From Gammaproteobacteria bacterium (GTDB lineage Bacteria; Pseudomonadota; Gammaproteobacteria; Burkholderiales; SG8-39): a stretch of DNA of 42,927 nucleotides. Position numbers and translations under genes: made by a program. Location: assembly GCA_041493345.1 (NCBI GenBank), contig JBGPYQ010000003.1:1-42927 (forward strand), written 5' to 3'. Shown in pieces: positions 1 to 42,927 of this stretch. The first letter of the stretch is position 1; the number at the start of each line of letters is the position of its first letter. The notes under the pieces are model-generated. The model saw nothing but the letters and a program-made list of their open reading frames with translations. It searched no databases and was not told where the DNA came from.

Positions 1-2
1 AA

Positions 3-1340
3 AAGGAAGGATTGCCGCACCAGGTGCTGAACGCGAAGCAGCATGCGCGTGAAGCCGACATTGTGGCGCAGGCCGGGCGCCCGAAGGTCATGACCATCGC
101 GACTAACATGGCCGGCCGCGGCACCGACATCGTGCTGGGCGGCAACGTGGAAAAGCAGGTTGATATTGTCCGCGGAACGGAAAACCTCGATCCGGCCGAG
201 AAAAACCGCCGAATCGGCGAATTGCGCATTCAGTGGCAGTCCCTGCACGACGAGGTCATTGCCGCCGGAGGCCTGCACATCATCGGCACCGAGCGCCACG
301 AGTCGCGCCGGATCGACAACCAGCTGCGCGGACGCTCCGGCCGCCAGGGCGATCCCGGATCCTCGCGCTTCTACCTGTCGCTCGAGGACCCGCTGCTGCG
401 GATTTTCGCGGGCGATCGGGTCAACGCGATCATGCAGCGCCTGGGCATGCCCGAGGGCGAACCGATCGAGCACGGGCTGGTGACACGCTCGATCGAAAGC
501 GCGCAGCGCAAGGTCGAGGCCCACAATTTCGACATCAGGAAGCAGCTGCTGGAATACGACAATGTCGCGAACGACCAGCGGCGCGAGATCTACGATCTGA
601 GAAACAATATCCTCGAGTCGCAGGACGTCTCGGGACAGGTCCGGGCGCTGCGGGAAGGCGTGGTTACCGACATTTTCCGCGCCTGCGTTCCCGAAGAAAG
701 CGTCGAGGAGCAATGGGACATCCCCGGGCTGGAGAAGGCGTACGCCGCCGAGCTGCAGCTCGACCTGCCGGTCTCCAAGTGGCTCGAGGAGGACTCAAGC
801 GCAGACGACAATGCACTGCTGAAGCGCGCAATCGAGGAGGCCGACGCCGCTTACCGCACGAAGATGGGGAACGCTCCGGCCGATGCCGTGCTGCATTTCG
901 AGCGTCTCGTGTTGCTCTCGACGCTCGACAATCATTGGCGCGAGCATCTCGCCGCGCTCGACCACCTGCGCCAGGGGATACACTTGCGCGGCTACGCGCA
1001 GAAAAATCCGAAGCAGGAATACAAGCGCGAGGCGTTCGAGTTGTTCGGAATCCTGGTCGAAGCGGTCAAGCTGGAAGTCACGCGCACATTGATGACGGTG
1101 GAACTCAAATCACGGGAACAGGTCGAGCAGGCAGAAAGGGCCGCGCCGGCGGTCGAAAACGTGCAGTATCAGCATGCCGGCTATGAAGAAGCGCTCGCCG
1201 GAGCCGGAGCGGATGCCGAACCGCCGTCCGCGCCTAAGTCCGTGCCGTTTGTCCGGCACACGGGCAAGGTCGGCCGCAATGATTCCTGCCCGTGCGGGTC
1301 CGGCAAGAAATACAAGCACTGCCACGGGAAATTGGCATAG
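3..1340 (+). CDS. secA: Preprotein translocase ATPase SecA (5'-truncated by window edge)
   Basis: Motifs [37 protein letters not shown] and C-terminal [23 protein letters not shown]; frame open from position 3. Confidence 0.99.
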
Positions 1341-1343
1341 TCT

Positions 1344-1442
1344 GCCGCGGAGAGCGCTGCGCGCGGACGGCGAGAGCTTTTCCTCTGCTATGGCAACCTC
1401 GGACGGCAAATGCGGCTCCGTGATCTCTGCGCTCTCTGTGGT
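1344..1442. repeat. REP-like long-loop inverted repeat between secA and argJ
   Basis: Arms gccgcggagagcgc (1344-1357) and gcgctctctgtggt (1429-1442) form a 14-bp stem with G-U pairs; right arm resembles 4667-4695. Confidence 0.5.
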
Positions 1443-1456
1443 TCGAGGTTCTTCGT

Positions 1457-2686
1457 ATGGCAATCAATCTGAGCCCGCCTGACCCGGCAAGCCTGCATCC
1501 GGTTCGCGGCGTTACGCTTGGCGTCGCCGAAGCCGGCATCCGCAAGCCAGGCCGCAAGGACCTGCTACTCATGGTGCTTGCCGAGGGAACGCGGGTGTCG
1601 GGCGTGTTTACGCAAAACCGCTTCAGTGCCGCCCCGGTTCAACTGGCGCGGGAGCACCTTGCTTCGGGCAGGCCGGTACGGGCGCTTCTAGTCAACACGG
1701 GCAACGCCAACGCCGGGACCGGAAAGGACGGGCTCGCCCGCGCCCGTGCGGCCTGCGGCGAAGCTGCCCGCCTGCTTGGCTGCGATCTCCGGCAAGTGCT
1801 TCCGTTCTCGACCGGCGTGATCATGGAACCGCTGCCGGTGGAGCGCATCGCGGCGGGACTGCCTGCCTGCTTCAGCGGCTCACGCGAGGACAACTGGGCG
1901 CACGCGGCCGAAGCGATCATGACCACCGATACCGTCCCCAAAGCCTGCTCGCGGCGCGTGAATCTGGGCGGCCGCGCAGCGACGGTCACCGGGATCGCCA
2001 AGGGGGCGGGCATGATCCGGCCCGATATGGCGACCATGCTTGCGTTTGTCGCGACCGACGCGCCGGTGGCGCAAGCGGCGCTGCAGCAGATCGTCGCCGG
2101 CGCCGCGGCGCGCTCCTTCAATCGCATCACCGTCGACGGAGATACCTCGACCAACGACGCTTTCATGCTGATCGCGACCGGCGCCGCAGGCGGTCCGCCG
2201 ATCGACGGCGCCGGCCACCCGCAGTACGCCGCCTTGCGCGACGCGGTGTCCGAAGTGTCGCAGTGGCTTGCGCAGGCCATCGTGCGCGACGGCGAAGGCG
2301 CGACGAAGTTCATCACGGTACAGGTGGAAAAAGGGGTAGACGAGGCGGAGGCCGGGAGGGTCGCCTACGCGATAGCCCATTCGCCGCTGGTAAAAACCGC
2401 TTTTTTTGCGTCCGATCCGAATCTCGGGCGGCTGCTCGCCGCCATAGGCTACGCCGGTGTTCGAGATCTCGACGTCGGCCGCGTCGAGTTGTATCTTGAC
2501 GACGTTCTGGTGGCCAGAGAAGGTGGACGCGCACCGGGTTATCGCGAGGATGACGGACAGCGCGTGATGAAGCGCAGCGAGATCACGGTGCGCGTCGTGC
2601 TGAACCGCGGATCCGCGGCGACAACGGTCTGGACCTGCGACCTTTCGCACGAATACGTTACCATCAACGCCGGCTACCGGACTTAG
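1457..2686 (+). CDS. argJ: Bifunctional glutamate N-acetyltransferase/amino-acid acetyltransferase ArgJ
   Basis: [22 protein letters not shown] (autocleavage Thr), [26 protein letters not shown] motifs. Confidence 0.98.
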
Positions 2687-2752
2687 GAGAGGGTGCAAGC
2701 CGGGGAAAGGGTTTCCGGATCCGCGCCGCCTCCGCACCACTGGGACGCGACC

Positions 2753-3634
2753 ATGTCTGAACTGGAACGGCTGATCAAGCGCGGCGAGGCGCTGCTCGAG
2801 CGCGCGGAATCGCTGCTGCCGCCGGCGCCTCGCGCGGTGGACTGGCAGGCGGGTATCGCTTTCCGCTGGCGCAAAACTTCCCTCCGCGGCTTCATTCAAC
2901 CGGTCGCAAATCCGCACCGCATCCGTTCGACCGATCTGCACGGTGTCGATCGGCAAAAAGCATTGATCGAGCAGAACACGCGCCAGTTTGTGGAGGGACG
3001 CCCGGCCAACAACGCGCTTCTGACCGGTGCCCGCGGCACCGGCAAATCGTCGATGGTCAAAGCGGTGCTGAACAAGTTTCACCGCCAGGGACTGCGGTTG
3101 ATCGAGGTTGAAAAGTACGATCTGATCGACCTGCCGGACATCGTCGATCAGGTGGCGGGGCGGACCGAGCGGTTCATCGTCTTTTGCGACGATCTTTCGT
3201 TTGAGGCCTCGGAGCCGGGCTACAAGGCGCTCAAGGTCGTCCTCGACGGCTCGATTGCCGCGACCCCGGACAATCTCCTCATCTATGCCACGTCGAACCG
3301 CCGGCACCTCATGCCCGAATACATGAAGGAAAACCTCGAGACCAGCCACAATGGCGACGAAATCCACCCTGGCGAATCGGTCGAGGAGAAAATCTCGCTG
3401 TCCGAACGCTTCGGGTTATGGATCTCGTTCTATCCTTTCGACCAGGAGGCGTACCTCGAAATCGTCGCTCACTGGCTGGGCGAGCTCGGCTGCCGCGACA
3501 GCGAAATCTCGAAGGCCCGGCAGGAGGCGTTGCAGTGGGCGCTGCTGCGCGGATCGCGCAGCGGCCGGGCGGCATGGCAGTTCGCCCGCGATTTTGCCGG
3601 GCGCCACGCTCCGGCCGGCAGGCCGACGCGCTAG
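2753..3634 (+). CDS. DUF815-family AAA+ ATP-binding protein
   Basis: Walker A GARGTGKSS, FCDDLSFE, YATSNRRHL, EEKISLSERFG, RGSRSGR; start set at ATG 2753. Confidence 0.9.
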   Translation: MSELERLIKRGEALLERAESLLPPAPRAVDWQAGIAFRWRKTSLRGFIQPVANPHRIRSTDLHGVDRQKALIEQNTRQFVEGRPANNALLTGARGTGKSSMVKAVLNKFHRQGLRLIEVEKYDLIDLPDIVDQVAGRTERFIVFCDDLSFEASEPGYKALKVVLDGSIAATPDNLLIYATSNRRHLMPEYMKENLETSHNGDEIHPGESVEEKISLSERFGLWISFYPFDQEAYLEIVAHWLGELGCRDSEISKARQEALQWALLRGSRSGRAAWQFARDFAGRHAPAGRPTR

Positions 3635-3636
3635 GC

Positions 3637-4581
3637 GTGTCCGCCCCGGTCGCAGTCGCCGTGGCGGTGCTGATTCGTTCCGATGGCGCCGTCTTGCTCG
3701 CGCGCCGCCCGCGCGGCAAGGCCTACGCCGGATATTGGGAGTTTCCCGGAGGAAAGGTAGAGGCCGGCGAGCCGGTCGCCCAGGCGCTCAGGCGTGAAAT
3801 CCGCGAAGAGCTCGGGATCGAAATCGAACGCGCGTATTCGTGGATCACCCGTGTTTTCACCTATCCGCACGCCAAGGTCCGGCTTCATTTTCACCGCGTT
3901 TACCTGTGGCGCGGCGAGCCGCAGGCGCTCGAGCACGAGGCGCTCTCGTGGCAGCGTCCCGAGGCGGTCACCCTTGATCCCCTGCTGCCGGCCAACGGCC
4001 CTGTGCTGCGCGGCCTGCAGCTGCCCGCGGAATACGCCATCTCGCGCGCGGGCGAGATTGGAACCGAGCCGTTCCTTGCGCGGCTCGAGTCGAGGCTGCG
4101 TGGCGGCTTGAAGCTGATCCAGGTGCGCGAGAAAAACTTTTCGCGTGAAGCGGCGGCGGACCTTGCGCGGCGGGTCATTGCGCTGGCGCGGCCCTACGGC
4201 GCGAGGGTCATTCTCAACGCCGACCCCGCGCTTGCGCACAGGGTCGGCGCCGACGGCGTGCATCTTTCCGCCGACAAATTGAGAGCTGCCGCGAACCGGC
4301 CCGAGCTGCCGTGGTGCGGCGCTTCATGTCACTCGGCCGAAGAGCTGCGCATTGCCGAATCGCTGGGCGTCGACCTCGCCGTGCTCGGGCCGGTCCGCGC
4401 GACGCCTTCGCATCCGGACGCGGTCCCGCTCGGATGGGATGGGTTCCGGGAGATCGCTGCGGGCGCAAGCCTGCCCGTCTATGCGTTGGGGGGGCTGGTC
4501 CCGGAGGATTTGGAGCAGGCTTTGGAATGCGGCGCGCACGGCATTGCGATGGTGCGCGGAAGCTGGGGCGGTGCGGCCTGA
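3637..4581 (+). CDS. Nudix hydrolase (MutT-like) fused to thiamine-phosphate synthase/TenI-like domain
   Basis: Nudix box WEFPGGKVEAGE...LRREIREELG, then IQVREK, GADGVHL, GASCHS, ATPSHP, YALGG; GTG start 3637 just after upstream stop. Confidence 0.92.
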   Translation: MSAPVAVAVAVLIRSDGAVLLARRPRGKAYAGYWEFPGGKVEAGEPVAQALRREIREELGIEIERAYSWITRVFTYPHAKVRLHFHRVYLWRGEPQALEHEALSWQRPEAVTLDPLLPANGPVLRGLQLPAEYAISRAGEIGTEPFLARLESRLRGGLKLIQVREKNFSREAAADLARRVIALARPYGARVILNADPALAHRVGADGVHLSADKLRAAANRPELPWCGASCHSAEELRIAESLGVDLAVLGPVRATPSHPDAVPLGWDGFREIAAGASLPVYALGGLVPEDLEQALECGAHGIAMVRGSWGGAA

Positions 4582-4640
4582 ACTGGAAAGCCCGATCAAC
4601 GCAGAGACCGACCATTGGTTGGCCGAGGGCTTGCAGAGGG

Positions 4641-4871
4641 TTAACGACGAGTGTTTTTCTCCATCTGCTCTGTGATTCGAGTGCTTTCTGTATGGCCCCG
4701 GTCCGGCGCGTCCTTGTCCTCCTGCACGGGCACCCGGTTCTTTTCGATCGCCCAGTCGCCGAGGTCGATCAGCTTGCAGCGCCCGGAGCAGAACGGGCGG
4801 TAGCGGTTTTCGGGGATCCACTGCACCTGCGCGCCGCAGCGCGGGCAGTTCACATGGCGGACCTTGCTCAC
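4641..4871 (-). CDS. yacG: DNA gyrase inhibitor YacG
   Basis: CPRCG...[18 protein letters not shown] zinc motif; follows zapD. Confidence 0.95.
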
Positions 4872-4881
4872 GGAATCAGCG

Positions 4882-5637
4882 TTACTGGTTGCAAAAGGTC
4901 AACTCGAATTCCACGTCCGATTCGTACATGCGCGGTCGCGGCTCGGCGCCGAATGCGGTGAAGCGGACATTAAGCGCATATTTGTTCGCGCTCATCTCGG
5001 GAATGCACTGCGAATTGCGCGGCAGCCGGATGCGCACCAATTGCGACATCTTGCCTCCGAGTATCTGCGAAAATATTCCGTTATGGGCCACGTGTTTCAC
5101 CGGCTTTCCGCCCTCGCGCAGGAGTTTCAGCACGATTCCCGAGCCGTCGCGAATAGGCAGCAGCGGGGCGATCCACGCCGCCAGGTCGGCGCTGCGCGCG
5201 GCGCTGTCCTGTTGTCGCCAGTAGTGGTAGGAGGGAAGGTCGAATTCGCAGGCGCCGCCCGGTATCCCGGTACGCTGCCTGATTGACATCAGCCAATCGT
5301 TCTCCCGCAGGTGCTGCCCGATCTTGCCGGTCATGCCGAAGAGCGCCGAGCTCGCGCGCTCGATATCGAGGATCACCATGTTGAGCACGTCCTCGGCGAT
5401 CTCGGGGTTGTTGCGGAACGCCACCAGCACCTGCTTCTTGCGCTCGAGCTCCTGCAGCAGGTCGGATTTGAGATCGGCGCGGCTCGCGACTTCAAGGATC
5501 TCGAACAGAGTCAACAGCGCGACGTGGTGCTCGCGCGAATCCTGCTTGTCGACGAAATGGCGAGCGCGCTCGAACAGGGCTTCGAGGCGCAGCAGCGTCC
5601 TGATACGCTCATTGAGCGGGTACTCGTAGGTAATCAC
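4882..5637 (-). CDS. zapD: Cell division protein ZapD
   Basis: [39 protein letters not shown]; conserved coaE-zapD-yacG order. Confidence 0.96.
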
Positions 5638-5728
5638 TGTGGCGCCCGCAACTTGCAGAGGAGACCATTGATTTTGGGCAGATTCGCCGGATTCTGGCCC
5701 ATTCCCCGCGAATTGACAACCGGTGGTG

Positions 5729-6346
5729 CTATGACGGTGTCCTGAATTTTGCGGCGAGCGTGAGATACTTGTCGTTCAGGCGCGCAACCTGCGGGGCAAG
5801 GGCTTCCGGCGGACCGCTGTTATGTATTACGTCGTCCGCCTGTGAAAGGCGCTGCTCCCGCGTCGCCTGAACGGCGATGATGTCGCGCACTTCTTCTTCC
5901 GACAGGCCGCTGCGCCGCATGGCCCGCTCGACCTGCTGCGCCTCGGTGCATTCAATCACGAGCACACGCTGGTAGCGCGAACGCTCGACACCGCCCTCGA
6001 TCAGCAGCGGCACCACGAGAAGCAGGTAGGCGCTTGCGGCGCGTTTGCCGCGGCGCTCGCTCTGCTCGCGGATGAGCGGATGCAGGATCGCTTCCAGTTT
6101 TTTCCTCGCCTCCGTATCGCCAAATACGAGCTTGCGCATTTTCCCGCGCTCGAGCGCTCCGTCCGGGCCGATTGCGCCGTCGCCGAACGTTGCGCGAATC
6201 GGTTCGATGGCCATTCCCCCGGGCCCCGTAAGCTCGCGCGCAATCGCGTCGGTGTCGATCACGGCGATCCCGTGCCCGGCAAACAGCTCGGCGACCACGC
6301 TCTTGCCGCTGCCGATGCCGCCGGTCATGCCGATCGTATAGGGCAT
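5729..6346 (-). CDS. coaE: Dephospho-CoA kinase
   Basis: MPYTIGMTGGIGSGKS P-loop, IDTDAIAR, LEAILHPLIR; ATG overlaps pilD TAA. Confidence 0.97.
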   Translation of the reverse strand: MPYTIGMTGGIGSGKSVVAELFAGHGIAVIDTDAIARELTGPGGMAIEPIRATFGDGAIGPDGALERGKMRKLVFGDTEARKKLEAILHPLIREQSERRGKRAASAYLLLVVPLLIEGGVERSRYQRVLVIECTEAQQVERAMRRSGLSEEEVRDIIAVQATREQRLSQADDVIHNSGPPEALAPQVARLNDKYLTLAAKFRTPS

Positions 6347-7209
6347 TACGGGAATTGCGACAGGTAATAGCGTGTGAGCTGTGGCCCCCAGAACAGCGCG
6401 ACCGCCCCGGCAGTAGCCAGATAGGGCCCGAACGGAATCGGCACCTGGCGCCCGTGGCGGGCGAAAACGATGAGGCCGATCCCGACTGTTGCGCCCACGA
6501 ACGAAGAAAGCAGGATCGTGAGTGGCAGCATCTGCCAGCCGCACCATGCACCGATCGCCGCCAGCAGCTTGAAGTCGCCGAATCCCATGCCGTGCTTGCC
6601 GGTGGCGAGCTTGAACAGCCAGTACACGCTCCATAGGGAAATATAGCCCGCCGCGGCGCCGATCACCGCCGATCTGAGGTCGATGAAGGTATCGGCGGCG
6701 TTGACGAGCAGTCCCAGCCACATCAGGGGTAGCGTAATTGCATCCGGGAGAAGCTGGGTATCGAAGTCGATGAAGGTTGCTGCGATTAAGCACCACAGGA
6801 ACACCATCGCCGCAAACGCGGCCACGCCTGGGCCGAAGCGCGCGGCGCACCAGGCCCCGGCGCAGCCGGCCAGCAGCTCGACGACAGGGTAGCGCGCGCT
6901 GATGCGGGTGCCGCAGGCCGCGCAGCGGCCGCGCAGCACCGCCCAGGAGACCAACGGAATGTTCTCGATCGCGGCAATACCGTGACCGCATGCCGGACAG
7001 CGCGAACGCGGTACGATCAGGTTGAATTTTTCCGGCTGTGGGGCGGATTCGCCGCGCAGTTCTGCGCACTGTTCCTGCCACTCGCGCTCCATCATTTTCG
7101 GAAGCCGGTGGATGACCACGTTCAGGAACGATCCGATGGCGAGGCCCAGGACGAAGCACACCCAGGGAAATACTGCCGGCTCGACGAGCGCTTTGAATAT
7201 ATCGGTCAT
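6346..7209 (-). CDS. pilD: Type IV prepilin peptidase/N-methyltransferase PilD
   Basis: GSFLNVVIHRLP, two CxxC motifs, FIDFDTQLLPD, GMGFGDFKL, IPFGPYLA. Confidence 0.97.
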   Translation of the reverse strand: MTDIFKALVEPAVFPWVCFVLGLAIGSFLNVVIHRLPKMMEREWQEQCAELRGESAPQPEKFNLIVPRSRCPACGHGIAAIENIPLVSWAVLRGRCAACGTRISARYPVVELLAGCAGAWCAARFGPGVAAFAAMVFLWCLIAATFIDFDTQLLPDAITLPLMWLGLLVNAADTFIDLRSAVIGAAAGYISLWSVYWLFKLATGKHGMGFGDFKLLAAIGAWCGWQMLPLTILLSSFVGATVGIGLIVFARHGRQVPIPFGPYLATAGAVALFWGPQLTRYYLSQFP

Positions 7210-7213
7210 TGCG

Positions 7214-7251
7214 AAAAACAAGAAGGGCCGCGGTGAGCAAGCCGTGGCCCT
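7214..7251 (-). terminator. Terminator-like hairpin plus U-tract immediately upstream of pilD
   Basis: Minus strand agggccacgg-cttgctca-ccgcggccct (9 of 10 pairs) followed by tcttgttttt. Confidence 0.4.
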
Positions 7252-7399
7252 GCGGGCGGTTGCGCGTCAGTACGATTGCGACTCGGGAAACGGGGGGCAG
7301 AACGATGCGTAAGGGCCGAGCGCGGCGGGGTTGGCATAAGGGTCTAGGAGGCTATGCGAGCCCCGGGCAGCAAAGCTTCGCCGAATGCAGGCCGCCGCG

Positions 7400-8617
7400 T
7401 CAGACCACCTGGCCGAGCTTGAAGATCGGCAGATACATCGCAATCACCATGCCGCCGATCAGGGTGCCGAGGACCACCATGATCATCGGCTCCATCAGGG
7501 AGGAGAGGGCGTCAACGGCGTCATCGACTTCCGCTTCGTAGAAGTCCGCGGCCTTGCTGAGCATGCTGTCGAGCGCGCCGGATTCCTCGCCGATCGACAC
7601 CATCTGAACGACCATGTTGGGAAACACATTGGATTCCTGCATGGCGACCGTCAGGCTCATGCCGGTGCTGATCTTGTCCTGGATTTCCCGTGTTGCCATC
7701 AAATAGACGTAGTTGCCCGAAGCCCCGCCGACCGAGTCGAGCGCCTCGACCAGCGGCACGCCCGCCGCAAACATGGTGGAGAGCGTCCGGGTCCAGCGCG
7801 CGATAGTGGATTTCCGGACCACTTCGCCGAACACCGGTACTCTGAGCAACATCCGGTCCATGAAAATCTGAACAGGCACCGAGCGCTTCCAGAGCGCGAA
7901 AAAGCCGTACAGTCCACCGATGATTCCGCCGAAAATGAGATACCAGTACCTGACGAAGATGTCCGACACGGCCATCACGAACAGCGTGGGCCCGGGCAGG
8001 TCGGCGCCGAAGCTGGTAAACACCTGCTTGAACGCCGGGATCACGAAGATCATGATCACCGCGGTAATGACAAAGGCTACGACGACGATCGCAACCGGGT
8101 AGAACAGCGCCGCCTTGATCTTGGATTTGATCGCGAGGATCTTTTCCTTGTAGGTCGCCAGACGGTCGAGCAGTGTTTCGAGAATGCCGGCCTGCTCCCC
8201 GGCCGCAACCAGGTTGCAGTACAAGGCGTCGAAATGCAGGGGAAACTTGCGGAATGCCGCGGCGAGCGAAGAGCCGGTCTCCACGTCGGTTCTCAGCTCC
8301 ATGAGCAGTCTCGCAACCGCCGGGTTGCTGTGGCCTTTGCCGACGATATCGAATGACTGCATGAGCGGCACACCGGCCTTCATCATGGTCGCCATCTGGC
8401 GGGTGAACAGCGACACGTCTTTATCGGAAACCCTGCCGCCCTTGCCGAGGCGCTGCTTCCTGACCTTGGTGACCAAGATGCCCTGGCGGCGCAACGTGGC
8501 ATTGACCATGTGGTTGCCCGCGGCGCGCATCTCGCCCTTGACGATCTTGCCGCTCTTGTCCTTTCCTTCCCAAAGGTACCTGATTTCCTTGACTCTGGCG
8601 GCTGCTGCGGTTGCCAT
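7400..8617 (-). CDS. pilC: Type IV pilus platform protein PilC (T2SS F family)
   Basis: FTRQMATMMKAGVPL, AGEQAGILE, IGEESGALDSML, IAMYLPIFKLG; GGAG RBS upstream. Confidence 0.97.
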   Translation of the reverse strand: MATAAAARVKEIRYLWEGKDKSGKIVKGEMRAAGNHMVNATLRRQGILVTKVRKQRLGKGGRVSDKDVSLFTRQMATMMKAGVPLMQSFDIVGKGHSNPAVARLLMELRTDVETGSSLAAAFRKFPLHFDALYCNLVAAGEQAGILETLLDRLATYKEKILAIKSKIKAALFYPVAIVVVAFVITAVIMIFVIPAFKQVFTSFGADLPGPTLFVMAVSDIFVRYWYLIFGGIIGGLYGFFALWKRSVPVQIFMDRMLLRVPVFGEVVRKSTIARWTRTLSTMFAAGVPLVEALDSVGGASGNYVYLMATREIQDKISTGMSLTVAMQESNVFPNMVVQMVSIGEESGALDSMLSKAADFYEAEVDDAVDALSSLMEPMIMVVLGTLIGGMVIAMYLPIFKLGQVV

Positions 8618-8634
8618 AGCGGATTCTCCCTACA

Positions 8635-9020
8635 TTACCATTGGGTGCAATTCATGACTCGATCAGACCAGTCCCTGCGAGGAGATGGGCAGGCCTTAGC
8701 GGCGCAGGCTTGCGGGCTCAACCCGTTAGGCGCCAAGGCATGCTTCGCAAATCGAGTGTCCGGCAAGACTTCTCCGGGGGATGTTAGTTGGGGCATTGCA
8801 GGCACACAAGCGCCGGGCGCGTCGCTTCGCGGTAATAAGTGTCACGCCGGTAGAGATAGTGCCCCAAACGCTTAAGCGCCGGATTGGGCTTGCCGGGCTG
8901 TTCCGATGAAGAAAGGCCGAACGCCTTTGCTTCGCTCGCTTGCGCGCCGGACAACTTGCCGTGCGTCAACGGCGCCGGAGCAAGGCCAAAAAGGCTCGTA
9001 GAACGGATGTTCGCCGCCAT
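8635..9020 (-). pseudogene. pilB: Collapsed remnant of pilus extension ATPase pilB
   Basis: In the usual pilB position. Begins MAANIRSTSLFGLAPAPLTHGKLSGAQA (betaproteobacterial PilB-like N-terminus) and ends gtc atg aat tgc acc caa tgg taa (EEV..CTNE*-like); about 390 bp, no ATPase motifs. Confidence 0.6.
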
Positions 9021-9187
9021 GAAGGCTGATTCCCAAGACGATAGTCTTGGAATGATGCACGGGCCCTGGCCTTTTGTAAAGTCTCAGGTTTTCGCCATAA
9101 TGACTTGAACATAAGGCGTAAAATGCCCCTCAAAATATGGTTTTTAGGCTTTCCGGAAGCGTTCCTGTTATGACGTTGGCCTAAGCC

Positions 9188-10477
9188 TCAGGCGGCTGCG
9201 GCGAGTTCGGAAGCGGGGGGCCTGAACAGTCTGACCGTCTTGATCACGCGGTCCTGGGTCTGGACGATCTCCATCGGAACTTCCGCGATCTTGACGCTCA
9301 CACCCGCCTCGGGGATATCCTGCAAGTGCTCGAGAATGAGTCCGTTCAGAGTTTTCGGACCATGGAGGGGCAGCGCCAGACCGAGTTTGCGGTTGAGCTC
9401 TCGCAGCGTGCTCGATCCCTCCACCAGGGTGCTGCCGCCCTTGTCCCAGGAATAGCTTTCCGATTGCACGGGTGCGGTGGTGGTGAACTCGCCGATGATT
9501 TCCTCGATGATGTCCTCAAGCGTGACCAAGCCCTGCAGTTCGCCGTACTCGTCCACCACGAGCGCGATGCGCTGGTGGTTTTCCTGGAAGTACTGGAGCT
9601 GGGCGAAAACCGGCGTGCTGGCCGGAACGAAGTAGGGCTCCCCGAGCAATGCGGCGAGCTCGGCGCGATCAAACTCGCCCGCCTGCATCAGGTGCAGCAT
9701 CTTGCGCAGGTGCAGGACGCCGGCAATGTTGCCGAGCTCGCTGCGGTAGGCGGGCAGCCGTGTGTGATATGCGGTGGACAGCTGTGCGACGATGCTCTCG
9801 GTGGGCGCATCAAGGTCGAACGCCTCGATCTGCGCGCGCGGCGTCATGACGTCCTCGACCGTAATTGCTTCGAGGCCGAACAGGTTCACCAGAATGCTCT
9901 GGTGCTTTTTCGGCATGAACTGCCCGGATTCCAGCACGAGCGAGCGCAACTCCTCCATCGACAGCCGCTGCGGCTGGTCGCTGCCTTTTGACTTTACGCC
10001 AAATGCGTACAGCAGCGGCGCGACAAACAGGTTGACGAACCAGACGACGGGGTAGAGAAATCGCAGCAGGGGCTTCAGCACGTAGCTCGCAACCGGGGCA
10101 ATGCGCTCGGCGTAAGCGGCGCCCACGACCTTCGGCGTGATCTCGGAAAACACCAGAATCAGAAATGTGATCGCCAGCGTCGCCGTCATCAGGATGAACT
10201 TGTCCTCGCCGAACAGCTGGATCGCGATGATCGTCACCAACGTCGCCGCCGCCGCGTTGACAAGGTTATTGCCGAGAAGGATGACGCCGAGCAGCTTGTC
10301 GGGCTGCGCCAGGAGCTGCGAAGCGAGTATCGCGCCGCGATGGCCGAGGCGTACAAGGGTCTTCAGCCGATAGCGGTTCAACGCCATCATGCTGGTTTCG
10401 GCGACCGAAAAGAAACCGGAGATGACGAGCAGGACAGCAAGCGCGAACACCTGCGCCGCTATGGAGTGGTCGTCCAA
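9188..10477 (-). CDS. HlyC/CorC (CNNM + CBS + CorC domain) transporter, YfjD-like
   Basis: SGFFSVAETSMMALNRYRL, SEITPK, CBS motif VVDEYGELQGLVTLEDIIEEIIGE, PKTLNGLILE. Confidence 0.95.
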   Translation of the reverse strand: MDDHSIAAQVFALAVLLVISGFFSVAETSMMALNRYRLKTLVRLGHRGAILASQLLAQPDKLLGVILLGNNLVNAAAATLVTIIAIQLFGEDKFILMTATLAITFLILVFSEITPKVVGAAYAERIAPVASYVLKPLLRFLYPVVWFVNLFVAPLLYAFGVKSKGSDQPQRLSMEELRSLVLESGQFMPKKHQSILVNLFGLEAITVEDVMTPRAQIEAFDLDAPTESIVAQLSTAYHTRLPAYRSELGNIAGVLHLRKMLHLMQAGEFDRAELAALLGEPYFVPASTPVFAQLQYFQENHQRIALVVDEYGELQGLVTLEDIIEEIIGEFTTTAPVQSESYSWDKGGSTLVEGSSTLRELNRKLGLALPLHGPKTLNGLILEHLQDIPEAGVSVKIAEVPMEIVQTQDRVIKTVRLFRPPASELAAAA

Positions 10478-10515
10478 AGAGGGTGTTTAGGTGACGAAAA
10501 CGGTTTCAGTATAGC

Positions 10516-11337
10516 CTAGGCCAGGCTGCGGCGCAGGATCACTTCGAGGACAAAGCGGCTGCCCACGTACGCGAGCAACAGCGCAACGAAGCCGGCAAGC
10601 GTCCAGCGCAGCGCGGTGCGCCCGCGCCATCCGTAGAAATAGCGCCCGCACAAGAGCGCCGCGAATATGAACCAGGAAACGACGGCGAAAACCGTCTTGT
10701 GGTCGAATTTCATCGCTCGGCCGAAAAGCGTTTCCGAAAACACGATTCCGGTGGCGAGCGTCAAGGTCAGGAACACGAATCCCGCGAGGATCACCCGGAA
10801 CAGCAGCCGTTCCATGGTGAGCAGCGGCGGCAGCGCGGCGAGCGGCCCGACGATTGCGCCGCCGTGCAGTCGCCGTTCCATCAGCGTCATCAGGAGCGCA
10901 TGCAGCGCCGCGATGGTGAACATTCCGTAGGCGATCATGGCGAGCGCGAGGTGCAGGCGGAACTCGGTCGAATGCGTGTACGCCGGGCTGGCCAGGCCGG
11001 GGAAGAGCGCCGGCAGCGGCGCGCACACCGCGGCAAGCGCGAGGATCGGCGCCTGCATTCCCTCGAGCTGCAGGAACCGGCTCTCGACCCAGTAGAGCAG
11101 CACCGCGAGCCACAGCATCACCGAGAGCGCCTGCCCGAAGCCGAAGCGCAGCTCGGGCTGCGCGAACAGCATCTCGTAGACGAGCCACGTATGAAGCGCG
11201 AACGGCGCGAGGATCGCCGCCCGCTCTAGAGGCGCGATCTGCGGGGCGCTTGCTCCGCGCCAGCGCGTTCGCCAGAAATGAAAGGCGAGCGCCGCGTAGA
11301 GGAGAGACGCCGCCGCGTAGAGTAGAATCGCCGGCAT
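10516..11337 (-). CDS. ypjD: Inner membrane protein YpjD (CcsA-like cytochrome c assembly family)
   Basis: Multi-TM protein with LPPLLTMERLLF, HKTVF, GWRGR, LAYVGSRFVLE; divergent from ffh. Confidence 0.92.
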   Translation of the reverse strand: MPAILLYAAASLLYAALAFHFWRTRWRGASAPQIAPLERAAILAPFALHTWLVYEMLFAQPELRFGFGQALSVMLWLAVLLYWVESRFLQLEGMQAPILALAAVCAPLPALFPGLASPAYTHSTEFRLHLALAMIAYGMFTIAALHALLMTLMERRLHGGAIVGPLAALPPLLTMERLLFRVILAGFVFLTLTLATGIVFSETLFGRAMKFDHKTVFAVVSWFIFAALLCGRYFYGWRGRTALRWTLAGFVALLLAYVGSRFVLEVILRRSLA

Positions 11338-11363
11338 CCGCGCAGTTTACACCACGCCCTCCC

Positions 11364-12713
11364 GTGCTTGAGAACCTGACCGAGCGTCTGTCCCGGATCG
11401 CGAAGACGATTCGCGGCGAGGCGCGTCTCACGGAATCGAACATCCAGGAAGCGCTGCGCGAAGTGCGCGTGGCGCTGCTCGAAGCGGACGTGGCGCTTGC
11501 GGTGGTGAAAACATTTATCGAGCGCGTGCGCGAAGCGGCGCTGGGGGCGGAAGTGACCGGCAGCCTCACCCCCGGTCAGGCGCTGGTGGGCGTCGTGCAC
11601 CGCGAGCTGACCGCGCTCATGGGCGGGGAGAACGCCGCGCTCGATCTCGCGGTGACGCCGCCTGCCGTCCTTCTCCTCGCCGGATTGCAGGGCTCGGGCA
11701 AGACCACCACCGCAGCGAAGCTTGCGAAAATGCTCGCGGAACAACGCGGGAAAAAGCCGCTGCTCGTCTCCTGCGACGTCTACCGTCCCGCGGCAATCGA
11801 GCAACTGAAAACGCTCGCCGCGCAGATCGGCGTCGATTTCTTCCCGTCGGATGCCGGGCAGAAACCGCTGGCCATCGCGCTCGCCGCGCTCGATCACGCC
11901 CGCAAGCATTACCACGACGTGCTGATCGCCGACACCGCGGGGCGCCTGGCGATCGACGCGACCATGATGCAGGAGATCGCCGAGCTGCACGCCGCCTTGA
12001 AGCCGGTCGAGACGCTCTTCGTCGTCGATTCGATGCAGGGGCAGGACTCGGTGAACGTCGCGAAAGCTTTCGGGGACGCGCTGCCCCTGACCGGAATCGT
12101 GCTCACCAAGCTCGACGGCGACGCGCGCGGCGGTGCGGCGCTGTCGGTGCGGCAGGTGACGGGCAAGCCGATCAAGTTCGCCGGCGTGAGCGAGAAGCCG
12201 GACGGCCTGGAACTCTTTCATCCCGAACGCATGGCTTCGCGCATCCTCGGCATGGGCGACGTGCTGTCGCTCGTCGAGGAGGCGAGAAAAAGTGTCGACG
12301 TCGAGCAAGCCAAGAAATTCGCCGAGAAAGTAAAGAAGGGCAAGGGCTTCGATCTGGAGGACTTCAAGCAGCAGATCGGCCAGATGCGCAAGATGGGCGG
12401 GATGTCGGCTCTGGTCGACAAGCTGCCGGCGCAGTTCGCTCAAGCGGCGCAGTCCTCGCAGATGGACGAAAAGCAACTGCGCCGCGTCGAAGGCATCATC
12501 AATGCCATGACGCGCGAGGAACGGGCGAGGCCGGATATCCTGAAGGCTTCGCGCAAGCGGCGCATCGCCGCCGGCGCCGGAGTACCGGTTCAGGAGATCA
12601 ACCGGCTGCTCAACCAGTTCGAGCAGATGCAGAAAATGATGAAGCAAATGCACAAGGGCGGGCTCGCGCGGATGGCGCGGGGCATAAAGGGGTTCATGCC
12701 GGGGATGCGATAG
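11364..12713 (+). CDS. ffh: Signal recognition particle protein Ffh
   Basis: GLQGSGKTTT, DTAGR, TKLDGDARGG, Met-rich M domain with SRKRRIAAGAG; GTG start 11364. Confidence 0.99.
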   Translation: MLENLTERLSRIAKTIRGEARLTESNIQEALREVRVALLEADVALAVVKTFIERVREAALGAEVTGSLTPGQALVGVVHRELTALMGGENAALDLAVTPPAVLLLAGLQGSGKTTTAAKLAKMLAEQRGKKPLLVSCDVYRPAAIEQLKTLAAQIGVDFFPSDAGQKPLAIALAALDHARKHYHDVLIADTAGRLAIDATMMQEIAELHAALKPVETLFVVDSMQGQDSVNVAKAFGDALPLTGIVLTKLDGDARGGAALSVRQVTGKPIKFAGVSEKPDGLELFHPERMASRILGMGDVLSLVEEARKSVDVEQAKKFAEKVKKGKGFDLEDFKQQIGQMRKMGGMSALVDKLPAQFAQAAQSSQMDEKQLRRVEGIINAMTREERARPDILKASRKRRIAAGAGVPVQEINRLLNQFEQMQKMMKQMHKGGLARMARGIKGFMPGMR

Positions 12714-12754
12714 CCGGTCATCGCCGGCAAGCCAGGGGTGTTTCCCGTTTTCCC

Positions 12755-12784
12755 TTGCCAATCAGCGCTAAACTCGCGTAAAAT
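12755..12784 (+). promoter_or_regulatory. Sigma-70 promoter of the rpsP operon
   Basis: TTGCCA-N18-TAAAAT about 30 bp upstream of the rpsP ATG. Confidence 0.6.
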
Positions 12785-12813
12785 CACGCCCTTTTCGATC
12801 TCGGTCATTCGAT

Positions 12814-13077
12814 ATGGTGGTAATTAGACTTGCGCGCGGCGGAGCCAAGAAGCGGCCCTTTTTCAACGTCGTGGTCGCCGATTCGCGCAAGGCGGCGGGC
12901 GGTCGCTTCATCGAGCGCGTCGGCTTCTACGACCCGAAGGCGCCGCAAGGCCGCGAATTGCTGCGTTTCGCGACCGACCGGCTCAGCTACTGGAAGGGGA
13001 AGGGCGCGAAGCTCAGCCCCACGGTGGCGCGGCTTTTCAAGGGCTACAAGGCGCCGGCTGCCGCCGCTGCCAAGTAG
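12814..13077 (+). CDS. rpsP: 30S ribosomal protein S16
   Basis: [16 protein letters not shown]...DGR-like [13 protein letters not shown]. Confidence 0.99.
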
Positions 13078-13096
13078 CGCGGTAGCGCGGGGCGGG

Positions 13097-13612
13097 TTGG
13101 CGACGCGCGGTCCAACCGGATGGGTGGTGATGGGGCGCGTGTTGGGGCCCTGGGGCGTGAAGGGCGCGCTGAAGATCGAGCCCTTCGGCGCCGAGAGCGG
13201 CAACCTCTGCAAGTATTCCGCGTGGTGGGTCGGCAAGCCGGAGAAGCTCGATGAAGTCGCGGTGACGGAGTGCCGTGCACACGGCGCCCATCTGGTGGCG
13301 CGCTTCGAGGGATGCGACGATCCCGAGAAGGCGGGCGTGTACCGCGGAGCCGAGGTCGCGTTGAGACGCGAGGATCTGCCGGAACCGGCGGAGCACGAGT
13401 TCTACCAGGCCGATCTGATCGGCTTCGAAGTGGTGAACGCGAAGGGTGAGCGCCTGGGCCGCGTGGCGGGATTTTTCAGCACCGGCGCGAACGACGTGAT
13501 GCGCGTCGCGCACGAAGCCGGAGAGCGGCTGGTACCGGCCACGGCGCAAGTAATCCGCAGGATCGATCTCGAAGCCGGCACGGTCGAAGTCGAGTGGGGG
13601 GCGGACTGGTGA
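13097..13612 (+). CDS. rimM: Ribosome maturation factor RimM (start uncertain: TTG 13097 or ATG 13130)
   Basis: [29 protein letters not shown]; between rpsP and trmD. Confidence 0.95.
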
Positions 13613-14352
13613 TCCGCTTCGATTGCGTGACGCTGTTTCCCGAGGCGTTCGCCGCGGTGAGCGGTTCGGGTGTGACGCGCCGGGCGCTGGAGCAGGGGCT
13701 GTGGGGCCTCGCGCTGTGGAATCCGCGGGATTTCACGACGGACAATTACCGCACGGTCGACGATCGGCCGTACGGGGGCGGGCCCGGCATGGTGATGCTG
13801 GCCGAGCCGTTGGAAAAGGCGATCGTCGCGGCGAAGGCTGCGGCGCAGGGCGCCGCGAAAACGATCCACCTCTCGCCTCAAGGGCCGGTGCTGGATCACA
13901 GGAAGGTGATGGCGCTCGCGGCCGAACCGCGCCTGGTGCTGCTGTGCGGACGCTATGAGGGCGTGGATGAGCGGCTGATCCGACGCAGCGTGGACGAGGA
14001 GCTGTCGATCGGCGACTATGTCCTCTCGGGCGGCGAGCTGGCGGCGATGGTGCTGATCGACGCGGTGGTGCGGCAGCTGCCCGGCGCGCTCGGCGACGGG
14101 CTCTCGGCGGAGCAGGACTCGTTCGTGAACGGGCTGCTCGACTGCCCGCAGTACACGCGGCCGGAAACGTACGCGGGCGATCCGGTGCCGCCGGTGCTGC
14201 TCTCGGGGCACCATGCGCAGATCGAGCGCTGGCGGCTGAAACAGTCTTTGGGCCGCACCTGGCTGAGGAGACCGGATCTGCTCGAACGACGCGGCATGAG
14301 CGAGACCGAACGCAAGCTGCTCGAGGAATTCAGGCAGGAGATGGAACGTTAA
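13609..14352 (+). CDS. trmD: tRNA (guanine-37-N1)-methyltransferase
   Basis: [34 protein letters not shown]; GTGA overlap with rimM. Confidence 0.99.
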
Positions 14353-14392
14353 CAGTAGCGGGCGCCGTGCGCACCACTGAAGGAGCGAAGCG

Positions 14393-14779
14393 ATGAATCT
14401 CATTCAAAAACTCGAGCACGAAGAGATCAAGCGGCTCGGCCGCAGTATTCCGGAGTTTTCCGCCGGCGACACCGTGGTGGTGAACGTCAACGTGGTCGAG
14501 GGCGAGCGCAAGCGCGTGCAGGCCTACGAAGGCATCGTGATAGGCAAGCGCAACCGCGGCGTCAATTCCTCGTTCACGGTGCGCAAGGTTTCCTCCGGCG
14601 AAGGCGTGGAGCGCACCTTCCAGACCTACTCACCGCTGATCGCTTCGATCGAAGTGAAACGCAAGGGCGACGTGCGTCGCGCCAAGCTCTACTACATGCG
14701 CGCCCGCTCGGGCAAGGGTGCCCGCATCCGCGAGAAAGTGGCCGGCCACGAACAAGGCGGCGAAGAGCAGAAGTCGTGA
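14393..14779 (+). CDS. rplS: 50S ribosomal protein L19
   Basis: [26 protein letters not shown]. Confidence 0.99.
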
Positions 14780-14781
14780 CG

Positions 14782-14801
14782 AAGGGCGCGCAAGCGCCTT
14801 T
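14782..14801 (+). terminator. Possible terminator after rplS
   Basis: aagggcgc-GCAA-gcgccttt hairpin with GNRA loop; U-tract weak. Confidence 0.4.
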
Positions 14802-14911
14802 GCCACCTTCATCTTTTCCCGCGCTCCCTGCCGCCCCGCGCAGATCGGCCGTGGATCGAGGGGCGTCGCACCGTTGATTGGCGTAAAATTTGCCGATATC
14901 AGCACAAGATC

Positions 14912-16021
14912 ATGAGCCTCAGTCCCATTCCGGATATCGTCGCCGAGCTCAAGGCCGGCCGCATGATCGTGCTCGTGGACGAGGAGGACCGCGAGAACGA
15001 GGGCGATCTCGTGCTCGCGGCCGATTTTGTGTCGCCCGAAGCGATCAACTTCATGGCCCGGCACGGGCGCGGGCTTATTTGCCTGACGCTGACCGAGGCC
15101 CGCTGCCGGCAGCTGAATCTCCCGTTGATGGTGCGCGAGAACCGCTCGCCGCTCGGCACGAATTTCACCGTGTCGATCGAGGCGGCGAGGGGCGTGACCA
15201 CCGGTATTTCGGCGCAGGACCGCTCGCGCACGGTGCAGGCGGCGGTTGCCCCCGACGCGAAGCCCGAGGACATCGTTCAGCCCGGGCATATCTTTCCGCT
15301 GATGGCGCAAACCGGAGGGGTGCTCGCGCGCGCCGGACACACCGAAGCCGGCTGCGACCTGGCAAACCACGCCGGCCTTTCTCCAGCCGCGGTGATCTGC
15401 GAGATCCTCAAGGACGACGGATCCATGGCGCGGCTGGCGGACCTGATCGAATTCTCGAAACAGCATGGCCTGAGGATCGGCTCGATCGCCGACCTCATCC
15501 GCTTCCGCAGCCAGAATGAATCGCTCATCAAGCGCGTCACCGAGCGCGTCATCCGAACACGATTCGGGCCGTTCCGGCTGGTCGCCTACCTCGAAAAGCT
15601 CGCCGGGAATACCCACCTCGCGCTTGCTCGCGGCGAGATCTCGCCCGACACCGAAACGCTCGTGCGCGTGCACCAGCCGCTTTCGGTGCTCGACTTGCTC
15701 GATGCCGGCCCCGGAACGCATTCGTGGGCCGTGCATGAGGCGTTGGAGAAAATCGCCGACGAGGGCAAGGGTGTGATGGTGCTTCTCGATTGTTCCGAGA
15801 GCTCGGGGCAGCTGATCGAGCATGTGGCATCGAGCACCCAGCCGCGGACGCCGGTAAAGATGGATTTTCTGACCTACGGCATCGGTGCGCAAATCCTGCG
15901 CGACCTCAAGGTCGGCAAGATGCGCCTCATGGCGGCGCCGCGCAAGATGCCCAGCATGGCCGGATGGGAGCTCGAGATCACCGGCTACGTGCAGAACACG
16001 GCCAAATCGCGGGACCGTTGA
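14912..16021 (+). CDS. ribB: 3,4-dihydroxy-2-butanone 4-phosphate synthase fused to degenerate GTP cyclohydrolase II-like domain (RibBX type)
   Basis: [40 protein letters not shown]; C-terminal domain has LVRVH and [11 protein letters not shown] but lacks the Zn-binding Cys cluster. Confidence 0.95.
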
Positions 16022-16479
16022 TGGCCGAGATCAAGGCCGACTTGAGCGGAGGCGGCTGGCGCGTCGGCATCGTGCGCAGCCGCTTCAACGAACGCATCGG
16101 CCTGGCCCTGCTCGAAGCATGCCGCAAGCGGCTCGACGAGCTCGGCGTCACGGCGGTCACGATCGTTTCGGTGCCGGGCGCGCTCGAAGCGCCGCTTGCC
16201 TTGCAGAAGCTCTCCAACACGGGGATATACGACGCATTGATCGCGCTAGGCGCCGTCATCCGCGGCGAGACCTATCACTTCGAAATCGTCGCCGATGAGT
16301 CCGCTTCGGGTCTCATGCAGGTGCAGCTCGACAGCGGCGTCCCGGTTGCGAACGGCATTCTCACCGCCGACAACGAGGCGCAGGCCCAGTCGCGCGCGGC
16401 GCAAAAGGGGCGCGACTGCGCCGAAGCGGCGGTGGAGATGGCCAATCTCGGCAGAAACATTGCCAAGAGCCACAAATGA
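16021..16479 (+). CDS. ribH: 6,7-dimethyl-8-ribityllumazine synthase
   Basis: [25 protein letters not shown]. Confidence 0.98.
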
Positions 16480-16898
16480 GATCGGCGCGGCGCCGTTCGC
16501 GCGAGCTTGCGCTGCAGGGCCTGTACGCCTGGCAGCTCGCAGGCGACAACGCCGCCGATCTGCGCTCGCAGCTTGCCGAATCCAAAGGCTTCGGCAAGGC
16601 CGACGGCGAGTACTTTGAGCGGCTTCTTCAAGGAACGATAGCGCACGCATCCGCCCTCGAACGCCTGATCGAGCCGGCGCTGGACCGCAAGCTCAAGGAG
16701 CTTTCGCCAGTCGAGCGCGGGATTCTGCTGCTCGCCGCGTTCGAGCTGGAAAACGCGCCCGAGGTGCCGTACAAGGTGGTGATCAACGAGGCGGTCGAGC
16801 TGGCGAAGCTCTTCGGCGGGACCAATGGCCACAAGTACGTCAACGGCGTCCTCGACAAGATCGCGAAACAACTGCGCCCGGCCGAAACCGGCACATGA
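16476..16898 (+). CDS. nusB: Transcription antitermination factor NusB
   Basis: [32 protein letters not shown]. Confidence 0.98.
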
Positions 16899-17854
16899 CC
16901 TCCGAATTCGAGATCATCAGAAAATATTTCACGCGGCCCGCCCCGACGGCGGTGCTGGGGGTGGGCGACGATTGCGCGCTGCTGCAGCCCAGCGCCGGCA
17001 TGCTGCTCGCGGTCTCGACCGACATGCTGCTGGCGGGGCGGCACTTTTTCCCCGACGCCGACCCGCACAAGCTCGGCCACAAGGCGCTTGCGGTCAACCT
17101 CTCGGACCTCGCGGCGATGGGGGCGGACCCCCGCTGGGCCCTGCTCGCTGTCGCGTTGCCCGATATCAATGAGGAATGGATTGCACGCTTTGCCGACGGA
17201 TTTTTCCGGATCGCGGACCGCTTCAAGGTTGAACTGATCGGCGGGGACACCACGCGCGGTTCCCTCGCGATGTCCGTCACGGTGATCGGCGAAGTGCCGC
17301 CTGACCTGTCGCTGCGGCGCGATGCGGCGATCGCGGGCGATGACATCTGGCTGTCGGGTTCGACCGGAGAGGCCGCTCTCGCGCTTGCACACCTGCAGGG
17401 CCGGGCGCAGCTGCAGGGCGCGGCGCGCGACGACTGCCTTGCGCGCCTGCATACGCCGGAGCCGCGCGTGGAGCTCGGAGGACGGCTGCGCGGAATTGCC
17501 CGCGGCGCGATCGACATCTCCGACGGCTTGATCGCCGACCTCGGTCATGTCCTGGAGGCTTCCGGCGTCGGCGCAGACCTTTCCTGGGAGAGCCTGCCGC
17601 GCGCCCGGGCGATCGCCGCGTGCCGCGATGAGGCGCTCGCCAATGATTGCCTGCTTGCGGGCGGGGACGATTACGAGCTTCTGTTCACCGTGCCGCCGTA
17701 CAAGCGCGGCCAAGTCGAGACCGTGGCGAAGGACCTCGGCCTGCCGCTGACGCGCATCGGCGTTGTCATTCCCGGTGAGTCCACAGCGACGGTGCGCGAT
17801 GCCAAAGGAAAATCCGTGCCCGTCACGCGCAAGGGATTCGATCATTTCGCATGA
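16895..17854 (+). CDS. thiL: Thiamine-phosphate kinase
   Basis: GVGDDCA, AVNLSDLAAMGA, LIGGDTT, IDISDGL, GGDDYELLF. Confidence 0.98.
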   Translation: MTSEFEIIRKYFTRPAPTAVLGVGDDCALLQPSAGMLLAVSTDMLLAGRHFFPDADPHKLGHKALAVNLSDLAAMGADPRWALLAVALPDINEEWIARFADGFFRIADRFKVELIGGDTTRGSLAMSVTVIGEVPPDLSLRRDAAIAGDDIWLSGSTGEAALALAHLQGRAQLQGAARDDCLARLHTPEPRVELGGRLRGIARGAIDISDGLIADLGHVLEASGVGADLSWESLPRARAIAACRDEALANDCLLAGGDDYELLFTVPPYKRGQVETVAKDLGLPLTRIGVVIPGESTATVRDAKGKSVPVTRKGFDHFA

Positions 17855-18336
17855 TTCTGCGCCCGACGCCGGGATTCGCGCTCTCGCACCCCGCCCACTT
17901 CATCGCGCTCGGCTTCGGCACCGGCCTGGCGCCCATCGCCCCGGGCACTGTCGGCACGCTGCTTGCGTTTCCGCTGTTCGGCCTTCTCGAATCCTGGCTG
18001 CCGCCGCTGCCGCTGTTCGCGGTGATCGTGCTTTTATTCGGGATCGGCGTCTGGGCTTGCGAGCGCACCGGGCGCGATCTGGAAATCGCCGACCACAGCG
18101 GAATGAACTGGGACGAGATCGTGGCCTTTCTGCTGGTGCTTCTGCTCACGCCTGAGGGCTGGGCATGGCAGGCGTTTGCGTTTTTCGCGTTCCGCTTCTT
18201 TGACGTGGTCAAGCCTGCGCCGATCCGCCACTTCGATCGGACCATCAAAGGCGGATTCGGCGTGATGTTCGACGACATTCTCGCCGCGTTTTATACGCTT
18301 TTGTCGATGGCGATCGTCCGGCAGCTGATGCTCTGA
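17851..18336 (+). CDS. pgpA: Phosphatidylglycerophosphatase A
   Basis: GFGTGLAPIAPGTVGT, WDEIVAF, FRFFDVVKP, GGFGVMFDD. Confidence 0.97.
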   Translation: MILRPTPGFALSHPAHFIALGFGTGLAPIAPGTVGTLLAFPLFGLLESWLPPLPLFAVIVLLFGIGVWACERTGRDLEIADHSGMNWDEIVAFLLVLLLTPEGWAWQAFAFFAFRFFDVVKPAPIRHFDRTIKGGFGVMFDDILAAFYTLLSMAIVRQLML

Positions 18337-18343
18337 GCCTGCC

Positions 18344-19360
18344 TCACTTGCGCAGAGTCCCGTAAAAAGCCCGGTACCACTCGGCAAACCGCCTGACACC
18401 GGTTTCGATCGGGGTTTGCGGCTTATAGCCGACCGCCTTCTGCAATTCTCCGGCATCCGCAAAAGTCGCCAGAACATCTCCGGCCTGCATCGGCAGCAGG
18501 TCGAGTTGCGCCTTCTTGCCGAGACATTGTTCGAGCACCTCGATATAACGCATGAGCTTGACCGGCTGGTTGTTGCCGATGTTGAAGATGCGCCAGGGCG
18601 CGTAACTCGTGGCCGGATCCGGGTGATCGCCGCTCCAGCCGGGCGCGGGAGCGGCGGGCTGGCCGATGACCCTCACGATCCCCTCGACGATGTCGTCGAT
18701 GTAAGTGAAATCGCGCACCATGTCCCCGCGGTTGAATACCGGGATCGGACGCCCGGCGAGGATTCCCTCCGTGAACTTGAACAGCGCCATGTCGGGGCGT
18801 CCCCAGGGGCCATAAACGGTGAAGAACCGCAATCCCGTGCACGGCAGCCCGTAGAGGTGGGCGTAGCTGTGCGCCATCAGCTCGTTCGCCTTCTTGGTCG
18901 CCGCGTACAACGAAACAGGGTGGTCGACGTTGTCGTGCTCGGAAAACGGCAACCGGGTGTTCGCGCCGTAGACCGAGCTGCTCGAGGCAAAGACGAGGTG
19001 TCCGACCTTCGAGTGACGGCAGCCTTCGAGCACGTGCGTGAAGCCGACGATGTTGGCGTCGATGTAGGCTGAAGGGTTTTCGATCGAGTAGCGCACCCCG
19101 GCCTGGGCGGCCAGATGCATGACCGCGTCGAATTTGCCGGCGGCGAAGAGCTCGCCCATCGGCTTGCGCTCGACGATGTCGAGCTTCTGAAACCGGAACC
19201 CGGCGCGGGCGAGCAAGCGATCGAGCCGCGCCTGTTTGAGCCGGACGTCGTAATAGTCGTTCAGATTGTCGATGGCGGCGACTTCGTCGCCGCGATCGAG
19301 CAGGCGGTGCGCCAGCGCGGAACCGATGAACCCGGCGGCGCCCGTTACAAGAATCTTCAT
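18344..19360 (-). CDS. NAD-dependent epimerase, UDP-glucuronate 4-epimerase (CapI/Uge-like)
   Basis: MKILVTGAAGFIG, HLAAQAGVRYS, YAATK, LRFFTVYGPWGRPDMA; ATG 19360 overlaps galE stop. Confidence 0.95.
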   Translation of the reverse strand: MKILVTGAAGFIGSALAHRLLDRGDEVAAIDNLNDYYDVRLKQARLDRLLARAGFRFQKLDIVERKPMGELFAAGKFDAVMHLAAQAGVRYSIENPSAYIDANIVGFTHVLEGCRHSKVGHLVFASSSSVYGANTRLPFSEHDNVDHPVSLYAATKKANELMAHSYAHLYGLPCTGLRFFTVYGPWGRPDMALFKFTEGILAGRPIPVFNRGDMVRDFTYIDDIVEGIVRVIGQPAAPAPGWSGDHPDPATSYAPWRIFNIGNNQPVKLMRYIEVLEQCLGKKAQLDLLPMQAGDVLATFADAGELQKAVGYKPQTPIETGVRRFAEWYRAFYGTLRK

Positions 19361-20385
19361 TTTCGATCTTCTTCCCGGTAACCGTGAGGGTTCATGCTTT
19401 GCCATCGCCATGCATCGCGGCACATTTCGTCGAGTTCGCGCACCGCTTTCCAGCCCAGCGCCTTTTCCGCGAGCGACGGGTCCGCATAGCACTCGGCGAT
19501 GTCGCCCGCACGGCGGGCGACCCGCTCGCAAGGTATCGTGCGGCCACTCGCGCGCTCGAAGGCGCGTACTGCTTCCAGCACCGAGATTCCCCGCCCGGTG
19601 CCGAGGTTGACCGTGATCCCGCGCTGTTCGCGTTGCATGGTTTCCATCGCCGCGAGGTGGCCGCGCGCGAGATCGACGACATGAATGTAGTCGCGTATCC
19701 CGGTGCCGTCGCGCGTCGGGTAGTCGCTGCCGAACACGCGCAGCCTGTCGCGAACGCCCGCGGCGACCTGCGCGACATAGGGCATGAGGTTGTTCGGAAT
19801 ACCTTGCGGGTCCTCGCCGATCAATCCGCTCGGATGCGCGCCCGCCGGATTGAAATATCGCAGCAAGGCGATGCGCCAGAGGGCGGGGGCGGAAGCCGCG
19901 AGATCCTCGAGAATCCGCTCGACCATCAATTTCGAATGGCCGTATGGATTGGCGGGAGCGAGCGGCGCATCCTCGCGGATCGGCACCGACGAGGGGCTGC
20001 CGTAGACCGTCGCGGAGGAGGAGAACACCAGCATCCCGACTCGCGCCTGCGCCATCGCGCCGCACAGAACCAACGCGCCCTGCACGTTGTTGTCGTAGTA
20101 TTCGATCGGCTTTTCGACCGATTCGCCCACCGCCTTGAGGCCGGCAAAGTGGATCACGGCGTCAAATCGGGTCCGGGCGAATATGTCCCGCAATGCGACC
20201 GGATCGCGAACGTCTGCTTTCGTGAATTCGGGCGTCTTGCCGGTGATTTGCGCGATGCGTCCGAGCACCGCGGGATGGCTGTTGCAGAAGTTGTCGAAAA
20301 TGGCAACGTCGTGTCCCGCCTGCATCAGCTCGACGCAGGTGTGGGATCCGATATAGCCGGCCCCGCCCGTCACTAGCACTTTCAT
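19357..20385 (-). CDS. galE: UDP-glucose 4-epimerase
   Basis: TGGAGYIGSH, HFAGLKAVGES, LRYFNPAGAHPSG, DGTGIRDYIHV. Confidence 0.98.
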   Translation of the reverse strand: MKVLVTGGAGYIGSHTCVELMQAGHDVAIFDNFCNSHPAVLGRIAQITGKTPEFTKADVRDPVALRDIFARTRFDAVIHFAGLKAVGESVEKPIEYYDNNVQGALVLCGAMAQARVGMLVFSSSATVYGSPSSVPIREDAPLAPANPYGHSKLMVERILEDLAASAPALWRIALLRYFNPAGAHPSGLIGEDPQGIPNNLMPYVAQVAAGVRDRLRVFGSDYPTRDGTGIRDYIHVVDLARGHLAAMETMQREQRGITVNLGTGRGISVLEAVRAFERASGRTIPCERVARRAGDIAECYADPSLAEKALGWKAVRELDEMCRDAWRWQSMNPHGYREEDRK

Positions 20386-20471
20386 GGCAGTCTGCTCGTG
20401 TTCACACTCCGGATAGTCCGCAGGGGCCGGATCGGCGCGCGCGGGGCACTCTGCAACGGGCGTTACCGCGG

Positions 20472-20501
20472 ATCATGAAGTCGCCGGGCGAGCCAGGTCA
20501 A
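20472..20501 (-). promoter_or_regulatory. Putative sigma-70 promoter of galE (copy 1 of a 30-bp direct repeat)
   Basis: Minus strand TTGACC-N18-CATGAT; 27/30 identical to 21087-21116. Confidence 0.55.
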
Positions 20502-20754
20502 GTGCGGGGGCCGCGGCACCCACGGCCCCGCGTGCTCGAGAACGCACACGCCGGGCTACGCATCCCCGGTCCGGGCAATGACCCGCGTCGGCCTCTTACC
20601 CTTCGGGCACAACGTTACGCATCAGGAATTCGAATACCGCGCGCCGAGGGCCCTCGGCAAGGAGAGGCACAACTCGCCGTGCGACAAGGCGCCCATCGGG
20701 AAGGGATGCCCCGCCGTCCGCGGCGAGCACTTGCACGTGCGGAAAGGTGGAAAT

Positions 20755-21001
20755 TCAGTGCAGGCGGTGTCCGCCGGTGGCTTCGCGTCGCGCTTTCGTC
20801 TCACATGTTACGCGCACGCGCGCGGACGTGGACGCCTTCGCGCGCTTCTTAGGACGCAGGCAGCTCACCACGGGGGGGGATCAGATCACTGGCGTTTTCC
20901 GGGGATTCCACTTCGCGGATATAGCAGCCAAAAAGGTAGGCCACACCCAACCCGACAAGGGGCCATGCAATCAGTACGGCTACCCAGGTAATCCAGGTCA
21001 T
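20755..21001 (-). CDS. Small single-TM membrane protein, frameshifted in a C8 tract (50 aa as sequenced, 81 aa with C7)
   Basis: ATG 21001: MTWITWVAVLIAWPLVGLGVAYLFGCYIREVESPENASDLIPP, stop at 20849-20851. Removing one C at 20872-20879 extends it with VVSCLRPKKRAK...GGHRLH* to 20755. Not in the ORF track. Confidence 0.55.
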
Positions 21002-21086
21002 AAAGCGATTGAGTGAAAAAAATTCCGCCCGCTGGCCGCGTCGGCTCTTTGGCGCCCGGGCGCTCCGCGACGAGCGTTATGACAAT

Positions 21087-21116
21087 ATCATGAAGTCGCA
21101 GGGCAAGCCAAGTCAA
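21087..21116 (-). promoter_or_regulatory. Putative sigma-70 promoter of the small membrane protein gene (copy 2 of the 30-bp repeat)
   Basis: Minus strand TTGACT-N18-CATGAT, about 85 bp upstream of ATG 21001. Confidence 0.55.
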
Positions 21117-21401
21117 TCGGGCGTATCGGGCAGAGTTCGTGGAAAGTACGGAGGCAGTGCCCTGCGGCCACGGCTACAATGGCGCTCCATGCATGCTTGC
21201 CATGCCGCATTATCTGGCTCCGGGCTGTGCCCGCCAGAGCGCATGAGCGGAGAGCGCAGAGGCGAACCAAGAGTAAGCCCCCTGCGTTTACGGGGGGAGC
21301 CGTAAGCCTCGTGGGGCGGCAAATGCCGGTCTTGAAGTCTGGGGTGCAAAGGGGGCAGAGCACCCTTTTCCAATAAACTATCAAGGAAAGGAAGCGGAAG
21401 C

Positions 21402-22682
<1,281 letters not shown>

Positions 22683-22683
22683 C

Positions 22684-22778
22684 AGCACATCGCTGTGGAC
22701 GCTGCTGAGTTTGAGTCGTTCCTGCGCAACGTGATGGGCGCGCGCTCCACGAGCGAAGCGCGGGCGGTAGCCGATTGA
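22684..22778 (+). pseudogene. 3' remnant of XrtA-system asparagine synthase-like amidotransferase
   Basis: Reads STSLWTLL[1-nt deletion]FESFLRNVMGARSTSEARAVAD*, matching the LWxLLMFExFLR C-terminus of AsnB-like amidotransferases. Confidence 0.65.
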
Positions 22779-22788
22779 GACACGCTCC

Positions 22789-24003
22789 ATGCGCGTCATT
22801 CATATTCTCGATCACTCGATCCCGACGCAAAGCGGCTACGCTTTCCGCACGCAGGCGATCCTCAAGGAGCAGCGCGCTCTGGGCTGGGAGACGTTCCATC
22901 TGACCGGCCCGAAGCAGGGGCCGGCCGCGACGACCGAAGAGTGGGTGAACGGCTGGCATTTCTATCGCACGCCTCCTCCCGGCGGGATCCTCGAAGGCGT
23001 CCCGGGGCTTTCGGAACTCGAGCTGATGGGCGAAATCGCCTTCCGCATCGAGCAGGTGGCCCGGCGCGTGCGGCCCCATCTCCTGCACGCCCACTCCCCG
23101 GTCTTGAACGCGATTCCCGCACTGCGAGTGGGGCGGCGGCTCGGCATCCCGGTGGTCTACGAAGTAAGAGTACTCTGGGAGGACACGGCGGTGGACCACG
23201 GTACTCAGGAGGGAGGCTTGCGTTACCGCCTGAGGCGGGGACTGGAAACCTGGGCCCTCAGGCGCGCCGATGCCGTCACCACCATCTGCGACCCGCTGCG
23301 GGATGACATTGTTTCCCGCGGCATCCTGGCCGACAAAGTGACGGTTGTTCCCAACGCGGTGGACGTCGATGCGTTCTCCGCGGGCGGCGCGCCAGATCCT
23401 GCACTGAAGCTGCAACTCGGGCTGGACGGCGCGCAGGTGCTGGGTTTCATCGGCTCGTTCTACGCCTACGAGGGGCTCGCCATGCTGTTGCGCGCCCTGC
23501 AGCAGCTGCTGGCGCAGGACGAGCACGTGCGCGCGCTGCTGGTCGGCGGCGGCTGCCAGGAGGCGGAGCTGAAGCGACTCGCCGCCGAGTTCGGCATCGA
23601 AAATCAAGTCGTTTTCACAGGCCGCGTCCCTCACGACGAAGTGCAGCGCTACTACGACCTCATCGATGTGATCGTCTATCCGCGTCTGTCGATGAGGCTC
23701 ACCGAACTGGTCACGCCGCTGAAGCTGTTGGAAGCGATGGCGCAGGGGCGCGTGGTGATCGCCTCGGACGTCGGCGGGCATCGCGAGCTGATCCGTCACG
23801 GCGAAACCGGGACGTTGTTCAAGGCCGGCGATCCAGAGGCACTGGTATCAGCGTTGCTGGCCCTGCTACGGGACCCCGCGCGCTGGCCGGGCCTCAAGGC
23901 GGCAGCAAGGCGCTACGTCGAGACCGAGCGCAACTGGAAGGCAAGCGTGGCTCGCTACGAGAACGTTTACGCTCGCGTCATGCAACAGCCCAAGCATGCA
24001 TGA
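22789..24003 (+). CDS. GT4 glycosyltransferase, PEP-CTERM/exosortase A-associated (TIGR04063-like)
   Basis: MRVIHILDHSIP, LHAHSPVLNA, GFIGSFYAYEGL, MRLTELVTPLKLLEAMA, SDVGGHRE. Confidence 0.92.
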   Translation: MRVIHILDHSIPTQSGYAFRTQAILKEQRALGWETFHLTGPKQGPAATTEEWVNGWHFYRTPPPGGILEGVPGLSELELMGEIAFRIEQVARRVRPHLLHAHSPVLNAIPALRVGRRLGIPVVYEVRVLWEDTAVDHGTQEGGLRYRLRRGLETWALRRADAVTTICDPLRDDIVSRGILADKVTVVPNAVDVDAFSAGGAPDPALKLQLGLDGAQVLGFIGSFYAYEGLAMLLRALQQLLAQDEHVRALLVGGGCQEAELKRLAAEFGIENQVVFTGRVPHDEVQRYYDLIDVIVYPRLSMRLTELVTPLKLLEAMAQGRVVIASDVGGHRELIRHGETGTLFKAGDPEALVSALLALLRDPARWPGLKAAARRYVETERNWKASVARYENVYARVMQQPKHA

Positions 24004-24101
24004 AGATAATCACGTTCAGCACGCTCTATCCCAATGCCGCGCGCCCGGGCTACGGCATATTGCGCGCTCTGATTGTTGCAATGGTTTGGCTTGCGCCGTG
24101 A
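24000..24101 (+). pseudogene. 5' remnant of a second GT4 glycosyltransferase
   Basis: ATGA-coupled to the upstream stop; MKIITFSTLYPNAARPGYGI resembles GT4 (TuaC-like) N-termini; similarity lost after about 20 codons, stop after 33. Confidence 0.65.
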
Positions 24102-24607
24102 AGGACACGAACTTCAGCCGCCTCGCACCCGAGGCATCGCCCGAGCCACCAGAGTTAGAAGTAGTGATCGAAGTTCCACGCGGCAGCTTTCTGAAGCGCG
24201 GGTCCACCGGCCGCGTCGACTTCATCTCGCCCCTGCCGTGCCCGTTCAATTATGGTTCGGTGCCGGCTTACCTGGGGCTTGAAGGCGATCTCCTGGACGC
24301 GCTCGTGCTCGGGCCGCGCCTGCCGTTCGGAACCCGCATACGGGTCAAGGCGTGGGGCGCCGTAACGTTGACGGACCGCGGCATGACGGACGACAAGCTC
24401 GTCTGCAGCCACCAGCCCCTCACGCCGCCGGAGCGCCGCAACGTGCTGCGGTTTTTCCACTTCTATGCGAAGTGCAAGGGACTGCTTAATTTCTGGCGCC
24501 GCCGCCCGGGGCGCAACGCATGCGATGGCTGGTGCGGAGCCGCCCACGCCCTCGCCCGCGCCCGGCTGCGGGACGACGCGTGGCGGGGGCCGGCGGTCGA
24601 GTTCTGA
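24098..24607 (+). CDS. Short family I inorganic pyrophosphatase-like protein
   Basis: VVIEVPRGS, PFNYG, EGDLLDALVL, DRGMTDDKL, FFHFY. GTG 24098 preferred because the 23996 extension overlaps the GT4 remnant. Confidence 0.8.
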   Translation: MKDTNFSRLAPEASPEPPELEVVIEVPRGSFLKRGSTGRVDFISPLPCPFNYGSVPAYLGLEGDLLDALVLGPRLPFGTRIRVKAWGAVTLTDRGMTDDKLVCSHQPLTPPERRNVLRFFHFYAKCKGLLNFWRRRPGRNACDGWCGAAHALARARLRDDAWRGPAVEF

Positions 24608-24715
24608 TCACTCCATCCTGATCTTCGCCTCGCGCACGATGATCGATCCGATAAAGAAAGCCGCCTGGATCTTTTTAAACACCTATTGACAACACCTCCG
24701 TCCGACTCGCCCAAC

Positions 24716-24732
24716 TGTCGGTTTTTTTTACA
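24716..24732 (+). promoter_or_regulatory. Putative PrsR enhancer box (TGT-N11-ACA), copy 1
   Basis: TGTCGGTTTTTTTTACA; same motif at 24881 and 33194, all upstream of PEP-CTERM genes. Confidence 0.65.
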
Positions 24733-24880
24733 CTACTATTCTCCGCGGAGATCGCGTGCGCTTGATGTCGACGGGGGCTGCACTATGGGTCGCCGACGCA
24801 GCTGATTGATTTTACTGGACTAAACAAACGGGCTTCTCTGCCTGGCGGCCGGTGGTAGCGGTCGGGATGCGTACTCGCCG

Positions 24881-24897
24881 TGTCGGAATTTTTTACA
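24881..24897 (+). promoter_or_regulatory. Putative PrsR enhancer box (TGT-N11-ACA), copy 2
   Basis: TGTCGGAATTTTTTACA, 63 bp upstream of a sigma-54 -24 GG. Confidence 0.7.
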
Positions 24898-24959
24898 GTC
24901 ACTGGCGTGAGTTGACCGTCCCCTCCTACATGCCGTTGATAATAAAGTCTATATTCATA

Positions 24960-24975
24960 GGGCATGGTTTATGCT
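24960..24975 (+). promoter_or_regulatory. Sigma-54 promoter of the ice-binding PEP-CTERM gene
   Basis: GGGCATGGTTTATGCT: GG-N10-GC spacing; IHF-like CATGCCGTTGATA at 24929-24941. Confidence 0.7.
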
Positions 24976-25065
24976 CGATAGCGATAGGAACTATAAGGAA
25001 CTGGCATCCCAGACAATCACGTAGGGGGTGCCGATATGACGCGGTCACACGTTAGGAGAATGAAA

Positions 25066-25938
25066 ATGAACGCTATGAAATTGGCAATACCGTTGTTTGT
25101 CGCAGCACTTGCTTACGGTCCCTCCCAGGGATTGGCGGTGCCAATACTGGGTGCGGATTTGGCGAGCTTTGCGGTCTTGGGCTCCGCGACGGTGACCAAT
25201 GTCCCCACGAGCACCATCGTCGGAAATGTGGGTGTCAGCCCAGGTACCTCGATCACTGGCTTTAACTCCGTATCAGGCCTTGCGACCGCGGACCCGCAGG
25301 TGACAGGAGGACTGGTACAGTCAAACACTGCGCTCGCGGCGTCGGCTCAGGGTCAACTCACCACTGCGAGAGGTACTCTTACATCTCTGGGGGCAGGTAT
25401 CACACTCGGTGCGGACCTGGCTGGACTCACGCTCACTCCGGGCATCTATACGGTTGCAGCGGGGACTACTAATTTGTCGGGAACCCTCACGCTCAACGGC
25501 CTGGGCAACGCCAATGCGTTGTGGGTTTTCCAGATGCCGAGCACGCTCATCACCTCGTCTGGCTCGGTCGTTAACGTGATCAATACAGGTGCGGGCGCCG
25601 GGGTGTTCTGGAATGTCGGCAGCTCCGCGACCCTCGGTTCAACCACTTCGTTCGAAGGAAACATTCTCGCGCTCGCGAGCATCAGCTTGGTCACCGGCGC
25701 AAAAATTGGTTGCGGTAGAGCCCTGGCGGATGTTGGCTCAGTGACCTTGCAACAGAACACCATCTCCATCGGCTGCGCGGGTACCGGGGAGGAGGGCAGC
25801 AACGGCTTGAGCGGCGGCGGCATAGACGTTGTTGGCGGCGTCGCCAGGGTCGTTCCCGAGCCGGGCACCCTGGTGCTTTTCGGCTTCGGGCTGGCGGGGT
25901 TGTTTGTCTCCAGAAAAAAGTTATTTCCCGTCGCTTGA
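25066..25938 (+). CDS. DUF3494 ice-binding-like protein with signal peptide and PEP-CTERM sorting signal
   Basis: FAVLGSATVTN...GNVGVSPGTSITGF, DLAGLTLTPGIY, WVFQMPSTLITSSGS, VFWNVGSSATLG..FEGNILALASI, GRALA..VTL; C-terminal VPEPGTLVLFGFGLAGLFVSRKK; AGGAG RBS before ATG 25066. Confidence 0.92.
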   Translation: MNAMKLAIPLFVAALAYGPSQGLAVPILGADLASFAVLGSATVTNVPTSTIVGNVGVSPGTSITGFNSVSGLATADPQVTGGLVQSNTALAASAQGQLTTARGTLTSLGAGITLGADLAGLTLTPGIYTVAAGTTNLSGTLTLNGLGNANALWVFQMPSTLITSSGSVVNVINTGAGAGVFWNVGSSATLGSTTSFEGNILALASISLVTGAKIGCGRALADVGSVTLQQNTISIGCAGTGEEGSNGLSGGGIDVVGGVARVVPEPGTLVLFGFGLAGLFVSRKKLFPVA

Positions 25939-25953
25939 CGGCTTGACGGCTTT

Positions 25954-25982
25954 GCGCGGCCACCCAGTGCGGGTGGCCGCGC
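25954..25982 (+). terminator. Strong hairpin downstream of the ice-binding gene
   Basis: Perfect 12-bp stem gcgcggccaccc-agtgc-gggtggccgcgc; U-tract weak. Confidence 0.6.
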
Positions 25983-26063
25983 GCTACGTTTCCGGCGGGC
26001 GCGGCCTGTCCTGAAACGGGGAAAGTCCTGCTTTAGTTTGACTTCGCAATACGGGCGCTCGCG

Positions 26064-26342
26064 GACTGCCGGCGCGCCTGCGCAGGGGTGGACCTCGTGC
26101 TCCATCACGCGACCCTGGGCTCCGTGCCCGCTCGATCGAAGATCCTCTGGCGTGTCATGAAGACGTCTTCGCTCGCTGCTGCGGTATGACCTCGATCGGC
26201 CTGAGGTACTTCACATCTTTGGGCCCGCCAGGATCCCGTGGGCGCTTACGCGGCTGTCATTCCGAAGTGGATCGTCCTGTTCATCGGCAGCGAGCCGGTG
26301 TACATAAACGGTGACGGGGAAACCAGCCGCGACTTCTGTTAC
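26064..26342 (+). pseudogene. Deleted and frameshifted WbpP/TviC-like UDP-HexNAc(A) 4-epimerase remnant
   Basis: Patches [75 protein letters not shown]; catalytic YxxxK region absent. Confidence 0.85.
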
Positions 26343-26494
26343 GATCTGACCGTGAGCGGCGCGCTGCTCCTGCTCGCCCTGCCCATCATGCTCCTCGCCG
26401 CGCTATGCATTTACCTGGAAAGCGGCCTGCCTGTGCGCGTCGGTTGACGATGCCATCGAAAACCTTCATGTTGTGGGGAAAGGGAGCCGGATAA
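26343..26494 (+). pseudogene. Remnant of the priming sugar transferase (TIGR03013-like) upstream of prsK
   Basis: [31 protein letters not shown] (start of bacterial sugar transferase domain), VDDAIE, and terminal LWGKGA* in shifted frames. Confidence 0.75.
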
Positions 26495-26528
26495 AAGCCT
26501 TTTAGCCGAGCGGGGACGGACGCAATCG

Positions 26529-28607
26529 ATGGCAATCTCGATCGGGACGGTAAGCTACGCCGCTGCTGCCATGGCGTTTCTTTTTTTATCCGTCCTTCTG
26601 GTGACGACTTGGCGCGGGCGTCTGCAGGGCATGCTGCTCGCCGTGGCCTGCCTGGGTACTGCAATGTGGGCGGGGGTGGCGGCGTATCTGGCTGCGCGAC
26701 CGAATGCGGCCATGCTTGCCGCAGAAGTCCTCGAGATCCTGCGCAGCGCCGTCTGGTTCGCTTTTTTAATGGTGCTGCTCGGCTATTCCCGGAAGGCAGT
26801 GGGGCCTTTGCGGCGGGTCGCTGTGGGCCTCGCGGTGTTTTGCGGGGTTGTCCTCGCTGCTACGCTGTACTCGGGCGTCGTATCGGCCCCGCGTCCGGAA
26901 ATCTTCGGGATACCGGGCCGCCTGGTGCTGGCGGTGATCGGCATCGTGCTGGTCGAGCAGCTTTACCGCAACGTCCAGCCGCAGCAACGGTGGGGGATTA
27001 AGTTCCTGTGCCTGGGGCTCGGCGGAATGTTCGCATACGACTTCTATCTGTACTCCGACGCCCTGTTGTTTCAGCACGTAAACGCCGACATCTGGGCCGC
27101 GCGTGGCGTCGTCAATGCCATAGTCGTTCCGCTGCTCGCCGTGGCAACTGCCCGCAACCCCAAGTGGTCGCTCGATGTCTCCGTTTCGCGCCGCATCCTG
27201 TTCCATTCCACGGCGATGCTCGGCGCCGCAGTGTACCTGCTGGCGATGGCCGCGGCCGGCTACTACATCCGCTACTTCGGCGGCAACTGGGGGGCGATGC
27301 TGCAGGTAACGTTCCTGTTCGGCGCGGTGCTGCTGCTCTTCGTGATACTGTTCTCCGGCACCCTGCGCGCCCGGCTCAAGGTTTTCCTCAGCAAGAACTT
27401 TTTCAGCTACCACTACGATTACCGCGAGGAGTGGCTGCGTTTTACCCGTACCTTGTCCAAGGGCGAACCGGGGGTCCAGCTGTATGAGCGCTCCATCCAG
27501 GCGATCGCCGAGCTGGTGGACAGTTCGGGCGGGGCGTTGTGGCTTTCCCAGGATGTGGGGGTTTTCGAGCAGGTCGCCCATTGGAACATGCCGTCTGCTA
27601 AAGGGAGAGAGCAGCGCGACAGCCCCCTTTGCCAGTTCCTGGAACGGCTCCAGTGGGTCGTCAATCTCGAGGAGTACGAGGCGCAGCCCGAGTTATACGA
27701 CGGCCTGGAGATACCCGATTGGCTGCGCTCAATTCCGCACGCGTGGCTGGTGGTGCCGCTCATACTCCACGAGCGGTTGCTGGGTTTTGTCGTGCTGGCC
27801 CGATCGAAGGGTAAAATCAATCTCGATTGGGAGGTGAACGACCTCTTGAAGACTGCAGGCAGGCAGGCGGCAAGCTACCTGGCCCAGTTGGAGGCGGCAA
27901 AGGCGCTGCTGGTGGCGCGCCAGTTCGAGTCCTTCAACCGCATGTCCGCTTTTGTGGTGCACGACTTGAAGAACCTGGTGTCGCAGCATTCCCTGCTGCT
28001 TTCGAATGCGGATAAACACAAGCACAAGCCCGCGTTCCAGGAGGACATGATCGAGACGGTTGCCCAGTCGGTGGAGAAAATGAAGCGGCTCCTGCTCCAG
28101 CTGCAGGGCGGCTACACTCTGGAGCCCCCGGCACCGGTAGCGCTCGAAGAACTGGTGCAACAGGTGGTGGCCGCGAGGTCTGGCCTCAAGCCTGCTCCCC
28201 GGCTTGAGGCTGGCGATGGCGCGGTGAGCGTGGTCGCCCACCGTGCGCGCCTTGAACGCGTGATCGGGCACCTGATCCAGAACGCCATTGAAGCCACCCC
28301 ACCCGAGGGGCATGTGGTGGTGCAGCTATTGCGGCAAAATGGATCTGCGGTCATCGCGATTGCCGATACGGGGTGCGGCATGAGCGAGCAGTTCATGCGC
28401 TACCGGCTGTTCAAGCCCTTTGAGTCAACCAAGTCAACGGGGATGGGGATCGGCACCTACGAGGCCCGGGAGTACGTACGTGAGCTCGGCGGCCGGATAG
28501 AGGTAGAGACCCGGGAGGCCCAGGGCACCCTATTCCGCGTGGTGCTGCCGCTTTATGTTCCCGAGCGCGCGCCTGAGCTGGGCGTTGCGGTGGAAGGCCA
28601 CGGGTGA
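26529..28607 (+). CDS. prsK: PEP-CTERM system histidine kinase PrsK
   Basis: N-terminal multi-TM region, FFSYHYDYREEWLRF, GAF-like region, H-box FVVHDLKN, HLIQNAIEA, DTGCGM, GMGIG. Confidence 0.96.
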   Translation: MAISIGTVSYAAAAMAFLFLSVLLVTTWRGRLQGMLLAVACLGTAMWAGVAAYLAARPNAAMLAAEVLEILRSAVWFAFLMVLLGYSRKAVGPLRRVAVGLAVFCGVVLAATLYSGVVSAPRPEIFGIPGRLVLAVIGIVLVEQLYRNVQPQQRWGIKFLCLGLGGMFAYDFYLYSDALLFQHVNADIWAARGVVNAIVVPLLAVATARNPKWSLDVSVSRRILFHSTAMLGAAVYLLAMAAAGYYIRYFGGNWGAMLQVTFLFGAVLLLFVILFSGTLRARLKVFLSKNFFSYHYDYREEWLRFTRTLSKGEPGVQLYERSIQAIAELVDSSGGALWLSQDVGVFEQVAHWNMPSAKGREQRDSPLCQFLERLQWVVNLEEYEAQPELYDGLEIPDWLRSIPHAWLVVPLILHERLLGFVVLARSKGKINLDWEVNDLLKTAGRQAASYLAQLEAAKALLVARQFESFNRMSAFVVHDLKNLVSQHSLLLSNADKHKHKPAFQEDMIETVAQSVEKMKRLLLQLQGGYTLEPPAPVALEELVQQVVAARSGLKPAPRLEAGDGAVSVVAHRARLERVIGHLIQNAIEATPPEGHVVVQLLRQNGSAVIAIADTGCGMSEQFMRYRLFKPFESTKSTGMGIGTYEAREYVRELGGRIEVETREAQGTLFRVVLPLYVPERAPELGVAVEGHG

Positions 28608-29983
28608 GGAAAGACCAGGTAATCCTGCTGATCGTCGAAGACGACCCCGGCCTGCAAAAGCAGATGCGCTGGAGCTTCGACGCCTACGAGACGCTGGTCG
28701 CCGGGGATCGCGAAAGCGCGCTGGTGCAACTACGGCGGCACGAGCCGGCAGTAGTGACCCTCGATCTGGGGCTGCCGCCGGATCCGGACGGAGCGTCCGA
28801 AGGGCTGGCCACCCTGGAGCAGATCCTGGCGCTGGTGCCCGACACCAAGGTGATCGTGGTAACCGGCAACCAGGACCGCGCCAACGCGGTGAAAGCGGTC
28901 GGGATGGGCGCCTATGACTTCTACCAGAAGCCGTTCGATCCGGAGGTACTGGGGCTCGTGGTGGAGCGGGCGTTCAGTCTGCACGCCCTGCAGCAGGAGA
29001 ACCGCCGGCTGCAGCAGTCGCAGGACTCCCCGATGCAGGGCATCCTCACGCGAGATCCGGGCATGCTCAAGATGTGCCGCAGCGTGGAGAAGGTGGCGCC
29101 CTCGGACGCCACTGTGCTGCTGCTGGGCGAGTCCGGCGCCGGCAAGGAGTTGCTGGCAAGAGCTCTGCATCGGTTAAGTCCGCGCTCGGCCAAGCGGTTC
29201 GTGGCGATCAATTGCGCGGCGATCCCCGAGAACCTGCTGGAGTCGGAACTCTTCGGCTACGAGAAGGGGGCCTTCACCGGCGCCAACAGGCAGACGCGTG
29301 GCAAGATCGAGTTTGCCGACGGTGGCACGTTCTTTCTCGATGAGGTGGGGGATCTGTCACCCGCCCTACAGGCGAAGATCCTGCGCTTTCTCCAGGAGCG
29401 GGTGGTCGAGCACATCGGCGGGCGCGAAGAGATCCCCGTCGATGTTCGCATCGTGTGCGCGACCCATCAGAATCTGAAAAAACTGATCGAAGAGGGTCGC
29501 TTCCGAGAGGACCTTTACTACCGCTTGAGCGAGATCGTGATCGCCATTCCGCCGCTCCGCGATCGGCACGGGGACGCCGCGCTCCTCGCGCACGCGTTCA
29601 TGCACAAGTTCAGCCGCGAGGAGGGGCGTTCGATCCTGGGCTTCAAGCAGGACGCTCTCCATGCCATAGAAGCCTACCCATGGCCGGGCAACGTGCGGGA
29701 AATGGAAAACTATATCAAGCGAGCGGTCATCATGACCGACGGATCCCGGATCGGCGCCGAGGATCTGGGCCTGTCGGCACCGGCAGGGGAGCCGGAGCCG
29801 GTCAGTCTACGCGAGGTGCGCGACGAGGCCGAGCGCAAGGCAATCATCAAGGCATTGAGCCGGGTCGATGGGAACATCCTGGCCGCAGCGGAACTGCTCG
29901 GGGTAAGCCGTCCCACCCTGTACGACCTGCTCGACCGCCACGGCCTCAAGCAGTCGGTTTCCATCAAGGCAGACGAGGACTGA
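28604..29983 (+). CDS. prsR: PEP-CTERM-box sigma-54-dependent response regulator PrsR
   Basis: Receiver ([14 protein letters not shown]), [21 protein letters not shown], Fis-type [12 protein letters not shown]. Confidence 0.96.
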
Positions 29984-30088
29984 GGCGATGGCGAAGCGGG
30001 TCGGAAACGTGCCGGCCTGCGTTGAGTGGTGTGTCGCCGCGCCGGCAACTGCGTGGATGGATCGCTGTTTAAGAGGGCGGAGGATCGC

Positions 30089-32887
30089 ATGACCCGATCG
30101 AAAGTTTGCTACAGGCATGGCGCGCTGGTCACGGCGCTGCTCATCGTCGTGCTGTCCTCGGGAGGTTGCGGGGAGAAGGCCGAGAATCTCGGCCGGCTGA
30201 TCGCAGACGCCAAGCAGGAGCGCGACAAAGGCAACCATAATGCCGCCATGATCCACCTGAAGAACCTGCTGCAAAAGTCTCCCGAGCACGCGGAGGCGCG
30301 CTACTTGCTGGGCGTGACCTACAACGATACGGGTGATTTCACGTCCGCCGAAAAGGAGTTGCGCAGGGCCCTCGAGCTGCAGTACGACCCGGCCAAGGTG
30401 ATCCCCCCGCTCGGCAAGTCGTTGCTGATGACAGGGGAGTTCCAGAAAGTGCTCGACCAGGTACGACTGGAAGGCGACGCCGGGAACCAGGTGCAGGCCG
30501 AAGTGCTGACGCTGCGCGCGCTGGCATCGATCGGGCTCGGTCGCAGCCGTGAAGGGCGCGAGTTGCTCGAGCAGGCGCTCGCCAGGCAGCCTGAATTCGC
30601 GGATGCGCTGCTCGGGCAGGCCCGGCTTGCGGCGAGCGAGCAGAAGCTGGACGAAGCCGCGCGCCTGATCGAGCGAGCGCTCGCCAGCGCACCGAATAGT
30701 GGCAACGCATGGCTCATGAAGGGCGAACTGAGCCGGATCATGGCCAATCCGAAAGGCGCGATCGCGGCCTACCAGAAGGTCCTCGAGCTCAGCCCCGACA
30801 ACGTTCCGGCCCGACTGAACATCGCTTCGCTGCAGATCGACAGCGGCAACTTCGACGAGGCACGCAAGCAGATCGAGCAGATGCGCAAGATCGTTCCCAA
30901 CAGCCCGATGGCCCATTACATGGAGGGGTTGATCGAGTTCCGCCAGCACAACTACCCCGCCGCCCGCGAGGCGGTGCTGCAAGTGCTCAAGGTGGCGCCA
31001 GACCACATGCCGAGCATGCTGCTCGCGGGTGCGGTCGAGTTTGCGCTGGGTTCGCACGGCCAGGCGCAGTCGTATCTGGGGCGTGTGATCGACCGCGCGC
31101 CCGACAACCTCTACGCGCGCAGGTTGCTGATCGCGTCGCTGGCGAAAAGCGGCCAGGTGCAGCGCGCTCTGGAAGTGCTCCAGCCGGGGCTGAAGCAGTC
31201 CCCGGAAGACGGAGCGCTGATGGGGCTCGCCGGCGAGGTGTACCTGCAGAGCAACGAGTTCGCCAAAGCGGCCCAGTTCTTCGAAAAGGCGGCGAAGCTC
31301 GACCCGAAGAGCGCGGGTGCTCGCACCGGGCTGGGCCTGAGCCGTCTGGCCTCGGGCGAAACGGATCACGCGCTGGCCGACCTGGAGTCCGCTTCGCAGC
31401 TCGATTCCGACAAGTACCAGGCGGACATTCTGCTGGTTCTGTCGCACGTGCGGCAGGCGAACTACGACCAGGCGCTGAAGGCGATGCAGACGCTCGAGAA
31501 GAAGCAGCCGAACAATCCGCTCACCTATAACCTGAAAGCGATGATCTATGTCGGCAAGAAGGACACCGCAGCCGCGCGCAAGCATCTCGAACGCGCGCTC
31601 GAGCTGCAGCCGGCCTACGTGCCCGCGGCGGAGAACCTCGCGCAGCTCGACCTGCAGGAGAAAAATCCCCAGGCTGCGCGCCGCCGGTTCGAGGCGATCC
31701 TCGGGAAGGACAAGGATAACGTGGAGGCGCTGCTCACGCTCGCCAGCCTTGGCCCGCGCATCGGCGCCACCCAGAAGGAACAGATCGACTGGCTGGAGCG
31801 CGCCCGCAAGGCGGGTCCTGGCTCGGTGCAGCCGCAGCTGATGTTGGCGCGCTCTTACGCCCAGGCCGGCGACGCGAAGAAAGCGCTCGAGGCCGCGCGA
31901 CAGGCGCAAGCGATCAGCCCTGATAATTTCGAGGTTCTCGATACGCTGGGCGCGATCCAGATCGCCGCAGGGGAGAAGGAACAAGCGCTGGCGACGTATC
32001 AAAAGCTCGCCATGCTGCAGCCCAAGTCGCCGTCCGCGCTCTACCGTCTGGCCACCGCGCAGGCGGCCAATGCCAACCAGGCGGCGGCTGCGAGCACGCT
32101 GAAAAAGGCGCTGTCGCTGAAGCCGGATTTCAACGACGCGCAGGTGGCGCTGGCCGATCTGGAGGTTCGCTCCGGGCGTTTCCGGGAGGCGATGAAGATC
32201 GCGCGGCAGGTGCAGAAGCAGGCTGCCAAGTCTCCGCTGGGTTTCGTCCTGGAAGGCGACGTGCTGATGGCGGAGAAGAAATTTCCGCAGGCCGCCAAGG
32301 CTTACGAAACCGCCTACGGCATTGGCAAGAGTGGATTGCTCGCCATCAAGATGCACGCGGCATATGCGCAAGCCGGGAAGCCGGACGAGGCGGAGAGGCG
32401 GCTGGCACAATGGCTGAAACAGTCGCCCGACGACGCGGTGGTGCGGTTGTACGCCGCCGACGTCGGCCTCAAGAGCGGCAAGTACCAGAACGCGATCGAG
32501 CACTACGAATGGCTGCTGCAGAAGCAACCCGACAACGTGCTGGTGCTGAACAACCTCGCCTGGGCCTATCAGCAGGTGAAGGACACGCGAGCCCTCGAAA
32601 CCACCGAGCGCGCCTACAAACTCAAGCCCGACAGCGCCGCGGTCGCCGATACGCTGGGCTGGATACTTGTAGAGCAGGGCAACATCAACCGCGGGCTCGA
32701 GTTGCTGCAAAAAGCAGTTGCAGCCGCGCCCGACGCCCACGAGATCCGCTACCATCTCGCTCAGGCTTGGCTCAGGGCCGGCGACAAGTCGAAGGCCCGC
32801 AGCGAACTCGAGCGGTTGCTGGCGACCGATGCGAAGTTTCCGCAGCAGGCCGATGCGATGAACCTGCTCAAGCAGCTGAGAAACTAG
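30089..32887 (+). CDS. prsT: PEP-CTERM system TPR-repeat lipoprotein PrsT
   Basis: Lipobox-like LSSGGC, IHLKNLLQ, many TPRs, LNNLAW, DTLGWIL, EIRYHLA; follows prsKR. Confidence 0.95.
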   Translation: MTRSKVCYRHGALVTALLIVVLSSGGCGEKAENLGRLIADAKQERDKGNHNAAMIHLKNLLQKSPEHAEARYLLGVTYNDTGDFTSAEKELRRALELQYDPAKVIPPLGKSLLMTGEFQKVLDQVRLEGDAGNQVQAEVLTLRALASIGLGRSREGRELLEQALARQPEFADALLGQARLAASEQKLDEAARLIERALASAPNSGNAWLMKGELSRIMANPKGAIAAYQKVLELSPDNVPARLNIASLQIDSGNFDEARKQIEQMRKIVPNSPMAHYMEGLIEFRQHNYPAAREAVLQVLKVAPDHMPSMLLAGAVEFALGSHGQAQSYLGRVIDRAPDNLYARRLLIASLAKSGQVQRALEVLQPGLKQSPEDGALMGLAGEVYLQSNEFAKAAQFFEKAAKLDPKSAGARTGLGLSRLASGETDHALADLESASQLDSDKYQADILLVLSHVRQANYDQALKAMQTLEKKQPNNPLTYNLKAMIYVGKKDTAAARKHLERALELQPAYVPAAENLAQLDLQEKNPQAARRRFEAILGKDKDNVEALLTLASLGPRIGATQKEQIDWLERARKAGPGSVQPQLMLARSYAQAGDAKKALEAARQAQAISPDNFEVLDTLGAIQIAAGEKEQALATYQKLAMLQPKSPSALYRLATAQAANANQAAAASTLKKALSLKPDFNDAQVALADLEVRSGRFREAMKIARQVQKQAAKSPLGFVLEGDVLMAEKKFPQAAKAYETAYGIGKSGLLAIKMHAAYAQAGKPDEAERRLAQWLKQSPDDAVVRLYAADVGLKSGKYQNAIEHYEWLLQKQPDNVLVLNNLAWAYQQVKDTRALETTERAYKLKPDSAAVADTLGWILVEQGNINRGLELLQKAVAAAPDAHEIRYHLAQAWLRAGDKSKARSELERLLATDAKFPQQADAMNLLKQLRN

Positions 32888-32894
32888 GCGGCAA

Positions 32895-32963
32895 CCCGGG
32901 AAGGCACTGCCGGAGCTGGGGAAGTCGTTGCCCTTGCACGGCAAGTTCCAGGAAGCGCTGGCC
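32895..32963 (+). pseudogene. Fragment of a second prsT-like gene
   Basis: PGKALPELGKSLPLHGKFQEAL aligns without gaps, 12/22 identical, to PrsT PAKVIPPLGKSLLMTGEFQKVL (from 30389). Confidence 0.6.
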
Positions 32964-33193
32964 CGCCACCCGGTCCCGCGAACTGGCCCCGGTACGCCGA
33001 TCTGCCGCTGACCGATCACCCGTATATGGACTCCTCCCTTCGTACAAGAGGCAAGTGCGCGACGCGGGCCGCCGAACGCGTCCTGACGCTCCGGCTTGAG
33101 TCCGGGCACGGTGCCCGGGGGGCCGCCCCAGAGCTCGCGGCAGCTTCGGTCAAGGAGCGGACTCCGACGACGGGCGGATTGATTTACTTTTTC

Positions 33194-33210
33194 TGTCGGA
33201 AATTTTTACA
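33194..33210 (+). promoter_or_regulatory. Putative PrsR enhancer box (TGT-N11-ACA), copy 3
   Basis: TGTCGGAAATTTTTACA, 63 bp upstream of a sigma-54 -24 GG, same spacing as copy 2. Confidence 0.7.
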
Positions 33211-33272
33211 CTTCGTTTCCGACCGTTTCAGGCGCTATTCGTAACTATCTGTTTATAAATATTAATTTATTT

Positions 33273-33288
33273 TGGCATGGATTCTGCA
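33273..33288 (+). promoter_or_regulatory. Sigma-54 promoter of the second PEP-CTERM gene
   Basis: TGGCATGGATTCTGCA: GG-N10-GC; preceded by an AT-rich IHF-like tract. Confidence 0.75.
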
Positions 33289-33520
33289 TTGGTAGAGGGC
33301 AAAGGCGCATGGAAGCGGTTTGAATAGATCCATACTTTAGACCCGCTCGGATCGCGGTCCTTTGCCGGGGAGGCGGAAGCGAGCATGAACATAGGCCCAA
33401 TATACGCAGTCCGGGACCTCTTCCACACCTGCTCCCGGCGCGTCGGCTCGGCGAACCGGGATCGCAACCGGTTTGAATTTCCTATGCTCTATTTGAAAAT
33501 TAAATTATTCAAGGATCGAT

Positions 33521-34204
33521 ATGAAAACTAATCACCTTGTTCGTCTTATTTCATCTTTCTCACGGATATGCATGCTTTTTTCAATTCTGGCCTGGTCCGG
33601 TGTTGCCTCGGCAATCCCTGTGACCTGGGATATCATCGGCGCCAGTTTTAATGCCGCGTCGGGAGGTGGATCTGTCACTGGTTCCTTCCAATGGGATGCG
33701 AGTTCACAAACCTTGCTGGACTGGACCGTGACAGTGCCTAACGGAACGTCAATAAGCGGCGACCCCGCACATCCGACTCTATTTCCGGCATTCACGTATA
33801 CCCCCTTAACTTCGATTGGTTGTGGTTTTCCGGCCGGACCTCCTACGGGACAGTGCAATAACACGCAGATGTTTTTTTCTCAGGTATTCACTCCATCGGC
33901 TCCCTGCGAAGTCGGGAATCCGCAGAACTGCGTGTTTGGCCGTACGCTTGGCCTCAACTTCTTCTCCAATCCTTTGACAGACCTTGGCGGTGTTGTTCCA
34001 ATTTCCATTAACTTGTTGTCTTTCGAGTCCTATAGCATCCCCACCGGCTGCGCTCCATTTGCCATGTGTAACGACCGGGAATTCTCTGCCGGTACGGTTG
34101 TTGCCAGGGCGGTTGCTGCGGTTCCGGAGCCGGTTTCCTTGCTTTTGGTTGGGCTTGGATTGATATTTCTCTGGTTCTCACGCCGAAGGATGCGGTCGAT
34201 ATAA
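33521..34204 (+). CDS. PEP-CTERM surface protein of unknown function with three Cys pairs
   Basis: Signal peptide ending GVASA; C-terminal VPEPVSLLLVGLGLIFLWFSRRR; AAGGA RBS. Confidence 0.9.
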   Translation: MKTNHLVRLISSFSRICMLFSILAWSGVASAIPVTWDIIGASFNAASGGGSVTGSFQWDASSQTLLDWTVTVPNGTSISGDPAHPTLFPAFTYTPLTSIGCGFPAGPPTGQCNNTQMFFSQVFTPSAPCEVGNPQNCVFGRTLGLNFFSNPLTDLGGVVPISINLLSFESYSIPTGCAPFAMCNDREFSAGTVVARAVAAVPEPVSLLLVGLGLIFLWFSRRRMRSI

Positions 34205-34218
34205 GATAAAAGCCAAGA

Positions 34219-34250
34219 TCAAGATCTTTCCTTGCTTGAAAAGATCTTGA
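34219..34250. repeat. Perfect 11-bp inverted repeat
   Basis: TCAAGATCTTT-N10-AAAGATCTTGA; each arm contains the palindrome AAGATCTT. Confidence 0.7.
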
Positions 34251-34296
34251 GCAATAGAACGAATAGGGTTGCGGATACGATATTCAAGCAGGAAAG

Positions 34297-34315
34297 ACCG
34301 CCACTAGTTGGCGGT
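34297..34315 (+). terminator. Hairpin downstream of second PEP-CTERM gene
   Basis: accgcca-ctagt-tggcggt; no clear U-tract. Confidence 0.35.
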
Positions 34316-34350
34316 AACCCTTCGGTTGCACAAAATGAATGGGGTCAGAC

Positions 34351-34875
34351 TGAGCTGACCCGGGTTCTCCGGACAGGTTAATCAGGATACACCTGCCGCT
34401 TTCTCGAACTGCATCGGGCTGACATAACCGAGCGTTTGATGTCGGCGTACTCGGTTGTAGAAGAGTTCGATGTAGTCGAAGATTGCCGCACGTGCCGCAT
34501 CCCGGCTCTCGAAGTCGCAGTGATGCACCAATTCATTCCCCGATAGCCCCGCGCGGCATAGATCGCCCCTTGGTCGGTGTGATGGATCAACCCGCGAGCG
34601 GGTCGGCGGCTCTCCAAGGCCATGTTGAGCTCACCCAGCACCACGGCCAGATCAGGCCTGTCGTTCATCGACCAGCCCACCACGCGGCGTGCGTGCAGAT
34701 CCAGGAGCACCGCCAAGTACAGAGGAACCCGGTGCGCGTGCGAATGAAGATTATGTCGCCTACCCAGACGCGGTTAGGCTGTACAACATAGAAACGTCGC
34801 TGCACCAGGTTCGGCGCCGCAGGGGCGCTGGCATGGTTCTCCACGGTCAAGCGAAATCGTCGCTTGCGCCGTTGT
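34351..34875 (-). mobile_element. IS3-family remnant: degraded OrfB 3' half plus right inverted repeat
   Basis: APNLVQRRF..PNRVWVGDI, YLAVLLDLHARRVVGWSM, LIHHTDQG, IFDYIELFYNRVRRHQTLGYVSP split over frames with an internal deletion; end TGAGCTGACCCGGGTTCTCCGGACA at 34351. Confidence 0.88.
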
Positions 34876-35315
34876 TCCGTCAGAGTCCAGACTGCCCCCG
34901 TTCACGGAGAATTGGAGCAGCAGCAGCGGGTCGGGGCGCGATCTCGCGCCGCCAGGTCGCCTCCTGAGGTACGGATTTACCTCGCGGCGGCGAATTACCG
35001 GGCTGGGCGGCGTCGCGTTAGGCTGTCGCGCTCTTCGATCATTTGAGCGCGCGCTTGAACTCGATGCGGTCACCCGCCTGGCAATCCCGGCAAACGGTCG
35101 CCGGCAATATTGGCCGAGCCGCTCGCCGTGCCAGGCACCTTGAAATGATCCCCCAAGGTCATGGGAATCACGCCTCGGTGATGACCGTTTGCTCGTAGCC
35201 GGTGAATCCAATAAACTCTCGATCAAACAGGTACTAAGAGGATAGAGGTACGAAGAGGTATTAAGAGAAGCGCTAATACGTCTGGTTGATTGATATTGTG
35301 GAAGGAGAACATGCC

Positions 35316-35927
35316 GTGAGCGTCAGGGAATGGTCAGCTATAGGGCTGGTGGCTTTGGTGCTGGGCTTGGGAGGATGCGGTACGGTCTATCCGCCGCTGG
35401 CCGAGCCTGGAAGCGGGATCGATGCGCCGTATCTGGTCGGCCCGGGCGATACGGTCAACATCGTCGTGTGGCGCAATCCCGAGCTGTCCATGATCGTTCC
35501 GGTGCGTCCCGACGGAAAGATCACCACGCCGCTGGTGGAAGATCTGCAAGCAAGTGGCAAGACGGCGACGGAGCTTGCCCGGGACATCGAAAAAACCCTG
35601 GCCAAGTACATCCAGAGCCCGGTGGTCACGGTCATCGCCACCAGTTTCATTGGGCCTTACAGCCAGCAGGTCCGCGTGATCGGCCAGGCGGCCAGGCCCC
35701 AAGCGCTGGCCTATCGTGAAAACATGACCCTTTTGGATGTCATGATCGCTGTGGGCGGCATCACCGATTTTGCGGACGGGAACAACGCAAGCATCCTGCG
35801 CACCGGCGGCGGCAAGACCCAGCAGTTCGGGGTGCGGCTAGTAGATCTCGTCAGGGGGGGCGATCTGTCGGCCAATGTGGCGATGCGCCCCGGTGATGTT
35901 CTGATCATACCGCAGAGCTTTTTCTAG
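35316..35927 (+). CDS. Polysaccharide export lipoprotein, Wza-like (PEP-CTERM system, TIGR03027-like)
   Basis: Lipobox LGGC, YLVGPGD, VWRNPELS, VRPDGKITTPLV, PGDVLIIPQSFF; GTG after GAAGGAG. Confidence 0.94.
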   Translation: MSVREWSAIGLVALVLGLGGCGTVYPPLAEPGSGIDAPYLVGPGDTVNIVVWRNPELSMIVPVRPDGKITTPLVEDLQASGKTATELARDIEKTLAKYIQSPVVTVIATSFIGPYSQQVRVIGQAARPQALAYRENMTLLDVMIAVGGITDFADGNNASILRTGGGKTQQFGVRLVDLVRGGDLSANVAMRPGDVLIIPQSFF

Positions 35928-36065
35928 CCTCTGGTATGGCGAGAATTCGATTCCCCCGACGATATTTCAACTGGAGTCCTGAGCCTTGCGAGTGTTGACA
36001 GGACTCGTTCCTGCCGCAATCCAGGGCATTTCCGGTCGGGTGCCGTCCTGGAACGAGACTTGGCC

Positions 36066-36081
36066 TGGTATGAAATTTGCT
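36066..36081 (+). promoter_or_regulatory. Putative sigma-54 promoter of the chain-length determinant operon
   Basis: TGGTATGAAATTTGCT: GG-N10-GC, about 58 bp upstream of ATG 36139. Confidence 0.6.
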
Positions 36082-36138
36082 GCGATTCTCGGGTTAAGCT
36101 GAGCTGCGCCTGGATGAAAGCACCCGGAGGATCCGAGT

Positions 36139-37683
36139 ATGCACGAGCTGGCCGACCAACTCCTCTCCCACCTGAAGGCTACCTGGCGCTACCGATGGTA
36201 CGCGGTGGTCTTTGCCTGGATCATTGCAGTGGGGGGCTGGATCGCCGTGTACCTGACGCCAGATCGCTACGAGGCTTCCGCCCGGGTCTACGTGGACACC
36301 CAATCGGTGTTAAGGCCCCTGCTGGCCGGTCTCACGGTGCAGCCCAACGTCGATCAAATGGTCACGATGATGAGCCAAACCTTGATCAGCCACCCGAACC
36401 TGGAGAAGGTGATCCGCATGGCTGACATGGACATCGGGCTCAGTACCTCCGAGGACCGGGAGCAATTGATTACCCGCCTGACCAGGGAACTCGCCATCAA
36501 GAGCGCCGGCCGCGAGAACCTTTACACCATCGCCTATACCGACAAGAACCCTCAGGAGGCAAAGCGGGTGGTGCAGTCACTGCTCACGCTGTTCATGGAA
36601 GGAACCCTCGGCGACCAGCGAAAGGACTCCGAAGCGGCGCGACGTTTCATCGACGAGCAGCTCAAGAACTACAACGAGAAGCTGGTGGCCGCCGAGAACG
36701 CGGTGACCGAGTTCAGGCGCCGGCACATGGGGCTCATGGCCGGCGACAGGCGAGACTACTATACGCGGCTGGTCGAGGCGCAGGCTGCCCTGAGTGGAGC
36801 AACACTGGAGCTCAAAGAAGCTGAAGACAGCCGTGACGCGATCAAGAAGCAGCTTGCGCGTGACACGGAGATCCCGTCTCTGCTGGGCGATAAGAGCGCG
36901 GACGAGGGGGTCCATCTCGAGATCGACGCCCGCATCCAGGCCCTCGAGCAGAAGCTCGACGGCCTGAGGCTCAACTACACGGAGCAGCATCCCGATATCG
37001 TCGCCATCGTGCGCATTATTGCCCAGTTGAAGGAGCAGAAGAAGGCGGAGGCCAAGCTGAGGAAGCCCTCCCCGAGTGCAGCCCAGGTTCAGGACCCGGT
37101 CTATCAGCAGTTGACCGTCACCCTGGCGTCGGCCGAAGCGAACGTGGCTGCCATGAAGGCCCGGGTGGCGGAGTACGGCAAGCGCTTTAGCGAGCTGAAA
37201 GCAGCGGCCAATGCCGTGCCCCAGGTCGACGCGGAGTACACCCAGCTCACCCGGGACTACGAAGTGACCAAGAAAAACTACGAGAGCCTGCTATCGCGGC
37301 GCGAATCGGCCCAGATCTCCGGCGATATGGAAACGAGAGCGAGTGTGATGGACTTCCGGGTGATCGATCCGCCCCAGGTGCCGTCCGTACCCAAGGCGCC
37401 CAATCGCCGGCTGCTGATGTCGCTTGTCTTGCTCGCGGCGCTCGGGAGCGGGCTCGGTGTTGCTTTTCTGATCAGCCAGATCAGGCCCACGTTCAACGAC
37501 GAGCGCAGGCTGAGGGATGTGAGCGGGCTGCAGGTGCTCGGGACGGTCGTCATGGCCAGGACCGATGCGCAAAAAGCGCGCCGGACCCGGGGACTGGTCG
37601 CGCTCCTGATTTCTTTCGCGAGCCTGCTTTCGGCCTACGCCGCGATCATGGCGGCGCTCGTGCTGACGGCGTCGAGGGTCTAG
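36139..37683 (+). CDS. XrtA-system polysaccharide chain length determinant (TIGR03007-like)
   Basis: WRYRW, YEASARVYVDTQSVLRPLL, YTEQHPD, FRVIDPP, coiled-coil periplasmic region. Confidence 0.94.
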   Translation: MHELADQLLSHLKATWRYRWYAVVFAWIIAVGGWIAVYLTPDRYEASARVYVDTQSVLRPLLAGLTVQPNVDQMVTMMSQTLISHPNLEKVIRMADMDIGLSTSEDREQLITRLTRELAIKSAGRENLYTIAYTDKNPQEAKRVVQSLLTLFMEGTLGDQRKDSEAARRFIDEQLKNYNEKLVAAENAVTEFRRRHMGLMAGDRRDYYTRLVEAQAALSGATLELKEAEDSRDAIKKQLARDTEIPSLLGDKSADEGVHLEIDARIQALEQKLDGLRLNYTEQHPDIVAIVRIIAQLKEQKKAEAKLRKPSPSAAQVQDPVYQQLTVTLASAEANVAAMKARVAEYGKRFSELKAAANAVPQVDAEYTQLTRDYEVTKKNYESLLSRRESAQISGDMETRASVMDFRVIDPPQVPSVPKAPNRRLLMSLVLLAALGSGLGVAFLISQIRPTFNDERRLRDVSGLQVLGTVVMARTDAQKARRTRGLVALLISFASLLSAYAAIMAALVLTASRV

Positions 37684-37684
37684 G

Positions 37685-38614
37685 ATGAGCATCATTGAAA
37701 GGGTGGCAGACCTGCTTGGGTCGGTTCCCCAGACGCACCGAAAGCCTTCGGCGGCGGGTGGGGGAGCCGACTCCCTTGAGCCGAACCGGATCGAACGGGC
37801 CGCCGGCGATATAAGCCGGCGCTTTGATTTTCCTGAGGACAAGGATCTCGCGGTGGAATCGAAGGCCAAGGCCAGGCCCGCGCTTCCCACCGGCCCGAGT
37901 ACCCGGACTCACAGGGTCGATCTGGATCAGCTGCGCCGGCAGAGCATCATCACGCCCGACGGCGAACGGACCCCGATCGCCGAGAGTTTCCGGCGCATCA
38001 AGCGGCAGATCCTGACGAACGTGGCCAATCCCAAGGCCGGCGCGCCGGCCAACCTCGTGCTGGTGACGAGCGCGCTGGCGGGGGAAGGCAAGACGTTCTG
38101 CGCGATCAATCTCGCGATCAGCATCGCCTTGGAGATGGACCACACCGTGCTGCTGGTGGACGCCGACGTGGCCAAGCCGTCCGTGCCACAGGCACTCGGC
38201 CTCGAAGCGGAAAAGGGATTGATGGACGTACTGCTCGACCGCCGGATCGACCTGGCGGAGGTGCTGTGGAACACCGACATCGACAAGCTCACCGTCCTGC
38301 CGGCCGGCACGGCGCACCAGCACACCACCGAGCTTCTGGCGAGCGACGCGATGCGCGTGCTGCTACGGGAAATTGCCGCGCGCTACCACGACCGCATCAT
38401 CATCTTCGACTCCCCACCGCTCCTCGCCGCGAGCGAGGCCGGCGTCCTGGCGAGCCAGATGGGGCAGATCGTCATGGTGGTGGAGGCGGGGAAGACCACC
38501 GAAGCGGCACTCAAGGACGCGCTGGGCCGTATCGAAGCGAGCAACGTCGCCGGCTTGCTGCTCAACAAGGGAGAAGGCCCCGGGCTGGGATACTACTACG
38601 GGGGCTATGGCTAA
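37685..38614 (+). CDS. XrtA-associated tyrosine autokinase (TIGR03018-like)
   Basis: Walker A SALAGEGKT, LLVDAD, IIFDSPP, C-terminal Tyr cluster GYYYGGYG. Confidence 0.95.
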   Translation: MSIIERVADLLGSVPQTHRKPSAAGGGADSLEPNRIERAAGDISRRFDFPEDKDLAVESKAKARPALPTGPSTRTHRVDLDQLRRQSIITPDGERTPIAESFRRIKRQILTNVANPKAGAPANLVLVTSALAGEGKTFCAINLAISIALEMDHTVLLVDADVAKPSVPQALGLEAEKGLMDVLLDRRIDLAEVLWNTDIDKLTVLPAGTAHQHTTELLASDAMRVLLREIAARYHDRIIIFDSPPLLAASEAGVLASQMGQIVMVVEAGKTTEAALKDALGRIEASNVAGLLLNKGEGPGLGYYYGGYG

Positions 38615-40193
38615 GGCGCGAAGTGACGCCCAGCGATGGCGGCAGGCAAGCCCGGGCAGCGGAGATGCCCGCCGCAACCTGATGCGGTTCCTGTCGCTGT
38701 CCGCCGCGCTTCCTGCCCTGCTCTCCTGTCCTGCGTGGGCTGCCAAATGGGACGTCGTCCCCACGCTGTCGGTCGGAGAAACCTATACCGACAACCTGTC
38801 GCTGACGCCGGACGCGTTGAAGCAGGGTGACTGGGTCACGCAAGTCACCCCGGGGATTTTGATCGCTGCAACCGGAGCCCGGCTGCGATTCAATGCCACA
38901 TACGCTCCCGAGGTCATTTACTACGCCCGAGGGCAGAAAGACAACCAGGTATTCCAGCGGGGCAATGCAGTCGGCACCGCGGAGCTTGCGAAGCAGCTCC
39001 TGTTCGTCGATGCCGGCGCCAATGTCAATCAGTATAACGTTTCCCTCCAGGCCCCCCTCACGACAAGCAACGTCAATACCACCGGAAACCGCGCCACGGT
39101 CTGGACTTTTGTTGCAAGCCCCTATCTTCGACGTGACTTCGGGTCGGACGTCCAGGCAGAGGCGCGGTTTACTTACAGCGTAGTAAAATCCGACGACGCA
39201 TCGACACTCTCGAACAGCGTGGCGGACCGCATCAATCTGCGTCTGAAAAGCGGCCCTGCGTACAAGCTGCTCGCCTGGAACCTTGATTATGTCAGGGAGA
39301 CCATCGACTACGAGAGGGGGCAGGACACCTTCACCGAGGCGATCACGGCGCACGCACGGCGGCTGATCACCCCCACGGTGGGCCTGCTGGCACAAGTGGG
39401 CTACGACTACTATAAATCCGGGGTCATCGCACCGGCATCAGAAGGGCCGTCGTGGAGCGCAGGGTTCGATTGGACACCGACGCCGCGCACGCGTCTTGCA
39501 GCGACCGCTGGTCAACGGTTCTACGGCGATGCCTACTTCCTCGATTTCAGTCACCGCACCCGCCTCACGACGTGGAGCGCCGGATACAGCGAGAACGTCA
39601 CGACCACGCGCTCGGAGTTCTTCATTCCGGCCACGACGAGCACGGCCGGATATCTGGACACATTGTTCTTGTCACAATTCCCCGATCCGGTGGCCCGGCA
39701 GAAGGCGGTGGAGGAATTCATCGCCCGGACGGGGCTTCCGCCGAGCCTGAGCGTTCCGATTGACTTCTTCAGCAGCCAGCTGTTCCTCGTGAAAAGATGG
39801 CGGGCATCGGCCGGCATCCTGGGGGTCAGAAACGTTCTGATCGCCAATGTGTTCAAGGAGACCCGCGAAGGGTTGGTTGGCAACTCGGTTCTGCCCAGCA
39901 CGGGGGACTTCGCCGCGAGCAACACCATCAGGCAGACCGGGATGAGCCTTCAGTGGAATTGGCGCATGACTGCGCAGAACGCCTGGAACCTGGGCGGGGC
40001 TTACAGCCGTAACGAGTTGCCCGGCACCGGCCAAATCAATAACCTTACCTTCGTCGGGATGGGTCTCACCCGGCAGTTCCGGCCGCGGCTTTCCGGCTCC
40101 CTGAATTATCGCAGGCAGCAGAATGATTCAAACCAGAGCGCGTCCAGCTACACGGAAAATGCGGTGTTGGCGACACTCCAGATGAGGTTTTGA
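38607..40193 (+). CDS. PEP-CTERM system outer-membrane beta-barrel protein (TIGR03016-like)
   Basis: Signal peptide, ETYTDNL, PTPRT, GQRFYG, C-terminal YTENAVLATLQMRF. Confidence 0.92.
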   Translation: MAKARSDAQRWRQASPGSGDARRNLMRFLSLSAALPALLSCPAWAAKWDVVPTLSVGETYTDNLSLTPDALKQGDWVTQVTPGILIAATGARLRFNATYAPEVIYYARGQKDNQVFQRGNAVGTAELAKQLLFVDAGANVNQYNVSLQAPLTTSNVNTTGNRATVWTFVASPYLRRDFGSDVQAEARFTYSVVKSDDASTLSNSVADRINLRLKSGPAYKLLAWNLDYVRETIDYERGQDTFTEAITAHARRLITPTVGLLAQVGYDYYKSGVIAPASEGPSWSAGFDWTPTPRTRLAATAGQRFYGDAYFLDFSHRTRLTTWSAGYSENVTTTRSEFFIPATTSTAGYLDTLFLSQFPDPVARQKAVEEFIARTGLPPSLSVPIDFFSSQLFLVKRWRASAGILGVRNVLIANVFKETREGLVGNSVLPSTGDFAASNTIRQTGMSLQWNWRMTAQNAWNLGGAYSRNELPGTGQINNLTFVGMGLTRQFRPRLSGSLNYRRQQNDSNQSASSYTENAVLATLQMRF

Positions 40194-40199
40194 CGCTTC

Positions 40200-41048
40200 A
40201 TGTACGAAACTTACTACCAGTTCCAGGCCAAGCCGTTTCAGCTGACCTCCGACCCCCGTTTTTTTTTCTCCAGCAGGGGCCACCGCCGCGCCATGGCTTA
40301 CCTGGTGTACGGCCTACATCAGGGCGAAGGATTCATCGTCATCACGGGAGAGATCGGCGCCGGCAAGACGATGCTCGCAAACACCCTCGCCCGCAAGATG
40401 GCGTCACCGAACTTGGTGCTGGCCCAGGTGGTGAGCACGAGCCTGGAGGCTGACGACATCGTGCGCATGGTGGCTGCGGCATTCGGCCTGTCTCAGGAGA
40501 ACAGCAAGGCGGTGTTGCTCAACCGGATCGAGCTATTTCTTCTCGATTGCCACAGGCAGGGCAAGCGAGTGCTCCTGGTGGTGGACGAGGCGCAAAACCT
40601 TCCGGCGAGGTCGGTGGAGGAGCTGCGGATGCTGTCGAACTTCGTGTGCGACGACAAGCCCCTGCTGCAGACCTTCCTGCTGGGCCAGCCGGAGTTCCGC
40701 AAGACGCTGCAGAGTCCTGAAATGGAGCAGCTCAGGCAGCGGGTCATCGCCTCCTGCCACTTGGGGCCGATGGACGGCGCGGAGACCGAGGCCTACATCG
40801 TGCACCGGCTGCAGACCGTAGGCTGGCGCGGTGATCCGTCGTTCAGCGAGGATGCCTTCGCCGCCATCCACCAGCACACCGGCGGCATTCCGCGGAAGAT
40901 CAACATCCTGTGCGACCGCCTGCTGCTCATGGGCCGCCTGGACGAGAAGCGCGCGATTACCGGCAAGGAGGTGGCCGAAGTGATCGACGAACTGAATCAG
41001 GAATTTGCGCCTGCGGATCTGCGGGTCAACCGGGAAGGGGGAGGTTGA
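40200..41048 (+). CDS. XrtA/PEP-CTERM system ATPase (ExeA-like, TIGR03015-like)
   Basis: KPFQLTSDP, GEIGAGKT, VVDEAQNL, EELRMLSN, FLLGQPE, GGIPRKIN. Confidence 0.94.
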   Translation: MYETYYQFQAKPFQLTSDPRFFFSSRGHRRAMAYLVYGLHQGEGFIVITGEIGAGKTMLANTLARKMASPNLVLAQVVSTSLEADDIVRMVAAAFGLSQENSKAVLLNRIELFLLDCHRQGKRVLLVVDEAQNLPARSVEELRMLSNFVCDDKPLLQTFLLGQPEFRKTLQSPEMEQLRQRVIASCHLGPMDGAETEAYIVHRLQTVGWRGDPSFSEDAFAAIHQHTGGIPRKINILCDRLLLMGRLDEKRAITGKEVAEVIDELNQEFAPADLRVNREGGG

Positions 41049-42202
41049 TGCCATCCGGTGTCGCCGCCGCTCCCATACTCTGCGTAGTGGGGGCGCGCCC
41101 GAACCTCATGAAGATCGCCGCGGTTATCAGGGCCATGCGGGACGCTACTCCGCCAATACCGGTGCGGCTCCTGCATACCGGGCAGCATTACGACCCGGAG
41201 ATGAACGGACAGTTCTTCCACGCGCTGGGAATACCAGACCCGGACATCAATCTGGAGGTGGGCTCGGCCTCGCACGCGGTGCAGACCGCCGAGATCATGC
41301 GGCGCTTCGAGCCGGTCCTGGAGCAAGAGCGGCCTGCCGCGGTGCTGGTGGTGGGGGACGTGAACTCCACGCTGGCGTGCGCGCTGGTGGCGGTCAAGAA
41401 AGGCATCGCGGTGATACACGTCGAGGCGGGACTGCGCAGCTTTGACCGCACCATGCCGGAGGAGATCAATCGCCTGCTTACCGACCAGATTTCGGACTTG
41501 TTGTTCATCACCGAGAGAAGCGCGCGGGAGAACCTGCAGCGCGAGGGCGTTCCCGAGTCACGCATTCACTTCGTGGGCAATGTCATGATCGACACCCTGC
41601 GATATAGCCTCAAGGACGCCGTGCCGGCCGCACAGACCATGAGCCAGTACGGCGCTCCGGCGGATTGGGCGCAAAAGGCGTACACCGTCCTCACCCTGCA
41701 CCGCCCCTCCAACGTGGACGACCCCGTCATTTTGCGATCCCTGCTCGGCGCAATCCGCGACGTGAGCTCCCGTCTTCCGGTCGTTTTCCCGATGCACCCC
41801 AGGACGCGCGCCAAGATCGAGCAGCACGGGCTGGGCCCCGTGCTGGAAACAGACTTGCTCCTCAAACTCCCGCCGCTGGGATATCTCGAAACGCTGGGGC
41901 TGATGCAGGCGGCGCGGCTGGTGCTGACCGATTCGGGCGGGATCCAGGAGGAGACTACCGCGCTCGGCATACCCTGCGTCACACTGCGCGAGAACACCGA
42001 GCGGCCGATTACCGTGGAGCAGGGAACCAACACCGTGGTCGGGAGCAGTCCGGCGCGAATCCTGGCCGCGGTGGACGATATCCTGCGCAGCGGAGGGAAA
42101 TCAGGAAGGATACCGGAGCTATGGGACGGCCGGGCGTCACAGCGCATCGCGGCCGTGCTGGGCCAATGGCTCGATCGCGCGGCTGAGCGGCTGGTGGCGT
42201 AA
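41048..42202 (+). CDS. wecB: UDP-N-acetylglucosamine 2-epimerase (non-hydrolysing)
   Basis: VGARPN, HTGQHYD, VGDVNST, HVEAGLRS, MPEEINR, TDSGGIQEE, RENTERP, WDG. Confidence 0.96.
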   Translation: MPSGVAAAPILCVVGARPNLMKIAAVIRAMRDATPPIPVRLLHTGQHYDPEMNGQFFHALGIPDPDINLEVGSASHAVQTAEIMRRFEPVLEQERPAAVLVVGDVNSTLACALVAVKKGIAVIHVEAGLRSFDRTMPEEINRLLTDQISDLLFITERSARENLQREGVPESRIHFVGNVMIDTLRYSLKDAVPAAQTMSQYGAPADWAQKAYTVLTLHRPSNVDDPVILRSLLGAIRDVSSRLPVVFPMHPRTRAKIEQHGLGPVLETDLLLKLPPLGYLETLGLMQAARLVLTDSGGIQEETTALGIPCVTLRENTERPITVEQGTNTVVGSSPARILAAVDDILRSGGKSGRIPELWDGRASQRIAAVLGQWLDRAAERLVA

Positions 42203-42229
42203 CACGGCACGCTGTCAAGAACACATTAC

Positions 42230-42927
42230 ATGAGTCCCGCGCCGATCCGGAACGCAATGACCATAGACGTGGAAGACTACTTCCACGTCTCCGCCTTTGC
42301 GTCCCACATCGCCCGCGAGGCCTGGGACCGGATGCCGTGCCGGGTCGAGCGCAACGTGGACGCGATCCTGGCGATGCTGGATCAGCACAAGACTCACGCG
42401 ACCTACTTCATGTTGGGATGGGTCGCGGAGCGATACCCGGGCCTCGTGCGCCGGATCGTCGAGCAGGGCCACGAGCTGGCGAGCCACGGGTACGCACACC
42501 AGCGGGCGACCGAGCAGAGCCGCGGGGAGTTCCGGGAGGACGTCACGCGCGCGAAGGCGTTGCTCGAGGACATCGGCGGTGTCGCGGTCCAGGGCTACCG
42601 GGCTCCGAGCTTCTCGATCGGCCACGGCAATCTGTGGGCACTCGAGTGTCTGAGCGAGACTGGATACCGATACAGCTCGAGCATCTATCCCATCCACCAC
42701 GATCACTACGGGATGCCCGGGGCGCCGCGCTTTGCGTTCTATCCCGAAGGCGGTCGCGGGCTGCTGGAACTGCCGGTGACCACGGTGAGGCTCTTCAACC
42801 GCAACCTGCCGGCGGGCGGCGGCGGCTATTTCCGGTTGCTGCCTTACAGCATTTCACGTTGGTGCCTGAAGCGCGTGAACACGGTGGATCGGCAGCCGTG
42901 CATTTTCTATTTCCACCCCTGGGAGAT
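42230..42927 (+). CDS. XrtA-system polysaccharide deacetylase (TIGR03006-like), 3'-truncated by window edge
   Basis: MSPAPIRNAMTIDVEDYFHVSAF, ATYFMLGWVAE, HELASHG, GYRAPSFSI, YSSSIYP, GGGYFRL, FYFHPWE; no stop before window end. Confidence 0.95.
   Translation, partial: MSPAPIRNAMTIDVEDYFHVSAFASHIAREAWDRMPCRVERNVDAILAMLDQHKTHATYFMLGWVAERYPGLVRRIVEQGHELASHGYAHQRATEQSRGEFREDVTRAKALLEDIGGVAVQGYRAPSFSIGHGNLWALECLSETGYRYSSSIYPIHHDHYGMPGAPRFAFYPEGGRGLLELPVTTVRLFNRNLPAGGGGYFRLLPYSISRWCLKRVNTVDRQPCIFYFHPWE

Follow-up and report, generated by a model that had tools for sequence, protein, structure and literature searches.

The window, by which we mean the whole stretch of 42,927 nucleotides analysed here, contains a gene for a 290-residue DUF3494 protein with a PEP-CTERM tail. 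Two enhancer-type boxes and a candidate sigma-54 promoter lie upstream of this gene and a GC-rich hairpin follows it. Further downstream are prsK, prsR and prsT, and then a set of XrtA-type exopolysaccharide (EPS) genes (Table 1). The source organism is an uncultured sediment betaproteobacterium, whose assembly (3.21 Mb in 278 contigs, completeness 95.7%) was scanned on both strands.

The open reading frame spans 25036-25938, and the ATG at 25066 is the preferred start codon because AGGAG lies 7 nt before it and because the resulting N terminus agrees with those of the homologues (MNAMKLAIP...). The signal peptide has typical n, h and c regions when read by eye, with K5, a hydrophobic stretch at residues 6-17 and GLA/VP at residues 22-26, and the A/VP site is conserved in an alignment of 35 homologous sequences. 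At the other end of the protein, the tail VPEPGTLVLFGFGLAGLFVSRKKLFPVA carries the PEP motif, followed by a hydrophobic span and, at the very C terminus, a cluster of basic residues. In the same alignment, P264, E265 and P266 vary little or not at all, and an invariant Cys pair and the core residues of the domain are retained as well.

Table 1. Positions in the window of the DUF3494 PEP-CTERM gene, its control region and the neighbouring genes
Feature	Position	Strand	Basis
XrtA-system glycosyltransferase (stp3), upstream	22789-24003	+	TIGR04063, 612 bits (cut-off 442)
Distal enhancer box (Haft motif 1 type), TGTCGGTTTTTTTTACA	24716-24732	+	TGT-N11-ACA, TGTCGG-W8-ACA
Proximal enhancer box, TGTCGGAATTTTTTACA	24881-24897	+	TGT-N11-ACA, TGTCGG-W8-ACA; starts 80 nt before -24 GG
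Candidate sigma-54 promoter, GGCATGGTTTATGCT	24961-24975	+	-24 GG at 24961-24962, -12 GC at 24973-24974
Ribosome-binding site AGGAG	25054-25058	+	7 nt before ATG 25066; read from sequence
CDS, DUF3494 PEP-CTERM protein, 290 aa	25066-25938	+	Pfam/TIGRFAM profiles, alignment, AlphaFold2, Foldseek
Signal peptide, aa 1-24	25066-25137	+	read by eye from sequence
DUF3494/IBP-1 beta-solenoid domain	25174-25764	+	PF11999 and predicted fold
Gly-rich linker	between DUF3494 domain and PEP-CTERM tail	+	sequence
PEP-CTERM tail: VPEP, transmembrane stretch, SRKK	25852-25917	+	PF07589, TIGR02595
GC-rich hairpin, 13-bp perfect stem, 5-nt loop	25953-25983	+	starts 15 nt past stop codon
Gene remnant: epimerase fragment fused in frame to EpsB_2-type priming sugar transferase fragment	26238-26447	+	weak matches
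prsK, sensor histidine kinase	26529-28607	+	TIGR02916, 907 bits (cut-off 300)
prsR, sigma-54-dependent response regulator, presumed box binder	28604-29983	+	TIGR02915, 749 bits (cut-off 503)
prsT, TPR lipoprotein	30026-32887	+	TIGR02917, 941 bits (cut-off 312)
Second regulon unit: box 33194-33210, sigma-54 promoter 33274-33288, PEP-CTERM gene (227 aa) 33521-34204	33194-34204	+	pattern and profile search
XrtA-type EPS genes: export protein, chain-length determinant, tyrosine kinase, outer-membrane protein, ATPase, WecB, deacetylase	35286-42925	+	profile search

Fold, relatives and ligand of the DUF3494 protein

The DUF3494-type domain and the PEP-CTERM tail, which the initial annotation had recognised by reading, were both recovered in profile searches. 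PF11999 (Ice_binding) matches with 157.2 bits against a cut-off of 28.7 (E = 5.9e-46; profile positions 1-207 of 208), and with 158.4 bits in a six-frame search; the tail scores 30.8 bits with PF07589 (cut-off 20.7) and 24.5 bits with TIGR02595 (cut-off 16). The protein falls outside the NCBIfam equivalog family NF045625 (IBP_CFB), for which it reaches 65.8 bits against a cut-off of 400.

The structure prediction that had been proposed for this protein yielded an AlphaFold2 model (mean pLDDT 87.9, pTM 0.82), in which a helix at residues 89-107 is flanked by short strands and the fold matches solved ice-binding proteins. Foldseek returned 31 PDB matches at E <= 0.001, among the matches listed all DUF3494 ice-binding proteins, and the next match follows only at E = 1.4. 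The target-normalised TM scores range from 0.43 to 0.87, or from 0.72 to 0.87 without the two-domain 5uyt_A. As modelled, the passenger has the canonical IBP-1 architecture, a right-handed beta-solenoid accompanied by an alpha-helix along its side. The top sequence match is EfcIBP (6eio_A; 1e-28, residues 25-234), with 37% identity and a TM score to the target of 0.78. EfcIBP, which comes from an Antarctic consortium, differs in being a secreted, soluble protein with a 237-aa chain and no PEP-CTERM tail.

More than 4,000 relatives were found at E <= 1e-10, and both Pfam domains are present in 96 of the best 120. The combination of the two domains is thus abundant, and it is also in print (PMC7783341, PMC11645318), as the initial annotation had suspected. 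Members of the subfamily occur across Proteobacteria and Acidobacteriota of sediments and soils, some of them from non-freezing habitats.

The fold raises the question of the ligand. To our knowledge, no sequence motif of the DUF3494 family is diagnostic of ice activity. The initial annotation envisaged that the protein truly binds ice or adheres to it, is tethered within the EPS and is co-induced with the EPS, so that the matrix becomes cryoprotective or ice-adhesive. Both fold and sequence match proteins of proven ice activity, and record titles place some homologue loci in a glacier-associated MAG series, in Colwellia and in Puniceibacterium antarcticum. Against this, the window DNA is present in runs labelled sediment and freshwater sediment (run shares <0.2 were left out of this habitat reading), and homologues with 55-67% identity occur in a Tepidiphilus MAG, Thiohalophilus thiocyanatoxydans, Ferrovum myxofaciens, Nitrosomonas oligotropha and Zoogloea, which we take to be non-cold taxa. 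A full-length orthologue of the 290-aa gene was found in just one of the 24 other sampled genomes of the genus. Moreover, pattern and weight-matrix scans found neither a box nor a sigma-54 promoter of the regulon type described below upstream of the EPS genes, so that the co-induction with EPS is not indicated.

The literature likewise bears on both sides. A DUF3494 protein with a PEP-CTERM tail and measured ice-binding activity, nIBP, has been described from the Antarctic cyanobacterium Nostoc sp. HG1 (Raymond, Janech and Mangiagalli 2021; PMC7783341). The present protein resembles it in having one canonical DUF3494 domain, a PEP-CTERM tail and, as read by eye, a signal peptide, and Nostoc is reported to have an EpsH/EPS cluster as well; nIBP is, however, cyanobacterial and Antarctic, whereas the present protein is betaproteobacterial and comes from sediment. 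PEP-CTERM tails are also common in Arctic sea-ice IBPs and in the non-canonical DUF3494 proteins of icy habitats, but the function of DUF3494 proteins from non-freezing habitats is given as unknown in the same source (PMC11645318).

On balance, we consider the cryoprotective or ice-adhesive matrix unlikely, and equally so that ice is the physiological ligand in a sediment organism; ice binding by the DUF3494 protein that is measurable in vitro is possible, if short of likely. It is also conceivable, albeit doubtful, that the primary job of the subfamily is not ice binding, that its members organise or anchor the EPS matrix or bind minerals, and that the polar IBPs would be a derived offshoot. 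The gene also offers a test case for whether non-polar proteins with the ice-binding fold bind ice, polysaccharide or minerals.

Completeness of the PEP-CTERM system

The location within an EPS locus, noted at first reading, is borne out by the XrtA-type EPS genes downstream and by stp3 upstream. PrsK, PrsR and PrsT each score above their equivalog cut-offs, and PrsR comprises a receiver domain, a sigma-54 AAA+ domain and a Fis-type HTH. The prsK gene starts 590 bp past the stop codon of the DUF3494 gene, close to the earlier estimate of about 600 bp. At least eight genes of the XrtA system are intact, with scores that exceed the equivalog cut-offs, and the contig ends within the deacetylase gene of the EPS locus.

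Two components were not recovered: neither TIGR03109 nor PF09721 detected an exosortase in the 278 contigs, and of a Bac_transf priming transferase this fragmented assembly yielded no intact copy, just the remnant beside the DUF3494 gene. The system could therefore be defective, or the genes could lie in assembly gaps. The remnant matches PF01370 (E = 0.056), PF02397 (E = 0.06) and positions 252-289 of 443 of TIGR03013 (E = 2.3e-4), all of them weak matches, and its DNA is 71-75% identical to that of relatives.

These observations bring up the possibility that the DUF3494 gene is a decaying or orphaned cargo gene in a PEP-CTERM island that is degenerating in this lineage, the protein being made but unsorted, or non-functional. 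The missing exosortase and priming transferase and the fused remnant between the gene and prsK would fit such a decay. The PEP-CTERM/XrtA system is moreover accessory in the genus, with PrsK in 3 of 31 genomes and XrtA in 2 of 30 others, and the GC3 of the DUF3494 gene (0.67 versus about 0.8 for its neighbours) suggests a foreign origin. However, the reading frame, the tail, the boxes, the promoter, the three prs genes and the XrtA-system genes are all intact, and conservation extends to the Cys pair and the core residues. At the end of a contig of the sister genome G013 there is a fragment of XrtA, which makes the exosortase gap in the present assembly (G000) probably a matter of assembly. 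Furthermore, RNA-library contigs from four sediment metatranscriptome runs map to the reading frame with 90-99% likeness (for example X18, 25025-25964). These contigs are Logan assemblies that may represent relatives or DNA carry-over, and transcript ends are not readable from them; gaps between them within 24300-26700 (for example 24705-24866 and 26001-26243) were accordingly not taken as transcript ends. Taken together, a gene in decay appears quite improbable.

Control region, regulon and precedents

The two TGT-N11-ACA boxes, at 24716 and 24881, and the sigma-54 promoter at 24961-24975 are present as the initial annotation had described them. The end of the proximal box (24897) and the GG (24961) are separated by 63 nt, and a further 90 nt lie between the promoter end (24975) and the ATG at 25066; transcription would start near 24986. 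The promoter match is not significant by itself, since two copies of GGCAYG-N5-TGCW in the window compare with 0.69 expected, and at least two matches were obtained in 15 of 100 shuffles.

The significance rests instead on the combination of box and promoter. The assembly contains five TGT-N3-W8-ACA sites, against 0.2 expected under a mononucleotide model, and 20 block shuffles gave a mean of 0.2 and a maximum of 2. All five stand no more than 450 nt ahead of the start codon of one of the three PEP-CTERM genes in the assembly that exceed the Pfam cut-off, and are thus exclusively associated with genes of this class. The spacing from the proximal box to the GG-N10-GC promoter is 80, 80 and 82 nt before the three genes. 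Across six aligned promoters, TGT.G...TTACA and the promoter core are invariant, while the spacer has diverged. A weight matrix built from the five sites, and hence partly circular, scores 32-35 bits at those sites and at most 20 bits elsewhere; two weak matches (C168:2692 and C194:9747) were dismissed, as the genes downstream are unrelated. The genome also encodes rpoN. Judged by its cis-elements, then, the assignment of the DUF3494 gene to a PrsR/sigma-54 regulon is supported, in agreement with the PrsK/PrsR control proposed earlier.

It would be most surprising if the boxes and promoter were chance matches and the gene were instead expressed from an ordinary, PrsR-independent promoter. Taken alone, the promoter pattern is no commoner in the window than chance allows, but this genome-wide association, the constant spacing and the conserved cores all argue against coincidence, as do a scan of 24500-26600 in which no sigma-70-like promoter was found and the match of the site to a published one (see below).

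The hairpin reported downstream of the gene is present, with a stem of 13 bp rather than the 12 bp first given (z = -3.3 in a 71-nt context). It is absent from the terminator scan because no T-run follows the stem, and is probably a transcript end or a stabiliser. Rfam gave no match at the gathering threshold anywhere in the window, and none at E <= 1 within 24600-26600, so there is no known riboswitch or sRNA in the leader.

Our preferred reading, which we hold to be probable as a whole, is that the gene encodes a Sec-exported DUF3494 exosortase substrate and belongs to the PrsK/PrsR regulon as a unit of one gene. Once phosphorylated, PrsR would occupy both TGTCGG-W8-ACA boxes and switch on sigma-54 RNA polymerase at the GG-N10-GC promoter, 80 nt further downstream, and the transcript would end at the hairpin, ahead of prsK. 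The same type of control region precedes the other two PEP-CTERM genes but not the EPS biosynthesis genes. The protein, of about 27 kDa, would be exported by the Sec pathway, and its C-terminal PEP-CTERM sorting signal suggests a substrate of an XrtA-type exosortase, delivered to the cell surface or the EPS matrix. There it may serve as a matrix or surface component, in which the flat face of the solenoid binds an ordered surface and helps to tie EPS to cells in the manner of the floc protein PepA.

The control region has a clear precedent. Haft et al. (2006, BMC Biol 4:29; PMC1569441) described a motif 1 of about 17 nt with TTTACA, sometimes repeated, followed after a spacer of about 63 nt (mean 62.8, range 32-92) by motif 2 with -24 GG and -12 GC, which ends 23-221 nt ahead of the start codon. 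Of 167 proteobacterial PEP-CTERM genes, 99 had the site upstream, and it was assigned to PrsR; cyanobacteria are described there as being without PrsKRT and the motif 1/motif 2 system. The present locus has the same single-gene PEP-CTERM operon, long upstream region, repeated motif 1, spacer and motif 2, and the same tandem of prsK, prsR and prsT near EPS genes. The regulatory coupling, which the initial annotation took for the new element, had thus been published. The present locus differs in its passenger, a DUF3494 domain, which is not named in the main text of that paper, and in the rare position of the gene directly upstream of prsK.

A second precedent is pepA of Aquincola tertiaricarbonis RN12 (PMC9850573), which adjoins prsT, has a stem-loop terminator and has been shown experimentally to depend on RpoN; its product binds EPS to cells. 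Common to both loci are a PEP-CTERM gene beside prs genes, an RpoN-type -24/-12 promoter with an upstream enhancer, and a stem-loop before the next prs gene. In contrast, pepA lies upstream of prsT rather than prsK, and PepA is not reported as a DUF3494 protein in that paper, which does not use the term.

Every part of the arrangement has therefore been described before, and the current understanding of neither system is changed. What the locus does is to join two literatures, one on DUF3494 and PEP-CTERM and the other on PEP-CTERM and PrsR, which did not overlap in the literature searched: the three papers that mention the first pair of terms are not among nine of the ten that mention the second. 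A DUF3494 surface protein can, on this evidence, be the defined output of a two-component system, and the gene would make a convenient reporter for what PrsK senses.

Distribution of the arrangement

The initial annotation had suggested surveying how often DUF3494-PEP-CTERM genes neighbour prsKRT, and the arrangement proved not to be general. No IBP homologue lies within 4 kb of prsK at any of 80 prsK loci (tblastn, E <= 1e-5); one of these loci, L041, is the G013 contig, which is broken just beside its own IBP gene. Conversely, after a first trial with nine loci, prsK, prsR or prsT was found within 6 kb at one of 80 homologue loci, that of the sister genome (L005, the same as L118). A TPR protein at L119 (32% identical) and a sigma-54 activator at L168 (37% identical) were not taken as prsT and prsR, respectively. 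The adjacency to prsK is thus lineage-specific, being shared with one sister genome only. In a further genome of the set, G022, the genes upstream of prsK are unrelated and carry no boxes, which makes this neighbourhood uninformative on the ancestral arrangement.

The control elements also occur at some homologue loci in other genomes. The box/promoter pair is present at 6 of the 77 homologue loci for which 300 nt or more of upstream sequence was available, versus a single pair in 1.56 Mb of background, and the boxes number 16 in 39.9 kb upstream of homologues versus 11 in the same background. Some betaproteobacterial members of the subfamily appear to be wired into the PrsR/sigma-54 regulon. 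A differently relaxed box pattern gave the pair at 5 of the 77 loci. The G013 orthologue has a box and a promoter that are visible by eye and were missed by both patterns, which makes these counts a lower bound.

An ice-binding-like domain with a PEP-CTERM tail

The focal gene encodes a secreted-type protein that joins an ice-binding domain to a PEP-CTERM tail. All the features listed in the initial annotation were confirmed: the signal-like N-terminus, the DUF3494 domain, the PEP-CTERM tail, two TGT-N11-ACA boxes, a sigma-54 promoter, a hairpin and prsKRT nearby. Searches with the domain models gave matches over the cut-offs: Pfam PF11999 (Ice_binding) at 157 bits (5.9e-46; cut-off 28.7) over profile positions 1-207 of 208, PF07589 (PEP-CTERM) at 30.8 bits (2.7e-7; cut-off 20.7), and NCBIfam TIGR02595 (PEP_CTERM) at 24.5 bits (cut-off 16). 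The NCBIfam ice-binding equivalog NF045625 scored below its cut-off (65.8 bits vs 400). The best candidate for the start codon is the ATG at 25066, since AGGAG (25054-25058) lies 7 nt upstream and homologues share the same MNAMKLAIP... N-terminus. The product would then have 290 aa, and its N-terminus, read by eye (K5, a hydrophobic stretch, then GLA|VP), resembles a Sec signal peptide.

The AlphaFold2 model, built from a 35-sequence alignment (mean pLDDT 87.9, pTM 0.82), comprises numerous short strands and a single long helix (89-107). A Foldseek search of the PDB returned 31 matches at E <= 0.001, with the next at E = 1.4, and every match listed is a DUF3494 ice-binding protein (9li0, 6eio, 7bwy, 3uyv, 4nu3, 3vn3, 3wp9 and others). 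The target-normalised TM scores are 0.43-0.87, and 0.72-0.87 for all except the two-domain 5uyt_A; the closest solved relative by sequence is 6eio_A (1e-28). The model thus says that the predicted fold is ice-binding-like.

The suggestion that this domain combination may already be catalogued was borne out, as DUF3494 with PEP-CTERM is known and common, with at least 4187 relatives. Raymond et al. 2021 (PMC7783341) report that a DUF3494 protein of Nostoc, bearing a PEP-CTERM signal, has ice-binding activity, and their GenBank count of such proteins is at least 23; further cases appear in the accessible portions of Winder 2023 (PMC9957290) and Raymond 2024 (PMC11645318). In a 5.8-billion-protein collection, 4187 of the 8000 candidates scored reached E <= 1e-10, and both Pfam domains were counted in 96 of the best 120 matches, some of which carry the JGI name 'ice-binding like protein/PEP-CTERM motif-containing protein'. 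All nine homologues found at 50-70% identity in species-representative genomes carry a C-terminal PEP-CTERM tail. Taxa with a homologue at 55-67% identity include Tepidiphilus, Thiohalophilus thiocyanatoxydans, Ferrovum myxofaciens, Nitrosomonas oligotropha and Zoogloea, as well as Colwellia and Puniceibacterium antarcticum. By regular expression, a P[ETAS]P tail is present at 66 of 80 homologue loci, the other 14 having VPLP-type or other hydrophobic-basic tails. VPLP, VPIP or VPVP replaces VPEP in close homologues (loci L121, L129, L136-L138, L147, L164, L167, L171 and L184), so that the DUF3494 passenger is also paired with variant exosortase-type sorting signals.

The control region and the PEP-CTERM regulon

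Judged from its sequence, the control region of the focal gene is the published PEP-CTERM regulon site, and the gene is likely to be under PrsR/sigma-54 control, as had been proposed. The promoter pattern taken singly is within chance (2 seen in the window vs 0.69 expected; 15 of 100 shuffles gave at least 2). The case for control is carried by the pairing of box and promoter, which lie 80-82 nt apart before all three PF07589 genes above the cut-off in the assembly (278 contigs, 3.21 Mb): the pair in the window and a third gene on contig C104. The spacing is equal, 80 nt, at both genes of the window; on C104, boxes stand at 9139 and 9260, and a GG-N10-GC element begins 82 nt after the second. 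The pattern TGT-N3-W8-ACA has five sites on both strands of the assembly, each TGTCGG-type and each upstream of those three genes, against 0.2 expected under a mononucleotide model (same mean over 20 block shuffles, maximum 2). A fourth PEP-CTERM candidate, on contig C208, fell under the PF07589 cut-off (E 0.27).

A weight matrix from the five box sites, and hence partly circular, scored them at 32-35 bits and all else at 20 bits or less; the two next-best sites are located before unrelated genes. Six aligned promoters (the three of this genome, that of the orthologue in the sister genome G013 and two of homologues from other Burkholderiales) share an invariant TGT.G...TTACA and GGC..G..T..TGC with a variable spacer. 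The genome contains rpoN, and a scan of 24500-26600 gave no sigma-70-like promoter. The hairpin lacks a T-run and is therefore not called as an intrinsic terminator.

Features of the locus around the focal gene
Feature	Position	Strand	Place	Remarks
GalE gene	19360-20385	minus	upstream of focal gene	
TviB-like UDP-sugar dehydrogenase gene	21402-22682		upstream of focal gene	
stp3	22789-24003		upstream of focal gene	XrtA-system glycosyltransferase
Short pyrophosphatase-like ORF	23996-24607		upstream of focal gene	
Distal box	24716			TGTCGGTTTTTTTTACA; fits TGT-N11-ACA
Proximal box	24881			TGTCGGAATTTTTTACA; fits TGT-N11-ACA
Predicted sigma-54 promoter	24961-24975			GGCATGGTTTATGCT; fits -24 GG / -12 GC rule
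ORF of focal gene	25036-25938	plus		
Hairpin	25953-25983		15 nt past stop codon of focal gene	13-bp perfect stem
69-codon ORF	26238-26447		between focal gene and prsK	apparent epimerase fragment joined to EpsB_2-type priming sugar transferase fragment
prsK	26529-28607		downstream of focal gene	far over equivalog cut-off
prsR	28604-29983		downstream of focal gene	far over equivalog cut-off
prsT	30026-32887		downstream of focal gene	far over equivalog cut-off
Third box	33194			
Second promoter-pattern match	33274		upstream of second PEP-CTERM gene	80 nt after third box
Second PEP-CTERM gene	33521-34204		downstream of prsT	227 aa
XrtA-type EPS genes	to contig end			export protein, chain-length determinant, tyrosine kinase, outer-membrane protein, ATPase, WecB, deacetylase

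The regulatory coupling had been put forward as the new element, which was wrong, since the site was published by Haft et al. 2006 (PMC1569441). The available text of that work describes PEP-CTERM genes as mostly single-gene operons with long upstream regions, which in proteobacteria carry a common motif 1, detected via a TTTACA core and at times repeated, then, after 62.8 +/- 10.6 nt of spacer, a 17-nt motif 2, which matches the sigma-54 -24/-12 consensus and whose end precedes the start codon by a mean of 71 nt. Of 167 proteobacterial PEP-CTERM genes, 99 had the site, and its phylogenetic profile pointed to PrsK, PrsR and PrsT. At the focal gene the corresponding spacer is 63 nt (24898-24960), and the distance from promoter end to ATG is 90 nt. 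For Aquincola pepA, a PEP-CTERM gene adjoining prsT, the accessible part of PMC9850573 demonstrates RpoN dependence and describes a mapped -24/-12 promoter, an enhancer upstream and a stem-loop ahead of prsT. Because of this precedent and the 2006 site, PrsR/sigma-54 coupling is the rule for PEP-CTERM genes. Among the matches listed, the literature on DUF3494 with PEP-CTERM did not overlap with that on PEP-CTERM and PrsR, and therefore no explicit statement of a DUF3494 protein as a PrsR-regulon member was found in the literature searched, where supplementary tables may list such genes. Such membership nevertheless follows directly from the 2006 description.

Among homologues, a strict pair (TGT-N3-(at least 6 of 8 A/T)-ACA, then GGYRYR-N5-TGCH 60-115 nt on) was found at 6 of the 77 loci whose upstream sequence reached 300 nt or more, chiefly in Betaproteobacteria (Rhodoferax, Thiobacillaceae, Burkholderiales), against one in the remaining 1.56 Mb of the same loci. 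Boxes alone numbered 16 across 39.9 kb upstream vs 11 in that background, and a second box expression was positive at 5 of 77 loci. These pair counts are lower bounds, since neither expression caught the G013 orthologue, in whose box the centre is richer in G+C (TGTCGGGCCTTCTTACA).

Function and expression

Co-induction of EPS genes with the focal gene, as proposed earlier, is unsupported, as pattern and weight-matrix scans found no box/promoter pair before EPS genes. For the protein itself we favour a matrix or surface role, with ice binding possible but secondary, because PrsR control would be shared by the other PEP-CTERM genes of the genome and because PepA, according to the accessible part of PMC9850573, moves EPS from soluble to cell-bound form. 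According to Raymond 2024 (PMC11645318), DUF3494 proteins are found in hundreds of bacteria whose habitats do not freeze, among them lake sediments, groundwater and hot springs; in those settings the proteins have no known function and may bind other surfaces.

Parts of the window were matched in 24 public sequencing runs, and the eight that match at least half of the sampled words are all labelled sediment metagenome. RNA-library contigs from four libraries of four studies match the focal ORF at 90-99% likeness; in one set, X18, pieces span 25025-25964, and in some the differences number 2-5 per 120-170 nt. These data fit transcription of the focal gene or close relatives in sediments. As assembled contigs, the matches may stem from DNA carry-over, and they show neither the ends nor the levels of transcripts.

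Distribution and state of the locus

The neighbourhood with prsKRT did not prove general: a focal-type gene adjoining prsK is rare. No homologue lay beside prsK at 80 prsK loci (flank up to 4 kb), and of 80 homologue loci (flank up to 6 kb) only that of G013 (L118) has prsK alongside. Its orthologue is 77-81% identical to the focal protein; in place of stp3 and the pyrophosphatase-like ORF, a hairpin and a further PEP-CTERM gene stand ahead of it (about 4840-5256). Within the sampled genomes of the genus, the PrsK/XrtA system is accessory, with PrsK in 3 of 31 genomes including the focal one, XrtA in 2 of 30 others and a full-length orthologue of the focal protein in 1 of 24. In genome G022, prsK is placed amid unrelated genes and TIGR03109 has no match. 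The nearest PrsK relatives belong to uncultured Betaproteobacteria of soil, groundwater and glacier-stream MAG series; the Sulfuricella PrsK is at 67%.

No exosortase (TIGR03109, PF09721) was found in the assembly, despite the XrtA-type locus. This is probably an assembly gap, since the contig breaks off within the EPS locus (at 42927, in an XrtA-system deacetylase gene), the fragmented assembly is 95.7% complete and the XrtA gene of G013 is located at a contig edge. By contrast, the loss of a transferase at the 69-codon ORF looks real. The assembly has no intact PF02397 transferase, and this ORF, which appears to fuse the two fragments, is its sole trace of an EpsB_2-type enzyme. The profile matches of the ORF are weak (E 0.056, 0.06 and 2.3e-4), and its DNA shows 71-75% similarity to genes of relatives.

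The first 19 kb of the window hold housekeeping genes (secA, argJ, zapD, pilC, ffh, ribBA, thiL), and an Rfam search of the window gave no match. The second PEP-CTERM protein is without any further domain match, and the leader of its gene, at about 230 nt, is unusually long. The genome has a second DUF3494 gene (contig C149; L194 900-1778), which encodes 292 aa with a signal-peptide-like N-terminus and a Gly/Pro/Asn-rich C-terminus, without a PEP-CTERM tail; the five sites before PEP-CTERM genes are the only boxes seen genome-wide. The segments flanking stp3 (22682-22771 and 23997-24061) adjoin, at most about 40 bp apart, in four other genus genomes (G046, G002, G021, G015), which suggests that stp3 was inserted at its present site. 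The pyrophosphatase-like ORF overlaps the end of stp3, and its Pfam match is limited to the first 92 positions of 153; DNA matching it at 82-84% lies on other contigs in several genus genomes, so the ORF has been relocated to this site. GC3 is 0.67 in the focal gene, 0.54 in the second PEP-CTERM gene and about 0.8 in the neighbours.
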